From IMG/VR virus record IMGVR_UViG_3300020727_000860, positions 1 to 58,074 of that record: a stretch of DNA of 58,074 nt; one strand, written 5' to 3'. Below the pieces are notes generated by a model. It was given only the letters and a program-made list of their open reading frames with translations, was not told the origin of the DNA and ran no database searches. Numbering within the stretch: the first letter of the stretch is position 1; each line of letters starts with the position of its first letter. Source of the DNA: a virus (lineage: Duplodnaviria > Caudoviricetes). Of the stretch, positions 1 to 58,074 are shown in pieces. Position numbers and translations under genes: made by a program.

Positions 1-127
1 AAAATAAGACCTGATTAGCTAACTAATTAAAATTGGCACACTAACTGAAGGCAAAAGCAATGAAGCATCTAAAAAGAAGGAGCTTGTCTCCCGAAACTTA
101 TCGGTCTTTAGCCGATAAGTAGTTCAT
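1..127 (+). mobile_element. Right part of IS200/IS605-derived mini-element (type A), truncated by window start
   Basis: Near-identical to the right parts of 4724-5012 and 46857-47141; ends in GAAA-hairpin(CTTATCGG..CCGATAAG)-TAGTTCAT, typical of IS605/IS1341 right ends. Confidence 0.8.
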
Positions 128-195
128 CTGAGAAAAGTTACAGAGATCACATTGAAACCTGAAACACATTAGTCTTTAGCTAATGTGTAGTTCAT
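128..195 (+). mobile_element. Second IS200/IS605 right end (type B) in tandem with the first
   Basis: GAAACACATTAGTCTTTAGCTAATGTGTAGTTCAT matches the right end of the element at 2975-3232 (minus). Confidence 0.7.
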
Positions 196-198
196 AGA

Positions 199-732
199 TT
201 AATCAACCTTTCTAAAAACCAGTTTACAAGTTAAATTATGAGAAAGCTGCCTAATAAAATTATGGGTAGCTTTTTCTTTATGTATTAACGGAGCTTTTTT
301 AATTGTTTCAAATTCTTGTTTCTCATTCATATAGATTAGCCCAGCATATTGTGGAATATCTTCTATTGGTAATAAGTTTTCTGGAACAACAAAATAGAAA
401 TAGTTTGGAGTTAAATACCAAATATCTCTCACCATATTGTTATTTTCTTTTATAAGGCGCTCTTTCACACCAACACCTTCTAACATTAACTTATGTTTTT
501 CCTTCTTAAAATCAGCCTTAAAATCTGATTTAGATATCTTTACTTCATATTCATATATGTAGTCTGACTTACTTATTGAAATAACATCACATTCTGATAA
601 ACCATATCCAGTAAAGTGTGAGGTTATTGGTGAATGTTGTTTTTCATATAAATACATAGCTAAAGCTGCCTCTATATTTTTTGAGGCCGTATTACTTCTT
701 TTAATTTTTCTGATACTTGATTTTCTACTCAT
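199..732 (-). CDS. MmcB-like PD-(D/E)xK nuclease-family protein
   Basis: ECD...EYEVKISKSDFKADFKK motif, PNYFYFVVP and YAGLI. Confidence 0.6.
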   Translation of the reverse strand: MSRKSSIRKIKRSNTASKNIEAALAMYLYEKQHSPITSHFTGYGLSECDVISISKSDYIYEYEVKISKSDFKADFKKEKHKLMLEGVGVKERLIKENNNMVRDIWYLTPNYFYFVVPENLLPIEDIPQYAGLIYMNEKQEFETIKKAPLIHKEKATHNFIRQLSHNLTCKLVFRKVD

Positions 733-752
733 AAATTATATATCTAAAATTT

Positions 753-761
753 TAATATATA
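753..761 (+). promoter_or_regulatory. TAATATATA motif, putative phage promoter or initiation signal
   Basis: Lies 5 nt upstream of ATG 767; recurs 4-5 nt upstream of several other start codons. Confidence 0.5.
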
Positions 762-766
762 GCAAC

Positions 767-1339
767 ATGAAATATATTATTAGTATAAGACAAAAATCAG
801 AAGATGCTACTAAGAGAGAACAATTTGTTCGTGGTAGTGAAGGAACCGTTCAAACTAAAATAATCAATATGATTAATGCTAATCCTTATGGTGATTATGA
901 TTTTTTAGTAAATGAAGATGGGAATAAATACATACAAACTTCAGAAGAACTATTAGGAGAAGTTGTAAATATAGTAGATGATAATTGTTTAGCCGAATTT
1001 ACTGAAGATGAAGATGGCAATCCTATGATATTATTAAGCCATTTTGAAGGAGCGCTTCCTCAACAACATACTGTTGATCAATTAAAAGCTTTAAGAAAAA
1101 TTACTAAAAAAACTGATATTGGTGATAAAATTAGTGACATGAATAAACAAGGGGCTAACATTCAATATATCAGAAATCCAATAGATACCGGAGTCGAATC
1201 TACACAAGACTATGAAAGAAGTAATAAAAAATTTGAACCAAACTGGAATCTTAAGCGTATAAAGCCTTTTAAAGGATATTTTTATGATCAAACAACTTCA
1301 GATAGACCTTCACATAAAAAGAAAAAGAAAAAGAAGTAA
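767..1339 (+). CDS. hypothetical protein
   Basis: 190 aa ORF preceded by the TAATATATA motif; stop overlaps next start (TAATG). Confidence 0.7.
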   Translation: MKYIISIRQKSEDATKREQFVRGSEGTVQTKIINMINANPYGDYDFLVNEDGNKYIQTSEELLGEVVNIVDDNCLAEFTEDEDGNPMILLSHFEGALPQQHTVDQLKALRKITKKTDIGDKISDMNKQGANIQYIRNPIDTGVESTQDYERSNKKFEPNWNLKRIKPFKGYFYDQTTSDRPSHKKKKKKK

Positions 1340-1872
1340 TGATTAAAAAATATCAAGATTTTTTAGAAAGTAAAAGTAGTAAATTTTATGATTATGGTTG
1401 TGTTATGATTTATCCGACAATCGAAAATTGGTCTGAAATAACATCTATAATTCATCCAGATGATGTTTATAACCCATCGCCTACTTATGGCATTGAATCT
1501 GATCCACATATTACTTTACTATATGGTCTTCACCCTGAAGTAACTCATGAACAAATAGGTGATGTATTAAATAAATTTAAAGGTAAGTCCTTTGGAATTG
1601 ATATTAATGGAATTGGAAAATTTGATAACAAAGATTTTAGTGTAGTTAAATTTAATATCGACTCCCCTATTCTACACGAAATTAATCATGAGTTAACTAA
1701 ATTACCACATACAACAGATTACCCAAATTATGTTCCTCACATGACAATCGCATATGTAAAACCTGGCTCTGCTGATAAGTATTTATCAGGCGATTATAGA
1801 AAGACATTTAACAACGTGAATAAAGTGGTTTATTCAATGACAGATGGTAATAAAATTCCTTTTCAATTATAA
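1339..1872 (+). CDS. 2H phosphodiesterase, T4 gp57B/Acb1-like
   Basis: Two HxT motifs (PHITLLYG, PHMTIAY); TDYPNYVPHMTIAY resembles the T4 57B C-terminal motif. Confidence 0.7.
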   Translation: MIKKYQDFLESKSSKFYDYGCVMIYPTIENWSEITSIIHPDDVYNPSPTYGIESDPHITLLYGLHPEVTHEQIGDVLNKFKGKSFGIDINGIGKFDNKDFSVVKFNIDSPILHEINHELTKLPHTTDYPNYVPHMTIAYVKPGSADKYLSGDYRKTFNNVNKVVYSMTDGNKIPFQL

Positions 1873-1940
1873 ACAATTATATTAATTATTGATATAATAA
1901 GTAATCAAGCCTAAGCTTGATATAAAAAAAATTAACGGCA

Positions 1941-2900
1941 ATGGCAGAATTAGATGATTTATTTAGTGGCAGTTTAGATTCAAAAATGGATTTTTTGAAT
2001 GAAAAAAAGGCAGTAAATGCAGATGGCATTTATCGTATCGACTTATCAAAAGTAAAAGATAAGAAAAAAGGTTACAGATCAGTAGTTAGGTTTCTTCCTA
2101 ACTTAACCAAAGAAGGAAAAGTTGGTCAGTTAGCAGTTGAGAAAATTACTCACTATGTTGACATTAAAAATGCAAAAGAATTATCTGGATGGTTCGATTC
2201 AGCAAAGAATTTCAATGAGAAATGTGCTTTGACTGATCTTTATTACACAATGATGAATTCAAAAAATGCAATTCTTCAAGAAAAAGCAAAATGTTTAAAG
2301 TATAGTAAAAAATACTACTCATATGTTCTTATCATTGAAGATGAACAACAACCTGAATTAGTTGGTAAGGTTATGATTTTCCAATATGGAAAAACAATTA
2401 AAGACAAAATTCAAGCTGAAAAAAATGGCGAGATAAGTGGTGTATCTTGTAATGTTTTTGATTTATCAGCTGGTAAAGATTTTGTTCTTTCAGTTAAAGA
2501 AATTCAGACTGGTGATGAAACTTATCCTGATTATAAAAATTCAGCCTTTAAACCAGAAACTTCTTCTTTACCAATTTATATTGAAGGAAAAGGATTTAAA
2601 AATGTTCCTTTAGTAAACGGTAAAGTTGATCCTAAGACTCAATCTATGGTTAAAGATTTCTTATTAAAAAGAGATCATGAACTTGAAGAATTTTCACCTA
2701 AGAGATTAACAGAAGAACAACAAGCTAAAATCAATGAGATTACAGCTTATTTAACAGGTAAAGCTTCTGCATCTTTCAAAAAAGAAGCTGTTGCATCTTC
2801 TGATGACTTTGATTTTGAAGAATCACATACTGCATCAAGTAGTAGTTCATCCTCTTCATCCTCTGATGATGATACAGAAGATTTCTTTAAAGATTTTTAA
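1941..2900 (+). CDS. T4 gp32-like single-stranded DNA-binding protein
   Basis: GY.SVVRFLP, VGKVMIFQYGKTIKDKI, FDL..GKDF.L and YPDYKNS.F motifs; Ser-rich/acidic tail ending DFFKDF. Confidence 0.85.
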   Translation: MAELDDLFSGSLDSKMDFLNEKKAVNADGIYRIDLSKVKDKKKGYRSVVRFLPNLTKEGKVGQLAVEKITHYVDIKNAKELSGWFDSAKNFNEKCALTDLYYTMMNSKNAILQEKAKCLKYSKKYYSYVLIIEDEQQPELVGKVMIFQYGKTIKDKIQAEKNGEISGVSCNVFDLSAGKDFVLSVKEIQTGDETYPDYKNSAFKPETSSLPIYIEGKGFKNVPLVNGKVDPKTQSMVKDFLLKRDHELEEFSPKRLTEEQQAKINEITAYLTGKASASFKKEAVASSDDFDFEESHTASSSSSSSSSSDDDTEDFFKDF

Positions 2901-2923
2901 GACTAATTGATTATCAATGAATT

Positions 2924-2950
2924 ATAGCCTCTTCGGAGGCTATTTTTATT
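2924..2950 (+). terminator. Rho-independent terminator after gp32-like gene
   Basis: ATAGCCTC-TTCG-GAGGCTAT stem with cUUCGg loop followed by T-run. Confidence 0.85.
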
Positions 2951-2974
2951 TATAAAAGTCTAACATTTCTATTA

Positions 2975-3232
2975 ATGAACTACACATTAGCTAAAGACTA
3001 ATGTGTTTCAAGTTTCATAGACTTATCTAACGACAACGCCTCCAACTGTTTTTGTTTAATGTCCGACTCAATCCCTGAACCAGACAATATTTTTAAACAT
3101 TGTTTTAATATGTTTTTACTTGCATTAGTATGAGTTTTAATCTCTCTTTTTGATTTTTTTAACCTTTTTTAACTTTTTTTGATATAAATAATTACCAAAA
3201 TCACAGAAGCTAAAGACTTCTGTGTGGTCAAT
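2975..3232 (-). mobile_element. Non-autonomous IS200/IS605 mini-element (type B): left end, tnpB 3' remnant and right end
   Basis: LE hairpin CACAGAAGTCTTTAGCTTCTGTG; minus frame reads NASKNILKQCL...ETH* (TnpB C-terminal NAxxNI motif); RE hairpin plus AGTTCAT; TTTAT precedes the left end. Confidence 0.8.
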
Positions 3233-3310
3233 ATAAATCTATCAAATGGTTGTAAATTTGTATAATGGTTCAATCTTATAACACCATCCATTGTTTTTAC
3301 TGATATGGTG
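3233..3310 (-). pseudogene. Remnant of HNH endonuclease gene interrupted by the mini-element
   Basis: Minus frame reads KTMDGVIRLNHYTNLQPFDRF and resumes as NRNVR beyond the element; LNHYTNLQP is typical of phage HNH C-termini. Confidence 0.5.
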
Positions 3311-3421
3311 GAAAAGACGAGATAGAGGAATTTCTCCAGTGACTTCTTAAAATTATTATATAAACTTTCTCTGTATTAATAAATACAATTAATGTATAGA
3401 TTTATAAAAATAATTTAAATT

Positions 3422-4309
3422 ATGTTTCCAAATTTAAAAAGTAAAAAATTCTTAGACGTATCTACTAGCAAACCTGTAGTTGTTAAAGAACAGTTCGAGA
3501 ATATTGCTATATTAGACAACAACCAAAGAGTTGATGTTAAAAGATTATTAGATAAAAGCTACTATGATGACTATATTGATCCTTCTAGTTTTTTTGATAT
3601 ATCTAACTTGCAAATTTTTGCTGATAAAATAAAATCTATACCTAATGAAGCACTACAGAACATGAATGATGATGATTCTCCTATCATAACATCATATGAT
3701 CCAGAAGAAGAAAAAAGAATTTTGGAAAAGAAGGCTAGAGAGATGTATAGTCAACCAAATACATCTGTTATGAGTCAAATTGACAAATTTAAAGGTATGA
3801 TTGATGAAGATGAATTACCAAATATATCAACACCCACTAATGTTGTCAAAGTATCAACGAATCAAAATTTTAATCAGGTTCAAGTCAATCAACCTGTTCA
3901 GAATAATCAAAGTGATCCAATGATCAATATGTTTAGGAACATTAAAAGAAATACAGATTTTAAAATATCTATTGATATTGAAAACAAAATACCTCGTCCA
4001 GATTTTATTGAAATGATGGAAGATTCGTATGAAGTTAGTATTATTGACTATTTATCTGACGAGTTTACTAAATCCATTTTAAGTGATACCTCAATAATTA
4101 GAGGTAAAATAAAGGAAGCTATTAGAGATATTGTTTATAACAAAAAAGTTTCTGAAAAAAAAGAAATTCCTAATGTTCCGGAAAAAAAAAGAGAGAAATT
4201 AAATGAAGGTGTTGAGAAAAAAACTAAGAGAACCCCTCGTAAGCCAGATTCCTCTAAGTATAGAGAAATTGAAGAAGGTCAAGAACCAGAAAAACCAAAT
4301 GTTAACTAA
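3422..4309 (+). CDS. hypothetical protein
   Basis: 295 aa ORF with no recognised motif. Confidence 0.75.
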   Translation: MFPNLKSKKFLDVSTSKPVVVKEQFENIAILDNNQRVDVKRLLDKSYYDDYIDPSSFFDISNLQIFADKIKSIPNEALQNMNDDDSPIITSYDPEEEKRILEKKAREMYSQPNTSVMSQIDKFKGMIDEDELPNISTPTNVVKVSTNQNFNQVQVNQPVQNNQSDPMINMFRNIKRNTDFKISIDIENKIPRPDFIEMMEDSYEVSIIDYLSDEFTKSILSDTSIIRGKIKEAIRDIVYNKKVSEKKEIPNVPEKKREKLNEGVEKKTKRTPRKPDSSKYREIEEGQEPEKPNVN

Positions 4310-4687
4310 ATGATAGAAAATTCAATTATAGACAGCGCTAAATCAATAAGAAATGAATTCTTAAAATTAACAAAAACATTATCTGTTTACGAAGATGATG
4401 TTAAAAAATTGGCCGAATATTTCTTTAAAGTTTCTAATGAGTTAAAAAATATAGAATCTGAAATAACAAATAAAGATACCATAGAAAGTATTAAAAATAA
4501 GATAATTAGTAAATTATCTGACTTAGAACTAGAATCTGAAAGAGTATCTAAAAAGATAGAGAATATAAACAATCAAATAGAAAAACTCAAAAAAGAAGAA
4601 ATGGACTTATATAAAGTTATAAAGAAAAGACACCCTTCTATGTCTGATGATCAAATACGAAGTGAAATACAAGAAAGAGTATTCTAA
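4310..4687 (+). CDS. hypothetical coiled-coil protein
   Basis: 125 aa heptad-rich ORF abutting the upstream gene. Confidence 0.7.
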   Translation: MIENSIIDSAKSIRNEFLKLTKTLSVYEDDVKKLAEYFFKVSNELKNIESEITNKDTIESIKNKIISKLSDLELESERVSKKIENINNQIEKLKKEEMDLYKVIKKRHPSMSDDQIRSEIQERVF

Positions 4688-4720
4688 AAAATAAACCCTT
4701 CAATGAAGGGTTTATTTTTT
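4688..4720 (+). terminator. Rho-independent terminator, possibly bidirectional
   Basis: A-run, AAACCCTTCA/TGAAGGGTTT stem, T-run. Confidence 0.75.
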
Positions 4721-4723
4721 TAT

Positions 4724-5012
4724 ATTGAAAACCAAAGAAAACACAGAAGTCTTTAGCTTCTGTGATTTTGGTAATTATTCACTAAATTCAATTAAAGGAA
4801 AGAGTCTATATTAAATATATAATATGTTAGGAAATTAAAAAAATTCTAGCATCGGCAGGGACTGTCGATTACAGGCGTGGAGCAAAAATAAGACCTGATT
4901 AGATAACTAATTAAAATTGGCACACTAACTGAAGGCAAAAGCAATGAAGCATCTAAAAAAGAAGGAGCTTGTCTCCCGAAACTTATCGGTGTTTAGCCGA
5001 TAAGTAGTTCAT
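4724..5012 (+). mobile_element. Complete non-autonomous IS200/IS605 mini-element (type A, 289 bp)
   Basis: TTTAT|ATTGA left junction, LE hairpin, tnpB-tail-like frame ASAGTVDYRRGAKIRPD*, RE hairpin plus GTAGTTCAT; no transposase. Confidence 0.85.
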
Positions 5013-5039
5013 ATATATAACTAAAATAGTCAAGTAGAA

Positions 5040-6884
5040 ATGAGGATATCCAAATATATTAAGGTAGATAAAAATATACTGATAGAATATGTATACGATG
5101 ATTCTAACTTAATAGGTGAGTCTTATGAGATTGGTCTTAATTTAAAAAACAAAAACTATAATTACGTAGCCAATGATTTAAGTGGTACTTTGAATACAGC
5201 AGGTAATACAAATTTATCTTCTTCAAATACTTTATTTCCTATTGATTTAGTTAATAATACATATGGAATTTATAACACAACTACTTATCCATTTTTACAG
5301 CTTCAAAGCTATGGAAGTGGATTTCCGGTTAGACACGATTCTATCATTGTAAGACTTCCAATAAATTACACTTTTGGAGAATACTTAGGTTTCTATTTAA
5401 GAGTTTACGCTTTTGATACATTAAACCAAAAGACTTATGATTTATCTAACTTCTTTTTTGATATAACAAATCTTGATCAAAAAAAGAATCTTAATTATGT
5501 AAATCCTCCTATTTTCTTTCAAGAAATGTTATGGGGTAAATCTATTACATTAGAAATTCCATCTCTATTTGCATTATCAAATCAAAGAACTAACAATAAT
5601 GTACAATCTAATAGTATAAATTATAATTTAACAGGTGGTGTTGGATTAAATTTAAATTCACCACTTTTTATTGATTTTCATTTTATAACAAATACCAAAA
5701 CAGTTAACTCTGTTAAGACATATACATTAACTACTGCGAATACTATAACTGTACCTCAGACACCAGAATTTGAAAAAATCGGGGTTGTGATTGAAGAATC
5801 ATCTGACGGTGATTTTTTTGATATTTATGCGGTTTATAGTGGTAGTATAGGTGATTTTAATAACTTCATTAATAATTCTGTTTATTTAGGAAATAGATAT
5901 TATGTTCAATATACAATCACAATGTATGAACAAAATATTAGAGGAAAATCTCTGACCGTGGTTGTTACTGAGGATTTCCTATCCAAAGTTGAATATAGAC
6001 CAATTATCAAATACTCAACCACAACAGCTATTATAGATGTACAAATGGATTTAATAGATGCAGTTGATAATTCAAGAATAACAAGACAAGCTTCTTACGG
6101 TATGCTTCAAAACCAGGTTTCAAAGTATAGTCTATCATTAATGAGAATTAATTTAGCAAATGCAAATAAACCTAAAATTTATAACATTAAAAATAGTATA
6201 AATTTAGGAAGTACGGCCTCAAATCTATTGGGTGCTGGCAATCCATCGGTTGAAGCGGTGCAAGTTCCTTATCCAGTATTAGTTGATAAGTATAATGTTG
6301 TTGCTAAAACAGATAATGCTCAAGTTGGAAAAGACTACTACTATGGTATAGGGAACGTTTTAATAGTTTTATATCCATTTGATAACATTATTACATTTAC
6401 AATTGCTAGTCAAGTTGCTGATAATAAGATTGATTTCATGGATTTAACCAATATGGGTGTTATTACAATGACAATCAAAAATCAAGTTCTCTCAGTTGAT
6501 GTTCCTTTATATTCAGAATCAGGATCTGTAGATTTATCAAGAGGATTTTTAGTTTTCAAGTTGGTATCAAGTAAAATAAATGATGTTAGAAAAATATATA
6601 ACTCAGGTATCAATGTATTCTACATAACCTCTACTCAACAGAAAACAACAACTACAGTTTTATATACAGGTTTATTTAAAATATATGATTCGGTTAGTAA
6701 TGTTGCTGCTTTAAACACAACAGCTAATCAAAATGCATCAAGTTTGAGTGTTGGATCTGCTTCAGTAATACCTACTGGAACAGCTATTGTAACAAGAACT
6801 GTTGTTCCAACATTAATCACAGGAGCTTCGTCGCCCAGCTCAAATTATATAGTTATTTCAGCAACAGGAGCAACTGGTCCATAA
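5040..6884 (+). CDS. probable virion structural protein
   Basis: 614 aa N/T/S/V-rich, beta-strand-like composition; co-oriented with the tail gene downstream. Confidence 0.5.
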   Translation: MRISKYIKVDKNILIEYVYDDSNLIGESYEIGLNLKNKNYNYVANDLSGTLNTAGNTNLSSSNTLFPIDLVNNTYGIYNTTTYPFLQLQSYGSGFPVRHDSIIVRLPINYTFGEYLGFYLRVYAFDTLNQKTYDLSNFFFDITNLDQKKNLNYVNPPIFFQEMLWGKSITLEIPSLFALSNQRTNNNVQSNSINYNLTGGVGLNLNSPLFIDFHFITNTKTVNSVKTYTLTTANTITVPQTPEFEKIGVVIEESSDGDFFDIYAVYSGSIGDFNNFINNSVYLGNRYYVQYTITMYEQNIRGKSLTVVVTEDFLSKVEYRPIIKYSTTTAIIDVQMDLIDAVDNSRITRQASYGMLQNQVSKYSLSLMRINLANANKPKIYNIKNSINLGSTASNLLGAGNPSVEAVQVPYPVLVDKYNVVAKTDNAQVGKDYYYGIGNVLIVLYPFDNIITFTIASQVADNKIDFMDLTNMGVITMTIKNQVLSVDVPLYSESGSVDLSRGFLVFKLVSSKINDVRKIYNSGINVFYITSTQQKTTTTVLYTGLFKIYDSVSNVAALNTTANQNASSLSVGSASVIPTGTAIVTRTVVPTLITGASSPSSNYIVISATGATGP

Positions 6885-6898
6885 ATTAAAAAAATAAA

Positions 6899-7501
6899 AT
6901 GAGATTATCTAGTCAATCGAGTCAGTTTGTATTTAACCTACCTTCAGATTTCTTAACACAAGATATCATAAGCACTTATACGCCTATACTTGAAAAAAAC
7001 TGGGTACAATATGAAAATGTTATTGATTATTTAAACTCTACAATTAAGAGTGTAAGTTTTCCAGGATTAAGTATCACAACACCAGAACAGAATTTAATAA
7101 GAGGTAAGAAAAGAGCTTATTTACCAGCAACAAATGTGAATGATATAGTAACTACAAGAGAATTCACCGTTACATTCAGATCTGTTGATTCTGACTTGAA
7201 TTATTGGCTAACATATGATATATTTATAAAACACTATTTAGATGTTTATAATTTATATATCAACCCATTTACTATCACCGCAGTTGATATACACAGAGAT
7301 GCTATCTATTTAATTAAATTTTTTGAGATATTAGCAATCTCACTTGGTGATTTAAATTTTGACTACTCACAACAAAAGGTAAATGCAAAAGAGTTTACAA
7401 TGACTTTTAAATTCAACTTCATTGAAGTTGAATTTTTACTAAACCAATCAAAGACTATGGAATTGGGTGCTTTTCCGCCATCAATTATCCAGAAATATTA
7501 A
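6899..7501 (+). CDS. T4 gp3/gp19-like tail tube or tail completion protein
   Basis: SVSFPGLSI...FTVTF..VDSDLNYW...F.....LGDLNFD...FTMTFKF pattern. Confidence 0.55.
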   Translation: MRLSSQSSQFVFNLPSDFLTQDIISTYTPILEKNWVQYENVIDYLNSTIKSVSFPGLSITTPEQNLIRGKKRAYLPATNVNDIVTTREFTVTFRSVDSDLNYWLTYDIFIKHYLDVYNLYINPFTITAVDIHRDAIYLIKFFEILAISLGDLNFDYSQQKVNAKEFTMTFKFNFIEVEFLLNQSKTMELGAFPPSIIQKY

Positions 7502-7722
7502 TCTTTTTTCTTTTTATAATAAGGGTGATCTTCTTTCTTCATTTCTACATACTCTTTACCATCTATAACAGATTCTATTTTTCTATCTCTATTTGTTACC
7601 CTAATCTCATCTTCAATAACGCCTACCATAATAGTGTCGATTATTTCAGTGTCTATAGACTTTGATAGATTTTCTGATAATATTCTCAACAACTCTTTTT
7701 CTGGATCTAATTTTTTCTTCAT
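7498..7722 (-). CDS. hypothetical protein with RDxKI motif
   Basis: 74 aa; contains NRDRKIESVI. Confidence 0.6.
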   Translation of the reverse strand: MKKKLDPEKELLRILSENLSKSIDTEIIDTIMVGVIEDEIRVTNRDRKIESVIDGKEYVEMKKEDHPYYKKKKD

Positions 7723-8585
7723 ATTAAATTTTTATTTTTAAATATATTCTCAAAAAAATCTAGCAGATTATTATATTGAAAATTAAATGGTAGATCAACA
7801 TTTGTAAAGTGTGGTTCTGATAGTATTTTAAAATACAAGTCATCATTATTGTCAACTTCTTTTATATACTCAATCATCTGATTCATATTATCAAATTCAT
7901 AAGCATTTATAAAAGCCTTTGTGTTCCAATCTTCACCAACCTTTGGATTTCCCCAATATATTGGAATACTATTTTTTAATTTAGGATGTACTAATTTTTC
8001 GGTGGTATATCCTGGATACTCACTGTTTTCAAAAGCAATTGTAAATTTGTAATTATTAATAAATGACAATTTATCACCCACTGGTCCACCTATATTATTA
8101 TAAACTCTTCCACCAGCATCTACCAATTTATATTTAGAAAGTTCAAAAAATAATTGATTCCTTAAATGCGCACCTGGGTTAGAAAAAACAAAATTACAGA
8201 ACTTTGTTTTTTCTCTTTTTACAACATCGAAATCTATTTCCTTTTTGAAATTTTGAGTATATCCAGACTCATATAATGTTATGGCTGATAAAGGAAATCT
8301 AAAGTTTCTATCATCATCTATATAATCAAAGCTAATGGAATAGTCACATTCGTTATAGTTAGGTCTTTTATTTTCGGCGGTAAAAAATATTTTAGTACCA
8401 TTAAATCTTTGATGATTATTACCAAATACACTATAAATCAAAATATCAGGTGTATATGATATTTCAACATCCCATCTCTCAGATAGAATTGTATATAGTG
8501 TATTATCTCCAATATTACTAATATTAGGGTTATAATTAAATCCGCTCCATAAATCTGAAAATCCAATTTTTATTCGTTTCTTCAT
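7719..8585 (-). CDS. alpha-1,3-fucosyltransferase (GT10)
   Basis: KFCNFVFSN and YKFTIAFENS..PGYTTEKL.....SIPIYWG signature. Confidence 0.9.
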   Translation of the reverse strand: MKKRIKIGFSDLWSGFNYNPNISNIGDNTLYTILSERWDVEISYTPDILIYSVFGNNHQRFNGTKIFFTAENKRPNYNECDYSISFDYIDDDRNFRFPLSAITLYESGYTQNFKKEIDFDVVKREKTKFCNFVFSNPGAHLRNQLFFELSKYKLVDAGGRVYNNIGGPVGDKLSFINNYKFTIAFENSEYPGYTTEKLVHPKLKNSIPIYWGNPKVGEDWNTKAFINAYEFDNMNQMIEYIKEVDNNDDLYFKILSEPHFTNVDLPFNFQYNNLLDFFENIFKNKNLI

Positions 8586-8591
8586 AGTTAT

Positions 8592-9380
8592 TTAAATTTT
8601 AATCCATGTCTCTGGAATTATATCTGATTTATCTATATCTATACCTGTTTTTTCTCCAAACCATTTATTTGGTGCTATAACTTTTTTATTTGGGTTATTA
8701 TTTAACCAAGCTCCCCACCAACTAAAAGAACTGTTGGCTATTATATTATTCTTACACATACTCATTAGATATAAATCTTCTAAGTTTGAAAAATCACTCA
8801 TAAAAACCATATTATTAAATGGTAAATTATCTTTACACCATTGCATATCATCAGAAAAAACAAAAATATAATCATATTCACCAATGATATCAAGAGCTTT
8901 TTTATAATACTCTATATCTTGAACCGGATGATATCCATTCGATTTTACATAATCCGTTCTTCTAATATGCATAGAAACCGTATTAGTGTCAATTAGAGGT
9001 GTCTTATTAAGTTTTGATATCATATCATTAGATGGTGAGAAGTCATTCCGAATGATATCAGAATTGATTTTAAAATACTTTTCACTTTGCCAATAACCAT
9101 CAAGATAATAATGTGTATAATTTGATACGAGATGTTCTTGATAACTAAATGAATCTTGTATTCTATGAATGTGGTAATTATTTAATACCGGTATATTTAC
9201 ATAAGTATAAGTATTTGAAAATTTATCCAACTCAAATTCTCTAATGGTTTCTGAAAATTGGTTTTTATAAAAAGATATATCTAAATAGAAATCAGTATTA
9301 TATTTATATGATAAGCTTCTACCATAAGCATACTGAAACATTTGATTTCCTAAACCACCTTGAATCTTATTGATAATCAT
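8592..9380 (-). CDS. alpha-1,2-fucosyltransferase (GT11)
   Basis: GGLGNQMFQY, GYWQSEKYF, HIRRTDY, ANSSFSWWGAWL. Confidence 0.92.
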   Translation of the reverse strand: MIINKIQGGLGNQMFQYAYGRSLSYKYNTDFYLDISFYKNQFSETIREFELDKFSNTYTYVNIPVLNNYHIHRIQDSFSYQEHLVSNYTHYYLDGYWQSEKYFKINSDIIRNDFSPSNDMISKLNKTPLIDTNTVSMHIRRTDYVKSNGYHPVQDIEYYKKALDIIGEYDYIFVFSDDMQWCKDNLPFNNMVFMSDFSNLEDLYLMSMCKNNIIANSSFSWWGAWLNNNPNKKVIAPNKWFGEKTGIDIDKSDIIPETWIKI

Positions 9381-10141
9381 TCTTTTGTGTAATTTTTAAT
9401 AAAGTTTTTTAAATCCTCTAAGACTTCTTTTTTACTATATAAATATCCACTCACAGATAGTCCAGTCTTATAGTCATATATAATGTTATCACCTTTAATT
9501 AAGTTATTAGAAATATTACTAAATAGGGAAGTTATTTCTTTTGTACTAATTGGTTCATTAAAGAAATTAAATATCATTTTATTAGGATATTTAGAGCTAT
9601 ATTTTTGAATATCTAAATAAATATTATCAAGGTTATACCATTGAAAGCTTGAATTTATATTAATATCCCATTTTGTGTTATTTAACAAATCGAATAAAAT
9701 ATTCTTTTTTATTCGATTATTAAATAGAGCACCTAGTCTAAATATTTTTAAATTATCATACTTCAACATATCCTTAACCATAAGTTCAAATAAGTATCTA
9801 TTACTACCATAATCTAATTGTCCTAAATTTGGCAAATAATTTTCAGTAACACCAAGAGGTGAATTTCGATAAACATCTATTGTGGAAATAAGAGTTATTT
9901 GTGAGTAAGATTTTCTTGATAATGTTCTAATGATATTATTAATATTTTCAATATCTTGTGTAATATTTTTATTAACAAACATTCTATTGGAAGATAAACA
10001 ACTTAAAAATAAATTGTCACCATTCTCAACATATTTATCAAAATCATTAATATTTTGACTATTAAAACAACAGTCAAAATTGACAAATTTACTTATAGTA
10101 GATCCTACTAATCCTGTATGTCCAATTAAAATATTATTCAT
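9377..10141 (-). CDS. NAD-dependent epimerase/dehydratase-like protein
   Basis: ILIGHTGLVG Rossmann motif, ISTIDVY, YGSNR; start moved to ATG 10141. Confidence 0.65.
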   Translation of the reverse strand: MNNILIGHTGLVGSTISKFVNFDCCFNSQNINDFDKYVENGDNLFLSCLSSNRMFVNKNITQDIENINNIIRTLSRKSYSQITLISTIDVYRNSPLGVTENYLPNLGQLDYGSNRYLFELMVKDMLKYDNLKIFRLGALFNNRIKKNILFDLLNNTKWDININSSFQWYNLDNIYLDIQKYSSKYPNKMIFNFFNEPISTKEITSLFSNISNNLIKGDNIIYDYKTGLSVSGYLYSKKEVLEDLKNFIKNYTKE

Positions 10142-10838
10142 AACTTCTATATTGTGCGTTATTCTCACCACCTTGAAAATTGTGGAAGCAAAATGGTTTT
10201 ATATCACCATATTCAACTCCATCTAAAGTTTTTAAAGTTCTCTTACCATTTTCACCAAAGCTTTCAACCAAAACTTCTTCATGTGAAAAGTATTTAGCTA
10301 CATCAAAAGGTGCAAATTTTATACCATGATGTAAAAATAAATTCCTATTCCAAATACATATTTGAGCATCTTCATTGTAATTACCATCATAAGGAATCCA
10401 AGGCATTTTATATTTGTCTGGAATTTCCATTAATTTTTTACTTCTTATAGATATTCCATTTCCAACTTTTATCGGTTCACCATATCTATCATAGAAACAA
10501 TTGAATCCCCATGGTGCTCCAATATAATCATAGTCTAAAAAATCATCACGCCACATTTCAGGATTAACAACATATCCATCACTTTGTATTTGAAGTGCAA
10601 AATCAGTATCAATATATTTGTATAACTCATATATAACAAATCGATTATACTCAACAATATCCATTTTTGGAACCTTTACTACTTCTATACCTTCCGCTTC
10701 TACATCAACATCAGTGAATAGTTTAACTGCACCAAAATTAATTCCTCTACATGACTTTTTTATTGCTAAAATAGTCTCTTCTAGTCGAATTGATGTGACA
10801 CTAACTAATGTTATATTAGGTAAATCTATCTTAGACAT
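10134..10838 (-). CDS. DUF5672 family putative glycosyltransferase
   Basis: Q.DGYVVNP..W.D.FL.YDYIGAPW, VGNG.S.RSK, NED, AP..VAKYFSHE. Confidence 0.8.
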   Translation of the reverse strand: MSKIDLPNITLVSVTSIRLEETILAIKKSCRGINFGAVKLFTDVDVEAEGIEVVKVPKMDIVEYNRFVIYELYKYIDTDFALQIQSDGYVVNPEMWRDDFLDYDYIGAPWGFNCFYDRYGEPIKVGNGISIRSKKLMEIPDKYKMPWIPYDGNYNEDAQICIWNRNLFLHHGIKFAPFDVAKYFSHEEVLVESFGENGKRTLKTLDGVEYGDIKPFCFHNFQGGENNAQYRSYE

Positions 10839-11610
10839 AAATAAATTTTTTACTTTTTATCTCACAAGGAAACCATCCCTTTTCTGGTTTATCGTAGTAT
10901 ATCCAATACATCGGCGCAACTGTGATATATTTATCCGTTAACCAAGCTGCCCACCAAGAATAAGTAGATGGTGAGATTATACAATACTTTGAAAAGTATA
11001 AAAGTTTTAAATCTACCATCATATCATTTGAAATTATCTCACAATCAACATCTTTAAATACTTCTTCTGCTTTTGGTATTTCTTCTGTGATAACTAAAAA
11101 CTTGATATCAGGTTTTATTTCTTTTATTTTATCCATCGCATCTAAATAAAATTTCAACGAAATATATGTCTGACCTTCACCGAAAACATATACCCTAAAA
11201 TGTATATAACAATACTCTTCTACTGGATATTTCAATAGTAATTCAGAAGTTTTATCATCAGCTTCTAATTTAAACCATTCTTTTATTTTATCCTCATATC
11301 CTTCAAAATATCTTTCTGTTTGATAGTATCCATATAATCTTGTGAAATTTGGAGCATTAAAAAGATTTGGATCAAAATATTGACCAGGATTCTCATTATA
11401 AATATATTGTAAATTACCATCAATCTTTCCTCTTTCAAGATTTGGAAAAAAGTTAAATATGTGATGTGATGGATCTTCAGGATGTGGATGTGGTAATTCA
11501 TTTACTTGTGGTAAATAAAATTCATATCCATTTTTTTCAGCTACGATTCTTGCTATAGCATATTGAAACATCTGATTACCTAACCTACCTCCAAATGAAC
11601 CATGTATCAT
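10831..11610 (-). CDS. GT11 fucosyltransferase-like protein
   Basis: GRLGNQMFQY, GYYQTERYF, HFR, STYSWWAAWL; start at ATG 11610. Confidence 0.85.
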   Translation of the reverse strand: MIHGSFGGRLGNQMFQYAIARIVAEKNGYEFYLPQVNELPHPHPEDPSHHIFNFFPNLERGKIDGNLQYIYNENPGQYFDPNLFNAPNFTRLYGYYQTERYFEGYEDKIKEWFKLEADDKTSELLLKYPVEEYCYIHFRVYVFGEGQTYISLKFYLDAMDKIKEIKPDIKFLVITEEIPKAEEVFKDVDCEIISNDMMVDLKLLYFSKYCIISPSTYSWWAAWLTDKYITVAPMYWIYYDKPEKGWFPCEIKSKKFIYV

Positions 11611-11611
11611 T

Positions 11612-12544
11612 TTAGTTATTATTAATTTTATAATTTGAAAGAGAATCCCAATTATTTTTAAGATAATCTTCAATACATTTAACTCCCTTTTCTAAATCAA
11701 AGTTGATTTTATAATCTAATACTGAATTTAGTTTTGAAAAGTCAACTTTATAATCTCTTGGGTCATCGAAATCTACGTATTTAACTTCAAAGTCTAGTCC
11801 ACACTTTTTTAGATTATTAACAATGTCTCTTTTAGTGAAATTTAGTGATTCTTCACCTATATTATAAACACCTTTTAAATTCTTATTCATTGCTTGAATT
11901 ATAATATCACAAGCATCATCTACATATAAAAACGGCCTCCATGTCTCCTCACCAAAAACACTGATATATCCATCTCTCATTCCTTCATAGATAAATTGAT
12001 TAATTGTTAAATCAACTCTCATTCTATGAGATACACCAAATAATGTAGAACACCTGAGAATTAAATAACTCTTTGAATTTTCTATTATATAGTTTTCAGA
12101 TTTAATTTTAGAATCTGAATACATACCTAATGGATTTAATTCAGAATCTTCATTTACAACTTCTGTGTTTTTTCCATAATTAGAACAAGTACTTAAAAAT
12201 ATAAATTGCTTATTATTTTGATTACAAATATCTGATATAAATTTTGTTGATTCTGTATTGATATTATAAACATTTTCTTTTGTAGTTTTTTTACAAGCAG
12301 GTTCACCGACTAATGCGGCTAAATGTATCACAACATCATTACTATTTATGACCTCGTTTAATTTATTAAAATCAGTTACATCACCAATTACTAATTTATA
12401 ATTTGGATTTTTAAGAAATGCCTGACATCCAGAATCTCCATACATCAGGTTATCATAGACAGTTACGTGATGATTTATATCAAGTAATTTTTCGGACAAC
12501 TTAGATCCGAAAAATCCAGCTCCTCCAGTAATTAAAATATTCAT
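11612..12544 (-). CDS. NAD-dependent sugar epimerase/dehydratase
   Basis: ITGGAGFFGS, HLAALVG, YSDSK (YxxxK). Confidence 0.9.
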   Translation of the reverse strand: MNILITGGAGFFGSKLSEKLLDINHHVTVYDNLMYGDSGCQAFLKNPNYKLVIGDVTDFNKLNEVINSNDVVIHLAALVGEPACKKTTKENVYNINTESTKFISDICNQNNKQFIFLSTCSNYGKNTEVVNEDSELNPLGMYSDSKIKSENYIIENSKSYLILRCSTLFGVSHRMRVDLTINQFIYEGMRDGYISVFGEETWRPFLYVDDACDIIIQAMNKNLKGVYNIGEESLNFTKRDIVNNLKKCGLDFEVKYVDFDDPRDYKVDFSKLNSVLDYKINFDLEKGVKCIEDYLKNNWDSLSNYKINNN

Positions 12545-13119
12545 TTAGAGTCTCCTATTTTTATTAATTTTATATTATTTTGTTCCTTAATATATCGCCA
12601 AGGGTCTATTACAACCGAACCCTCTGGAAACTTATAATCTAAAAAGATATCATGGTTTGTACCTATAAAAAATATACTTGGTGTATCTAAAGTAAAAGGA
12701 TCCGTGTCAACCCAAGGATCATACATCATGACTTGTGATTCTTTTTCCTCTAATATATTTTTTAGTAGAATAGATGGACTACCTAATATAAGATTAGTTT
12801 CTTTTTTAAAGGTTTTTCCCAAAATAACTATTGGTAAATCATTTTTACTCTTCTCTTCTAAAATTAAAGTTGATAACCATTCAGTTTGTTTTTCCCTACA
12901 CTCCATTAAATTATCATACCAGTTAAAGCTTAGGTCTACTTTATTTGCAAGCCATGATAAAGCAATATTATCTCTTGGATGACAATTGTGAACTACTATA
13001 CCTGTATCACTATCAATATAAAATTGGTCATCTTTTTTTTCATGAAATGGTTCTACTTCTAAATTATATACATATCCTTCATATTTCTCAATTTCAATTT
13101 TTGTTATTCTATCTTTCAT
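12541..13119 (-). CDS. ugd: Split intein C-part (45 aa) fused to C-terminal part of UDP-glucose/GDP-mannose dehydrogenase
   Basis: VYNLEV...GIVVHN|CHPRD; then ILGKTFK..T...SPS and YDP of the UDPGDH C-domain. Confidence 0.9.
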   Translation of the reverse strand: MKDRITKIEIEKYEGYVYNLEVEPFHEKKDDQFYIDSDTGIVVHNCHPRDNIALSWLANKVDLSFNWYDNLMECREKQTEWLSTLILEEKSKNDLPIVILGKTFKKETNLILGSPSILLKNILEEKESQVMMYDPWVDTDPFTLDTPSIFFIGTNHDIFLDYKFPEGSVVIDPWRYIKEQNNIKLIKIGDSK

Positions 13120-13122
13120 ATT

Positions 13123-13923
13123 TTAGCATATTTTTATACCCAAATTTTTTAGGTCCTCTTTAAAAAGAATTTGTATCTTATTGTTATTACTTTTTAATAT
13201 TTCAAATTTACGACTCTGTCCTATAAATGTATAGGTTGATTTTATATCAACATATACATTCCAATTATATACAAAAAAATCTGGATAATAATTCTTACAT
13301 TTACCCTCGTCATCTATATATGGTATCTTACCCCTATGACATTCAAAAGTTAAATTATTTTTATCCAACCACTCGATGAATTTTAATTCCCATGTTCCTT
13401 GTACTTTATATACCTTACCACTCGAATGTTTATAATCATACCATAAACATTTCCAACAATTATTCACACCAATGAATTTACCATCTTCCCAAGCCTTCTT
13501 AGTACCATTTGAGTATTTCTTCCTCATACTTAAAGTCATTCCTTCTGATCTTGTTTTAGAAACTTTATTTCTTATTTCTAAACTTTTCATGGGATTTTTA
13601 TCACCCGATATATCAACTTTTGATCTTATCAAATCCGACATTTCCTTTCTCTTATCTTCCGACTCCCATATTTTTTTCAAAGCCAATTTCATTTTTTCAA
13701 TCTTTTCCGGCCTTCTATTTAGAATCAACCTCCAGCAAATATTACAATAATCATTAGAAAATAATTCATTTTCTTTCATTTTTTTATATTGATTTAGAGA
13801 TCTTTCATGTATAATATCACACTTATCACACTTGAGTTTAAGTATTTTTTCATTTCTATTAATAACTTTATCTAACTTTTTATCAAAATATTGAGTGTTC
13901 AGGTTTAATTTTTCAATTATCAT
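13123..13923 (-). CDS. Free-standing putative homing endonuclease (NUMOD-like repeats plus TnsA-like PD-(D/E)xK domain)
   Basis: SGDKNPM repeat-like segment; GTWELKF..WLD...YYPDFFV....YVDIKS; sits between the split-intein halves. Confidence 0.7.
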   Translation of the reverse strand: MIIEKLNLNTQYFDKKLDKVINRNEKILKLKCDKCDIIHERSLNQYKKMKENELFSNDYCNICWRLILNRRPEKIEKMKLALKKIWESEDKRKEMSDLIRSKVDISGDKNPMKSLEIRNKVSKTRSEGMTLSMRKKYSNGTKKAWEDGKFIGVNNCWKCLWYDYKHSSGKVYKVQGTWELKFIEWLDKNNLTFECHRGKIPYIDDEGKCKNYYPDFFVYNWNVYVDIKSTYTFIGQSRKFEILKSNNNKIQILFKEDLKNLGIKIC

Positions 13924-13956
13924 ATCTTATATATTAAAAATAGAAGACACCCTCCA

Positions 13957-15093
13957 CTATAACACATAAAACTTATCATCATTTCTAATTTCAATTGCTT
14001 TTACTAGAATTAATTTTCCATTTCTTTCCACTGGAACTATATGATCAGTTGTCAAGCTTATTTTTTTACCACTCTCTGTTGTGAAATTTATCATATCACC
14101 GATATAATGTCTTCTAGTTACCTCGTTTATCTTTTTTTGATTTTTTGTATTACATGTGTAGTTACATGAGTCAACAAGATATGTAGATTCATCATCAAAT
14201 GAATTATACAATTCATCAATTTGAACAATATCATTATTTACCTTTACTTTAAATGTAGGCTTAACACAACCACCACCATCACCCATACCACCTAATAAAT
14301 ACTTAGGACTCATAAGTCGCTCATTTGCTAAAAATAATCCTCTCATAACATTATCACAATTAATATTATCCAATTTATGTGATAACTCCATTACAGTGTT
14401 TGCTAAGCAAACTTTCATAGTTATATAAGTGTTATAAGTTACTTTTATCATCTCAGCTTCTTCTATAGTACATTTATAAACTGGTTTATTATGTATTGTT
14501 GCATAGAAATCTTTAACATATTCATAAGCATTATCATCATCTACGCCAAACAAAACAAATTCTGGAGATACAAAATCTCTAATGGTTGTACCCATTGCTA
14601 TAAAGAAAGGATTATAACATAACTTAACATGATTATTTAATAGTGGTTTAATTTCCTTTCTTATTGTCCCTGGTAAAACAGTTGAAATAATAACTACTAT
14701 TTTATCTATTCCCTGTTTTTGTATTTCATCTGATAGATTCTTCATACCTTGTTTCAGCCAAGTATAATCAAAATCAACTCTTTCTTCTGGTATTCTAGTA
14801 TCTCCCTCATATTTTGGTAAGTGTGGAGTTTGGATAGGAACAAAAATAATATCAGATTTTTTTACAACATCCGAAATACTTGACCAAATTATATTATTAT
14901 CAACCAAAAGTTCCTCAGCTCCTTCTTCTCTATAAGGCAGCTTTTTGTTGACTAAAATATCTTTAACGTTTTGATTGATATCAAAACCAAATACTGTGTG
15001 TCCTCTTTTTTCTATAGCTAAAGCACACGGTAATCCTAATTTACCAAGACCTAAAAATCCAATATTCATTTTTTCATTTTTAATTTTTTTCAA
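13957..15093 (-). CDS. ugd: UDP-glucose/GDP-mannose dehydrogenase N-terminal part fused to split intein N-part (103 aa)
   Basis: GFLGLGKLG, STVLPGT, AEMIKVTYN, GMGDGGG|CVKP...; intein block B LTTDH. Confidence 0.9.
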   Translation of the reverse strand: MKKIKNEKMNIGFLGLGKLGLPCALAIEKRGHTVFGFDINQNVKDILVNKKLPYREEGAEELLVDNNIIWSSISDVVKKSDIIFVPIQTPHLPKYEGDTRIPEERVDFDYTWLKQGMKNLSDEIQKQGIDKIVVIISTVLPGTIRKEIKPLLNNHVKLCYNPFFIAMGTTIRDFVSPEFVLFGVDDDNAYEYVKDFYATIHNKPVYKCTIEEAEMIKVTYNTYITMKVCLANTVMELSHKLDNINCDNVMRGLFLANERLMSPKYLLGGMGDGGGCVKPTFKVKVNNDIVQIDELYNSFDDESTYLVDSCNYTCNTKNQKKINEVTRRHYIGDMINFTTESGKKISLTTDHIVPVERNGKLILVKAIEIRNDDKFYVL

Positions 15094-15679
15094 AGATAAC
15101 TAATACATCATCATATCTTCCTTGTACATTTCTCAGATCTACTACTTTTGGTGAAAATGGCAAAAAATGTGTAATGTTTTGTTCTAAGTTAGCAAAGTCT
15201 TCAATTATATAAAGACCTCCTTTATTTAACTTTTGTATCATAGTTTGATAAGTACTATACTGATCTTGTATAGTATGACTAGCATCATCTATAATTATAT
15301 CAAATGTTGTATCTTTTATTTCAGACATGACTTTTTGTGTATCGTTTATATCTGAAAAAATCATATTCACTTTTTCAATACCTTCAAACCAGGTTAGATT
15401 TAAAGGGTCAATATCTATTCCAAATATTTGACTATCTTGATGGAAATAGGTCTTCCACATATGAAGGATCCAGCCACCTGAAATTCCTATTTCAAGAAAG
15501 TTAATTGGTCTGTCTTGATATTTACTAAAATAATATTCATATGTGTCTATAAAGCTATGTACACTACCTTTGTCAACATCGTATTGAGTTGTATTTCTCT
15601 CACCATTAGTACCTGGTTCTTTTCCAGTATATTGTCTAATGTAATTCAGAGTTATTTCTCTTGCTTCTTTAAGGTTCAT
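15080..15679 (-). CDS. class I SAM-dependent (sugar O-)methyltransferase
   Basis: LEIGISGG, FGIDID, FDIIIDDASH, GGLYIIED. Confidence 0.8.
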   Translation of the reverse strand: MNLKEAREITLNYIRQYTGKEPGTNGERNTTQYDVDKGSVHSFIDTYEYYFSKYQDRPINFLEIGISGGWILHMWKTYFHQDSQIFGIDIDPLNLTWFEGIEKVNMIFSDINDTQKVMSEIKDTTFDIIIDDASHTIQDQYSTYQTMIQKLNKGGLYIIEDFANLEQNITHFLPFSPKVVDLRNVQGRYDDVLVIFEKN

Positions 15680-15681
15680 AA

Positions 15682-16407
15682 TTAGTTTATATTTTTTACT
15701 TTTTCAGTTAAGCTTAATGTACTTAATGTCAACTTCTTATTAAATTCATAATCTACTTGATTATTGATAATTTTTAAAATAGACTCTTGTAAAGGATCAT
15801 TCATTGGATTGGAGAAATCAATTACATGACCATCAATAATTATCCTTTTTTCTTTTCCATCATAATTCCTATCATATTTGAATGTTGATATCATGTTACC
15901 ATTTATCATCTCCATATCTAAATCGTCCTTCGTATAGCTACATTTTGTTATTTCCCATTCATCACTAGTTAAACTCAATAACATATAAATATCATGATAT
16001 AAAAGTCTATCTAATATACTTTCTTTGTTTTTATCATATTTATTCCAAATGAAACTGATATTACTAATTTTTTTGTCAATATTCATGAATTCAGTTCTAT
16101 ATAAAAAGGTATTATCAACAAATATTTTAACTTTATTAAGTGATAGTTGATATATCTCTTTTGCTTTAGAAAAATCACCAGTAAACGGCTTTTCACAAAA
16201 GACATTCTTATTATATTGAATACATTTTTTAAGTATATTATAATGAGTTTCTGTTGTTGAACAGATGAATACCCAATCAATATCTTTTTTTAATAATTCA
16301 TCTAAATCACTTTTAGAATTTGCAACATATAATAGATTAGTCAGTGATTGTAACTTTGGTTTTATTATATTACCCCAATATCCATCTCCTATTAATAATG
16401 TTGTCAT
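15682..16407 (-). CDS. Gfo/Idh/MocA family oxidoreductase
   Basis: LIGDGYWG, THY, VFCEKPF, HD. Confidence 0.8.
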   Translation of the reverse strand: MTTLLIGDGYWGNIIKPKLQSLTNLLYVANSKSDLDELLKKDIDWVFICSTTETHYNILKKCIQYNKNVFCEKPFTGDFSKAKEIYQLSLNKVKIFVDNTFLYRTEFMNIDKKISNISFIWNKYDKNKESILDRLLYHDIYMLLSLTSDEWEITKCSYTKDDLDMEMINGNMISTFKYDRNYDGKEKRIIIDGHVIDFSNPMNDPLQESILKIINNQVDYEFNKKLTLSTLSLTEKVKNIN

Positions 16408-17468
16408 ATCATTTTTTTAATATCTTCAGCAATTTTCCAACAAGTTGTTATTTTACCAGACAAAATGCTGATAACTTTTATATTATCGACACAATTAAAA
16501 GTTATATCACTCATTCTAGAATCATCTTCGTTTATTGGTAGTGCTCTGATTGTTTGCCAATATCCATCAGGCTCACAATCTTTTAAAAAGGAATAATATT
16601 TTATAGACTCATCATATATTTTGTCAATTTTTTTACTTATAATAATTTTATCATAAATATTTTTCTTAAAAAATTTGTTCTTGATTATTTTTTTTTCAAG
16701 CTCCCACATACCTGAAATATTATATCCTTCCGATTGACAAATAACAGAGTTTCTAACATGATATAATAAAAAATAATTATCATCAAATCCTTTTGGCATT
16801 ATACTACAATATTTACCATCCATTATTGTTAACCCAATTTTATTCATATTCTTTCTAAATATTGGTATAACCACATTTTGAAACCTCAGAGTGGACTCTG
16901 GTAGATTGAATAACCTATTTATCTTATTTATATTAAAATAAGATGCGTTTATTACAACATCATAACCATCAACATCTGACTTATTTTGAAGTGTTTTATT
17001 CAATATTAGATTTATAGTGGATTTACAAATCATGTTTTTTAATATCTTTTTAAGTGTCTCATAGTCATAAACTGGTTCATTGGTTAGAAAGGAGGAATCT
17101 ATATTTGAAAAGTCCATATCTATTTTAGGATATTCCTCCACAATTTTTAGACTCAATTTGTTACAAAAGTCGGAGTAATCAGAAGAACTCACCTTACTAT
17201 TTTTTTCAACCATGTAATAGTTTGGAAAATTATCTACAACCGAATCTTTGAAAATTTGATGAAAAGATTTAAAACCTTCTATACTCTGAATAGCAGTTTC
17301 AATACTCCTTGGATAATGAAACCCAAAGTGGAGTCTATTATGATTAAATTTAGATGCATTCAACATAATGTCATCATTGCTATCAATTAGTGTAACTCTA
17401 TTCGACTCAGATAATTTTAATGCAGTACAAATTCCGAATACTCCAGCTCCTATAACCAATATATTCAT
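16404..17468 (-). CDS. FAD-dependent oxidoreductase
   Basis: VIGAGVFG, RLHFGFHYPRS, terminal SGKI. Confidence 0.8.
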   Translation of the reverse strand: MNILVIGAGVFGICTALKLSESNRVTLIDSNDDIMLNASKFNHNRLHFGFHYPRSIETAIQSIEGFKSFHQIFKDSVVDNFPNYYMVEKNSKVSSSDYSDFCNKLSLKIVEEYPKIDMDFSNIDSSFLTNEPVYDYETLKKILKNMICKSTINLILNKTLQNKSDVDGYDVVINASYFNINKINRLFNLPESTLRFQNVVIPIFRKNMNKIGLTIMDGKYCSIMPKGFDDNYFLLYHVRNSVICQSEGYNISGMWELEKKIIKNKFFKKNIYDKIIISKKIDKIYDESIKYYSFLKDCEPDGYWQTIRALPINEDDSRMSDITFNCVDNIKVISILSGKITTCWKIAEDIKKMI

Positions 17469-17496
17469 TAAATTATTTAATTTTTAGTTTAACAAA

Positions 17497-18091
17497 TTAT
17501 GGTCTCCAAAGACCTATGCCACCCCAATGTTCAGAAAATTCACCTGATTTTATTTTACCACTTGATTTTGAACAAACTATCTCAACTTTAGATCCACCTT
17601 CTATATCACACCAATGTTTATATACTTGGTCATCATAAACATTATTTGGATCTATATCATGAAAAACAACATATCCTCTATTGGAAAGTAGTTTTTTATA
17701 CAAATCAAAATCTCTTTTAACACCATCATAACTATAATCTTCATCAATAAATATCAAATCATAATTATCACAATAAGATCTCACATTTTCAAAAATTTCT
17801 TCTGTTTGTGAATTACCACAAAAGAATTGATATTCCTCTTCCATTACTCGGTTTAATATTTCACCGACAATAGGATCAATATCAACCGAAACTTTTTTAC
17901 CTGTAGATAATTTAGAAACAGTCCAAAAGGTTGCACCTGATCTAGTTCCTATCTCTAAAATATTATTGGGTGAAAAGCCTTTTCACCCAATATAAATATG
18001 TTAGGAACTCTTCATACACTTGTAATATTGTCTCTATTTGACCATTTTCTTTTTTTCTTATATACTCTTCAATTAATTCTATTGGTTCCAT
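17497..18091 (-). pseudogene. class I SAM methyltransferase with two +1 frameshifts
   Basis: MEPIELIEE...YWVK | GFSPNNILEIGTRSGATF...VSVDID | MEEEY...IFIDEDYSYDGVKRDF...VFHDI; frame breaks near 17980 and ~17853. Confidence 0.7.
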
Positions 18092-18099
18092 TTTATTAT

Positions 18100-18768
18100 T
18101 TATTCTTCATATTCAAAAATTTTCCACATCATTCTTTCAAATACATGTGGCATACTATAGTCCATCCAACTTTTATAAGTCGGAAATCCAAGTGTTTTCA
18201 AATGTGCTGCATCATGATTTGGTATTACTTTACTTGGGTCTGGATTTTCTTGATAACAGTCGTATCCATAATTACAAGCATTCTTATAAACATCATAAAT
18301 ATTAATCCACCAGTTAAGTGATTTCTTCATAAGAAAATCGCTTTGTAAAATATATTGGTCTCCTGCTGAGAAAAATAGCTCTTCTTCTCTTACAACACTT
18401 GATTTGAAAACAAGAGGTATAAAATCATTTAAATATATCTGACCAGCAGAACTATAAACATCACCAAGTGGTTGTATACCATATTTATCATAGCTATTAA
18501 TTTGTTCCACTATCGTCGGACAATGTGGGAATGGATCACCTTGTAAAAAAGCAATCACTTCTGGGTAGTTACCATAATAATTAATGATATACTCAAAGTA
18601 TGTACCTTCTCCCCTCCACTTATTTTCTAAATAGACTGTCTCGAGACATTTTGAACCAAAATCTCTTTCAATAGGAAGCCCCTTATTATAAACAATAAAA
18701 TTACAATCTAATCTATCTACCCAATTAATATCCTCTTGATATCTAGCTATTAAGCAAACTTTCTCCAT
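18100..18768 (-). CDS. DUF3431-like protein
   Basis: IARYQEDINW, YNKG, FLQGDPFPH, FERMMW. Confidence 0.7.
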   Translation of the reverse strand: MEKVCLIARYQEDINWVDRLDCNFIVYNKGLPIERDFGSKCLETVYLENKWRGEGTYFEYIINYYGNYPEVIAFLQGDPFPHCPTIVEQINSYDKYGIQPLGDVYSSAGQIYLNDFIPLVFKSSVVREEELFFSAGDQYILQSDFLMKKSLNWWINIYDVYKNACNYGYDCYQENPDPSKVIPNHDAAHLKTLGFPTYKSWMDYSMPHVFERMMWKIFEYEE

Positions 18769-21358
18769 CTAATTGATTTATTTTTACATATTCGTTCTGA
18801 ATATCCTTTATTGATATAAATAAAACACCTTTATCAATTAATTCTTGATTATTTCTCTTAATATCCTCAAAGAAGTTCCAAGCTAATACAATAATAACTT
18901 TCGGTAAATTTTCAAAAGCATATTCTTTACTTTGTATAGGTATATTCACACCAGGTATAATTTTTCCTACTTTTAATTTATTATCCTCAATAGTATAATC
19001 AATAAATGAGTTATCAATACCAAAATAGTTTAAAGCAGTTGTAGCTTTTGCTGGTGAACCATAAGCAGCGATTCTACCAAATTTAGATTTTAATAAACTT
19101 GCGTTTTTCACAACATTATTCTTTATTGAGTGTAATCTTTTAGAGAATAGTTTATAAGTTTCATTTTTTGATATACCAAAATCTGCCTCTCTTAACAAGA
19201 ATTCCTGAACACTATTATCGGTGTTTTTTTGTTGTAAATCCATGTTTCTTCTTACATAAACTCTAATGGAACCACCATGTGTATTAATATGTTCAACTTT
19301 GTATAAACATAAATTCAAATTATTAAAGAAATTATTTAATGAAGTTACAGACCAATAATTTACATGCTCATGGTAAATATTATCAAAAGTCATGTCCTTA
19401 ATAGTATCTAACAAATATTGAACTTCAATAATAAAAGAACCATTATCTTTTAATAATTCAAAAGATTGATTAGCTATGTTCACAAGTTCATCAGAGTGAG
19501 CGAAAACATTAGAAGCGGTTATTATATCAGCTTTTCCCTTAGTACTTAATATTTTTGAAACAACATCTTCATTAAAATAAGAATTAATTGTTTCCACACC
19601 ATTATCATTAGCAATCTTAGCGACATTTTTAGCTGGCTCAACTCCAATTACTCTAACTCCTCTATCTTGTAAAGGCTTTAAGAATACTCCATCGTTACTA
19701 CCAATATCAACTACCAAAGAACCACTATCTAAATTAAATTGTTTTATGTAATTATCAGCAGCTTCCTCGAAATGCTTTCTAAATGATGCAGCTGTTGATG
19801 AAACGTATAAATAATTGTCAAACATTTTAGTAGGTGGTACTACATAAGAAAGTTGTACATTTTGACATTTTTGACAACGTTTAATTTCTAAAGGATACAT
19901 TTCAGTTTTTTCCTCTAAATTGTCTAATAAATTATTAGCTAAAGGTGACATACCTAAAGAGACTATATCAACTAAATCATCACTACCACAAGATCTGCAA
20001 TTTGTTTTATAATTATCAATTAAGCTTTTTCTAAAATCTTCATCAACTAATACATAAGGTATAGTATGTGTGATGCCATAATTTTCATGCTCTCTTTCTC
20101 CTCTCACTAAATTTAAGAAAATAGAATCTTCTAAAAACACCATAGTATGTGCTACATTTGGACGAATTACAGCTATGTCACCAGCTTTAATAATTCGTGT
20201 TTCTAATTTAGCATTAGGATCAGCAAGATCTTTTATAACACTAATGTATTTACCCTTAACCAATAAACACTTCTGCTCTTGTATTGGGTGATAATGGTTA
20301 GCTCTTACCGTACCTGATTTAGATTCAATATAACCGATTAAATTAATTGGTTCGGTTAACTCATAGTTAGAGATTTTACCTCTACTATCAATATATTCCT
20401 TACCACCTTTTTGAATATATTCGAGAGCATCTGGTTGTTCCTTTTCACTCCAATTTCTAATCATTTCTTCTATCGAACTTTCGATGTTATATAAAAATTT
20501 AAATCCAGTAGAAAGTAATTTCTGATTCGATAATGTATATCCAAGATTAGGTATTTCATCATTTGTTTCAATTATATTAACACTTGGATTATAGTTTTTA
20601 CATATTTCAGCCACATTTTTAATAGTCATATTTTCATTTGTTAAATGAAATGTTTCTCTACTAATATTTGAATCACCTAAGAACTTCATTGCTCTAACCA
20701 CATCTATTAAATTAACTAAACTTTTATACTGAACACCACCAGAAAAGAGACTGATAGTTCCATTTTGTGATGCAATTTTAGAGAATAGATTAGGCATAAT
20801 ATTAATTCTCATAGTATCTGTTGAATATCCATAAACAGATCCAAGTCTAACTATTACATAGTTTAAATTAGACTCTTTTAAGTCCATTTCTGACTGGACT
20901 TTACCATTTGAATATGTAAGAACTGGACAAGTTGGTTCGTCTTCTTTTATATCAAATTTAGTTTCACTAAATCCTTCATAAACAACGTGTGTAGATGGAA
21001 ATACAATTTTACAATTATCAGGGATGTATTTTATTACATTTCTAGTACCATCAATTCCGTAAGCTTTTATTTCATTATCTTTTTCTACATTTAATTGAGT
21101 TTTAGTATACGCAACATCAGTAACACCAGCAAGGTGATAAACTAAAGTAGCATCCTCTAAAATTTGACTCATTAACTTCTCATCTAAGATACTACCTTGA
21201 ATAAAAGTCATTCCCCAATCAGTAATTTGTTTAACTCTTTCTGAAACAAATCTTGAGTCCATGACAACTATGTTTTTAAATCTAGCTTCTCCTGAATAAA
21301 TTTTACACAACTCGGTTCCTATATAACCAAGACCACCTGTGATAACTATTTTTTCCAT
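18743..21358 (-). CDS. Fusion: NAD-dependent epimerase + cupin + NDP-sugar C-methyltransferase
   Basis: ITGGLGYIG; RANHYH..AH cupin; CRSC/CQKC zinc site, VDIGSNDG, FDNIYHEH, THGGSIR, YGSPAKA. Confidence 0.85.
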   Translation of the reverse strand: MEKIVITGGLGYIGTELCKIYSGEARFKNIVVMDSRFVSERVKQITDWGMTFIQGSILDEKLMSQILEDATLVYHLAGVTDVAYTKTQLNVEKDNEIKAYGIDGTRNVIKYIPDNCKIVFPSTHVVYEGFSETKFDIKEDEPTCPVLTYSNGKVQSEMDLKESNLNYVIVRLGSVYGYSTDTMRINIMPNLFSKIASQNGTISLFSGGVQYKSLVNLIDVVRAMKFLGDSNISRETFHLTNENMTIKNVAEICKNYNPSVNIIETNDEIPNLGYTLSNQKLLSTGFKFLYNIESSIEEMIRNWSEKEQPDALEYIQKGGKEYIDSRGKISNYELTEPINLIGYIESKSGTVRANHYHPIQEQKCLLVKGKYISVIKDLADPNAKLETRIIKAGDIAVIRPNVAHTMVFLEDSIFLNLVRGEREHENYGITHTIPYVLVDEDFRKSLIDNYKTNCRSCGSDDLVDIVSLGMSPLANNLLDNLEEKTEMYPLEIKRCQKCQNVQLSYVVPPTKMFDNYLYVSSTAASFRKHFEEAADNYIKQFNLDSGSLVVDIGSNDGVFLKPLQDRGVRVIGVEPAKNVAKIANDNGVETINSYFNEDVVSKILSTKGKADIITASNVFAHSDELVNIANQSFELLKDNGSFIIEVQYLLDTIKDMTFDNIYHEHVNYWSVTSLNNFFNNLNLCLYKVEHINTHGGSIRVYVRRNMDLQQKNTDNSVQEFLLREADFGISKNETYKLFSKRLHSIKNNVVKNASLLKSKFGRIAAYGSPAKATTALNYFGIDNSFIDYTIEDNKLKVGKIIPGVNIPIQSKEYAFENLPKVIIVLAWNFFEDIKRNNQELIDKGVLFISIKDIQNEYVKINQLDGESLLNS

Positions 21359-21402
21359 TTATATTATCTTTTTTTTATTTTATGAAAATTATTTCTTTTA
21401 GT

Positions 21403-22050
21403 TTAGTAAGTCATATTATATTTACTCCACTTTCCATGAAATCCAAAAGGCACTATACCTTGTGTCTCAGGCATTTCAGCTTCATGTGAGAAGTATTTAG
21501 CCACATCAATTGGTGCAAAATTACAACCATGACTCTCAAAAATGTGTCTATTGTGAACAGAAAAAAATCCGTCCTCATTAAAATATCCAAAGTAAGACTT
21601 CCATTCTAAATTTAATATTGAAGGCAATGATATTAGCTTTTTACTTCTGAAGGAAAATCCACCATTACCAACTCTAATTATGTTATTAAATGGATCTCTA
21701 CAACTAAAACTGTCAGTTGGCATATCCCAAGGAGCACCTATATAATCATACTTAAAGAAGTCATCTCTCCATTGTGTTGGATTAATAACATATCCATCAT
21801 CTTGAATAATCAATAGATAGTCAGTTTCTATATACTTATGTAGTTCATAGACAATAAATTTATTATATTGTTCATAATCAAGATTATTAATTTTAATAGT
21901 CTTTACTTTATCATCAAAAATATCTTGTGATGTAATTAACTTAGCATCATAAAAATCAATTCCAGACATTGATTTTTTAATAGCATTTAAAGTTTCAATA
22001 ACTCTAACACAAGCTACTGAAACAATTGTTGTATTTTTTAAATCTACCAT
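21403..22050 (-). CDS. DUF5672 family putative glycosyltransferase
   Basis: QDDGYVINP, YDYIGAPW, VGNGGFSFRSK, PFGFHG; paralogue of 10134-10838. Confidence 0.8.
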   Translation of the reverse strand: MVDLKNTTIVSVACVRVIETLNAIKKSMSGIDFYDAKLITSQDIFDDKVKTIKINNLDYEQYNKFIVYELHKYIETDYLLIIQDDGYVINPTQWRDDFFKYDYIGAPWDMPTDSFSCRDPFNNIIRVGNGGFSFRSKKLISLPSILNLEWKSYFGYFNEDGFFSVHNRHIFESHGCNFAPIDVAKYFSHEAEMPETQGIVPFGFHGKWSKYNMTY

Positions 22051-22051
22051 A

Positions 22052-22663
22052 TTATTTTATAATTTGAATATTACCATCATTATAGTAATTTATTAATCCT
22101 GTTCCCCAAGTGTGTCCTATATCAGTTATATCATATTTCTCAACATTAATAGAGTTCCACCATGTCTCCATCATTGGTGACCAAGGTAGATGTATATCAT
22201 CACAAAGAACATATCCTTTATAACCAATTCTTGTTAACATATCGGTAAACTTCCACTCTTGTGTAGCGTCATGTGCAATATCTAAAAATATAATTTTTGC
22301 AGAATTAATTACGTCACTTGACTCGTCATTTATATCCATCTTTTTAAATTCTAAATTTGGAAAATTTGCTGAAAATGGAAATTCCCAAATATGTTCGATA
22401 TCGTATGATATAATTTTGTTTTTAGGATTTTGTGATAAGGCGATAGCAGAATCACCCCAGTTAGTGCCAGCATCTATTATTACGATATCATCAAATAACA
22501 TAGTTAAATAAGTTAGTAACTTATAGTGTTCTCCTCCTGAATTTGATCGTTTGTCAGAAAAGTGATGTGTGTCATCCAGAGGATTTGGATATCCTGGAAA
22601 ATCATAGTTTTTCATGTAGCTATGTGTGCTAATCTCACGTATTTTTTTATAATCAATAATCAT
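22052..22663 (-). CDS. putative class I methyltransferase
   Basis: IIDAGTNWGDSA, ISYDI, FLDIAHD, LCDDI. Confidence 0.6.
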   Translation of the reverse strand: MIIDYKKIREISTHSYMKNYDFPGYPNPLDDTHHFSDKRSNSGGEHYKLLTYLTMLFDDIVIIDAGTNWGDSAIALSQNPKNKIISYDIEHIWEFPFSANFPNLEFKKMDINDESSDVINSAKIIFLDIAHDATQEWKFTDMLTRIGYKGYVLCDDIHLPWSPMMETWWNSINVEKYDITDIGHTWGTGLINYYNDGNIQIIK

Positions 22664-22681
22664 AAATTTATTTTATTTTTT

Positions 22682-23659
22682 TTAAAGTTGTGACTCAACC
22701 TCTTTTATTATTTTATCATATAATATTTTTATATCTAATTTATCCATATCAAGTTTTAGTGCTTCTTTATATAAATGTTCATTATTATTTAATAATTCCT
22801 CAGTAACTTCATCGAAACTATCGACCATCAATACCGGGAAATCTTCAAATATTTTTTCTAAAAATTTAGATCGTATCACCACTGGAACTCTCCTCATGTA
22901 TAAAACTTCCCAATCACGATGACATTCACATCCAATTGCATTACCATCTGGACATATTACAAATTTGTGATCTTTAATTTCACGTAAATAATTAATATAT
23001 TCATTCGGACTCTGACCACCTGGACTCTTAATAGTAGCCCATGGTTTATTAAAAAAGTGTTGATTAATTTTTATCCTATTTGGATTGTGTCCTACATTAT
23101 GATTCATATAAAGAAGTTTGGTAGGTTGATATTCGTTATTTATACTATTTAATAATATAGAATGTCTATCATCCCAGAACCATAATTTTCTTTGTATACC
23201 ATAAGGAACTGGCTTAACTTTTCCACCGAATGATATCGCATTTGCTGCGTAAATTGAGATTACATTTTCAGGTATTTTGTCAAAAATCTCATCATCGATA
23301 GGAGTATCATCAAAATATGAAAATATAACAAATTTCATATCTGTTAATTGTGAACATAATTTTAATAAATCATTTTGACTAAAATATTCCTTAACTACCT
23401 TATCTTTATAGTCTCTAGATTCTTTATTTACTAATTCAACCGCTGAATACTTAATCCCTGGTCTATTATACAATCTAATACTATCAATAAACAGTGTCAT
23501 GTATGACTTTTTACCAACAAGACTTCTATACTTGTTAATAAACTCATAATTATTGATATTAGCAGGTTTCATATATCCACCATAGAGTTCTAATCCCGCA
23601 TGGTCACCAAATGAATAGTCACAAATATCTCTTATATATGTTGGGTCTAATAAATACAT
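22682..23659 (-). CDS. exostosin-like (GT47-related) glycosyltransferase
   Basis: KFVICPDGN...CHRDWEVLY...VPVV. Confidence 0.65.
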   Translation of the reverse strand: MYLLDPTYIRDICDYSFGDHAGLELYGGYMKPANINNYEFINKYRSLVGKKSYMTLFIDSIRLYNRPGIKYSAVELVNKESRDYKDKVVKEYFSQNDLLKLCSQLTDMKFVIFSYFDDTPIDDEIFDKIPENVISIYAANAISFGGKVKPVPYGIQRKLWFWDDRHSILLNSINNEYQPTKLLYMNHNVGHNPNRIKINQHFFNKPWATIKSPGGQSPNEYINYLREIKDHKFVICPDGNAIGCECHRDWEVLYMRRVPVVIRSKFLEKIFEDFPVLMVDSFDEVTEELLNNNEHLYKEALKLDMDKLDIKILYDKIIKEVESQL

Positions 23660-23662
23660 TTT

Positions 23663-24568
23663 TTAAACTTTTTTTATTAAATATGGAAATTTATTTTTAA
23701 TCAATTCTACCATTCTATCTGGACACTCACTCATATCTGTGATTTTCATATTCTCATAATAGAATTCCTGTATTGGATTGTGATAAGTGTTATTTCCTCT
23801 TCCGAATGGATCTTGATTTTGCTTCATTTTGAAGTCTATTTGGTTCAAAACCCACGGATTGTTGAATTCTTGATGTGAATAACTTATGATTTTATTTTTA
23901 ACTCTCTCAGCACCACCTACAAAACTGAAATGCCATCCAGCATCATATATAAAGTCATATCTCTTACTCTCATTTCTTAAATGTGTTAATGAAACATCCT
24001 TAATATCTTTATATTCTACTACATAAGCACCATACCAATTTGTGTGAGCTACCACATTAACATAGTAGTAGTAACAATTTTGTAATAAACACTTTTTTGT
24101 AAGTCTGTTTTCCTTTATATTTTTTACAACTTCTGGGTTTGATATTTCATCTAAATCTGATACCATAATTAAATCATCGTCTTGACAATCTATTAATCCT
24201 AATTTAATATATTCTCTTTGTAAGTAATCTCTACAAAAGTTTGGCCATTTCTTTAAATCATTTTCATTTTCTTCTTTATCATAAATATCAGATATAAGAT
24301 TATATTGTTGACTATATTTGTCATCACTTTGTCTTTTCTTGAAATGTAAAATATCTTCAGGATATTCTTCTTTTATATGAATTATTTTATCCATATATTT
24401 TTCAAATAAGTGTTTATTCTCTTCAAAATAGTACGGTTTATCTAAATTAGAATGTGTCCTATTTGTTTCACTGATCACAAAGTAATCAACATAATCATAC
24501 AAAGTATCTAGTCTAATTTCTAATACATCAAATTCATTAAAGAATTGAAAGCAATCATATATTTTCAT
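23663..24568 (-). CDS. GT17 family (beta-1,4-GlcNAc transferase-like) glycosyltransferase
   Basis: YDCFQFFNEFDVLEIRL, SDLDEI, GWHFSF, YSHQE. Confidence 0.85.
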   Translation of the reverse strand: MKIYDCFQFFNEFDVLEIRLDTLYDYVDYFVISETNRTHSNLDKPYYFEENKHLFEKYMDKIIHIKEEYPEDILHFKKRQSDDKYSQQYNLISDIYDKEENENDLKKWPNFCRDYLQREYIKLGLIDCQDDDLIMVSDLDEISNPEVVKNIKENRLTKKCLLQNCYYYYVNVVAHTNWYGAYVVEYKDIKDVSLTHLRNESKRYDFIYDAGWHFSFVGGAERVKNKIISYSHQEFNNPWVLNQIDFKMKQNQDPFGRGNNTYHNPIQEFYYENMKITDMSECPDRMVELIKNKFPYLIKKV

Positions 24569-24569
24569 A

Positions 24570-25301
24570 TTAATTTATTAAATTTTTTATAGTATCGGCT
24601 ACTTCAAAATTACACATCCAAATAGTATAAAGAGCTCTTTCTATCATTTGTCCTTCCCCAGATACTCTGTGATGATCGGTAATGGTTCTAAGATTTTGAT
24701 AAAATATCTTATCATATTTTAGAATATGATCCTTTGGAACAACATAATTTCCACCAGGAGGAAACCTGACATATCTTGGTAACACAGGATCTTTAAAACA
24801 ATATTTTAAAAAATCATTATAGTTTCTAAAATATTTTGTTGGGTGTTTAGGATGATTTAAATACCAACTATCATTTATTTCCATCCAACCACCATCACAT
24901 GAAAACATTGTATAACCATTTAATAAAGCTGGATTATTAGCATGTTCTCTCCAGTCTTCTATAGTCGTAAATGTTTTATTGTTTATTACTCTATCAAAAT
25001 ATTCCTGACTCACATGTCGACCAATAGTGTTGCCTTTTATGAATACAGTTACATCTGGTAAGTTATCATAATGGTCTATAATAAATGTCATATAATCACT
25101 TATATTATACCCAGTTGGTGATCCATTTGTTACATTATATTCTGGATACCTTTCTTTTAAATTAGAAGGAGGTAGCATTACGGACTCATCATTATCTATA
25201 AATCCACCATTCCAAGCTTTATCATATATCAAATGTGGATTGGGATAATTTTTGACCCAATCTAAGTCATTATTATAACTAGATATACAAAAAAAATTCA
25301 T
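24570..25301 (-). CDS. DUF3431-like protein
   Basis: FIIDHYDNLPDVTVF, F.PGGNY.V, IERAL..IW. Confidence 0.65.
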   Translation of the reverse strand: MNFFCISSYNNDLDWVKNYPNPHLIYDKAWNGGFIDNDESVMLPPSNLKERYPEYNVTNGSPTGYNISDYMTFIIDHYDNLPDVTVFIKGNTIGRHVSQEYFDRVINNKTFTTIEDWREHANNPALLNGYTMFSCDGGWMEINDSWYLNHPKHPTKYFRNYNDFLKYCFKDPVLPRYVRFPPGGNYVVPKDHILKYDKIFYQNLRTITDHHRVSGEGQMIERALYTIWMCNFEVADTIKNLIN

Positions 25302-26236
25302 ATTAAATTATTATTTTTATAGAATTCTAAAGCTTCTCTTTTACAAGTTTCGTAATCAAAAAGTTTTCCTTCCCTATCCATATAATGAAATTGACGAGAA
25401 TATGAGTCTCCCAGTGACCAATATCCATTGCTAACATTATACCTACCAAAATATTTTGGACCTATTATCAAATTTGCTCTTTGATTTAACCAACCAGCCC
25501 ACCAACTAAAACTTGAGTTTGTTATTATTAAATATTTTGATTTGTTAACCATATAAAAGTCAAATCCAATATCTATGTGGTAACAAGGAACACCAGGTAT
25601 ATAAGCATTTGCACATGGTGGATCATCTGTTATGATAATAAATTTCATATTTGGATTAATACTTCTCATATATGACATAGCATTTTTCCAGTATTCTGGA
25701 TTTGGTATTAAATTCGGAACAGATCTAAATTCACCACCTCTAAAGTTAATAACACACATATTATCATCAAGTGATATACCCATTTGATCCATTTTTGATA
25801 AATATTGATTTTCATAATCTTGATTAATAGAAAACCAATTTAAAATATCTTCTCTTCTTTCGACTAAATAATCTTCAGATTGTGATATGATATGCACCAT
25901 TGTATTATCTTGGATATTGAATACTTCTGGATCATACATATTAATACAACAAGAATCATCATTATAAACATGTGTTTTATTTTTATCAGAATATCTATGT
26001 TCAATACCTTCATAAATATTTAAACCATCTGGATATTTTCCGACTATGTTTAAACTTTTCCCATAATCTACATTCATAAAATACATTTGGTTAGCACCTC
26101 TGTAATAATCATGTGTTGGATGTGGAGGTATACCCCAGTCAAAACCCTTTTTTTCAGCAGTCAATCTAGCAATCACATAATTCCACATGTGATTACCAAG
26201 ATTTCCTGTTAAATTAGCTGTTATCATATCATTCAT
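25298..26236 (-). CDS. GT11 fucosyltransferase-like protein
   Basis: GNLGNHMWNY, NFRGGEF, NSSFSWWAGWL. Confidence 0.8.
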   Translation of the reverse strand: MNDMITANLTGNLGNHMWNYVIARLTAEKKGFDWGIPPHPTHDYYRGANQMYFMNVDYGKSLNIVGKYPDGLNIYEGIEHRYSDKNKTHVYNDDSCCINMYDPEVFNIQDNTMVHIISQSEDYLVERREDILNWFSINQDYENQYLSKMDQMGISLDDNMCVINFRGGEFRSVPNLIPNPEYWKNAMSYMRSINPNMKFIIITDDPPCANAYIPGVPCYHIDIGFDFYMVNKSKYLIITNSSFSWWAGWLNQRANLIIGPKYFGRYNVSNGYWSLGDSYSRQFHYMDREGKLFDYETCKREALEFYKNNNLI

Positions 26237-26930
26237 TATATTTATTAACTACATATCTAAACTCTCTTAATTTTAGTTCTTCGGTTATAGTTGAACTAAC
26301 TCTAGTAGAATTATCTTCTCTATTTACAACAGTGATTGCATTGCAAATTCCTGGTAATCCATATTTATCAAATAACATCCTATAATAATCACAATCTACT
26401 AACCAATTTAAATTTTCATCAAATGGTATAACATTTTCATTTTTAAACATCAATACACTTGGTGAACTAATTGTGTTATTACCATATTGTATTTGTTCGT
26501 TATACACTGGATAAAATTCTCTGTAGAAATTATAACCATCAACAGTGTGACAACAAGCAGTAACCAACCAATAGATATTACTGTTTATGAAATTAAAAAC
26601 CATAGTTTCTAGTGATTTCTCATTAAATAAAAAATCATCTTGACATAGAGTTTTAATGATGTTTCCTTTAGCATTTCTTATAGCATTATTCATATTACTT
26701 GGAAACATACCTCGATTATTTTCGTTGTAGATATGAGTTATATTCAATCTATCTTGCCAAGATTTACAAATATTTTCAACATCATTTGATACACTATGAT
26801 CTGAAACTATCACTTCAAAATTTCTATAAGTTTGTATTGACATTTTATGAAAAGAAAAATTAAGAAACTCAGCTCCCTTTCCTTTCATCTCATAAGCTGG
26901 TATACAAATGCTAACTAATGGATTTAACAT
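26229..26930 (-). CDS. GT2 family glycosyltransferase
   Basis: LVSICIPAY, FEVIVSDHS, LCQDDF. Confidence 0.85.
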   Translation of the reverse strand: MLNPLVSICIPAYEMKGKGAEFLNFSFHKMSIQTYRNFEVIVSDHSVSNDVENICKSWQDRLNITHIYNENNRGMFPSNMNNAIRNAKGNIIKTLCQDDFLFNEKSLETMVFNFINSNIYWLVTACCHTVDGYNFYREFYPVYNEQIQYGNNTISSPSVLMFKNENVIPFDENLNWLVDCDYYRMLFDKYGLPGICNAITVVNREDNSTRVSSTITEELKLREFRYVVNKYNE

Positions 26931-26931
26931 A

Positions 26932-28236
26932 TTAATATATTTTAAATTCTGGTAAAAATGTTATAAACTTACCATTGAAATCAGAAAGACTTTCCATAAT
27001 ATAATCTGCAAAGTTATGAGTCAATATTATTAGATAATCTACGTGATTATTTTTTAAATAATCACGACTAACTATTTCTATTCCGGTTCCCGGCATAAAT
27101 TTACCTTGCTTAAGGTCTGTATCATCGACTATAAAATCTATCTCATTATATGTTAATCCAATAGAATTTAAGAAAATACATCCTTTAGCAGCAGCTCCAA
27201 ATCCGGCTATTTTTTTACCGTTGGATTTTAAATCCAATATAATTTTTTTATAATTTTCTAAATTGTTTTTAACTTTTAATCCCCAATTTTTATAATACTC
27301 TATATCATATTTTGACTCTTTATCTAAATATTTTTCTAAAGAATCGTCTGATGGTAGTTCAGATGAATCTTTTGTTATTGATAATCTAACTGTACCACCA
27401 TGTATTTTTTGATCCTGAACTTTTATTATTTTTAGATGATGTTTTTTCATCATCAAGTTTAATGGTGTTAGAGAATAATAGTAAACATGCTCATGATAAA
27501 TTTGATCGAATTGAAATGTTTCTAAATCATGTATCCAATAAGGAAACTCTAAAATCCAAACACCATTTTCATCTAAAAGATGATAAACACCATTCACGAA
27601 TGAATTAATATCTTTTAGATGTTGGAATACATTTGTAGAAACAATAACCTTAGCTTTCTTTTTTATAGACAATGAGACATCATACGAGAAAAATTCTGTT
27701 AGTGTTGTTATTCCTTTTGATAAGGATAATTCTCTGAGGTTAGATGATGGATCAATATTTAATAAATCTAATTTATTTTGACTAACACTTTTAAAAGCAT
27801 CTAATAATGTTCCATCATTACCACCTATATCTATAATTAAATCATTGTCATTAATTTTAACAATTGAATTGATATATTCAAACATTACTTTACAATGTTG
27901 TATATAGGGTCTATTTACTTCTGATTTAAATAAGTAGTTTGAGAATAATTTTTTACCATCTACAACACAACTTAGTGAGGTTAATTTAGACTCATTGAAT
28001 AAATTAATATTCAAAGGATATCTTTCACAATTAATAGATTCTTCTCTACTATTATTTAGATTATTAACCAATGGAAAGTCACCTAAGTTAAAGTACATTA
28101 GTTTATCATCACTACCCGTAATAGGACATTTAGTTATAATTTCATAATTAATCATTAAGGATTCGTTTAATTTTTTTATTGACATTGAAACATCTTTAGG
28201 AACGTAACTTGGAGAAAAATCAGCTTCTATCATCAC
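26932..28236 (-). CDS. NDP-sugar C-methyltransferase
   Basis: IDIGGNDG, FDQIYHEH, IHGGTVR, GFGAAAKG; paralogue of the C-terminal domain of 18743-21358. Confidence 0.85.
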   Translation of the reverse strand: MMIEADFSPSYVPKDVSMSIKKLNESLMINYEIITKCPITGSDDKLMYFNLGDFPLVNNLNNSREESINCERYPLNINLFNESKLTSLSCVVDGKKLFSNYLFKSEVNRPYIQHCKVMFEYINSIVKINDNDLIIDIGGNDGTLLDAFKSVSQNKLDLLNIDPSSNLRELSLSKGITTLTEFFSYDVSLSIKKKAKVIVSTNVFQHLKDINSFVNGVYHLLDENGVWILEFPYWIHDLETFQFDQIYHEHVYYYSLTPLNLMMKKHHLKIIKVQDQKIHGGTVRLSITKDSSELPSDDSLEKYLDKESKYDIEYYKNWGLKVKNNLENYKKIILDLKSNGKKIAGFGAAAKGCIFLNSIGLTYNEIDFIVDDTDLKQGKFMPGTGIEIVSRDYLKNNHVDYLIILTHNFADYIMESLSDFNGKFITFLPEFKIY

Positions 28237-28266
28237 CCAATACTAAAACTTTTAAATTACTCATTT

Positions 28267-29013
28267 TTAAAATATTCTTTTAAATGGTTTTTTGGCAAAA
28301 ATCTCATTTGCTACTGATTTTTGTAATCCTGGATCCATAAAATGGTCATTTTGTGGATGAATTCTATAATAATAAACTGGTAAAGGATTAAATTTTATGT
28401 TTTCAAATCCAGCTATTTCCATTAAAGGAGTCATTATAGCAATATCATATGTTATTGTATAATAATTGTCATTTCTGTCCTTATAACAATCTAAATTTGG
28501 ATCTTGATTAACCAGCTCTTTATATAACTTATATTTAAAAGTTCTTATGTGAGATGCTACATAATTACCATTTCTAACATCTTTAAAATTCTCTTTTGTA
28601 TAAGGTACACAATGTCCTATACTACCATTTGGCCAAATATATTGACCATATGTTAGCAATGTATTATCGTTGTACAAATTATTCAAGATATCAATAGAAT
28701 CATTTCTAATTAAGAAGTCATCACCATCTAAGATACAAATGATATCTTCATCATTTAAATTAGATTCAACAATAGCATTGTGTATATTAGGAAGTGCAGT
28801 AATTCTTTTACTATTTCTTCTGATAAAAATTTTATCTTGACTTTGTTTAAAATAATTATCATTAATGATTTCATCTATAGTACCATCGAGAGATTCATCA
28901 TCACAAAAAACTGCAATCCAGTTTTTATTATTTTGTGATAATAGAGATTGATAACAGTCTTTTATATAAGGTCTAACATTTCTAAATGGTATGATAAATA
29001 CAAATCGATTCAT
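28267..29013 (-). CDS. GT2 family glycosyltransferase
   Basis: IIPFRN, DDESLDGT, LDGDDFL. Confidence 0.85.
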   Translation of the reverse strand: MNRFVFIIPFRNVRPYIKDCYQSLLSQNNKNWIAVFCDDESLDGTIDEIINDNYFKQSQDKIFIRRNSKRITALPNIHNAIVESNLNDEDIICILDGDDFLIRNDSIDILNNLYNDNTLLTYGQYIWPNGSIGHCVPYTKENFKDVRNGNYVASHIRTFKYKLYKELVNQDPNLDCYKDRNDNYYTITYDIAIMTPLMEIAGFENIKFNPLPVYYYRIHPQNDHFMDPGLQKSVANEIFAKKPFKRIF

Positions 29014-29022
29014 AACTTTTAT

Positions 29023-29059
29023 AAAAAAAAGAAAGAGAAAGTTTAACTTTCTCTTTCTT
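29023..29059 (-). terminator. Rho-independent terminator after clpC C-part
   Basis: 14-bp stem AAGAAAGAGAAAGT/ACTTTCTCTTTCTT with U-tract on the minus strand. Confidence 0.7.
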
Positions 29060-29064
29060 ATATT

Positions 29065-30255
29065 TTACGAATTCTTCTTTTTAACTCTTCTCTTTTTGCC
29101 AGTGGTAAACACTACTTTATCTTCATCATTATCATAATCCATAATTAATTTACTGCCTTTTTCTGGATTCAATTTGATAATTTCTTCGGTTAAAGTATCT
29201 TCAATATATCTCTGAATAGCTCTTTTCAAAGGTCGAGCTCCATACTGAGGATCAAATCCCTTTTCAACTATATAATTTCTTAAATCATCAGTTAATTCAA
29301 TTTCATATTCTAATTTTTTAACTCTTTCAATCAATCCTTCTAATTCAATATTGATAATCTTATTGATATTCTCTTTAGTTAAAGAATTAAATGTAACAAT
29401 ATCATCAATACGATTTAAAAATTCAGGAGCGAAAGTCTTTTTCAATTGCTTTTCAATAACTGACTTAGATTCTTCCTCTGTATTTTCTTCTCTGGATTTA
29501 GTCATAAAACCTACTCCAGTTCCGAAGTCTTGGAGTTGTCTCGATCCTGTATTAGATGTCATAATGACAACAGTATTCTTAAAACTTACTTTACGACCCA
29601 ATGAATCAGTTAGTTGGCCATCATCCAGTACTTGCAATAAGATGTTAAATACATCAGGATGAGCTTTTTCAATTTCATCTAACAAGATTACTGAGTATGG
29701 TTTTCTTCTAACTTTTTCGGTCAACTGACCACCTTCGTCATGACCTACATATCCTGGAGGGGCACCTACTAATCTTGATACACTAAATTTTTCCATGTAT
29801 TCACTCATATCAATTCTAATTAAAGAATCTTCTGAATCAAACATATATTTAGCCAAAATTTTTGCTAATTGTGTATTATGTGACAATATACCATTTGTGT
29901 AATATCTTTTATTACTAACTTCAGATAACTGAAAGTCATACATTCTCTCTTTGTATCCAAGATTTTCAATAGATATTACAATATCTTCAACATTATCTGT
30001 GATTATTCTATCTCCTATTTCTATATTTTTCACAAAAATTTCAGACATATCAGATAAAAAAACAATATGATTATCAGCACATTTTAGAGACATACCTGAT
30101 GCGGTTTTTAGTTCATAAACATCATATTCTATTGTCTCATGTAGATATTCTATATCTACAAATCCCGTATCTGTCAATATCTCATAGTCTTCTATTTTCC
30201 ATGATTGTGTAAACTTCTTACTATAGTCTTTTGATTTTGATAAATTTTCTATCAT
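29065..30255 (-). CDS. clpC: Split intein C-part (127 aa) fused to C-terminal part of ClpC ATPase
   Basis: LKCADNH (block B), MYDFQL...YYTNGILSHN|TQLAK; RIDMSEYMEKFSVSRLVGAPPGYVG, LLDEIEKAHPDVFN, GARPLKRAI. Confidence 0.92.
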   Translation of the reverse strand: MIENLSKSKDYSKKFTQSWKIEDYEILTDTGFVDIEYLHETIEYDVYELKTASGMSLKCADNHIVFLSDMSEIFVKNIEIGDRIITDNVEDIVISIENLGYKERMYDFQLSEVSNKRYYTNGILSHNTQLAKILAKYMFDSEDSLIRIDMSEYMEKFSVSRLVGAPPGYVGHDEGGQLTEKVRRKPYSVILLDEIEKAHPDVFNILLQVLDDGQLTDSLGRKVSFKNTVVIMTSNTGSRQLQDFGTGVGFMTKSREENTEEESKSVIEKQLKKTFAPEFLNRIDDIVTFNSLTKENINKIINIELEGLIERVKKLEYEIELTDDLRNYIVEKGFDPQYGARPLKRAIQRYIEDTLTEEIIKLNPEKGSKLIMDYDNDEDKVVFTTGKKRRVKKKNS

Positions 30256-30264
30256 ATTATAATT

Positions 30265-31395
30265 TTATTTGTTTAAAAATTCTATACATTTTTGTATTGT
30301 TTCTTCGCGATTTTTTTTGAATTCTGAATCCCAAATCGAAAGAACCTGGAACCCGTTTTCATTTGCTAATTTTATCTTCTCTTCATCATGTTTCCATATA
30401 TCACAAGCCTTATATCCTTTATACTTTCTATAGGGGTGTGGATATGATCCTGATTCATAAATTTTTGGATTAGCATGATATTGATCTCCGTTATACTCTA
30501 TGATTTTACCTTTATCAATTTCAGTAAAATCATAATAATAATTTTTATTATTTTTCGTCAAACAAAGTTCCGAGTTATGAGTAGCGTATTTACAATTCAT
30601 CGAAAATTTCGAAATTATATCAAATAATTCTTGACTAACTTTGGAATATCCTCCTTTTATATTACCATTTTTATATAAACTATTCTGCCATTTATTCTGC
30701 CTTTCTTTCCAAATTCTAACCCCATATTCTTCACCATATTTCTCTATGCATTTTTCTTTAGAAAAGGTTCTCTGTGATTCAGACACCTTTAATTTAGATT
30801 CCTCTTTGTTAAATCCCCTTTCTATCCAATATTCTAAATTGGATGGTAATAATCTATTTTCAAAGTCTACATTTTTAGCAGCATTAGATTGCGACTCACG
30901 TAGCTTACATTTTGCTTCTTCTTCTGATAAACCCTTATTTATCCAAAATGATAACATAGATGGTGTTTGACAAATATTTTTTATTTCTTGTTCTGAAAAT
31001 CCGATATTTTTTAAATTTTCTTTTGATACAACAAATCTATTTTTAACCTTTTTGGAACTATCTGATTGCATTTCGGATATTTTTTTAATGGAGTCAATTT
31101 CAGTATATCCTCTATTAATCCAAAATTCTTTTCTTAATCTATTATTTGATATCATTATATCATACATTTTTTTCGAAATTTTATTATACTCATCGATTGG
31201 TAGAAAGGCTTTCCAAACTTCTTTTCTTTTTAATTTTAGTTTGTTTGATAAGCAATCAATATTAGAACACACATTTATATTTTTATACAATTCAGATTTA
31301 ATTTTAATGATATTAAAAACTAAATTTGATTCACAAATATTGCAAATGGGATCTTTATCCGCCTCAAAAATTGTATTTTTTAATTTATATTTCAT
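30265..31395 (-). CDS. Free-standing putative homing endonuclease (W..RG repeats plus Vsr/DUF559-like nuclease)
   Basis: Repeated (F/Y)WI.RG....A/S; YDF...IIEYNGDQYH...D..K...A...GFQVLSIWDSE; sits between the clpC halves. Confidence 0.75.
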   Translation of the reverse strand: MKYKLKNTIFEADKDPICNICESNLVFNIIKIKSELYKNINVCSNIDCLSNKLKLKRKEVWKAFLPIDEYNKISKKMYDIMISNNRLRKEFWINRGYTEIDSIKKISEMQSDSSKKVKNRFVVSKENLKNIGFSEQEIKNICQTPSMLSFWINKGLSEEEAKCKLRESQSNAAKNVDFENRLLPSNLEYWIERGFNKEESKLKVSESQRTFSKEKCIEKYGEEYGVRIWKERQNKWQNSLYKNGNIKGGYSKVSQELFDIISKFSMNCKYATHNSELCLTKNNKNYYYDFTEIDKGKIIEYNGDQYHANPKIYESGSYPHPYRKYKGYKACDIWKHDEEKIKLANENGFQVLSIWDSEFKKNREETIQKCIEFLNK

Positions 31396-31407
31396 TTTTA
31401 TAATTTC

Positions 31408-32829
31408 TTAGTCCAATTGGGATTGGTTAAGTTTATATATTAAACTCTTAATATCAACTTTTTCTATTTTTCCTGTTTTTTTATTTCTTATCGAAATTTT
31501 TACAGAGGATACAAAACATTTACCGACACCAGTAGGTCCTAAGAAAAGGAATGATCCAATTGGTTTAGTAGGATCTTTCAAACCGATTCGACTTCTTTGA
31601 ATAGCTTTAACAACTTTAGAAACCGCATCATCTTGTCCTATGACCTTACCCATCAAGGTCTCACTCATTTTAGCTAATTTATCATTTTCTTTTTGATTGA
31701 CTTTTTGTAAAGGTATTCCAGTCATCATAGATACAACTTCAGCTACATTATCCTCGGTTACTTTTTGTCTATGATTTTTTTGATCATCTTCCCATTTACT
31801 TCTAGCTTCATCTAAATTAGATTGTAGTTGTTTTTCAACATCTCTAAGTTTAGCAGCTTCTTCATATTTTTGATTTCTGACTACTTCATTTTTCTTTTCT
31901 TTAATTTCAGTAATCTTGTTTTCAATATCTACAATCTCTTTCGGAACCACAATATTAGAAATATGTATTCTAGAACCAGCTTCATCTAAAGCATCAATAG
32001 CCTTATCTGGTAAAAATCTATCCGACATATATCTTGAAGTTAAGCTTACACAAGCTAAAACAGCCTCATCTGTATAAAAAACATTATGATGAGATTCATA
32101 TTTATCTTTAATGTTATTGATAATTTGAATTGTTTCTTCTTCTGTTGCAGGTTCAACCACTACCTTTTGGAATCTTCTTTCCAAAGCACCATCTTTTTCG
32201 ATGTGTTTTCTGTATTCATCCAAAGTAGTAGCACCAATGATTTGTATCTCTCCTCTAGCCAATGCAGGTTTAAACATGTTAGAAGCATCTAAAGATCCAC
32301 TCGCGCCACCAGCCCCAATAATAGTGTGAATTTCATCTATAAATAAAATCACATCTAGATTCTTTTCCAATTCAGCCATCAAAGCTTTAATTCTTTCTTC
32401 AAACTGACCACGGTACTTAGTACCTGCGACCATAGAAGCCAAGTCTAACATAACAATACGTTTGTTATATAGTACTCTTGAAACTTTCTTTTGACCGATT
32501 CTCAAGGCAAGTCCTTCGGCTATAGCTGATTTACCAACACCAGGCTCACCTAATAAAATAGGATTATTCTTTTTTCTACGTGATAAAATTTGTGATACTC
32601 TTTCAATTTCCTTCTCTCTACCAACAATAGGATCAATTTTTCCATCCTTTGCTTGTCGAGTTAAGTCTCTACTGAAAGTATCCAAAATTGGAGTTTTGGA
32701 TTTAGGGTCAACAATTTTTTTGTTCCCTTTGAATTTAGAATCATCAGTATCATCATCTTCTTCTTCAATTGCCATTCTGACATCTAATTTTTTCAAATCT
32801 TCGGTTTCATCTCCAATGTATTTATTCAT
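31408..32829 (-). CDS. clpC: ClpC ATPase N-terminal part fused to short split intein N-part (36 aa)
   Basis: GEPGVGKS, FIDEIH, UVR-like YEEAAKLRD, second Walker A GPTGVGK|CFVSS... Confidence 0.92.
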   Translation of the reverse strand: MNKYIGDETEDLKKLDVRMAIEEEDDDTDDSKFKGNKKIVDPKSKTPILDTFSRDLTRQAKDGKIDPIVGREKEIERVSQILSRRKKNNPILLGEPGVGKSAIAEGLALRIGQKKVSRVLYNKRIVMLDLASMVAGTKYRGQFEERIKALMAELEKNLDVILFIDEIHTIIGAGGASGSLDASNMFKPALARGEIQIIGATTLDEYRKHIEKDGALERRFQKVVVEPATEEETIQIINNIKDKYESHHNVFYTDEAVLACVSLTSRYMSDRFLPDKAIDALDEAGSRIHISNIVVPKEIVDIENKITEIKEKKNEVVRNQKYEEAAKLRDVEKQLQSNLDEARSKWEDDQKNHRQKVTEDNVAEVVSMMTGIPLQKVNQKENDKLAKMSETLMGKVIGQDDAVSKVVKAIQRSRIGLKDPTKPIGSFLFLGPTGVGKCFVSSVKISIRNKKTGKIEKVDIKSLIYKLNQSQLD

Positions 32830-32865
32830 AGTATTAATTTTTATGTTTTAAATTTATAGTTCAAT

Positions 32866-33156
32866 TTAAGAATTAAGTTTTATATCGAAATTTGCTGAGA
32901 ACCACATTTTGTTATAATCAGTTGGCTCATTTTCAACCTTTTGTGCGTAAGGCTCAATATCTTCCCAGTCAATATTATTTTCCATCCAATCAAATATTTC
33001 TGAACTTCTCATAGAAATATTGTATTCATCATTCCATTCTTTGGAACCTTCTGTAAATCCATCTACATCAGCATAGTATTTAGTCCTCTCATTTGCGACA
33101 ACTGATGCTGGTAATTCAAATTTATCTCCGTTAGGAAATGTAATTATTATTGTCAT
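32866..33156 (-). CDS. hypothetical protein
   Basis: 96 aa ORF in a co-oriented run. Confidence 0.65.
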   Translation of the reverse strand: MTIIITFPNGDKFELPASVVANERTKYYADVDGFTEGSKEWNDEYNISMRSSEIFDWMENNIDWEDIEPYAQKVENEPTDYNKMWFSANFDIKLNS

Positions 33157-33157
33157 A

Positions 33158-33652
33158 TTAAGCTAATTTAAATTGTGATAGGAAACTTCTCAATGATAAG
33201 ATTTTTTCAACATTTTCTGGTGTGCCACTAAATTGATTTTTCCAATTTTGATATTGTTCTTCAATTGGTTTAGTTTCTATAAAATTAGAAACATACCCAC
33301 CATTATAATCAGGATATTTAGTCCTATTAAAAACCCGTTCATCTACAATAAATACAACTGCTGTTAATTGATCTCCTAAATCAGGTTCATAGAATTCAGC
33401 AGTTTTAATACCCATATCCTCTAAAGTCTTAGCATGTTGGTTCAAGGTACCTGGTTTATCAAAATTAAGATTAGTGGTGCCTCCATTCAAGATAATAAAA
33501 GTTTTATGCTCTTCAGCCCACATTTTATATTCAGGTGTGTCTGAATAAATTAATCCATACTCTACAACAGCGTGTCCGAATTGAATACCTTGTTGTATAG
33601 GACTTAAATTATATGGAACCAATCCATACATTCTATACTCTAAATTCTGCAT
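33158..33652 (-). CDS. peptidyl-tRNA hydrolase 2-fold phage protein
   Basis: IQFGHA and FYEPDLGDQLTAV motifs. Confidence 0.55.
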   Translation of the reverse strand: MQNLEYRMYGLVPYNLSPIQQGIQFGHAVVEYGLIYSDTPEYKMWAEEHKTFIILNGGTTNLNFDKPGTLNQHAKTLEDMGIKTAEFYEPDLGDQLTAVVFIVDERVFNRTKYPDYNGGYVSNFIETKPIEEQYQNWKNQFSGTPENVEKILSLRSFLSQFKLA

Positions 33653-34163
33653 TATTATTTTGTTTTAATTCGTTAATATTAATTGATAAGGATCTATTAC
33701 TAAATTGTTTTAGATTAGTAACTTCCATTAGGATAACCTCGGACATAAAATCCGGTATAGTTATTTTATAAGTTTTTTTCGGAATTTCTATTTCAGCAAT
33801 AATCAATTTGTAACCATTTTCAAAAACATCTACTTCCCACTTTAAAGGGCCGTCTTTATAAATTAGTCTTTCTTTTGTAATATATTTAGAATTCTCCACA
33901 TCTTCAAAACATCTATTTACAAAAGACTCAAACTCATGTTTAGTTAAAGATTTTTCATCTTCTAAATTAACACCTTTTGATACTGATTTTTTTATAGTGT
34001 GTATATAACTATCACCATTTATATTTGAGTGATATGTTCTTGCTCTTTCCCAAATGTTACTTTTATTTTTCCAGTAATACTGTCCAATTTCTATTATTTC
34101 ATCAGGGTTTTTATTGGGTAAAGATTTTAAAAGGAATTTTCTTTCAATTTCTATTTGAGGCAT
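33633..34163 (-). CDS. CYTH (triphosphate tunnel) domain protein
   Basis: EIERKFL, K.R, WEVDVF, AEIE, FSN.SL. Confidence 0.85.
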   Translation of the reverse strand: MPQIEIERKFLLKSLPNKNPDEIIEIGQYYWKNKSNIWERARTYHSNINGDSYIHTIKKSVSKGVNLEDEKSLTKHEFESFVNRCFEDVENSKYITKERLIYKDGPLKWEVDVFENGYKLIIAEIEIPKKTYKITIPDFMSEVILMEVTNLKQFSNRSLSININELKQNNNAEFRV

Positions 34164-34181
34164 TATAAATATTTTATTTTA

Positions 34182-34212
34182 CAAAAATACAAAGTTTTGT
34201 TATACAAACAAA
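34182..34212 (-). promoter_or_regulatory. Bacteroidota sigma70-type promoter
   Basis: TTTG-N19-TAttTTTG upstream of the CYTH gene. Confidence 0.65.
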
Positions 34213-34241
34213 AAAAGTCGGTCAAATTTAACCGACTTTTT
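34210..34241 (-). terminator. Rho-independent terminator after HU
   Basis: AAAAAGTCGG..CCGACTTTTT inverted repeat with flanking A/T tracts. Confidence 0.75.
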
Positions 34242-34258
34242 GTAAAGGTCTTTCTTAA

Positions 34259-34534
34259 TTAAGAATTCACAGATTCAGCTAAATAGGAACCAGATTTGAA
34301 CTTAACTACAACCTTCTCAGGAATAGAGAGAACTTGACCAGTTTTAGGATTACGACCCGTACGGCTTTTTCTCTTAGTTCCTGAGAAAGAACCAAAACCT
34401 ACTAAAGTAACTTTATCACCTTTAGATAAAGCATTTTTAATTGATTCTGTTAAAGAATCAATAACTTCACCAGCTTTTGTTTTTGTTAAGCCAGTATTAG
34501 AAGCTAACTCATTGATTAAATCAGATTTGTTCAT
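34259..34534 (-). CDS. hup: HU family DNA-binding protein
   Basis: MNKSDLI, V.LVGFGSF, RTGRNPKTG. Confidence 0.95.
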   Translation of the reverse strand: MNKSDLINELASNTGLTKTKAGEVIDSLTESIKNALSKGDKVTLVGFGSFSGTKRKSRTGRNPKTGQVLSIPEKVVVKFKSGSYLAESVNS

Positions 34535-34643
34535 AACATTTATTTTTTTGTTTAACTATTATATTATCAGTGTTGACAATGGTTTAAAAGAAATTTAAAA
34601 ATTATCCTTTGTTAGCAAGGATTTAACACAATTTCATTAATTA

Positions 34644-35015
34644 TCAAGGCTTTTCATCGGTTAATTCTTTTAACTTTTTATCCCTGACTTCTTGAATCGT
34701 ATTGTTCGAAGCAGTTTCCCATTTAATTTTAAATTCATCAAGATATTTTTTCGCTTCTTCTAATGTAGAGTATTTAAGTCCAAATGACCTCACATTATCT
34801 ATATTCGCTGGCATGAAATGTGAGTTAGAACAAATTTCATCAGTCAATACCAAAGATTTACTTGGAACAACAACCGATGATATAGCGTAGTAAGTCCAAA
34901 ATACCTTATATGTATCGAAAATACCTACAACTTTAAGTGAAACTTGAAGATTTCCAGTTCCACGAGTCAAATCTTTTGGATCTATTGAATATAAAATTTT
35001 ACTTTTAAGTGACAT
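34644..35015 (-). CDS. hypothetical protein with C-terminal RDKKL motif
   Basis: 123 aa ending EVRDKKLKELTDEKP. Confidence 0.65.
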   Translation of the reverse strand: MSLKSKILYSIDPKDLTRGTGNLQVSLKVVGIFDTYKVFWTYYAISSVVVPSKSLVLTDEICSNSHFMPANIDNVRSFGLKYSTLEEAKKYLDEFKIKWETASNNTIQEVRDKKLKELTDEKP

Positions 35016-35016
35016 A

Positions 35017-35484
35017 CTATTTTCTTTTATATGTTATGAAGTGATAGTCAAACTCACCATTATTAAAAGAATCTCTTTTCTTTTCTTCAAAGATATTTTC
35101 ATCTATTTCAGGAAAGTAGGTATCACCTTCAAATTCTTTATCAATTAATGTTAATTGAATTTCATCAGCAAAGTTAAGGAATTTTTTGTAAATTTCCGCA
35201 CCACCAACGACCACTATATCACGAAATATAGGTAAAACCTCATCTATATTATTATAAACTAATATGTTATCTGATTTAAAATTTTTATCTCTGGTCAAAA
35301 CTACATTAGTTCTTTTTGGTAAAGGTTTACTTCCAATAGATTCAAATGTTTTTCTACCCATTAAAATAACTCTATCTAAAGTCAAACTTTTAAAGTGTTT
35401 TAAATCTTCGGGTAAGTGCCAAGGTAGTTTATTATCTTTACCAATAACTCTATTCTTAGAACAAGCTGCTACAAGTGTTATCAT
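35017..35484 (-). CDS. folA: dihydrofolate reductase
   Basis: VIGKDNKLPWHLPEDLKHFK, MGRKTFESI, LPKRTN, GGAEIY, GDTYFP. Confidence 0.95.
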   Translation of the reverse strand: MITLVAACSKNRVIGKDNKLPWHLPEDLKHFKSLTLDRVILMGRKTFESIGSKPLPKRTNVVLTRDKNFKSDNILVYNNIDEVLPIFRDIVVVGGAEIYKKFLNFADEIQLTLIDKEFEGDTYFPEIDENIFEEKKRDSFNNGEFDYHFITYKRK

Positions 35485-35786
35485 ATATTATAAGTTATTT
35501 CTTCTATTTTAATTTGTCTATTTAAATCTTTATTACCAATACCCTTATTTTTATAATGTCTTAGAATTTGATTTGTTTTGTAAACATCATTTCCTAAAAA
35601 ATAAACCCAGTATTTTTCATCATTCTCTTCTAAATTATATGTTGAAATTGAAGAATATTGACAATGTTTTTTAAATTCATCTTTAGTATATTCTTTTATT
35701 TTCATATTATAATCGTGTGTAGTTCCTTCTAATATAATCAGATTTTCGTCAATAATACTAACTATATAAATCCAGTAATGATGCAT
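35481..35786 (-). CDS. hypothetical protein
   Basis: 101 aa ending NRQIKIEEIT. Confidence 0.6.
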   Translation of the reverse strand: MHHYWIYIVSIIDENLIILEGTTHDYNMKIKEYTKDEFKKHCQYSSISTYNLEENDEKYWVYFLGNDVYKTNQILRHYKNKGIGNKDLNRQIKIEEITYNI

Positions 35787-35889
35787 TTCACTTAATCTAT
35801 CACCAAATTTATAATCACCACTTTTAAAATAGTCTTGTGTATTTTTTGATAATCCATTTATTATAATTATTATAGAAAATTTGTTTTAA

Positions 35890-36507
35890 TTAACCCCAAG
35901 TATGTTTAATTAATTCTATTTGAGAAGTCATCATTAGTTTGATATTCTCATAAGCCAATTCTTGTTTAGGAAAATTTCTTCTAGCTTCTTTTAAAGAAGG
36001 TAAAATCCATTTTTCGGCTTCTTCAACATATGATTTTTGTTTTTCTTTATTAAAAACACCTACCATAGATTGTAAGTTGTGTATTCTATCACCACCTTTA
36101 CAAATAGAAGCGATTATATCAGAAGCAATTCCCTTGAAATATTCTTCATTAGTTTTCTTATGACCTCTGTGAAACTTAGTCAATCTTTCAACTGAACGAG
36201 CCACAATAGGACCAAATTTTTGATTTATTTCTTCAAAAGAAACATCATAATCTTCTGGAACATCATGTAACAAAGAAGTGCAAATTGTTTCTACAGGATA
36301 TTCGAGGTTATTAATCAAACTTCTAATATAATGGGTGATAACTAATTGGTGTTCAAATTCGGGAGTAATACCATCTTTTCTAAGACCGGTATGATATTGA
36401 GAAGCAAATTCAAGTGCCTCTACGCATTTTAAATAGTTAGGATTTGATTGGCTCATACCTAATAACCAATAACGAAGAGAGATTTTTAATTTTTCATATC
36501 TGGTCAT
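35890..36507 (-). CDS. HD-domain (p)ppGpp hydrolase-like protein (small alarmone hydrolase type)
   Basis: H.G.RKDG.TP..H, LLHDVPED, V..LTK, K..DRIHNL; likely start ATG 36507. Confidence 0.75.
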   Translation of the reverse strand: MTRYEKLKISLRYWLLGMSQSNPNYLKCVEALEFASQYHTGLRKDGITPEFEHQLVITHYIRSLINNLEYPVETICTSLLHDVPEDYDVSFEEINQKFGPIVARSVERLTKFHRGHKKTNEEYFKGIASDIIASICKGGDRIHNLQSMVGVFNKEKQKSYVEEAEKWILPSLKEARRNFPKQELAYENIKLMMTSQIELIKHTWG

Positions 36508-36574
36508 ATATATATACTTTTTGTTAGTATAAATATACGAAAAATTATTATAAACCAAAAATAATATATACCAT

Positions 36575-37030
36575 ATGAAATATATTAAATATTTTGAATC
36601 TTTAGATTATTATAAGGTAATATCACATGATGAATACGTTAGATTAATGGGATCAAATGGAGCTAGAATTGGTTTAAATGTTGTAAAACTAACTATACAA
36701 GAAAGAAAAATTCTTGAGGATTTACTATCTACATCAAATCCTACATATGTTTCATATAGATTTGATAAACCCATAAGATTATCAAGTTCCCATCCTTCTC
36801 ACGGAACAAGATGTTTAGAAATAGAAAATAGAGTAGGTGGTGATTTAGTTGGATATAAATCATTTGTTTATGGAATTGAAAAAGTCCAAGATGAGTGGTT
36901 TGTTGTTTACAAACATGAGATTAAAAAAATATCATCTATTAATTACAAGTGTGATCAGCTAAGTGGTTTGATAGAATTTTTAAAAGATGAGTGTATAATA
37001 AATACTAATATCTTATCAGAGTCAAAATAA
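36575..37030 (+). CDS. hypothetical protein, possible 5' part of a frameshifted gene
   Basis: MKYIKYFES start, preceded by TAATATATA; K..DEWF.V...CDQLSGL.EFL domain. Confidence 0.65.
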   Translation: MKYIKYFESLDYYKVISHDEYVRLMGSNGARIGLNVVKLTIQERKILEDLLSTSNPTYVSYRFDKPIRLSSSHPSHGTRCLEIENRVGGDLVGYKSFVYGIEKVQDEWFVVYKHEIKKISSINYKCDQLSGLIEFLKDECIINTNILSESK

Positions 37031-37127
37031 TTATTATAAAAATGAAACTTGGGTTAGTAAAATAAAATGGTTACATGATAATTATTATGATAAAGTCAAT
37101 CAAGTTTATTCAGCTATACCCAATTTA

Positions 37128-38060
37128 TTGGAATCTTTAGAAGGAACATTTGAAAATCCTAAATATAATCAAGGAAAGAATCCTTTTTTCTTACAATTAG
37201 GAATCGCAACAGATACAAGTTATGAGTGCTTTTCTTTAAATGAATCCAAGTTAATTATTGATCCAATTGATGATGAAGATCAAACAAAGTATATAATATC
37301 AGGACATTCTGGATATTATAGATTTGATGAAAAGCTTAGGGATATTAGAAGAGATACAATTCGGAAAACAGTATATTATCCCTATTATAAATTGGAAGGA
37401 ACACTTTCAATTGAAGGGTTAGATATATTAAAGGATGTTGATAACAGGACTACTAGATATGAAAGATTTATCACTAGTCTATTATCTGATTATTTTAAAG
37501 GATGGAAGATTAATACACAAATACATACACGTCTAAAAGGCGGCCATTTTTGGATACATCTAGTAGATAAGACAAAAATTATAAATGAAAATATTTCACA
37601 TAAGGATGACTTTTTCCCAATAGAAATTACAAATAATGAATATCAAAGTTATCTGAATAAATATAAACCTCAAGCTTTTACTGATACAGAAAGTAAACTA
37701 TTTTCATTTGATAAACCATATTATGTAGAAAAGGGAAATAATAAGGAAAGAACAAAATTTGATTTATCATATTATTCTGTAGTATTCAGAAAAAGAAGAA
37801 GAGTAATGAATTCTATTAATTACTATTGGTATAAATTCTATTTTACAAAGTTAGAAGATGAATATTTCTTAATAGAATGTGTATTTGACGTGGTAAAAAC
37901 AGCTAAAAAAGATTCTAACCTAAAAGGTGGTAAAACGACTCAGACAAAATTTTTATTAGCAGATGGTCAATCTGAATTAAAAGAATTTATACAACAAATT
38001 AACAAATTTGGTAATAGTCGTCAAACTCTTATTTCTCTTGGTATTCTTAGAGTGATTTAA
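37128..38060 (+). CDS. hypothetical protein, possible 3' part of a frameshifted gene
   Basis: Frame is open back to 37002 with no ATG start; C-terminal KLEDEYFLI...DGQSELKEFI echoes the upstream ORF. Confidence 0.55.
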   Translation: MESLEGTFENPKYNQGKNPFFLQLGIATDTSYECFSLNESKLIIDPIDDEDQTKYIISGHSGYYRFDEKLRDIRRDTIRKTVYYPYYKLEGTLSIEGLDILKDVDNRTTRYERFITSLLSDYFKGWKINTQIHTRLKGGHFWIHLVDKTKIINENISHKDDFFPIEITNNEYQSYLNKYKPQAFTDTESKLFSFDKPYYVEKGNNKERTKFDLSYYSVVFRKRRRVMNSINYYWYKFYFTKLEDEYFLIECVFDVVKTAKKDSNLKGGKTTQTKFLLADGQSELKEFIQQINKFGNSRQTLISLGILRVI

Positions 38061-38524
38061 TTATATAATTCAAACCAATCAAAATCTTCCTCAACGAAAG
38101 AATCAAAAAGACACATTTCTACATCTTCATCTTTCCATTTTTCAATAAATTGTGGATAATTTTCAGGTGTGTAACTTCTATCAGTTCCCATCAATTTACC
38201 TGATTTTTTATTCCTTGACATAGGAAATTTATTATCAAATGGTTTGAAATGACTTTCTAAATATAAACATTTATAGTGTTCATAATATGGAGACTCTATC
38301 TTAACTCGTATAATAGGAGATTTTAACTTGGATATTATGTGGTCAACATAATCTTTACACTTTTGATAAGACTCACACTTACAAATAAAAGAACTCATAT
38401 ATTCGGTTCTATATAAATCCTGCGATGGTGTCAATAATTCAACAATGATATTTTTAATACCCATTGAATCTAATTCTGAATTTATGGTTTCATCACCAGT
38501 AATATGTATTTCAAATGTTTCCAT
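38057..38524 (-). CDS. hypothetical protein
   Basis: 155 aa; FEIHIT, IIRVKIE, YLESH motifs. Confidence 0.65.
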   Translation of the reverse strand: METFEIHITGDETINSELDSMGIKNIIVELLTPSQDLYRTEYMSSFICKCESYQKCKDYVDHIISKLKSPIIRVKIESPYYEHYKCLYLESHFKPFDNKFPMSRNKKSGKLMGTDRSYTPENYPQFIEKWKDEDVEMCLFDSFVEEDFDWFELYN

Positions 38525-38527
38525 TTT

Positions 38528-38692
38528 TTATTTTTTATTTAATAAAAAAATTATACTAATCGGCATTAAAATAAAATTGATGATAAATGTTCTAAAACAA
38601 TTAGACCAACAATTAAAAGGTGGATTATAGTTAACTCTTTGTTTATAAAAAGAATAACTAGCCCACAAAAAACATAATTTTAGATAAATCAT
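38528..38692 (-). CDS. small hydrophobic hypothetical protein (54 aa)
   Basis: MIYLKLCFLW...IIFLLNKK*; start overlaps upstream stop (ATGA) and fills the gap; below ORF track cut-off. Confidence 0.4.
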   Translation of the reverse strand: MIYLKLCFLWASYSFYKQRVNYNPPFNCWSNCFRTFIINFILMPISIIFLLNKK

Positions 38693-39180
38693 AATGAAAT
38701 AACTTTATCAAATCCTTCTTCCTCTCTTATTGGTTGATAAGAAGCTAACATATTTTTAATTACATGTTCTGGAATGGTTTTATTTTCTTCCTCTTGTCTC
38801 TTTTTATTTCTCTTGACGAATTCATCCCAATCTAAAATAGGGAAAATAACTGCTACTTTAGTATAATCACTATCAAAATTATCTAATGTTGATCTTCTAC
38901 GCTTAGAAGTCATGTTAGTCATATCTACAATTACATTTTCCTTATTTTCATTAGCATCATCAAAAGATTTTTGTAATAGACGGTTGACTTCTTTTTGATC
39001 GACATTTTTGAAAGATTCATCATAATCATCACTACCATATAAATCCATGACAATATTATCTCTACTTATTATCTTAACATTTTTATCAGCAAAGTTATTT
39101 TTAATCCAAGTAGATTTACCCACTAATGGAGGACCAATAAGGACTAAAATATACGGTTCTCTTAATTTATCAAAATTCAT
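38689..39180 (-). CDS. P-loop kinase (AAA_33, polynucleotide kinase-like)
   Basis: LIGPPLVGKSTW, ISRD, VIVDMTNM..KRR. Confidence 0.8.
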   Translation of the reverse strand: MNFDKLREPYILVLIGPPLVGKSTWIKNNFADKNVKIISRDNIVMDLYGSDDYDESFKNVDQKEVNRLLQKSFDDANENKENVIVDMTNMTSKRRRSTLDNFDSDYTKVAVIFPILDWDEFVKRNKKRQEEENKTIPEHVIKNMLASYQPIREEEGFDKVISL

Positions 39181-39533
39181 TTTATTATTTTATTTATCTT
39201 GTTGTCTATTAGTAATGATTTTATATATTTTAAATTTTCATCATCATATGGTAAAACTTCAAATCTTTTAAATTCCTCAGTATCAGATACACAACTTGAA
39301 ATATAACAACCATCTTGAAAATTATTTTTAAGTTTTTGTTCTTGTAAAAAAATATAAAATTCTACGGATTTATCATCTATTAAAAGATTTTTTTTCTTCC
39401 AATCAACCATTTTATCTGCTATATACCAATGTGTATAATCTAAACGATAAGGATTTAACGAAAATAAAATATTATCTATCTTATCATACCATAAATTACC
39501 TAACAAAGATACATAGAAAAATTTAGACCACAT
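39177..39533 (-). CDS. hypothetical protein
   Basis: 118 aa ending IDNKINKIIK. Confidence 0.55.
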   Translation of the reverse strand: MWSKFFYVSLLGNLWYDKIDNILFSLNPYRLDYTHWYIADKMVDWKKKNLLIDDKSVEFYIFLQEQKLKNNFQDGCYISSCVSDTEEFKRFEVLPYDDENLKYIKSLLIDNKINKIIK

Positions 39534-39573
39534 ATTATTTTTTAAATATGGTTTAAAATTTCAAATAAATTAT

Positions 39574-40281
39574 TTATATCATCTTTTTCCATAAAGAAGA
39601 AAATGTATTCTTTCCATAAATACAATTCATGTCCGAGCGTTCCAAAATTGAATGTATATTATTAATATCAACATCATAATACAAAGGAGATGATGACGGT
39701 CCAGAAAGATCAACTAACAAAGTTAACAACCCATCCTTATTAGTTTTATTAACCATATTTTTAATAATTTCAATTTGTTGATCTTGATTAAAATATTGCA
39801 AATTACCGTCGGATATAATTAAATCATAATTATCCTTAATCAAGCAAGAATCATCTAATGTTAATAAGTTAATATCCAGATTGTATTTATTTTTTCTCCA
39901 CTCTACAAATCTTAATAAATCCGAATTAATATTTGAATATGTTACCTCTGTTGATGGTGATATTTCCTTTAATAAGTCTGATAAGATTCCCAATCCTCCT
40001 AAATGTTCTAAAGCATTTTTATAACTAGAATCTGTAATTAAAGGAATCATTTGCGGTGAAAAAAGTGCAAATTTAGACATCATTATCATCTTATCTATAT
40101 TGAATCCTAATCTAAAACAACCATATGTAATACTTGTAGATCTAGAAAGTAAATCTAAATATTTATTACTATTAGTGGTAACTAATAAATCTTGAAGTAT
40201 TAGATCATCACACTGATTAATTTTGGCATCTAATTCTTCTATACTATATCCTGAATATTCTGAATAATCTTGTTTTAACAT
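39574..40281 (-). CDS. class I methyltransferase-fold protein
   Basis: ALEHLGGLGI, YDLIISDG.LQY, TNKDGLL. Confidence 0.55.
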   Translation of the reverse strand: MLKQDYSEYSGYSIEELDAKINQCDDLILQDLLVTTNSNKYLDLLSRSTSITYGCFRLGFNIDKMIMMSKFALFSPQMIPLITDSSYKNALEHLGGLGILSDLLKEISPSTEVTYSNINSDLLRFVEWRKNKYNLDINLLTLDDSCLIKDNYDLIISDGNLQYFNQDQQIEIIKNMVNKTNKDGLLTLLVDLSGPSSSPLYYDVDINNIHSILERSDMNCIYGKNTFSSLWKKMI

Positions 40282-40289
40282 TATATAAT

Positions 40290-40835
40290 TTATTTTTTTG
40301 GTGAAACAGCTCTTACTGAAAATTTACCTCTATTTTGCGAAATATAATTCACACCGATAATTGTTTTAGCATCTCGAAATCTAGTTGATAAAACTTCATT
40401 TAAATCCATTTCAACTATTTCTAAATCCTCGCCTTCCAATCCGCCTCCTTCATGTATTTTCTCAGATACTTCACAATAATATATTGTAATTACTTCTGTA
40501 GTGCCTCCAGGTGACATATAACACTCATCAATTAGTTTGATAGAATCTGTTTTATACCCAACTTCTTCATCAATTTCTCTCATCATACATTCTCTTGGAT
40601 CTTCACCTGGAACGTCTAGTGTTCCAGCTACCAATTCTAGTAATTCTGAATTACTACCAGGTCTCCATTGACTTACAAAAATAAATTTTTGTTTTACAGT
40701 GTCATAAACCACGCCTGCAACAGCGTCTTTTCTAACAACTACTTCTCGTTTAACATTTTTCCCACTTTTAGTTTTAAGTGTTAATTCATCTACAGTAAAG
40801 TAACCCTTATATTTAGTTTGTCTATTTGATACCAT
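40290..40835 (-). CDS. Nudix hydrolase, ADP-ribose pyrophosphatase-like
   Basis: ELVAG...GE...CMMREIDEEVG, SPGGTTE, DAKTI. Confidence 0.85.
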   Translation of the reverse strand: MVSNRQTKYKGYFTVDELTLKTKSGKNVKREVVVRKDAVAGVVYDTVKQKFIFVSQWRPGSNSELLELVAGTLDVPGEDPRECMMREIDEEVGYKTDSIKLIDECYMSPGGTTEVITIYYCEVSEKIHEGGGLEGEDLEIVEMDLNEVLSTRFRDAKTIIGVNYISQNRGKFSVRAVSPKK

Positions 40836-40836
40836 A

Positions 40837-41208
40837 TTAATTAATTATTTTTTCTTTATAATATTTTTCTAACATATCACACTCTTTAAGAGTATTATTT
40901 ATTTCATCTAACAGATCATTTTGTCTTTGATGTCCATCATATTTATCTAATATCCAATCAACAAAATCATTCAATTCATTTTTTGATGAACATATAGTAT
41001 CAATTATATTCAAATCATTTGGACCTGATGTGTCAATACCCATATAATCTAATACACCATAAAAGGTTAAAAGTTCAAAGTTGTTATGTTCACCCAATAT
41101 TTTCTTCTCCCATAATTCTAATTCTTTGTTTTTTGAAATAGAATCAAGATTCTTAAAATATTCCAAATAAGACTTCATTTCAATCTCCGATGTGATTTCT
41201 TTTAGCAT
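40837..41208 (-). CDS. hypothetical protein
   Basis: 123 aa ORF in a tightly packed run. Confidence 0.6.
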   Translation of the reverse strand: MLKEITSEIEMKSYLEYFKNLDSISKNKELELWEKKILGEHNNFELLTFYGVLDYMGIDTSGPNDLNIIDTICSSKNELNDFVDWILDKYDGHQRQNDLLDEINNTLKECDMLEKYYKEKIIN

Positions 41209-41912
41209 ATTCCTATTATTTTAACTTTATCCAATTCTGTTGTTGTCAATCTATGATAACCATCTATAACTCTCCACTTATTACCATCTTTAAGACAAAT
41301 ACCTTTAATCAAGCCATAACTTTTATCTTCATAAAATTTTAAGTCTTTAACTTGAACTTTACCTTTATGATCGACTTGACCAAAAACAATATCAGATTTA
41401 TCCACAATTTTTAAATTGTAATCTTTATTTTTCAACTTATCTAAAACAAAACCATATTCCTTATTTAATAAAAACTGAATTTTGTCTTTTATTGCACCCA
41501 AATGAATACATTCTTCTATATCAGCACTAACTTTCTTATACAAAGGATCACAAATCTCAATCGAATAAAGTTCATCACCATAATAATCAGAACCCCAAGA
41601 TGGACTCCAACACTCCGGATCATATAGTTTGTTAAACCTCAATATCCTATCAATACAATATTTATCAATATCATAGTTATGACCATAAAGAATTTGACTT
41701 AATTTAGAATCTCTTTTGAATTGAATGGATCTAATATCAAATAGTTGTTCAAAAATATCTTGAACAATATTATTAATATCTACATTGATAATATCAACAC
41801 TCTCAATTCTAAAGCATCGACAAATACCTTCATCATTGCAACCATGATTTTCACAATCATGATTGCCTATGGTGTGGTAATCTATATAATATTTATAATC
41901 TTTGTTGATCAT
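41202..41912 (-). CDS. hypothetical protein with C-terminal ParB-like motif
   Basis: VIDGYHRL; N-terminal Cys cluster (C...GC..EGICRC). Confidence 0.55.
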   Translation of the reverse strand: MINKDYKYYIDYHTIGNHDCENHGCNDEGICRCFRIESVDIINVDINNIVQDIFEQLFDIRSIQFKRDSKLSQILYGHNYDIDKYCIDRILRFNKLYDPECWSPSWGSDYYGDELYSIEICDPLYKKVSADIEECIHLGAIKDKIQFLLNKEYGFVLDKLKNKDYNLKIVDKSDIVFGQVDHKGKVQVKDLKFYEDKSYGLIKGICLKDGNKWRVIDGYHRLTTTELDKVKIIGIC

Positions 41913-42232
41913 CTTTTGGGTTTTATTTTTACATATTTATCATTACTCAACTTGCATAATCCATAAAAATCCTTTTCTTTTAAGGAATTATAAACTTTTA
42001 ATAAAGTTGATCCTTTCATAAAATACCAATCACTTACAAATTTCTCATCTGAGTAATGAATAAAAGGAGTTCGAACATACAAAATACCATCAATAGGAGT
42101 ATTAAAATGTAGTGATTCTATATCATAACTTTTTCTATACTCACGAATAAGCGAGGATATTTTACTAGAAATTATTCTTTTAATATCCAATTTCGGATAG
42201 GTTAAATAACGATCTTTTAAAACAATAGTCAT
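41909..42232 (-). CDS. hypothetical protein
   Basis: 107 aa, overlaps neighbour. Confidence 0.6.
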   Translation of the reverse strand: MTIVLKDRYLTYPKLDIKRIISSKISSLIREYRKSYDIESLHFNTPIDGILYVRTPFIHYSDEKFVSDWYFMKGSTLLKVYNSLKEKDFYGLCKLSNDKYVKIKPKR

Positions 42233-42233
42233 A

Positions 42234-42683
42234 CTACACTCTCTTTAAAAACTCTTTATCAATAGGGCGAAGTGAATTAATACCATCAGAATTTATACGA
42301 TCTAATATTGAATCTAAATTCAGATTTTCCAATATCCAAGAATTTAATTCAAATATAAAATTATCATAATCTTGCACATTAGACATATCACAAAATTTAA
42401 CTAATTCAGATTCAAGATCTAACAAATTATCTAAAACACTTTCACTAACATCCTCACAAAAGTACGGAATTAAATTGATATTAAGGATATTCCTATAAAA
42501 TGCAATTTCTTTAGGTTGTATTATCATATAAACAAAATGTTTAAATTGAGAATCAAAGTGAAAAGCAGATAATACATCGATTGAAGATAACCTTTGCTTA
42601 TCTAAATCTGATAATGAACTATAAATACTATCTAGGTATAGTAAGTCAGACTGAAACTGGAGTTTATAAATTCTATAGTTCAT
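42234..42683 (-). CDS. hypothetical protein
   Basis: C-terminal LDSILDRI..DGINSL...DKEFL (DUF6576-like); TAATATATA upstream. Confidence 0.6.
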   Translation of the reverse strand: MNYRIYKLQFQSDLLYLDSIYSSLSDLDKQRLSSIDVLSAFHFDSQFKHFVYMIIQPKEIAFYRNILNINLIPYFCEDVSESVLDNLLDLESELVKFCDMSNVQDYDNFIFELNSWILENLNLDSILDRINSDGINSLRPIDKEFLKRV

Positions 42684-42759
42684 AAAAATATATATTAGTG
42701 TATGAATTTATAATTTTATATATATCATGATGTTACTTTTTTTTAAATAACTTATACCC

Positions 42760-42990
42760 ATGCAGACTATTATAAGTATTAAATTTGACATCTTAAACCT
42801 CCCAGTAATATTGACACGCAAAAACTATTCTAAATTTTTAGATCCTGATTTAAAATTATCAAAACTCTTAAAATTAGATGTTTCATATCTGGAAAATTTT
42901 GATTTTTTTGATGGTTTAAAACCTCAAACTTTTGACATATCTTTTTCAAAGAAGAACAAAGTAAAAGTGAAATTAGAAATAATAAATTAG
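42760..42990 (+). CDS. hypothetical protein
   Basis: 76 aa ORF filling the divergent gap. Confidence 0.45.
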   Translation: MQTIISIKFDILNLPVILTRKNYSKFLDPDLKLSKLLKLDVSYLENFDFFDGLKPQTFDISFSKKNKVKVKLEIIN

Positions 42991-42995
42991 ATGAT

Positions 42996-43214
42996 TTAGG
43001 AATCTAATAATTTGTTAATTGTATTTATTCTTTTCCTGATTATTTCATATTCATCTTCATCTATAACATCATTTTCACTTACTATAACATCGTATTTTAA
43101 TTTATTAAATTCATAAAAAGCGACTAAGTAATTACCATTAGGGAGTTGCTTAACTATCTGTGCTAATTTCATATTTTTTCTAAGTAATACTTTCTGATCT
43201 GTGTAATATCTCAT
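42996..43214 (-). CDS. hypothetical protein
   Basis: 72 aa ending RINTINKLLDS. Confidence 0.55.
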   Translation of the reverse strand: MRYYTDQKVLLRKNMKLAQIVKQLPNGNYLVAFYEFNKLKYDVIVSENDVIDEDEYEIIRKRINTINKLLDS

Positions 43215-44017
43215 CTATTATTATATCTTTTATATAACCACCCTATAAAAGGAATTATTATAACAGATATAATCCATTGCCAATATAATTTTAAAAAATC
43301 GGTAATTGTATATACTATATTAGACTTAACATAGACTACATCTGTATAAACAACATCTTTTCTATCACCATCCTCAATAATTGCTACTGATATATAGAGT
43401 TTTAAGTTACCACTTTTTATAGGAGTTACATCATATATCCACTCTGTATGTGAGTCACCTATTAATTGAATTGAATCTGTGCCTCTAACTATTGAGAATG
43501 ACCTACCATTCGTTGATGGATCTACTAATAAAACCATCATTTTACGAGTTGTCTTAATAACTGTATCTATTTTTCCATTTGGCATACCAACATGTATCTT
43601 CTTATCTGTAGTATCTCTAGATATTCTAATTTTAATAGTATATGTCTTTTTAAGATTCATTGTATCGGGTATTTTATACAATAATCTACCTGGTCTTATT
43701 TCACTATTATTAGAACTTTTTACTTTTTTTGGTACATCTGTAATCCTTTTAGATTTAGTCTTATTTGGAACAACATTTTTTTCCATCCTTTTTTTTTCAT
43801 AATTAGGAAAAGCACTTCCCTCACCCGAATCCATGGCTACCATTGATTGTACTTTAGTTGGTTCAGGTGGTTGCTCAGGATATAAAGAACTGTCATTTTG
43901 CTCATATATAGAACCAACCTTACTTGCAACTTTAGTTGGTTTAATATCAGGTGTTTTACTAGGCATCTTAACACATGACATCATAAATAAAACAAAAAAT
44001 AATAATATATATCTCAT
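43211..44017 (-). CDS. putative lipoprotein with C-terminal transmembrane helix
   Basis: Signal peptide ending MMSC; WQWIISVIIIPFIGWLYKR at the C-terminus. Confidence 0.6.
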   Translation of the reverse strand: MRYILLFFVLFMMSCVKMPSKTPDIKPTKVASKVGSIYEQNDSSLYPEQPPEPTKVQSMVAMDSGEGSAFPNYEKKRMEKNVVPNKTKSKRITDVPKKVKSSNNSEIRPGRLLYKIPDTMNLKKTYTIKIRISRDTTDKKIHVGMPNGKIDTVIKTTRKMMVLLVDPSTNGRSFSIVRGTDSIQLIGDSHTEWIYDVTPIKSGNLKLYISVAIIEDGDRKDVVYTDVVYVKSNIVYTITDFLKLYWQWIISVIIIPFIGWLYKRYNNR

Positions 44018-44030
44018 AACGCTTTATTTT

Positions 44031-45452
44031 TTAAGCAATTACACACCATCTAACGACTGAACCATCATATATATTCAACGCTCCCTCATCACCTAATGAT
44101 TTTATTATAAAAGAAGTATTATTTACTATATCATTATTAGCAGCTGATAAATTACCCAAAACACCACGCCCTGTTTCATATGTTAATATAATTGAAATAC
44201 AATTTGTTGTTACTATAGATGATGATACCACAACCTGACCAGATATTAATGTTGCTAAACCACTATCCAGCATTATAGACTGTCCTTGTGGACCCTGAAA
44301 TCCTTGAACACCATCATTGCCCTGTGTACCATCATTACCCTGAGAGCCCTGGACACCATCTGATCCAATTCCATCATTTCCCTGAAACCCTTGAACACCA
44401 TCACTTCCTTGAAATCCTTGATTACCATCATTTCCTTGGGGTCCTTGAACACCATCACTTCCTTGAAATCCTTGAGCACCATCATTTCCTTGAAATCCTT
44501 GAGCACCATCATTTCCTTGAGGTCCTCCAGGTTGTCCATCATTTCCTTGAAATCCTTGACTACCATCTATACCTTGAAATCCTTGATTACCATCATTTCC
44601 CTGAGGTCCTTGAGCACCATCATTTCCTTGAAATCCTTGAACACCATCATTTCCCTGAGGTCCTTGAGCACCATCATTTCCTTGAAATCCTTGAACACCA
44701 TCATTTCCCTGAGGTCCTTGAACACCATCATTTCCTTGAGGTCCTTGAGCACCATCATTTCCTTGAGGTCCTCCAGGTTGTCCATCATTTCCTTGAAATC
44801 CTTGAGCACCATCATTTCCTTGAAACCCTTGATCACCATCTATACCTTGAAACCCTTGATCACCATCATTTCCTTGAAATCCTTGAACACCATCTATACC
44901 TTGAAATCCTTGAACACCATCTATACCTTGAAATCCTTGAGCACCATCATTTCCTTGAAATCCTTGAACACCATTCATTCCATTATTTCCTTGAAATCCT
45001 TGACTACCATCTATACCTTGAAATCCTTGAACACCATCCATTCCATCATTACCTTGTAGACCCTGCAGTCCGTATCCTTGAAATCCTTGCATTCCACTAC
45101 CACCACTACCTGGGCCTTGAAATCCTTGAGCACCATACCCAGTTATACCTACAACACTATTTACATAGTTTTCTATTTGTTTATCAATTATCACAGGATT
45201 TTTTGATCTTAATACAGATAGATGTTCTTCGAATATTGTTAAAGCCATCTGTGCATCAGTTGGGCTTGGAAAATCTAGTTGTATATCACTAAAAACCTTA
45301 GTGGAAATTCTCATTAAATTATTATAAGCCTGTGTATTTATGATTGAAAAAGAATTGATAGTATATTGAATAACACCATTTGTGTCTAATATTTGTATAT
45401 TGACATCTGTTGATGATACTGGTCTTAAAAAGGTTTTGTAACTATATGACAT
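44031..45452 (-). CDS. collagen-like (Gly-X-Y) virion fibre protein
   Basis: Long G-x-Q/G-N-D triplet tract between globular domains. Confidence 0.8.
   Translation of the reverse strand: MSYSYKTFLRPVSSTDVNIQILDTNGVIQYTINSFSIINTQAYNNLMRISTKVFSDIQLDFPSPTDAQMALTIFEEHLSVLRSKNPVIIDKQIENYVNSVVGITGYGAQGFQGPGSGGSGMQGFQGYGLQGLQGNDGMDGVQGFQGIDGSQGFQGNNGMNGVQGFQGNDGAQGFQGIDGVQGFQGIDGVQGFQGNDGDQGFQGIDGDQGFQGNDGAQGFQGNDGQPGGPQGNDGAQGPQGNDGVQGPQGNDGVQGFQGNDGAQGPQGNDGVQGFQGNDGAQGPQGNDGNQGFQGIDGSQGFQGNDGQPGGPQGNDGAQGFQGNDGAQGFQGSDGVQGPQGNDGNQGFQGSDGVQGFQGNDGIGSDGVQGSQGNDGTQGNDGVQGFQGPQGQSIMLDSGLATLISGQVVVSSSIVTTNCISIILTYETGRGVLGNLSAANNDIVNNTSFIIKSLGDEGALNIYDGSVVRWCVIA
44287..45130. repeat. 27-bp-period tandem repeats encoding GAQGFQGND-type units
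   Basis: Degenerate CCTTGAAATCCTTGAGCACCATCATTT units on the plus strand. Confidence 0.85.
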
Positions 45453-45470
45453 TTATCATTTTATTATTTT

Positions 45471-46655
45471 TTAGCTTGTTATATTAAGATCGACCATTGC
45501 ATATACGCAATTTTGCGCAATATCTTTTAAATTAAATGACATTACATATGATCCAGTAGCTGTTATCATTCCTATATCTGTTACTGATGACATTGTACAT
45601 GACATAGTTCCAGATGCAGTTGCACTACTGATAAGTAAATTGACATCAGGAATTATATTGATAACACCATCTCTGTTATCAACAACATTATTAATTAATA
45701 ATGAACTTAATGTCGGTTTATCTATAACACTACCAGATAAACCAAATTGTGACAATGATATTGAAGTTGAGAATGTTACACCATAACTAGTATCGTATGG
45801 AACACCTGATGTGGCTCCATTAAATGATATATAATTACCAGAAAAAGTATTACCAACATTACTCCAGAAATAAACCACCGGTGAAACCGAGTCAGCAACT
45901 GGGTTTAACGTATTTATATTGACATTAGGATTATTAATTACATAATTTAATAGAGATTGAGCTTGATAAGCATCATATTCTGTTACAAATTGTAGGAAAA
46001 TAGTACCAATACTAACATCATTTATTATTAAAATGTTTCCTGTTTTTTGTATAGAATTTATACTACTTAATTGTATATAAATTAAAGGTAAAGGAGTTAG
46101 ACGTTTGTCATATATAACGATAGATTCACCGACAACATATGTTTTAATATCAGTGTAATTTAAGTTAACAAATGTAGTACCTGTTTGATTTAAAGTATCT
46201 GTAAATGGTGCATATGTTTCATCAATAGAAGCCATCATAACATCCAATGTTACATTATATTTAGAATTTGGATTAGTCATGTAAATTTGTTTAATTCTAT
46301 GTGTAGAATTACCAGTTAACAACATTAGATTATCCATATAGTTCACTGTTGTTAAACTATCATAAAAAGACCATTGAACATAATTATCCTCTTCTATTGT
46401 AGAATTTGGATCATAGGTCGCTCTAATTAGAACAAATGTCGCACTATCACCAACACCTGATAGATTAAGTAAGTAGTTTACTTGGCCTGCCTTAAGCACG
46501 ACCCTACTTTTAACTATTTGATCATAAGGAATTTTAAGATCATTTGTAATTAATTTTTCTACAGTGTTAGCTCCCTCAATAGCCACGAAATCACCACCTA
46601 ATATTCTAATATATTGACTACTAGCACCAAATATTGTTGTACCGCATGCTGCCAT
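45471..46655 (-). CDS. probable virion structural protein
   Basis: 394 aa T/S/N/V-rich ORF upstream of the collagen-like gene. Confidence 0.5.
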   Translation of the reverse strand: MAACGTTIFGASSQYIRILGGDFVAIEGANTVEKLITNDLKIPYDQIVKSRVVLKAGQVNYLLNLSGVGDSATFVLIRATYDPNSTIEEDNYVQWSFYDSLTTVNYMDNLMLLTGNSTHRIKQIYMTNPNSKYNVTLDVMMASIDETYAPFTDTLNQTGTTFVNLNYTDIKTYVVGESIVIYDKRLTPLPLIYIQLSSINSIQKTGNILIINDVSIGTIFLQFVTEYDAYQAQSLLNYVINNPNVNINTLNPVADSVSPVVYFWSNVGNTFSGNYISFNGATSGVPYDTSYGVTFSTSISLSQFGLSGSVIDKPTLSSLLINNVVDNRDGVINIIPDVNLLISSATASGTMSCTMSSVTDIGMITATGSYVMSFNLKDIAQNCVYAMVDLNITS

Positions 46656-46716
46656 AATTATCTTTAATTTTAATGTATATATTAAAATTCAAAGATTAAA
46701 TTATATTAAACAAAAT

Positions 46717-46860
46717 TTACCAATTCATTCTTCCATCCCACCAACTAACAAATTCATCAAATGTAAAATCATAACTCTCATAGTTGGTATAACCCCAACC
46801 AATATCATTATAGCATAAGTTTACCCTATCACCATCTATGTATAAAGTATCATAAGTGAA
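46717..46860 (-). pseudogene. 3' remnant of a gene truncated at the mini-element left end
   Basis: Open frame FTYDTLYIDGDRVNLCY...WWDGRMNW* running into the element with no start codon in this segment. Confidence 0.4.
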
Positions 46861-47141
46861 AACCAAAGAAAACACAGAAGTCTTTAGCTTCTGTGATTTT
46901 GGTAATTATTCACTAAATTCAATTAAAGGAAAGAGTCTATATTAAATATATAATATGTTAGGAAATTAAAAAATTCTAGCATCGGCAGGGACTGTCGATT
47001 ACAGGTATGGAGCAAAAATAAGACCTGATTAGCTAACTAATTAAAATTGGCACACTAACTGAAGGCAAAAGCAATGAATCATCTAAAAAGAAGGAGCTTG
47101 TCTCCCGAAACTTATCGGTCTTTAGTCGATAAGTAGTTCAT
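46857..47141 (+). mobile_element. Non-autonomous IS200/IS605 mini-element (type A)
   Basis: Near-identical to 4724-5012 with a few substitutions. Confidence 0.85.
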
Positions 47142-47147
47142 TTTTAG

Positions 47148-47218
47148 TTCTCTTATCTCGGATCGAACGAGAATCAATAGGGCCAGAACCTATCGTGTTA
47201 CCATTACACCATAAGAGA
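47148..47218 (-). tRNA. tRNA-Gln(CTG)
   Basis: Acceptor TCTCTTA/TAAGAGA; anticodon arm ATAGG-TTCTGGC-CCTAT; GTTCGAT T-loop. Confidence 0.9.
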
Positions 47219-47839
47219 TTATTTCTTTATACTATTTCTACCAGCAAATGTAATTAACCCAGCATTACAATTAGGACAAATAATTCTTAAATTTTCTAAT
47301 CTGTTATCATTGTTTACTCCGTTGATATGATCCAAAATCAGTGATATCTTCATCCCATTCCAATTATCATTTTGCCCACATAAGCAACATATATTTCTAA
47401 TCAATCCATTTTTAATAATCCTTTTCTTCAAATTGGTCCTACTAGTTGTTGAGTTTTCAACTAATAGCGAATCTATTGGTTGTCTTACAAAATTTTTCAC
47501 CATATTTTCAAATCTTTCAGATTGAGATTCAAAATGATCTATATTTATATTATACATCTTAATATATTTCCATATTACCTTGTAATTACCACCAGCTTTT
47601 CTCAATATCATAAAATCAAGCACATCTGATATACTTTTTGAATTTTCTACAATTGGCCTTATGTTTTCTTCTAGATATTGATTTTTTATTTTAGTGTATT
47701 TTAATTTTAATAATCTAGCCTTTTTTATTATAGCATTTCTATTTCTACTAATGAACTTTGAGCAATATTCTGGTCCATATTTAGCATAATTTTTTAATAA
47801 AAAATCTTTTTCTTCTGATGTCCATTCTATTGTCTTCAT
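47219..47839 (-). CDS. HNH homing endonuclease
   Basis: C..C...LDHINGVNNDNRLENLRIICPNCN; likely start ATG 47839. Confidence 0.85.
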   Translation of the reverse strand: MKTIEWTSEEKDFLLKNYAKYGPEYCSKFISRNRNAIIKKARLLKLKYTKIKNQYLEENIRPIVENSKSISDVLDFMILRKAGGNYKVIWKYIKMYNINIDHFESQSERFENMVKNFVRQPIDSLLVENSTTSRTNLKKRIIKNGLIRNICCLCGQNDNWNGMKISLILDHINGVNNDNRLENLRIICPNCNAGLITFAGRNSIKK

Positions 47840-47894
47840 GTTACTTTTTATTTTTATATATAAAAATAACGGCAACCCCCTAAACCGGCAATTG

Positions 47895-47966
47895 TTGTCA
47901 CACTAGGACTCGAACCTAGAACTAATGGCTCAAAACCATTCGTAGTTACCATTACACCATGTGACA
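47895..47966 (-). tRNA. tRNA-Gln(TTG)
   Basis: Acceptor TGTCACA/TGTGACA; AATGG-TTTTGAG-CCATT; GTTCGAG. Confidence 0.9.
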
Positions 47967-48395
47967 ATCTAAGTAATGTTCAATTGTTATTCCATCTATT
48001 CTTTCGAAAAAATGAAACTCTCTATGGCAATTAGAACATAGTATTATACATTTATCTATCTCACTTAATATTATATCAAAGCTCTTTCCTCGAAATATTG
48101 AAGATCCTATATTAAAATCCTTTTTATTCCCCTTTAAGTGATGAAAATCTAATAAATATTGCCTCCTTTCTCCACATTTTTTACATCCTTCTATTTTAAT
48201 TTTACTCAATTCATATAGAAGTGATGATTTTTTATCCTTTTTTTGTTTTAGTATACTATCTCTTCTCTTTCTATAAGAGATATTATCTAATATTTTTTTA
48301 CACTCTTTACAAAGTGTAATTTTTCCACTTTTTTTACTCTTACAATTGACAAACTCATTAGAATCCTTTGTCAATTTACATTTTCTACATATCAT
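47952..48395 (-). CDS. HNH endonuclease
   Basis: CRKC..CKEC; CKKCG...LDFHH...KC.ILCSNCHREFH. Confidence 0.85.
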   Translation of the reverse strand: MICRKCKLTKDSNEFVNCKSKKSGKITLCKECKKILDNISYRKRRDSILKQKKDKKSSLLYELSKIKIEGCKKCGERRQYLLDFHHLKGNKKDFNIGSSIFRGKSFDIILSEIDKCIILCSNCHREFHFFERIDGITIEHYLDCHMV

Positions 48396-48420
48396 ATACC
48401 TTATATATTTTTGGTATATA

Positions 48421-48452
48421 TTAAAACGAGAAATTAAAGATTCTCGTTTTAA
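48421..48452. repeat. 12-bp inverted repeat upstream of the HNH gene
   Basis: TTAAAACGAGAA-N8-TTCTCGTTTTAA. Confidence 0.6.
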
Positions 48453-48461
48453 CTCTATAAT

Positions 48462-48495
48462 AAAAAACCCTATTCAAAACAAATTGAATAGGGTT
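48462..48495 (-). terminator. Attenuator terminator after the poly-Gln leader
   Basis: AACCCTATTCAA-TTTGTT-TTGAATAGGGTT followed by T-run on the minus strand. Confidence 0.8.
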
Positions 48496-48520
48496 AAAGT
48501 TTTAGCAATGCAACTCCTCA

Positions 48521-48574
48521 TCAATCTGTCTGATTAATTTGTTGCTGTTGCTGATATACATTATTTCTATTCAT
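48521..48574 (-). promoter_or_regulatory. Putative Gln-sensing leader peptide MNRNNVYQQQQQINQTD
   Basis: CAG CAA CAG CAA CAA run; stop 25 nt before the terminator; in frame with the upstream endonuclease ORF. Confidence 0.7.
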
Positions 48575-49231
48575 TGTTATTATATTTTTAATTATGTCTA
48601 AATACTTTTTATCTCTTTCTGGTTTAAAATGTTTGGAACTTGACACATCAATGGTACAAAATTCTATTTTACTTTCTAAACAAGCTTGAAATTTTCTATC
48701 ATCATTGTTTTTAACACTTTCTAACTTTTTATCTCCATATATAGGTTCATAGTGAAATATTCCATTTAGTTCAAATGCTAAATTTAAACTTGGTATATAA
48801 ATATCCAGTTCACTATTTATGGCTTCCTTTCCGTTGAAAATAATTTCAAAAGAAAATTCCTTTTTTAATTCATCCTCTATCCAAGCTTCTAACTTACTTC
48901 TTCTTGTTCCTGTTGATTTATGTGTATTGTTATATTTAGCAGCACATGAACTCGAACAAAAAATATTGGTGGTTTTATTCTTCCTCAATTCATAAGGCTT
49001 TTTTAATACCTTACTATCACAATAAACACACGAAAGTTCTATAATCGTGTTTCTATTTTCATAGTGACATTTTTGACTACAGAATTTTATTTCACCCTTG
49101 TTCGATTTTATTTCATGTTTTATATGCTTTTTTTCTTTTAAAAAATTTTCACCACATTCACAACACTCAACTTTTAACTTATCATTTGATTTCGCCTTAT
49201 CGAATTCCTCCTTGGTATATTTTATTTTCAT
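48521..49231 (-). CDS. Zn-finger plus Vsr/DUF559-like putative homing endonuclease
   Basis: FCSQKC and FCSSSC; ELDIYIPSLNLAFELNGIFHY...D..K...C. Confidence 0.75.
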   Translation of the reverse strand: MKIKYTKEEFDKAKSNDKLKVECCECGENFLKEKKHIKHEIKSNKGEIKFCSQKCHYENRNTIIELSCVYCDSKVLKKPYELRKNKTTNIFCSSSCAAKYNNTHKSTGTRRSKLEAWIEDELKKEFSFEIIFNGKEAINSELDIYIPSLNLAFELNGIFHYEPIYGDKKLESVKNNDDRKFQACLESKIEFCTIDVSSSKHFKPERDKKYLDIIKNIITMNRNNVYQQQQQINQTD

Positions 49232-49292
49232 ATTATATATATTAAATAATCAATATCTGTTTTCTCTACTTATACGAATGGTAATAAATTTG

Positions 49293-49365
49293 TCGAGAAT
49301 GTGCGATTCGAACGCCTCTCCAGAGCCCCAAACTCCATGTGCAACCGGGTTACACCTCATTCTCG
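49293..49365 (-). tRNA. tRNA-Pro(TGG)
   Basis: C1-G72 acceptor CGAGAAT/ATTCTCG, A73; loop TTTGGGG; GTTCGAAT. Confidence 0.8.
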
Positions 49366-49370
49366 TTTTG

Positions 49371-49442
49371 CGGACGTAGATGGGACTTGAACCCATATCG
49401 ACCCTCAAATAGGGCCATTCTTGCCAATTGAACTACACATCC
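49371..49442 (-). tRNA. Atypical tRNA or tRNA-like RNA (possible TTT anticodon, undetermined)
   Basis: Good acceptor, D and T arms; anticodon arm GCCCT-ATTTG-AGGGT is short; extra base before the acceptor 3' strand. Confidence 0.5.
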
Positions 49443-49447
49443 ATTTG

Positions 49448-49518
49448 TTGTCCCTCAGGGATTCGAACCCCAGCTAGATGGACCAAAACCACCTGTACTA
49501 CCGCTATACTAAAGGACA
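49448..49518 (-). tRNA. tRNA-Gln(TTG)
   Basis: TGTCCTT/AGGGACA; GGTGG-TTTTGGT-CCATC; GTTCGAAT. Confidence 0.9.
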
Positions 49519-49574
49519 ATGTGACTTTTTGATAAGCATAGAAGTCTAACTAGTTCCTGTCTTAGAGGAAGTCG

Positions 49575-49657
49575 CGGTCCCGACGGGAATTGAACCCGCT
49601 ACAGTCATAAAACCACGGAGTGACAATCCGCTGCACCAACCATTATGCGCCAAGACC
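49575..49657 (-). tRNA. tRNA-Asp(GTC) with long variable arm
   Basis: GCGGA-TTGTCAC-TCCGT; G73; 15-nt variable region. Confidence 0.8.
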
Positions 49658-49663
49658 AAATTG

Positions 49664-49737
49664 CGGAATGTACGGGATTCGAACCCGTGACCTTCTCCGT
49701 GACAGGGAGACATTGTTACCAACTCTACTAACACTCC
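49664..49737 (-). tRNA. tRNA-Asp(GTC)
   Basis: TCTCC-CTGTCAC-GGAGA; G73; canonical T arm. Confidence 0.92.
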
Positions 49738-49798
49738 GTATTTCTAATTCTAAGCAACCGGTTTCAGGTTCTATGAATTAGTAACAGTCCATTACTTG

Positions 49799-49871
49799 TC
49801 GAAAATGTTGGATTCGAACCACTCCTCTTCCTTCCAGGGGAAGTATGCAACCGGTTTACAACACATTCTCG
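49799..49871 (-). tRNA. tRNA-Pro(TGG), atypical loop
   Basis: C1-G72, A73; CTTCC-CCTGGAA-GGAAG gives C33 and A37. Confidence 0.75.
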
Positions 49872-49880
49872 TTATGACAT

Positions 49881-49914
49881 AAAAAAACCCATTTAGTTTG
49901 TGACTAAATGGGTT
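49881..49914 (-). terminator. Attenuator terminator between leader and first tRNA
   Basis: AACCCATTTAGT-CACAA-ACTAAATGGGTT followed by T-run on the minus strand. Confidence 0.85.
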
Positions 49915-49934
49915 ATAAAAAGTTTTTACAGTTT

Positions 49935-50024
49935 TTACAACATGCAATTAGCCACTCCAGTATCAGTATCCTGATCGGGTTGTTGTGGTTGAACTTGTGG
50001 TTGTATGTTTAAAACTGTTTTCAT
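49935..50024 (-). CDS. Putative attenuator leader peptide MKTVLNIQPQVQPQQPDQDTDTGVANCML
   Basis: 29-codon ORF with 6 Gln, 3 Pro and 3 Asp within codons 8-21; preceded by promoter motifs and followed by a terminator. Confidence 0.75.
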   Translation of the reverse strand: MKTVLNIQPQVQPQQPDQDTDTGVANCML

Positions 50025-50076
50025 AATAGTATATATTATATTTTTATTTTCCCTTTTGTTTTATTTTTTATGAATA

Positions 50077-50107
50077 CAAAGATACGAAGTTTTTTCTTAC
50101 CACCAAA
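50077..50107 (-). promoter_or_regulatory. Bacteroidota sigma70-type promoter for the leader/tRNA operon
   Basis: TTTG-N19-TAtcTTTG; a TAATATATA motif also lies at 50030-50038. Confidence 0.7.
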
Positions 50108-50108
50108 A

Positions 50109-51149
50109 TTATTTTACAAGACTAACAAATTCTTCAAATTTATAATCTGTGAATTCATTTACATAAGTAATTGTTACATTAACTGGTGAATCTATACTCT
50201 GTTTAACTACTGATATTAAATCTTTTTCTTTTTCACCAAGTGGATCGGCTATTATTTGTAGTTCTAAGTCATTTATAGTTTTTTGAATAACTTTAAATCT
50301 TTTTATACCAAATTTATCATATTGTGGTGATCCAAATAATGGCCATTTTTTATCACCATTTGGCATAACAAACATGTTTCTCACTCTACCCTTTATTTCT
50401 TTGATAGTCTGTAAACTTCTTCCACAATTACACTCTCCCATAATAATATGGTCGCCGTGTTTATATCTTTTTATATAAGGATTTGTCAAACAAGTAACTA
50501 TAATTCCACCATCTTCATCAGTTTCCACTATTATATTTTCCATAACATGCATCACAGATGGATTATCCGGACATTGTATTGCTATTGTTCCACACTCTTC
50601 ACTTGAATACATAGTTCCTCCTAATTCTCCTGTTCCTTTCCAGTCAATAAAATTACTTAATTTAGATGTATCTAATTGTTTAAATACTGATGGATAACAT
50701 TGTATGTATTGTGGATTAATATTATCCAACCATTTTTGTAATTCTAATGTTGGTTTAATTCCACTCACAAATGCTTTTCCTTGTATTGGGTAAATATTTT
50801 TTGGAAAGCCCCAATTATCCATCGTGATGGATGGAGCACCTGGTTTTATAATAGCTATATTCTTTGTAACATCCCATTTTCTCCATATCATTTCTCTGAT
50901 ATTTGTTGCAGCATGCCATATAATATCATGATATGTTTTTTCAACTTTTACTGGTTCGCCAGTTGAACCAGATGTATTTGAGGAGTGAACTCCTCTTCTC
51001 ATTTCAATTTTTCTTAAATCTTCCTTAGTAATGATTTTATATTTGTTCAATATACCTCTATCATATTTGTGCATCCATTGAGTCACCTCAAGATTTATTA
51101 ATAATGTCTGTATATCTTTTTCTACTTTATCTTGTGTTAAAATTTCCAT
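50109..51149 (-). CDS. phenylacetate-CoA ligase/CapK-like adenylate-forming enzyme
   Basis: TSGSTGEP, YSSEECG.IA.QC, RYKHGD, C.CGR, I.GR. Confidence 0.8.
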   Translation of the reverse strand: MEILTQDKVEKDIQTLLINLEVTQWMHKYDRGILNKYKIITKEDLRKIEMRRGVHSSNTSGSTGEPVKVEKTYHDIIWHAATNIREMIWRKWDVTKNIAIIKPGAPSITMDNWGFPKNIYPIQGKAFVSGIKPTLELQKWLDNINPQYIQCYPSVFKQLDTSKLSNFIDWKGTGELGGTMYSSEECGTIAIQCPDNPSVMHVMENIIVETDEDGGIIVTCLTNPYIKRYKHGDHIIMGECNCGRSLQTIKEIKGRVRNMFVMPNGDKKWPLFGSPQYDKFGIKRFKVIQKTINDLELQIIADPLGEKEKDLISVVKQSIDSPVNVTITYVNEFTDYKFEEFVSLVK

Positions 51150-51583
51150 ACAAAAAATGAATAATCATTAAATATTTTAGAGTCTGTTGGATTTATTTGA
51201 AAATCTTCCGACTTTGGAAAATATTCAGCTATTCGCATGGTGGGTAACTTGTAGTTAAAGCTTCTGGTAATAAATACATTACAATGATTACTAGCCATAT
51301 CTAAAATCCCATCACATAATTTTTTATTGAAGCAAAGGCCACCATCTAATATTATATTAGAATAGTAATTTTTGTTTGTTAACCAATCTTGTACAATCAT
51401 ACTTGGTCCTTTATACCATGGATCTATATCCATTTGATAGTCACTTATTGGAATTAAATTTTTAGTACATCCTAAAAGAAGGGTTGTACCTTTTGAAAGA
51501 TATGATTTGTATATTTCAACATCATCATTTGATGGTGATAATGGATGTGGAAAGTCCTTTGACCAATAAGTATTATCTAACAT
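51137..51583 (-). CDS. hypothetical protein, possibly a degenerate methyltransferase fold
   Basis: TLLLGCT, IILDGGL. Confidence 0.55.
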   Translation of the reverse strand: MLDNTYWSKDFPHPLSPSNDDVEIYKSYLSKGTTLLLGCTKNLIPISDYQMDIDPWYKGPSMIVQDWLTNKNYYSNIILDGGLCFNKKLCDGILDMASNHCNVFITRSFNYKLPTMRIAEYFPKSEDFQINPTDSKIFNDYSFFVWKF

Positions 51584-51601
51584 AATTTTTTATTCTTTTA
51601 G

Positions 51602-52069
51602 TTATATTAAATACTCCTTTGCACTTCCAGGTTTAAAAATCTCTAATTGCCTGATTGAGGTAGATGATATATGTTCAAATTTTTTATCACACATTATAAA
51701 TACCGATTTAACCTCTGGTTTGAAATCGTGAATAAAAGATAACTGATTATTTTCATATGACAAATCATCACCATTTCTTAACCCACGAACTAGTATAGCA
51801 TTGTAACCTTCTAACTCTTTTTGATCAATAAATTCATGAAGAAAAGTATAATACATTTCTACTTTTCTACCTATTTTCTGTGATAATTCCTGATCCCTGG
51901 GAACCCCGGAGTTATTTACCACATCATGTATTGAAACTTTAGCTGGATTAACACCTATCGCGACTAGAACATTTTCTTTTCCAAAGATTTTTTCAGCTTT
52001 TTCCACAATATTTAAATGTCCTACATGAAAAGGATTAAAACTGCCAGCATAAATAGCTAATGTTTTCAT
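51602..52069 (-). CDS. coaD: phosphopantetheine adenylyltransferase
   Basis: AIYAGSFNPFHVGH, LVRGLRN..D..YE, ISSTSIRQL. Confidence 0.85.
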   Translation of the reverse strand: MKTLAIYAGSFNPFHVGHLNIVEKAEKIFGKENVLVAIGVNPAKVSIHDVVNNSGVPRDQELSQKIGRKVEMYYTFLHEFIDQKELEGYNAILVRGLRNGDDLSYENNQLSFIHDFKPEVKSVFIMCDKKFEHISSTSIRQLEIFKPGSAKEYLI

Positions 52070-52071
52070 AA

Positions 52072-52797
52072 TTAATAATTTATTTTAACACCAAATGTCA
52101 AACTTGATACCAAATGATTTCCATATACTATGAATGTCTCATAAGTATCAACATAATTTACAGTTACGGATAATCTTTTTGTAATGAAACAATCTAAATT
52201 GACTTTAGCTCTGTGGTTATAAGAAGACCAATCATCCATTCTGGGTTGAAAATAAAATTCAACATAGTATCCAATTCTTTCAAAATTACCAAAAAACTTA
52301 GTTTTAAAACTATGTCTTAGATATTTTGTAGTAACACTATCATTGTTATAAACAGAATAATCATACAGAACAGCATACGAGGCTGATATATTAAGTGGTT
52401 TACTTTTATATAAAGACCTACCACCACCTATTGCTGCCTCGTATCTAATATCTAATTTTCTTGCGTAAGATTTAATAAATTGAAGAAATGTAAAAGAATT
52501 CCAGTCTTCATAAAAAAGTCTAGGTTGTAAAAGAAGAGAACCATCCTCCTGTATCTTTTTGTTATTTGAGTAGGAAAGTAAATAGTTACCTTCAATAGTA
52601 TAATCAGTTCTTTTATATTTCAAATAATTCAATAAATCACCCTTCAAGATGGTTTGTTTATTACCAACATTTGGGTTATTGACTATACCTGCTAAGATGA
52701 TAACTCCACGTCTTTCAATTGAGTCTCTTTTAACCTTTAAAGTATCTTGACCAAAAGAAAGAAATGGAATTATCAACAGTATAATTAAAAATCTCAT
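52072..52797 (-). CDS. DUF481-like outer-membrane beta-barrel protein
   Basis: Signal peptide MRFLIILL..SFGQ, amphipathic strands, terminal LTFGVKINY; start at ATG 52797. Confidence 0.6.
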   Translation of the reverse strand: MRFLIILLIIPFLSFGQDTLKVKRDSIERRGVIILAGIVNNPNVGNKQTILKGDLLNYLKYKRTDYTIEGNYLLSYSNNKKIQEDGSLLLQPRLFYEDWNSFTFLQFIKSYARKLDIRYEAAIGGGRSLYKSKPLNISASYAVLYDYSVYNNDSVTTKYLRHSFKTKFFGNFERIGYYVEFYFQPRMDDWSSYNHRAKVNLDCFITKRLSVTVNYVDTYETFIVYGNHLVSSLTFGVKINY

Positions 52798-52798
52798 A

Positions 52799-54010
52799 TT
52801 AATAGAAGTTATCGTATTCATGAAAGTTTTTTGTTTCTTTTGAATAAGTTTCAATTTCCTTTTTCCAAAAATCTAAATCTGGTATGAATTCAGCGAGCTC
52901 AGACCTAAAACATTCAGTGGTGTGACCGCCTTCAGATTGTGTATGTTTCACAACCAATTTAAACCCATCCCAATCTATAGATTTATGATCTACTTCTAAT
53001 GAATCTAAGAAGTCTGTTATCGAGTTTTTTTCAGACTCAATTCTGTCTTTACAAAAATCAACAGTAATCAATTCCTTGTTAAGTTTTTTTATCTTAACAC
53101 CTGAAACATAATTATATTCATCATCCATGAAGAAAATAGATTCATCTGTCTCTGCTGGTGTTACAGTAGTAACAGCTCTATTTATCGTACCACTCCTATT
53201 ACCATATCCGTAATCATCCCAATCATCACTATCACCCCACCCATAACCACGATAGTAGGAATAGTTAGAATATTCATATTTACTTGGATCACGACTAACA
53301 GGAAGTGATTCCCAATTTATTTGATTACAAGCTTTTGCCAATAACTCTAAGTGAGCAATATCTTGTTGCTCAGAAAAAGTATGTTCAGACTTATAACCTA
53401 CTGAAATGTTAGTACACTCAGGGTAAATTCGTATGAATTGTGCTGAGTCTGTATAAACACCAGTTGGGTCTGTTTTATAACTAAAAGCAGGTTCAACTCG
53501 ATTTAATTCATCAGATAAGGCTTTACCAAATTCATCTGAACAACATCTACCACTAGATTGAAATGTAATTACAGAATCATATCCACGTCTATCAAAAGAA
53601 ATTACTTTATTGATATGCTCAATTTTAGAATCTTTTAATTTACCAGCTAAACTCTTTGATCCGACACAACCAACTTCTTCACCTAAAAAGAAATAGTATA
53701 AACCAGGAACTTTCTGCTCTATCATATAAAGCATAATAGTCACACCTGCTTTATCATCCGCTCCTAATATTGAAGTACCATCTGTTTTGATGATGTTGCC
53801 ATCGAAAATATGATTAACTTCTGTATTAGCGGAAGTAGCAGTATCCAAGTGAGATGTGAACATACAACTTGGATTCTCACCTATTTGAATAAACCTGTTT
53901 CCAAATTCATCAGTATCAAATTCTTGAGGTAAAAATTCCATTACCTCAGATTCAGTACCGTGTGGGTAGGTTTTACTGGTTAGCTTTAAAAAAGTTTCTT
54001 TTATGTCCAT
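52799..54010 (-). CDS. M28/M20-family zinc peptidase-like protein
   Basis: SHLDT, LGADDKAG, GEEVGCVGS, SFDRRG, N.SVGY..EH. Confidence 0.8.
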   Translation of the reverse strand: MDIKETFLKLTSKTYPHGTESEVMEFLPQEFDTDEFGNRFIQIGENPSCMFTSHLDTATSANTEVNHIFDGNIIKTDGTSILGADDKAGVTIMLYMIEQKVPGLYYFFLGEEVGCVGSKSLAGKLKDSKIEHINKVISFDRRGYDSVITFQSSGRCCSDEFGKALSDELNRVEPAFSYKTDPTGVYTDSAQFIRIYPECTNISVGYKSEHTFSEQQDIAHLELLAKACNQINWESLPVSRDPSKYEYSNYSYYRGYGWGDSDDWDDYGYGNRSGTINRAVTTVTPAETDESIFFMDDEYNYVSGVKIKKLNKELITVDFCKDRIESEKNSITDFLDSLEVDHKSIDWDGFKLVVKHTQSEGGHTTECFRSELAEFIPDLDFWKKEIETYSKETKNFHEYDNFY

Positions 54011-54061
54011 TATACACTATAATTTCTACAAAATTACGACAATTTCAGATAATTGCCAAAT

Positions 54062-54334
54062 TTATTTTATAATCTTATTAATCTGTAAATCACGGCGAAT
54101 AACTTGCAAATTAATTTTGCGTAGTTGTTCCTCAGTATAAAATCTTTTATTAATTTCCTCCATACTTAACATTGGATATTCATTTCCAATCAGTTCACAT
54201 TGAACTACATAATCGTCAAGTTCATCCTCATATCCAGGTGGGTTTGGCATCTTTGTCGCATTATAGACTTTATCTTTATACCAAATGATTTGACCCCACA
54301 TATTTTTAATGTCTTTTTTTGGATAGAGCTTCAT
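54062..54334 (-). CDS. hypothetical protein
   Basis: 90 aa ending RRDLQINKIIK; TAtaTTTG at 54340-54347. Confidence 0.6.
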   Translation of the reverse strand: MKLYPKKDIKNMWGQIIWYKDKVYNATKMPNPPGYEDELDDYVVQCELIGNEYPMLSMEEINKRFYTEEQLRKINLQVIRRDLQINKIIK

Positions 54335-54394
54335 AAATACAAATATACAAAAATTTATTGATTGTTTGAAGTTAAATATTTAATATATATTAAT

Positions 54395-56683
54395 ATGTAT
54401 TCAATTAATCAAGATATTACTACTGGGTTTATAACTATATCAGACACATATATTGATAACCAACCACAGTTTAAAAAAAGTGGCGATACGTATGCAATGT
54501 CTTTTATAAATTTAAAAGATGTTCAAAAATTTAAATCATTTACCTACAGTACTACAGGTTCAATTGAAACAAGATATCTTACAACAAGCTATCGAGTGTC
54601 AAGAGACGCTAATAGATGGACTCCTTGGATGGAATTAGATACTAATATCACCAATTTTCCTATAGTTGATGTCAAAGATCCTATGTTTATTGATATCAAA
54701 TGGGAAAGAGCTGGTAGTTCAAATATTGGAATAATCAAGTTAAACAATTATAGTTTACAAGGAACCATACAAAGGAATCTAGTTGATGGCACTAGTACAA
54801 CCAATTTAAATTCTTCTACCAACGAAGTAATTATTAAACCACCCTACGTTTATAAAGTTTTTAAAATTACTGATTTAGAAATACTTTCAGATGGTGATAT
54901 CAATGATGTAGATATTAAATATAGATTTTCACAAGACTATGGAAGAACTGTAACTGTTTGGGAACCATTAACAAAAGAAAATATTACTACAGTTAGAATT
55001 AATCCAATTAGATTTTTCCAAATTGAATACCTATTGAAATATACTGGAAGCTCGTCTGCTAAAATTTATGATATTAATTTAATAGGAGACTTCCAGAATG
55101 TCACATTAGATTCACAAAAGACAAATTTATATGGGAGTAGAGAAGATTGTAACTGCCTAGCATTGGGAATTATTAGTGGTGATCAATCTAATAGTGGCGT
55201 CAAAAACACAGATTCAGCTAATACAGGTATCATAACTAGTCAATTATGTGATCCAAATGTTTTACAACCATTAACATCGAATGATATATCAAAACTATTT
55301 CGACCATATCAACAAACACAAGCAATTAATTTACTAAATAAATTTAGCACTGATGCAAACCAAGTATTTGGACACGAAGTAGTTTATTTTTTAACTGACC
55401 CTGACAAGAAAGGAACTGATTTTACATTCCATGAGTATCAATTATATAATTATGTTTGTTCAGATTTAATTAAAGTTTCAGTAGATGGTAATAACTTCCC
55501 TGATAACCAAATTGTTATGAACCAATTTGATTTATCATTATTTGAAAGCTTTGAAATACATATACCTAAGGACACATTTAAAACTGCATTTGGCGTTGAA
55601 AAAAGACCGAGTAAAGAGGATTTTTTGTGGTTCTGTGAAATCAATAGAATGTTTCAAGTAGAACATGCTCAACAATTTAGAAACTTTAATAACTCTGCTT
55701 TATATTATAAAGTAATGTTGAAGAAATATGTTCAAAAATCCAATATTATTGGTGTTAATCAAACTATTACAGATAAGGTTAAAGAGCTTACTAAGAACTC
55801 TACTATTGACGAGTTATTTGGTTTAGAAAATTCATTAGATAAGAAACAAGTTGCTAATGAAGAACAAACAAAAACTCTAACTCAAGATGTTTTAAGAGTT
55901 GTTATTAATGCTAACATTGATAAAGAACTGATCGAAAACTCTACCACTATAATAAGTAAATCTAATTATGACCTATCAAGTGTAGATTACCAAACCCCAG
56001 CTGTTGTTTACAGAAACTTTAGAAATCATTTCAAAGTATCTGATAACTTCTCATTTATGATTTGGTTTAGTATTAATAACTATACAGTTAATGATCTTTA
56101 TAACTTTATTAACTATTATGATGAAACTAATCAATTAGGATTTAAAATTAATCTTCAATCAAATAATATTATATTTAACTTAAATTCTGATGAGTATAGA
56201 TTTAAAATAGGATGTAGTGGTGAAGCAGATGCTTTACAAGAAAATACATGGTATTCTTATTTAGTAAATGTTAATCAAAGAAAGAGAACTATTACTCAAT
56301 ATATTTACAAGAGAAATGTTGAATTTGAAACTGATGCTGGTCTATTAAACTCAACTGTTCTACAAAAAGTTTATGTTCAACAAGATACATTGAACCCAGT
56401 TGATTTTGAAATAGAAGATGTTCAAATTACTGTATTTGGGTCAGATATGAAAGCAACTAACATCAGATTATTTAATGATGTAATACCTGAGGAAGAACAA
56501 AATAAGATACTAAACCAAATTATTGTCGGAAGAGATTATAGATATTTAATATTTGCTGATAATGCTAATATGAGATTGGTATTACCTAATCTACCATTTA
56601 ACCAAGTAGATACTAATATTGTTAGAGGTGAAGTAAATAAGATGAATTTAAATCCACCAAATTTTCCAGAATCAGATATCTAA
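54395..56683 (+). CDS. virion protein with T4 gp14-like neck domain and possible LamG-like C-domain
   Basis: FGHEVVYF...FEIHI.K..F...RPSKEDFLWF...RMFQVEH...YYKVMLKKY; ATG 54395 preceded by TAATATATA. Confidence 0.55.
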   Translation: MYSINQDITTGFITISDTYIDNQPQFKKSGDTYAMSFINLKDVQKFKSFTYSTTGSIETRYLTTSYRVSRDANRWTPWMELDTNITNFPIVDVKDPMFIDIKWERAGSSNIGIIKLNNYSLQGTIQRNLVDGTSTTNLNSSTNEVIIKPPYVYKVFKITDLEILSDGDINDVDIKYRFSQDYGRTVTVWEPLTKENITTVRINPIRFFQIEYLLKYTGSSSAKIYDINLIGDFQNVTLDSQKTNLYGSREDCNCLALGIISGDQSNSGVKNTDSANTGIITSQLCDPNVLQPLTSNDISKLFRPYQQTQAINLLNKFSTDANQVFGHEVVYFLTDPDKKGTDFTFHEYQLYNYVCSDLIKVSVDGNNFPDNQIVMNQFDLSLFESFEIHIPKDTFKTAFGVEKRPSKEDFLWFCEINRMFQVEHAQQFRNFNNSALYYKVMLKKYVQKSNIIGVNQTITDKVKELTKNSTIDELFGLENSLDKKQVANEEQTKTLTQDVLRVVINANIDKELIENSTTIISKSNYDLSSVDYQTPAVVYRNFRNHFKVSDNFSFMIWFSINNYTVNDLYNFINYYDETNQLGFKINLQSNNIIFNLNSDEYRFKIGCSGEADALQENTWYSYLVNVNQRKRTITQYIYKRNVEFETDAGLLNSTVLQKVYVQQDTLNPVDFEIEDVQITVFGSDMKATNIRLFNDVIPEEEQNKILNQIIVGRDYRYLIFADNANMRLVLPNLPFNQVDTNIVRGEVNKMNLNPPNFPESDI

Positions 56684-56998
56684 TTTTTTAATATTATTAG
56701 CTCTTCGCCAAACCAGTTTCTTTTTTTCTTTGCAAGATCCGTCATCAAAGAACATATAGTTGGTGACATATGCTAATGTCCCAGAATCTAATTTATTTGT
56801 AGTGCAATCATCACAAATAGCTATGACGAATTTTTCCCCATCATGTGTACTACCATAACCTGCTGATATCTCACCGACAGTTCCATCGTTCCACATAATT
56901 TTATTACAGTCTCCGTTAAAGACCAATTCTTCTTCACTTTCATCACGATTACCGAAATCTAAAGGTGAAATTAATTTTTCACAGCAAATACATTTCAT
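56672..56998 (-). CDS. small Zn-binding hypothetical protein
   Basis: CICC...GYGSTHDG....ICDDC. Confidence 0.6.
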   Translation of the reverse strand: MKCICCEKLISPLDFGNRDESEEELVFNGDCNKIMWNDGTVGEISAGYGSTHDGEKFVIAICDDCTTNKLDSGTLAYVTNYMFFDDGSCKEKKKLVWRRANNIKKLDI

Positions 56999-57300
56999 AT
57001 AATTGAATTTAATTTTTTATCCCGAATAAACTCTAAAAATAAAGGTTCTAAATTATAAAATTTATATCCTTTTTTCGGTGTAAAATCGGGTACACCCATT
57101 TTAAAACAATTATCGTACTCCCATTGCTGTAAGATATAAGATCCTGGTTTTCCAAATAAAAAATACGTTTCCACAATTTCAATTAAATCCCATAAAGATC
57201 TAACTAGTACTTCATCTTGGATAAGATAAAGAGTGCCATCAATCATAAATGATTCATAGAAATCAATTACATCTTGTTTACAAAAATTATTCTTCATCAA
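56995..57300 (-). CDS. hypothetical protein
   Basis: Ends IRDKKLNSII. Confidence 0.6.
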   Translation of the reverse strand: MMKNNFCKQDVIDFYESFMIDGTLYLIQDEVLVRSLWDLIEIVETYFLFGKPGSYILQQWEYDNCFKMGVPDFTPKKGYKFYNLEPLFLEFIRDKKLNSII

Positions 57301-57829
57301 AAAGTGCTTCTAAAATGTTTTCTCGCCTCATAGACAATCCAGTTCCTTTTTTCCAAGTGAAACCCTTTTCACCTTCTTTTCTCCAAGAAAAACGATCCTC
57401 TCTTTTATAAGATCCATCTTCTTGTTTATAGGAACGATATGATCTAGCGGCATTAAATTTGAAAAAAGGAATTTTATATCGGTTAAAAACCGTCTCAACA
57501 GTTAATTTATCACTAAAGACAACAACTAAATCATTTCGAATCGAATCTCTGGTGATAACACCATCTTTAATCACTTTAATTAATGCTGACTGAGTTTTAC
57601 ATTGATAAATCTTGACATTAGGATATATCAAATGTAACTCGTTAGAAAATTCTGTTGCGAAATGCATATAGGATACTTTGATAAAATTAACAAACCCTTT
57701 ACTTAGACCAAATACAGAATTTTTTTGATTTTCTTCATTATAAAACTTTTTAGATAAATCAGAAACTTTTATCCAATCAATTTCATTCTGTTCTTTAAGA
57801 ACTTCTTTTCTCAGCCAATCTAAATTCAT
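57287..57829 (-). CDS. hypothetical protein
   Basis: 180 aa ending RRENILEALFDEE. Confidence 0.65.
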   Translation of the reverse strand: MNLDWLRKEVLKEQNEIDWIKVSDLSKKFYNEENQKNSVFGLSKGFVNFIKVSYMHFATEFSNELHLIYPNVKIYQCKTQSALIKVIKDGVITRDSIRNDLVVVFSDKLTVETVFNRYKIPFFKFNAARSYRSYKQEDGSYKREDRFSWRKEGEKGFTWKKGTGLSMRRENILEALFDEE

Positions 57830-57848
57830 AGAAAAATTATTTAAAAAC

Positions 57849-57880
57849 CAAATATACTATTTATTTGGCAATATAACAAA
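57849..57880 (-). promoter_or_regulatory. Bacteroidota sigma70-type promoter
   Basis: TTTG-N20-TAtaTTTG upstream of ATG 57829. Confidence 0.65.
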
Positions 57881-57947
57881 TATTTGACGAAGTATCATTT
57901 CTTCCCAATTCATTATATAAGGATTTCTAAAATCAAAACAAACTCTT

Positions 57948-58074
57948 ATGAACTACTTATCGGCTAAAGACCGATAAGTTTCGGGAGACAAGCTCCTTCT
58001 TTTTAGATGCTTCATTGCTTTTGCCTTCAGTTAGTGTGCCAATTTTAATTAGTTAGCTAATCAGGTCTTATTTT
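57948..58074 (-). mobile_element. Right part of type A mini-element, truncated by window end
   Basis: Reverse complement of 1-127. Confidence 0.8.

Follow-up and report, generated by a model that had tools for sequence, protein, structure and literature searches.

Ribosome-mediated transcription attenuators of amino-acid operons, such as trp, his, leu, thr, ilv and pheA, contain a short leader frame with a run of regulatory codons, followed by an intrinsic terminator and a competing antiterminator whose formation depends on where the ribosome sits (PMC1183508). The pheST operon, with its pheM leader, appears to be a case in which an attenuator of this kind senses the cognate charged tRNA and controls a bacterial aminoacyl-tRNA synthetase, as a single unit. 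T-box riboswitches also couple codon-specific sensing of tRNA status to a terminator/antiterminator choice, but they bind uncharged tRNA directly, without translation, through a specifier loop and a conserved T-box sequence, and they regulate synthetase, transport and biosynthesis genes.

The locus analysed here, on the minus strand of a 58,074-nt phage sequence (the window; IMG/VR record IMGVR_UViG_3300020727_000860), resembles the leader-peptide attenuators in its short frame with a codon run, its terminator and its predicted antiterminator. One related family of leaders (Asn/Leu/Met/Thr/Val) mixes several codon types, as the ilv and thr leaders do. In contrast to the amino-acid operons, the genes behind the terminator are tRNA genes cognate to the regulatory codons. 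Moreover, the leaders lie inside a tRNA array, seven differently tuned copies occur in one phage genome, no Shine-Dalgarno motif is present and an anti-antiterminator is only weakly supported. No description of such an arrangement was found in the literature searched.

Anatomy of the tRNA-Gln locus

A sequence-only reading had proposed a Gln-codon sensor plus terminator gating two tRNA-Gln genes, as one unit of a modular design. All the elements it described were confirmed in the sequence. The features of the region are as follows.

48521-48574, minus strand: 17-codon leader frame with its own ATG (48574-48572), a run of five Gln codons mixing CAG and CAA (48553-48539), a sixth Gln codon three codons before the stop (48532-48530) and a TGA stop (48523-48521)
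48521-49231, minus strand: 236-aa homing-endonuclease-like ORF whose frame runs without a stop into the leader frame
48521-48537, minus strand: small hairpin H1, in which the codons just after the Gln run (48537-48532) pair with the last sense codon plus the stop (48526-48521)
48512-48526, minus strand: candidate antiterminator strand, spanning the last sense codon, the stop and about 9 nt after it
48460-48495, minus strand: intrinsic-terminator hairpin, with 5' arm 48495-48484, loop 48483-48478, 3' arm 48477-48466 and then a T run
48423-48450, minus strand: second hairpin, a perfect 10-nt inverted repeat with an 8-nt loop, at the start of the inserted segment
47952-48395, minus strand: 147-aa HNH endonuclease ORF, overlapping the following tRNA by 15 nt at its 3' end
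47894-47966, minus strand: tRNA-Gln, anticodon UUG (Rfam tRNA, 56.2 bits)
47219-47875, minus strand: 218-aa HNH endonuclease ORF, for which an internal ATG at 47839 is the likelier start
47147-47218, minus strand: tRNA-Gln, anticodon CUG (Rfam tRNA, 59.2 bits)
49886-50024, minus strand: upstream sibling module of the Pro/Asp leader family, with a 29-codon frame rich in Pro, Asp and Gln codons (50024-49935) and a 12-pair terminator hairpin (49914-49886)
49291-49870, minus strand: tRNA cluster behind the sibling module, Pro(UGG), Asp, Asp, Gln(UUG), Lys, Pro(UGG); the two tRNA-Pro genes were called only at a relaxed ARAGORN threshold

The Gln run is the only run of four or more Gln codons in all six frames of the window. 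A consensus scan found the terminator at 48495-48466 as a 12-pair stem with 4 G-C pairs, a 6-nt loop and a T run, and the hairpin energy was -15.8 kcal/mol. In total, 8 terminator-like sites were found in 46500-50500, against 1.3 +/- 1.2 in shuffled sequences. ARAGORN and Rfam placed only the two tRNA-Gln genes downstream. The Rfam scan of 44000-53000 at E <= 1 returned 7 matches, all tRNA. Thus, no T-box was found, nor was any tRNA fragment called in the leader or any hammerhead-like core near the stop. A blastn search against named phages gave only tRNA-sized matches and weak matches to uncultured huge phages. Although the completeness estimate was 4%, a giant virus of eukaryotes is unlikely, given the PHROG phage matches, the tightly packed overlapping ORFs and the relatives, which are 385-476 kb phage-like records.

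The sequence-only reading had missed the in-frame fusion of the leader to the 236-aa ORF and the two HNH ORFs that lie between the terminator and the tRNAs, one before the first tRNA-Gln and one between the two. The three endonuclease ORFs matched phrog_559 (E 8.4e-13; 236 aa), phrog_2255 (E 2.3e-27; 147 aa) and phrog_10822 (E 2.5e-36; 218 aa), while Pfam gave only sub-threshold hits. For the first ORF, 5052 homologues were found at E <= 0.001 among 6085 candidates, and 17 of 19 loci with relatives of this ORF hold tRNA genes. The third ORF is absent from a 99.8%-identical contig (L061), which has 98 nt in place of window positions 47220-47891. About 490 nt, including an HNH gene, now separate the terminator from the first tRNA-Gln, and that gene may bring its own promoter. 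As the cassette is interrupted by three homing-endonuclease genes, its present-day function is less certain than that of the intact relatives.

Related loci and the seven leader modules

In order to find related leaders, a degenerate pattern for the last nine codons was used, which retrieved 6 viral loci and 45 metagenome loci. An ATG-started small frame was present in 47 of the 51, and the other 4 were chance hits with no ATG and no tRNA. The 28 distinct leader ORFs are 13-17 codons long, 27 of them 15-17. Some loci are the same contig in two collections, and there are 40 distinct leader DNAs. A downstream tRNA call was obtained for 35 of the 40, although the pattern did not demand it. Of 94 calls, 75 are Gln(UUG), 18 are Gln(CUG) and 1 is unclassified, behind leaders with five to seven Gln codons. 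The first tRNA starts 61-72 nt after the stop in 31 of 35, at 121 nt in 1, at 555 nt in 2 (the window and L061) and at 2439 nt in 1. The same pattern hit 6 places in 596 Gb of prokaryote genomes, none of which has the small frame or a tRNA. The loci are homologous, so the many copies are not independent events.

A coding signature was also observed. At the first codon position not forced by the pattern (-9), 26 of 28 distinct leaders have a Gln codon, split 17 to 9 between the two synonyms, and at -10, 19 of 28 do. Frame lengths differ by whole codons. The leader has an A-rich start context without a Shine-Dalgarno motif, which is the norm here, as only 1 of 52 window ORFs has such a motif, against an 8% background. 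There is no room for a separate promoter: the leader ATG lies 18-39 nt after the previous tRNA in 17 of 34 loci that hold one, and in the intact relatives the tRNA-Gln starts 9-10 nt after the hairpin.

Two near-complete megaphage records, G001 (385 kb) and G002 (476 kb), each hold seven leader-plus-hairpin modules in front of tRNA clusters. The codon-by-anticodon match was highest for the observed pairing of leaders and clusters, and only 1 of 5040 permutations reached it in each genome. The seven module families are the independent units in this comparison, and the two genomes are related to each other. In the three families seen in the fetched loci, the leader frame matches far better than the other two frames (Gln 0.38 against 0.12 and 0.01; Asn/Leu 0.61 against 0.34 and 0.23). 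In the Pro/Asp family, however, only 15% of codons are read by the following cluster under strict wobble rules, and Val and Ile codons are present with no matching tRNA behind it.

Predicted alternative folds and a proposed attenuation mechanism

RNAalifold on 35 sequences kept all six pairs of H1 in 35 of 35, except one pair in 34 of 35; H1 also appeared in the single-sequence folds. One locus cut by the contig end was left out of the alignment. Three terminator stem pairs change on both sides in 20, 11 and 20 of 35 relatives, and hairpin energies ranged from -13 to -19 kcal/mol in 33 relatives. As the MAFFT alignment puts some hairpins one column out of register, the antiterminator was evaluated by per-sequence folds. 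When nascent RNA was folded up to the terminator loop with a ribosome footprint on the Gln run, the 5' arm paired with the stop region in 33 of 33 sequences. Two sequences lacking a perfect stem were excluded from this set. With one stem mismatch allowed, pairing was found in 35 of 35, at a mean of -15.2 kcal/mol, whereas after shuffling that region the figures were 33% and -6.4 kcal/mol. The window's own copy behaved the same way (12 nt paired, -15.4 kcal/mol). With the ribosome at the stop, pairing was found in 0 of 33, but this follows largely from how the mask was defined. The upper antiterminator helix hardly varies and was partly forced by the search pattern, so covariation there is thin. 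Across the seven modules, the 3' part of each leader pairs better with its own 5' arm than with the others' (-9.9 against -6.7 kcal/mol in G001 and -12.3 against -7.5 in G002), and only 2 of 5040 permutations are as low in each.

Based on these observations, the leader frame, the stretch across its stop and the hairpin at 48495-48466 are probably this phage's copy of a conserved ribosome-mediated attenuator that gates tRNA-Gln genes, into which three homing-endonuclease genes have been inserted. The mechanism is inferred from anatomy and folding, including translation of the frame, its coupling to transcription, termination at the hairpin and the direction of the response. No sequencing run on record as RNA contains the stretch. 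The tRNA array would be transcribed as one long precursor, with ribosomes translating the short frame embedded in it. When charged tRNA-Gln is plentiful, the ribosome would run to the stop codon and cover the stretch that could pair with the terminator 5' arm, so that the terminator folds and transcription stops before the tRNA-Gln genes. When charged tRNA-Gln is scarce, the ribosome would stall on the Gln run and hold the 5' strand of H1, which would otherwise sequester the stop region. The freed stop region would then pair with the 5' arm as an antiterminator, and RNA polymerase would read on into the tRNA-Gln genes, resulting in negative feedback of tRNA-Gln on its own synthesis. Without any ribosome mask, however, the antiterminator is already the minimum-energy fold of the nascent RNA in 21 of 33 sequences. 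The default state may therefore be read-through, and the role of H1 as an anti-antiterminator is not secure.

Alternative readings and implications for phage tRNA supply

It could be argued that the Gln run is only the incidental C-terminal tail of the 236-aa endonuclease, with the hairpin as that gene's ordinary terminator and the tRNA-Gln genes nearby by chance. Indeed, the 17 codons share the frame and stop of this ORF, the phrog_559 match runs to residue 230, and this endonuclease family often ends inside whatever flanks it, including tRNA genes. Nevertheless, this is very unlikely. Homology among the endonucleases ends near residue 218, and most relatives lack the tail (24 of 29 aligned and 19 of 19 viral loci). 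The tail also exists as a free-standing ATG-started frame, without the endonuclease, in most of the 47 loci, with the same hairpin and tRNA-Gln genes, and a second, unrelated HNH family is fused to the same start codon. An untranslated structured RNA or DNA signal, such as a processing site or a protein-binding repeat, with the open frame as a by-product of an A+C-rich repeat, also seems improbable. A run of one trinucleotide changes length in whole codons by slippage, so frame conservation in the run itself is weak evidence, and the leader lacks a Shine-Dalgarno motif. However, synonymous changes dominate in the run, indels outside it are also whole codons, and the match to downstream anticodons holds only in the ATG frame and across seven families of quite different composition. 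The lack of Shine-Dalgarno motifs is, moreover, a feature of the whole phage.

Alternatively, the codon content may matter while the output is not transcription attenuation. A stalled or passing ribosome might change processing or stability of the tRNA precursor, or Rho-type termination, with the hairpin as a constitutive partial terminator or a processing signal. The codon-to-anticodon match points to coupling to translation without indicating which step is controlled, and the folds without a ribosome do not demonstrate a simple on/off switch. This possibility is considered unlikely, although less so than the others, as it does not require the specific complementarity between each leader and its own terminator arm in seven families and in 35 of 35 Gln leaders. 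In addition, the hairpins have the G+C-rich stem and T run of intrinsic terminators and also close ordinary genes in these genomes. A sensor of opposite sign, in which stalling favours termination and the tRNA-Gln genes are transcribed only when translation is fluent, seems improbable as well. The folding energies of the competing structures are close in some sequences, but the 5' arm was captured by the stop region in 33 of 33 folds with the footprint on the Gln run. Furthermore, the stop lies 28-38 nt before the hairpin, so that a terminating ribosome cannot melt the terminator but does cover the antiterminator strand.

In a broader reading, regarded as somewhat more likely than not, freshwater megaphages of this clade run a genome-wide set of at least seven codon-specific leader-peptide attenuators, one in front of each of the seven main tRNA clusters (Phe/His/Trp/Lys, Ser/Arg, Tyr/Glu, Ile/Gly/Ala, Asn/Leu/Met/Thr/Val/Ile, Pro/Asp and Gln). 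Each group of phage tRNAs would then be transcribed only when the ribosome reports a shortage of exactly those charged tRNAs. This would let the phage sense and repair depletion of particular host tRNAs during infection, for example, and speculatively, after host shut-off or attack by tRNA-cleaving defences. Homing endonucleases would have learned to ride on these conserved leaders. Two unrelated endonuclease families are fused in frame to the start codon of the leader frame, which would be a case of homing endonucleases targeting and fusing to a regulatory leader.

The modules would provide a sequence signature for finding co-regulated tRNA groups in metagenomic phages, and a natural set of seven orthogonal codon-specific sensors that could be used as parts. 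Why large phages carry many tRNA genes, and how these are expressed, is an open question. If the modules work as their anatomy suggests, phage tRNA supply is not constitutive but would be demand-driven, cluster by cluster, through a mechanism so far known for amino-acid and synthetase operons.

The small Gln frame and its surroundings

The sequence-only reading had described a small Gln-rich frame with a terminator, followed by tRNA-Gln genes only. The following features were located in this region of the window:

48574-48521, minus strand: 17-codon frame with its own ATG, five consecutive Gln codons that mix CAG and CAA (48553-48539), a sixth Gln codon three codons before the stop, and a TGA stop
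48495-48466: hairpin following the frame, with 12 pairs, 4 G-C pairs, a 6-nt loop and a T run
47894-47966: tRNA-Gln(UUG)
47147-47218: tRNA-Gln(CUG)
48521-49231: 236-aa ORF of which the 17 codons are also the last 17 residues
47952-48395: 147-aa HNH ORF between the terminator and the first tRNA-Gln
47219-47875: 218-aa HNH ORF between the two tRNA-Gln genes

The scan for terminator-like sites revealed 8 of them in 46500-50500, against 1.3 +/- 1.2 in shuffles. The two tRNA-Gln genes were the only tRNAs placed downstream by ARAGORN and Rfam. In all six frames of the window, this is the only run of four or more Gln codons. The observation is thus real, and the position of the frame next to tRNA-Gln genes is not what chance would give.

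The three larger ORFs could not be seen in the sequence-only reading. The 236-aa ORF matched homing-endonuclease families (phrog_559, E 8.4e-13) and has 5052 homologues at E <= 0.001 among 6085 candidates. The 147-aa and 218-aa HNH ORFs matched phrog_2255 (E 2.3e-27) and phrog_10822 (E 2.5e-36), respectively, while Pfam gave only sub-threshold hits for the three ORFs. The window is a 58-kb viral contig with 28% G+C and it carries phage-type genes. A ClpB-like ATPase appears as two ORFs with a 376-aa ORF between them and weak intein-domain hits, and a UDP-glucose dehydrogenase-like ORF ends in an intein-splicing-domain match (29065-32829 and 13957-15093, minus strand).

In order to evaluate whether the Gln frame is just the tail of the endonuclease, 30 homologues were aligned. 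Conservation stops near residue 218. A similar Gln-rich tail was found in five of 29 relatives, while the rest, at the same overall identity, lack it. A 95%-identical fragment also has the tail, with three amino-acid changes. In contrast, none of 19 viral loci with relatives of the endonuclease has it. Seventeen of those 19 hold tRNA genes, and several tails run into flanking tRNA genes. The endonuclease therefore inserts in tRNA arrays, and its end is encoded by whatever flanks it.

Occurrence of the frame in related loci

A degenerate DNA pattern for the last nine codons of the frame was searched, and 6 viral loci and 45 metagenome loci were found. In 47 of the 51 the motif is the end of an ATG-started frame, and in most loci this frame stands alone, without an endonuclease. 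The other 4 (loci L031, L055, L056 and L059) have no ATG, no hairpin and no tRNA, and are chance hits. Some loci are one contig present in two collections, and the set comprises 40 distinct leader DNAs. A tRNA call was obtained behind 35 of them, and the five without a call are mostly cut by the contig end. Of 94 calls, 75 are Gln(UUG), 18 are Gln(CUG) and one is unclassified. The pattern did not ask for a tRNA, so this association is a finding. The same pattern hit 6 places in the prokaryote genome collection, none of which has the frame, the hairpin or a tRNA.

The first tRNA begins 61-72 nt after the stop in 31 of 35. It begins at 121 nt in one, at 555 nt in two (this window and its close relative, locus L061) and at 2439 nt in one. 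The hairpin ends 9-10 nt before the tRNA, and the ATG lies 18-39 nt after the preceding tRNA-Pro or tRNA-Asp in 17 of 34 loci that hold one. The module therefore sits inside a tRNA array, with no room for a separate promoter on either side.

Several signs that the frame is read as codons were observed. At the first position that was not forced by the pattern (-9), 26 of 28 distinct leader ORFs have a Gln codon, split 17 to 9 between the two synonyms, and at -10 19 of 28 do. The 28 leaders are 13-17 codons long, with 17 codons in 18 leaders, 16 in 8, 15 in 1 and 13 in 1. Length changes in a trinucleotide run can come from slippage, so this point is weak on its own, although indels outside the run are also whole codons. 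The leaders have no Shine-Dalgarno motif, but neither does the phage: only 1 of 52 ATG-started ORFs of 120 aa or more in the window has one, against an 8% background, and starts are preceded by A-rich sequence. This suggests a host that does not use such motifs.

The leader of this window has the same length as the commonest form, 17 codons, and aligns with it from the ATG to the stop. The first endonuclease ORF joins the leader exactly at its ATG, and the same junction occurs in diverged relatives. An unrelated HNH family is fused in the same way in loci L058, L063 and L071. In these loci and in the proteins P0004, P0005, P0011 and P0054, two unrelated endonuclease families end by reading in frame through the Gln leader and using its stop codon. 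Most join it at or just before its ATG, while in P0004 an extra stretch lies between. The conserved leader seems to be a homing target, and the fusion may keep it translated. The second endonuclease gene sits exactly between the T run and the tRNA. A perfect 10-nt inverted repeat (48423-48450, minus strand) lies directly after the terminator, at the edge of this inserted HNH segment, and the first ten bases of its 5' arm recur just upstream of both tRNA-Pro genes of the window. The third endonuclease gene is missing from L061, which is 99.8% identical on both sides and has 98 nt in place of 47220-47891, showing a recent gain or loss of a homing endonuclease. A second difference lies at 46861-47137. 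The cassette here is therefore ancestral but invaded, and whether it still regulates is open, because the inserted gene may carry its own promoter.

Leader families and the match between codons and anticodons

In order to assess how general the arrangement is, a scan was made for a hairpin plus T run just upstream of a same-strand tRNA, with a small frame ending just before it. In the related loci three leader families were found, namely the Gln family, a Pro/Asp (plus Gln) family in front of tRNA-Asp and tRNA-Pro, and an Asn/Leu/Met/Thr/Val family in front of clusters of exactly those tRNAs. The upstream module of the window at 50024-49886 belongs to the Pro/Asp family. Two tRNA-Pro(UGG) genes of the window (49800-49870 and 49291-49365, minus strand), which fit the Pro codons of this leader, were missed by ARAGORN at default settings but called at a relaxed threshold; one reaches 32.7 bits in Rfam. 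In one member of the third family, 18 of the 19 codons after the ATG are read by tRNAs of the following cluster. The match holds in the ATG frame and much less in the other two frames: Gln 0.38 against 0.12 and 0.01, Pro/Asp 0.15 against 0.01 and 0.04, and Asn/Leu 0.61 against 0.34 and 0.23.

The tRNA regions of two near-complete records, G001 (385 kb, 41 tRNA matches) and G002 (476 kb, 59 matches), were then examined, and each has seven modules. The four further leaders are rich in His, Lys, Phe and Trp codons, before Phe, His, Trp and Lys tRNAs; in Ser and Arg codons, before Arg and Ser tRNAs; in Tyr and Glu codons, before Glu and Tyr tRNAs; and in Ile, Ala and Gly codons, before Ile, Gly and Ala tRNAs. 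For the test, leaders were picked automatically, blind to the tRNAs. The number of leader codons read by the following cluster was highest for the observed pairing, 59 in G001 and 60 in G002, and only 1 of 5040 permutations reaches that total in each genome. As the two genomes are related, this amounts to about one independent test of seven families. All seven leader families (loci L078, L079, L082 and L083, from G001 and G002) begin with Met followed by Lys, Thr, Arg or Asn and then Thr or Asn, and six of the seven hairpins start with three C and end with three G. The modules look like paralogues that diverged in their sensor codons. A tRNA with anticodon CUA, which would read the amber stop codon, was also noticed in G001 (370132-370203, locus L080), a relative of this phage, and hints at stop-codon suppression or recoding in this clade.

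Predicted structures and proposed mechanism

RNAalifold was applied to 35 Gln leaders. A small hairpin (H1) pairs the codons just after the Gln run with the last sense codon and the stop; five of its pairs are kept in 35 of 35 sequences and the sixth in 34 of 35. The terminator stem has both-side changes in 20, 11 and 20 sequences at three pairs. The nascent RNA was then folded from the ATG to the terminator loop. With a ribosome footprint on the Gln run, 6 nt or more of the terminator 5' arm pairs with the stop region in 33 of 33 sequences, loci L042 and L050 being left out since they had no perfect stem. With one mismatch allowed, all 35 do so, at a mean of -15.2 kcal/mol, while after shuffling that region the figures are 33% and -6.4 kcal/mol. 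The copy of the window pairs 12 nt, at -15.4 kcal/mol. With the footprint on the stop codon none pairs, although this follows mostly from the mask. Without a ribosome, 21 of 33 already prefer the antiterminator, and termination in the absence of translation is therefore not assured.

Across the seven modules of G001 and G002, the 3' part of each leader pairs better with its own 5' arm than with those of the others. The means are -9.9 against -6.7 kcal/mol and -12.3 against -7.5 kcal/mol, respectively, and only 2 of 5040 permutations are as low in each genome. In the Asn/Leu family, the leader holds a copy of the 3' arm of its terminator that changes together with the terminator.

The proposed mode of action is like that of the leader-peptide attenuators of amino-acid operons (PMC1183508). 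It differs in what is regulated: tRNA genes cognate to the regulatory codons, inside phage tRNA arrays, in seven differently tuned copies. No paper describing a leader-peptide attenuator in front of tRNA genes was found in full-text searches, which did not cover subscription-only papers. The element is not a T-box, since only tRNA matches were found with Rfam in 44000-53000 at E <= 1.

Taken together, these data fit the classical logic of attenuation, and we consider this reading probable, although it rests on computed anatomy and pairings without RNA data, and translation, coupling, termination and the sign of the response are inferred. According to this logic, a ribosome that reaches the stop hides the antiterminator and transcription ends. 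In contrast, a ribosome stalled on the regulatory codons frees it, and transcription would continue into the cognate tRNA genes.

Follow-up and report, generated by a model that had tools for sequence, protein, structure and literature searches.

Organization of the tRNA locus

The window analysed here is a 58,074-nt stretch of viral DNA (IMG/VR record IMGVR_UViG_3300020727_000860). On its minus strand, a promoter of apparent Bacteroidota type starts right after the stop codon of a gene encoding a 346-aa protein, and is followed by a 29-codon open reading frame (ORF), an intrinsic terminator and a tRNA array. A second unit, composed of a leader with a run of Gln codons, a terminator and Gln tRNAs, lies 1.4 kb downstream. 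The features of the two units are as follows.

50107-50077, minus strand: promoter (-33 TTTG at 50107-50104, 19 nt, -7 TAtcTTTG at 50084-50077)
50024-49935, minus strand: leader ORF 1, 29 codons plus stop, with 6 Gln, 3 Pro and 3 Asp
50003-49962, minus strand: putative regulatory codons 8-21 of leader 1
50009-50003, minus strand: segment 1, predicted to pair with 49945-49939 (1:2 helix; weak evidence)
49956-49938, minus strand: segment 2, predicted 5' arm of the antiterminator, covering the last six sense codons of leader 1
49914-49881, minus strand: intrinsic terminator 1 (segments 3 and 4), 12-bp stem, 5-nt loop, run of 7 T
49870-49800, minus strand: non-canonical tRNA-Pro(UGG)-like gene, starting 10 nt after the T-run
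49737-49664, minus strand: tRNA-Asp GUC
49657-49575, minus strand: tRNA-Asp GUC with a long variable arm
49518-49448, minus strand: tRNA-Gln UUG
49441-49372, minus strand: tRNA-like gene with an aberrant anticodon loop
49366-49294 (approximate), minus strand: second Pro(UGG)-like element
49231-48521, minus strand: HNH homing-endonuclease ORF (phrog_559) that runs in frame into leader 2
48574-48521, minus strand: leader ORF 2, 17 codons from the in-frame ATG, 6 of them Gln, including a run of five
48531-48511, minus strand: predicted 5' arm of antiterminator 2, spanning the stop codon of leader 2
48495-48462, minus strand: intrinsic terminator 2, 12-bp stem, 6-nt loop, T-run
47966-47895, minus strand: tRNA-Gln UUG, behind an inserted HNH gene (48395-47952)
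47218-47148, minus strand: tRNA-Gln CUG, behind a second inserted HNH gene (47875-47219)

The leader ORF of the first unit begins 53 nt after the -7 box. Of its codons 8-21, 12 of 14 encode Gln (CAA x5, CAG x1), Pro (CCA x2, CCC x1) or Asp (GAT x3), as the earlier note had stated. By Q+P+D content (12 of 28 residues, binomial p 1.4e-4), it ranks 1 of 351 small ATG-started ORFs in the window. Eleven hairpin terminators were found in the window against 2.2 expected, and only the two listed above are followed by tRNAs. However, the promoter motif alone is not enriched in the window (6 matches against 3.8 expected).

The tRNA genes were predicted with ARAGORN and Rfam models. The two tRNA-Asp genes (60.4 and 43.2 bits) and tRNA-Gln UUG (53.6 bits) are solid. 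The first Pro-like gene, with anticodon UGG and C at position 33, was recognized only by Rfam (32.7 bits) and was missed by ARAGORN; an identical copy is present in L013, an IMG/VR locus. The aberrant gene scored 31.5 bits and was called Lys UUU by ARAGORN. The second Pro-like element was found by neither tool, but it is 83-87% identical to the first over two direct-repeat blocks shared with 49796-49876. It should be noted that in relatives canonical tRNA-Pro UGG genes occur in the homologous arrays, including one directly before the Gln leader. The HNH ORF into which leader 2 is fused is absent at this place in L013, and free-standing homologues of leader 2 occur in a related 109-kb viral contig (G011), in two complete huge phages (LR756502.1 and LR745206.1, of 642 and 635 kb) and in the loci L180 and L185.

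Recurrence of leader-terminator-tRNA units

The same layout recurs 33 times: 2 units in the window, 9 in G011, 7 in metagenome contigs, and 15 in the two complete huge phages, with 7 in LR756502.1 and 8 in LR745206.1. Three more units were found in the 735-kb phage. In the first 58 kb of G011 there are 14 strong terminators, nine hairpins sit directly 5' of tRNA clusters, and one sits 5' of an ArgRS-like gene; each is preceded by a short ORF ending 19-31 nt before the stem. The extended promoter found in the window also stands before homologous leaders in L013/G011 and in the two complete huge phages. However, some clusters have no detectable unit, namely 2 of 5 regions in the 735-kb phage and 3 of 3 regions in the 484-kb phage.

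Ten IMG/VR loci carry a homologue of the upstream 346-aa gene at 52-64% identity, but none of the 10 has a tRNA within the locus, the downstream DNA is unrelated, and their whole records hold 0-3 tRNA matches. An exact search for the terminator in IMG/VR gave 0 hits, a 25-nt Asp-tRNA pattern found only L013, and a 22-nt 5'-UTR pattern found L013 plus 4 unrelated loci without tRNAs. The promoter pattern is generic, occurring in at least 119 stretches; among the 84 copies scanned with ARAGORN, only that of G011 itself is followed by a leader, terminator and tRNA, while two others have tRNAs after ordinary genes. A blastn search against GenBank phages matched only tRNA-sized pieces, covering at most 8% of the query.

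Leader codons match the downstream tRNAs

The earlier note had proposed testing whether leader codon content co-varies with the downstream anticodons in related large phages. This test was strongly positive in three independent genome-scale data sets and in further contigs. In G011, leader content matches the downstream tRNAs for Lys; Ser/Arg; Tyr/Glu; Gly (plus Ile-UAU-like and Ala-like); Leu/Asn/Ile/Cys/Val/Thr; Gln/Pro/Asp; and Gln, and only 3 of 362,880 leader-to-cluster permutations reach the observed match. However, one G011 unit (11 codons, before Leu-UAG) shows no match, with 1 of 10 residues. The units of LR756502.1 and LR745206.1 include His/Phe/Lys(/Trp) leaders before His, Phe, (Trp) and Lys tRNAs, and in both genomes the true assignment is the single best of 5,040 permutations. 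The three units of the 735-kb phage have leaders of Met/Gln/Ile/Glu, of Leu (before five Leu tRNAs) and of Trp/His/Phe/Lys/Ser. Furthermore, the same design with an Asn/Arg leader precedes AsnRS (414 bits) plus ArgRS-like genes in LR745206.1 and G011.

Six sequence variants of the Gln/Pro/Asp leader all keep an ATG-started ORF of 27-32 codons, and the four unambiguous internal indels are 3, 9, 3 and 3 nt. Outside the enriched residues the peptides diverge, although the last three residues are the same in 3 of the 6 variants, and the conserved ends coincide with RNA pairing segments.

Alternative RNA structures

The pairing of 49955-49945 with 49910-49900 proposed in the earlier note was recovered by RNAduplex as 49956-49938 with 49914-49899 (-11.9 kcal/mol, p 0.066 against 300 shuffles). 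The corresponding helix of the second unit had -17.2 kcal/mol (p 0.003). In 11 of 11 units, p values were between 0.003 and 0.09 against shuffles, and Fisher's test on the nine G011 units gave 2e-8. Cognate pairs of leader 3' end and terminator 5' arm averaged -11.1 kcal/mol and non-cognate pairs -6.1 kcal/mol; only 7 of 362,880 permutations do as well, and 1 of 5,040 in each of the two complete huge phages. Thus, each leader's 3' end pairs best with the 5' arm of its own terminator. However, for the Gln/Pro/Asp family itself the antiterminator is individually weak and not clearly better than shuffled leaders (p 0.066, 0.09, 0.31, 0.24, 0.11 and 0.085 in six variants).

Among the six variants, six terminator stem pairs change on both sides in the +1 register, and terminator 2 shows two compensatory stem changes relative to L013. 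The antiterminator core helix (GGCUA with UAGCC, or GACUAA with UUAGUC) is 85.7% paired, with G-C/A-U/G-U covariation. The 1:2 helix, present in the MFE fold, has 82.9% of cells paired with one compensatory pair, which is weak evidence, and the shuffle controls of the pair counts of both helices are not significant with six sequences. Folding with a ribosome mask gave the antiterminator with the ribosome at codons 8, 12 or 16 and a free 5' arm with the ribosome at the stop codon, reproducing the expected switch. However, the full-length MFE always contains the terminator, so the switch must be kinetic. In addition, in several long leaders the upstream arm ends 21-35 nt before the stop codon, where a terminating ribosome may not cover it.

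A proposed attenuation mechanism

On the basis of these computational data, we conclude that the units are most likely ribosome-mediated (leader-peptide) transcription attenuators of the trp/his/pheST type that gate phage tRNA genes, which supports the interpretation of the earlier note. We propose that host RNA polymerase starts at 50107-50077 and transcribes the leader while a ribosome translates it. If charged tRNA-Gln, tRNA-Pro and tRNA-Asp are plentiful, the ribosome would run to the stop codon and cover the last codons (49956-49938), so that the terminator hairpin (49914-49886) forms and transcription stops at the T-run. If decoding of Gln/Pro/Asp codons is slow, the ribosome would stall within codons 8-17, leaving the last codons free to pair with the terminator's 5' arm and loop, and the polymerase would read through into the Pro/Asp/Gln tRNA genes. 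The products would relieve the stall, making the loop self-limiting. The second unit is proposed to work in the same way on the Gln tRNAs. Translation of the leader, stalling, coupling to the polymerase and read-through are inferred, with transcription-translation coupling in the unknown host being assumed. The four RNA or possible-RNA sequencing runs found hold only short pieces over the tRNAs, mostly under 95% identity, with nothing continuous over the leader, and are uninformative either way.

Other explanations were considered unlikely to varying degrees. The physiological signal might be amino-acid starvation of the host rather than a shortage of tRNA molecules, since a stalled ribosome presumably cannot tell a missing tRNA from an uncharged one, as in trp/his attenuators, and since the same design precedes AsnRS and ArgRS-like genes, where charging is the issue. 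However, making more tRNA does not relieve amino-acid starvation, so the loop would have no pay-off, and the match is to the very tRNA species encoded behind each terminator and follows the regrouping of tRNAs between genomes. It is similarly unlikely that the short ORFs are sensed by translation with a different read-out, such as control of precursor processing or stability, Rho-dependent polarity, or an opposite polarity in which efficient translation opens the terminator. The absence of transcript data, the thermodynamic dominance of the terminator and the position of the upstream arm in some units leave room for this reading. Nevertheless, the stop codon lies 19-33 nt before the stem in all units measured, too far for a terminating ribosome to melt the terminator, the hairpins are canonical intrinsic terminators with T-runs, and the cognate-specific complementarity is to the 5' arm, as in classical attenuators.

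Still more doubtful is that the short ORF is an ordinary small-protein gene with its own promoter and terminator, the tRNAs being expressed by leak-through or by a phage antitermination factor for timing, and the codon match being incidental. Phages probably use antitermination for early/late timing, and the shared last three residues of some variants would fit such a gene. However, the peptides diverge outside the enriched residues, chance cannot give the leader-to-tRNA match seen in three genomes, and the 10 nt between the T-run and the first tRNA in the window leave no room for another promoter. An artefact of an AT-rich genome, with many small ORFs and hairpins and with CA-rich repeats mimicking Gln/Pro codons, could draw on a short direct repeat in the leader (12 nt) and on the lack of promoter enrichment, but it is refuted by the permutation tests on codon match and pairing, and is also opposed by the rank of the ORF, the excess of terminators and the 33 units with matching content in five data sets.

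Comparison with known systems

Leader-peptide attenuators of amino-acid biosynthesis operons (trp, his, leu, thr, ilv and pheA of enterobacteria) share with these units a short leader ORF with a cluster of codons for the controlled amino acid, an intrinsic terminator, a mutually exclusive antiterminator overlapping the terminator's 5' arm, a stop codon placed so that a terminating ribosome blocks the antiterminator, and possibly a 1:2 helix. Here, however, the regulated genes are tRNAs rather than enzymes, the product that would close the loop is the decoder itself, and leaders often mix 2-6 amino acids to fit a mixed tRNA array. The elements are also phage-borne, come in 7-9 copies per genome, and sit in a Bacteroidota-type promoter context. 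No Rfam leader family was found at 46500-50400, even at E up to 10. In the pheST attenuator (pheM leader), leader-peptide attenuation is applied to phenylalanyl-tRNA synthetase, a component of the translation apparatus, and the Asn/Arg leader before AsnRS and ArgRS-like genes is a direct analogue; in the window, the targets are tRNA genes. The E. coli tRNA-Phe genes pheV and pheU have promoters directly upstream, and neither has a leader ORF or terminator upstream.

T-box riboswitches likewise sense the state of one specific tRNA and switch between a terminator and an antiterminator upstream of translation-related genes. However, they bind the tRNA directly and have no leader ORF, whereas sensing here is proposed to go through a translating ribosome, and no T-box or other cis-regulatory Rfam family was found at 46500-50400. 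The tRNA gene clusters of large phages (T4, T5, KVP40 and others) are often interspersed with homing endonuclease genes, as in the window. Full-text literature searches found no leader-peptide or attenuator control of such clusters, without examination of those phages' sequences, and the main text of the 2020 huge-phage paper, its supplement not included, has 0 occurrences of 'attenuat', 'leader' or 'terminator'.

Implications for phage tRNA genes

Why phages carry tRNA genes is a long-standing question, with codon-usage compensation, replacement of a decaying host pool, and escape from anticodon nucleases as candidate answers. In this huge freshwater phage, the putative sensor in front of a tRNA block is written in the codons that those tRNAs read, which argues that the tRNAs are made on demand, so that the phage probably makes a tRNA only when ribosomes run short of it. 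The link to host anticodon nucleases suggested in the earlier note is not supported by any result here and remains speculation; the units cover nearly all amino acids, which fits general supply-on-demand control better than a specific counter-defence.

A broader reading, which we consider more likely than not, is that huge Bacteroidota phages run a modular network sensing translation capacity codon family by codon family, in which every tRNA sub-array, and at least some phage aminoacyl-tRNA synthetase genes, sit behind their own leader peptide sampling exactly the codons the array serves. The virus would therefore measure in real time which decoders the infected cell lacks and transcribe only those. 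This would be an autonomous, self-limiting tRNA homeostat, and would also compensate automatically for host tRNA loss, including loss caused by tRNA-cleaving defence systems.

To our knowledge, this would be the first case of tRNA genes under leader-peptide attenuation, and a rare example of this mechanism in a virus and in the Bacteroidota context. It would imply transcription-translation coupling during infection. The 7-9 orthogonal units per genome, together covering nearly all amino acids, would also be a natural tool-kit of codon-specific sensors of translation capacity.

Identification of a candidate leader-peptide attenuator upstream of the tRNA array

The earlier note had proposed a promoter, a short leader ORF with Gln, Pro and Asp codons, an intrinsic terminator and a tRNA array, and every one of these elements was confirmed on the minus strand:

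50107-50104 and 50084-50077, minus strand: promoter elements TTTG and, 19 nt later, TAtcTTTG, lying directly after the stop codon of a 346-aa gene
50024-49935, minus strand: ATG-started leader ORF of 29 codons
49914-49881, minus strand: perfect 12-bp hairpin with a 5-nt loop and seven T, beginning 20 nt after the leader stop codon
tRNA array, minus strand: beginning 10 nt after the T-run

The promoter elements have what appears to be the form of the Bacteroidota housekeeping promoter. However, the bare motif is not enriched in the window (6 matches against 3.8 expected). Of codons 8-21 of the leader ORF, 12 of 14 are Gln (CAA x5, CAG x1), Pro (CCA x2, CCC x1) or Asp (GAT x3), exactly as the note had reported. 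Among 351 ATG-started ORFs of 15-45 codons in all six frames, this ORF has the highest Gln+Pro+Asp content (0.43; the next is 0.33), corresponding to 12 of 28 residues against a background of 0.135 (binomial p 1.4e-4). A scan of 46000-52000 found 11 terminator-like sites against 2.2 expected. The 346-aa protein encoded upstream of the promoter (50109-51149, minus strand) has no Pfam or PHROG match, carries a Ser/Gly/Thr-rich motif, and is conserved at 52-64% identity in ten IMG/VR contigs.

The tRNA array was examined with ARAGORN and Rfam. Asp GUC, a second Asp GUC with a long variable arm (49575-49657), and Gln UUG were solid predictions. The first 'Pro' (UGG, with C at position 33) was seen only by Rfam, at 32.7 bits. 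The gene described in the note as atypical (49372-49441) scored 31.5 bits and has an aberrant anticodon loop, and the last 'Pro' was found by neither tool, though it repeats the first. The Pro-like tRNA at 49797-49873 is identical in G011, a related 109-kb viral contig, and was also found without a single difference on short contigs of two wastewater runs tentatively labelled as RNA. The odd gene is therefore conserved and widespread.

Many of these phage tRNAs are non-canonical. Class I tRNAs carry long variable arms (Asp 83-84 nt in the window; Lys 89-91, Glu 87, Gln 83, Cys 88, Val 87, Thr 86, and Asn 88 nt in G011), and ARAGORN reported anticodon loops of odd length ('gt', 'cg', 'tt', 'gtag', 'ttac'). 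There are also Pro-UGG genes with C33 and, in G011, an Ala-like gene (G3:U70) at 23545-23609 that lacks an anticodon arm. Such features were noted in the window, in G011 (loci L055-L057) and in loci L191-L199.

Genomic context and a second unit

The IMG/VR viral record of 58,074 bp has 28% G+C and long co-directional gene arrays, and the DNA runs holding this stretch are freshwater metagenomes. Its Lon-like protease is 79% identical in protein to two GenBank 'uncultured phage' genomes of 642,428 and 634,780 bp. These lengths match the 642- and 634-kb genomes of the 2020 huge-phage study, which places them in the 'Mahaphage' clade and predicts Bacteroidetes hosts (PMC7162821); that the records are the same genomes is inferred from the lengths. 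The Lon-like ATP-dependent protease (phrog_4871; 29065-32829, minus strand) is split, with profile positions 134-510 in ORF 31408-32829 and positions 510-758 in ORF 29065-30255. A 376-aa ORF of unknown function (30265-31395) sits between them and may be an inserted element. The window also encodes sugar-nucleotide genes (13957-21358, minus strand), namely a UDP-glucose dehydrogenase-like gene and an 871-aa protein with a nucleotide-sugar epimerase part, and a protein with a tRNA-methyltransferase-like region at 26932-28236.

The tRNA region is interspersed with three HNH homing-endonuclease genes, one of which overlaps a second unit of the same layout:

49231-48521, minus strand: HNH homing-endonuclease ORF, inserted between the last Pro-like tRNA and the Gln leader
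48574, minus strand: in-frame ATG followed by 16 codons, six of them Gln (binomial p 6e-6)
48495-48462, minus strand: second 12-bp terminator, 25 nt later

Behind this terminator, separated by two more HNH genes, are tRNA-Gln UUG and tRNA-Gln CUG. The endonuclease gene has no stop codon of its own, reads in frame through the ATG and Gln run of the leader, and ends at the stop codon of the leader, so that ribosomes translating the endonuclease would pass through the sensor codons. In the relative L013, a locus that is part of G011, the HNH gene is absent and the Gln leader is a free-standing 18-codon ORF followed by five Gln tRNAs. Its terminator stem differs from that of the window by two compensatory changes.

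Recurrence of the units in related phages

A search of IMG/VR for the odd Pro-like tRNA led to L013. The contig to which it belongs, G011, has 48 tRNA matches, and its promoter, leader, terminator and tRNA order are homologous to those of the window, with 86% identity over the leader region. In the first 58 kb of G011, a simple scan found 14 perfect hairpins with T-runs on the coding strand, of which nine stand directly before tRNA clusters, one stands before an ArgRS-like gene, and four are at the ends of ordinary genes or otherwise unrelated. Before each of the ten, a short ORF of 11-37 codons ends 19-31 nt ahead of the stem.

The composition of these ORFs follows the tRNAs behind the terminator. 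They include a Lys-rich leader before three Lys tRNAs; a Ser/Arg-rich leader before Arg, Ser, Arg; a Tyr/Glu-rich leader before Tyr, Glu x3, Tyr x2; a Gly/Ala leader with three AUA codons before an Ile-UAU-like tRNA, Gly x3 and an Ala-like tRNA; an Asn/Leu/Ile/Thr/Val/Cys-rich 37-codon leader before the corresponding mixed array; a Gln/Pro/Asp leader; and a Gln leader. However, one 11-codon ORF before Leu-UAG shows no match.

A metagenome scan with a 24-nt piece of the conserved 5' UTR returned ten loci, nine of which are such units. These comprised four new variants of the Gln/Pro/Asp leader, one Ser/Arg unit, and near-identical copies of the window's unit and of that of G011. Two of the contigs also carry Gln leaders before Gln arrays.

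The two complete huge phages (642 and 635 kb) have 50 and 61 tRNA matches and carry 7 and 8 units of the same design, including His/Phe/Lys(/Trp) leaders before His, Phe, (Trp) and Lys tRNAs. The 735-kb phage has at least three, including a Met/Gln/Ile/Glu leader before Met, Gln, Ile and Glu tRNAs and a leader with 7 Leu among its 21 codons after the start, before five Leu tRNAs. In this phage the tRNAs are grouped differently from the other genomes, and the leaders differ accordingly, which is the co-variation between leader codons and downstream anticodons that the earlier note had proposed to test. However, with strict hairpin criteria, two of five cluster regions of the 735-kb phage and all three regions of a 484-kb phage (LR756508.1) showed no unit. 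In the 484-kb phage, ARAGORN reported a tRNA with anticodon CUA (an amber suppressor, labelled Pyl) at 735-806 of locus L211, which may indicate stop-codon recoding.

The match between leaders and tRNAs was assessed by permuting leaders over clusters. In G011, 3 of 362,880 permutations reached the observed amino-acid match, and in the 642- and 635-kb phages the true assignment was the single best of 5,040 in each. It should be noted that these genomes are related and hence not fully independent, although the leaders and the groupings have diverged.

Alternative RNA structures

In all 11 units of the window and G011, the best duplex between the leader-plus-spacer and the terminator's 5' arm plus loop was stronger than in most dinucleotide shuffles (p 0.003-0.09), and Fisher's test over the nine G011 units gave 2e-8. 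The upstream arm ends between 35 nt before and 10 nt after the last base of the stop codon; in some long leaders it lies 21-35 nt before the stop codon. As a control that keeps composition, each leader end was paired with the terminators of the other units. Cognate pairs gave -11.1 kcal/mol and non-cognate pairs -6.1, and the cognate leader ranked first of nine for 7 of 9 terminators. Only 7 of 362,880 permutations did as well, and 1 of 5,040 in each complete phage.

For the Gln/Pro/Asp family itself, the helix is modest (-8.8 to -12 kcal/mol, p 0.066-0.31 in six variants), and this antiterminator is the weakest link in the model. It lies in the same alignment columns in all six variants, with 85.7% of cells paired against at most 40.5% when slid. 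One position reads G-C in three variants, A-U in two and G-U in the window, and a second position has C-G or U-A in 3 of 6 variants and is unpaired in the other 3. However, the shuffle control is not significant with six rows. The terminator stem shows six compensatory pairs once the one-column offset of the alignment is allowed for. A possible 1:2 helix joining codons 6-8 to the last codons is 82.9% paired with one compensatory pair, and appears in the MFE fold, which has z = -4.66.

The nascent RNA was also folded with 30 nt masked by a ribosome. For the Gln/Pro/Asp unit, with the A site at codon 8, 12 or 16 and the 3' arm not yet made, the antiterminator forms, whereas with the A site at codon 21 or at the stop codon the 5' arm stays free. 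The Gln unit behaves the same way. With the whole RNA present the terminator is always in the MFE, so the choice must be kinetic, as in the classical systems.

Units upstream of aminoacyl-tRNA synthetase genes

In G011 and LR745206.1 (one of the two complete huge phages), a 15-16-codon leader with Asn and Arg codons, including AGG and AGA in G011, and its terminator precede protein genes (the arrangement lies at 223-1398 and 1421-2500 of locus L202 and at 17458-18755 of locus L056). In LR745206.1 these are an asparagine-tRNA ligase (NCBIfam 414.1 bits, cut-off 414) followed by a divergent ArgRS-like protein, and in G011 they are the ArgRS-like protein followed by tRNA-Arg CCU. This is the pheST arrangement, here in a virus, and suggests that the phage uses the device in the textbook way as well.

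Comparison with known attenuators and inferred mechanism

The device appears to work like the trp/his/pheA/pheST attenuators and meets most of their structural criteria. However, it matches no curated Rfam leader or T-box family, and its targets are tRNA genes. We found no description of leader-peptide control of tRNA genes, in phages or elsewhere, in full-text literature searches (e.g., PMC3082878, PMC7162821) that did not extend to subscription journals and supplements, and neither leader peptides nor attenuators were mentioned in the jumbo- or huge-phage papers searched. An attenuator before the E. coli tRNA-Phe genes was looked for and was not borne out.

Although none of the data examined showed transcripts, footprints or read-through, the best reading is ribosome-mediated attenuation with the decoder itself as the regulated product. 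The stop-to-stem distance of 19-33 nt in all units measured argues against a terminating ribosome melting the terminator, which would give the opposite polarity. The suggestion of the earlier note that the system may respond, for example, to host anticodon-nuclease attack has no support beyond plausibility. In the favored reading, slow decoding of the leader's codons keeps the ribosome upstream, the antiterminator then forms, and the polymerase reads into the tRNA genes. The new tRNAs speed up the ribosome, and termination resumes.
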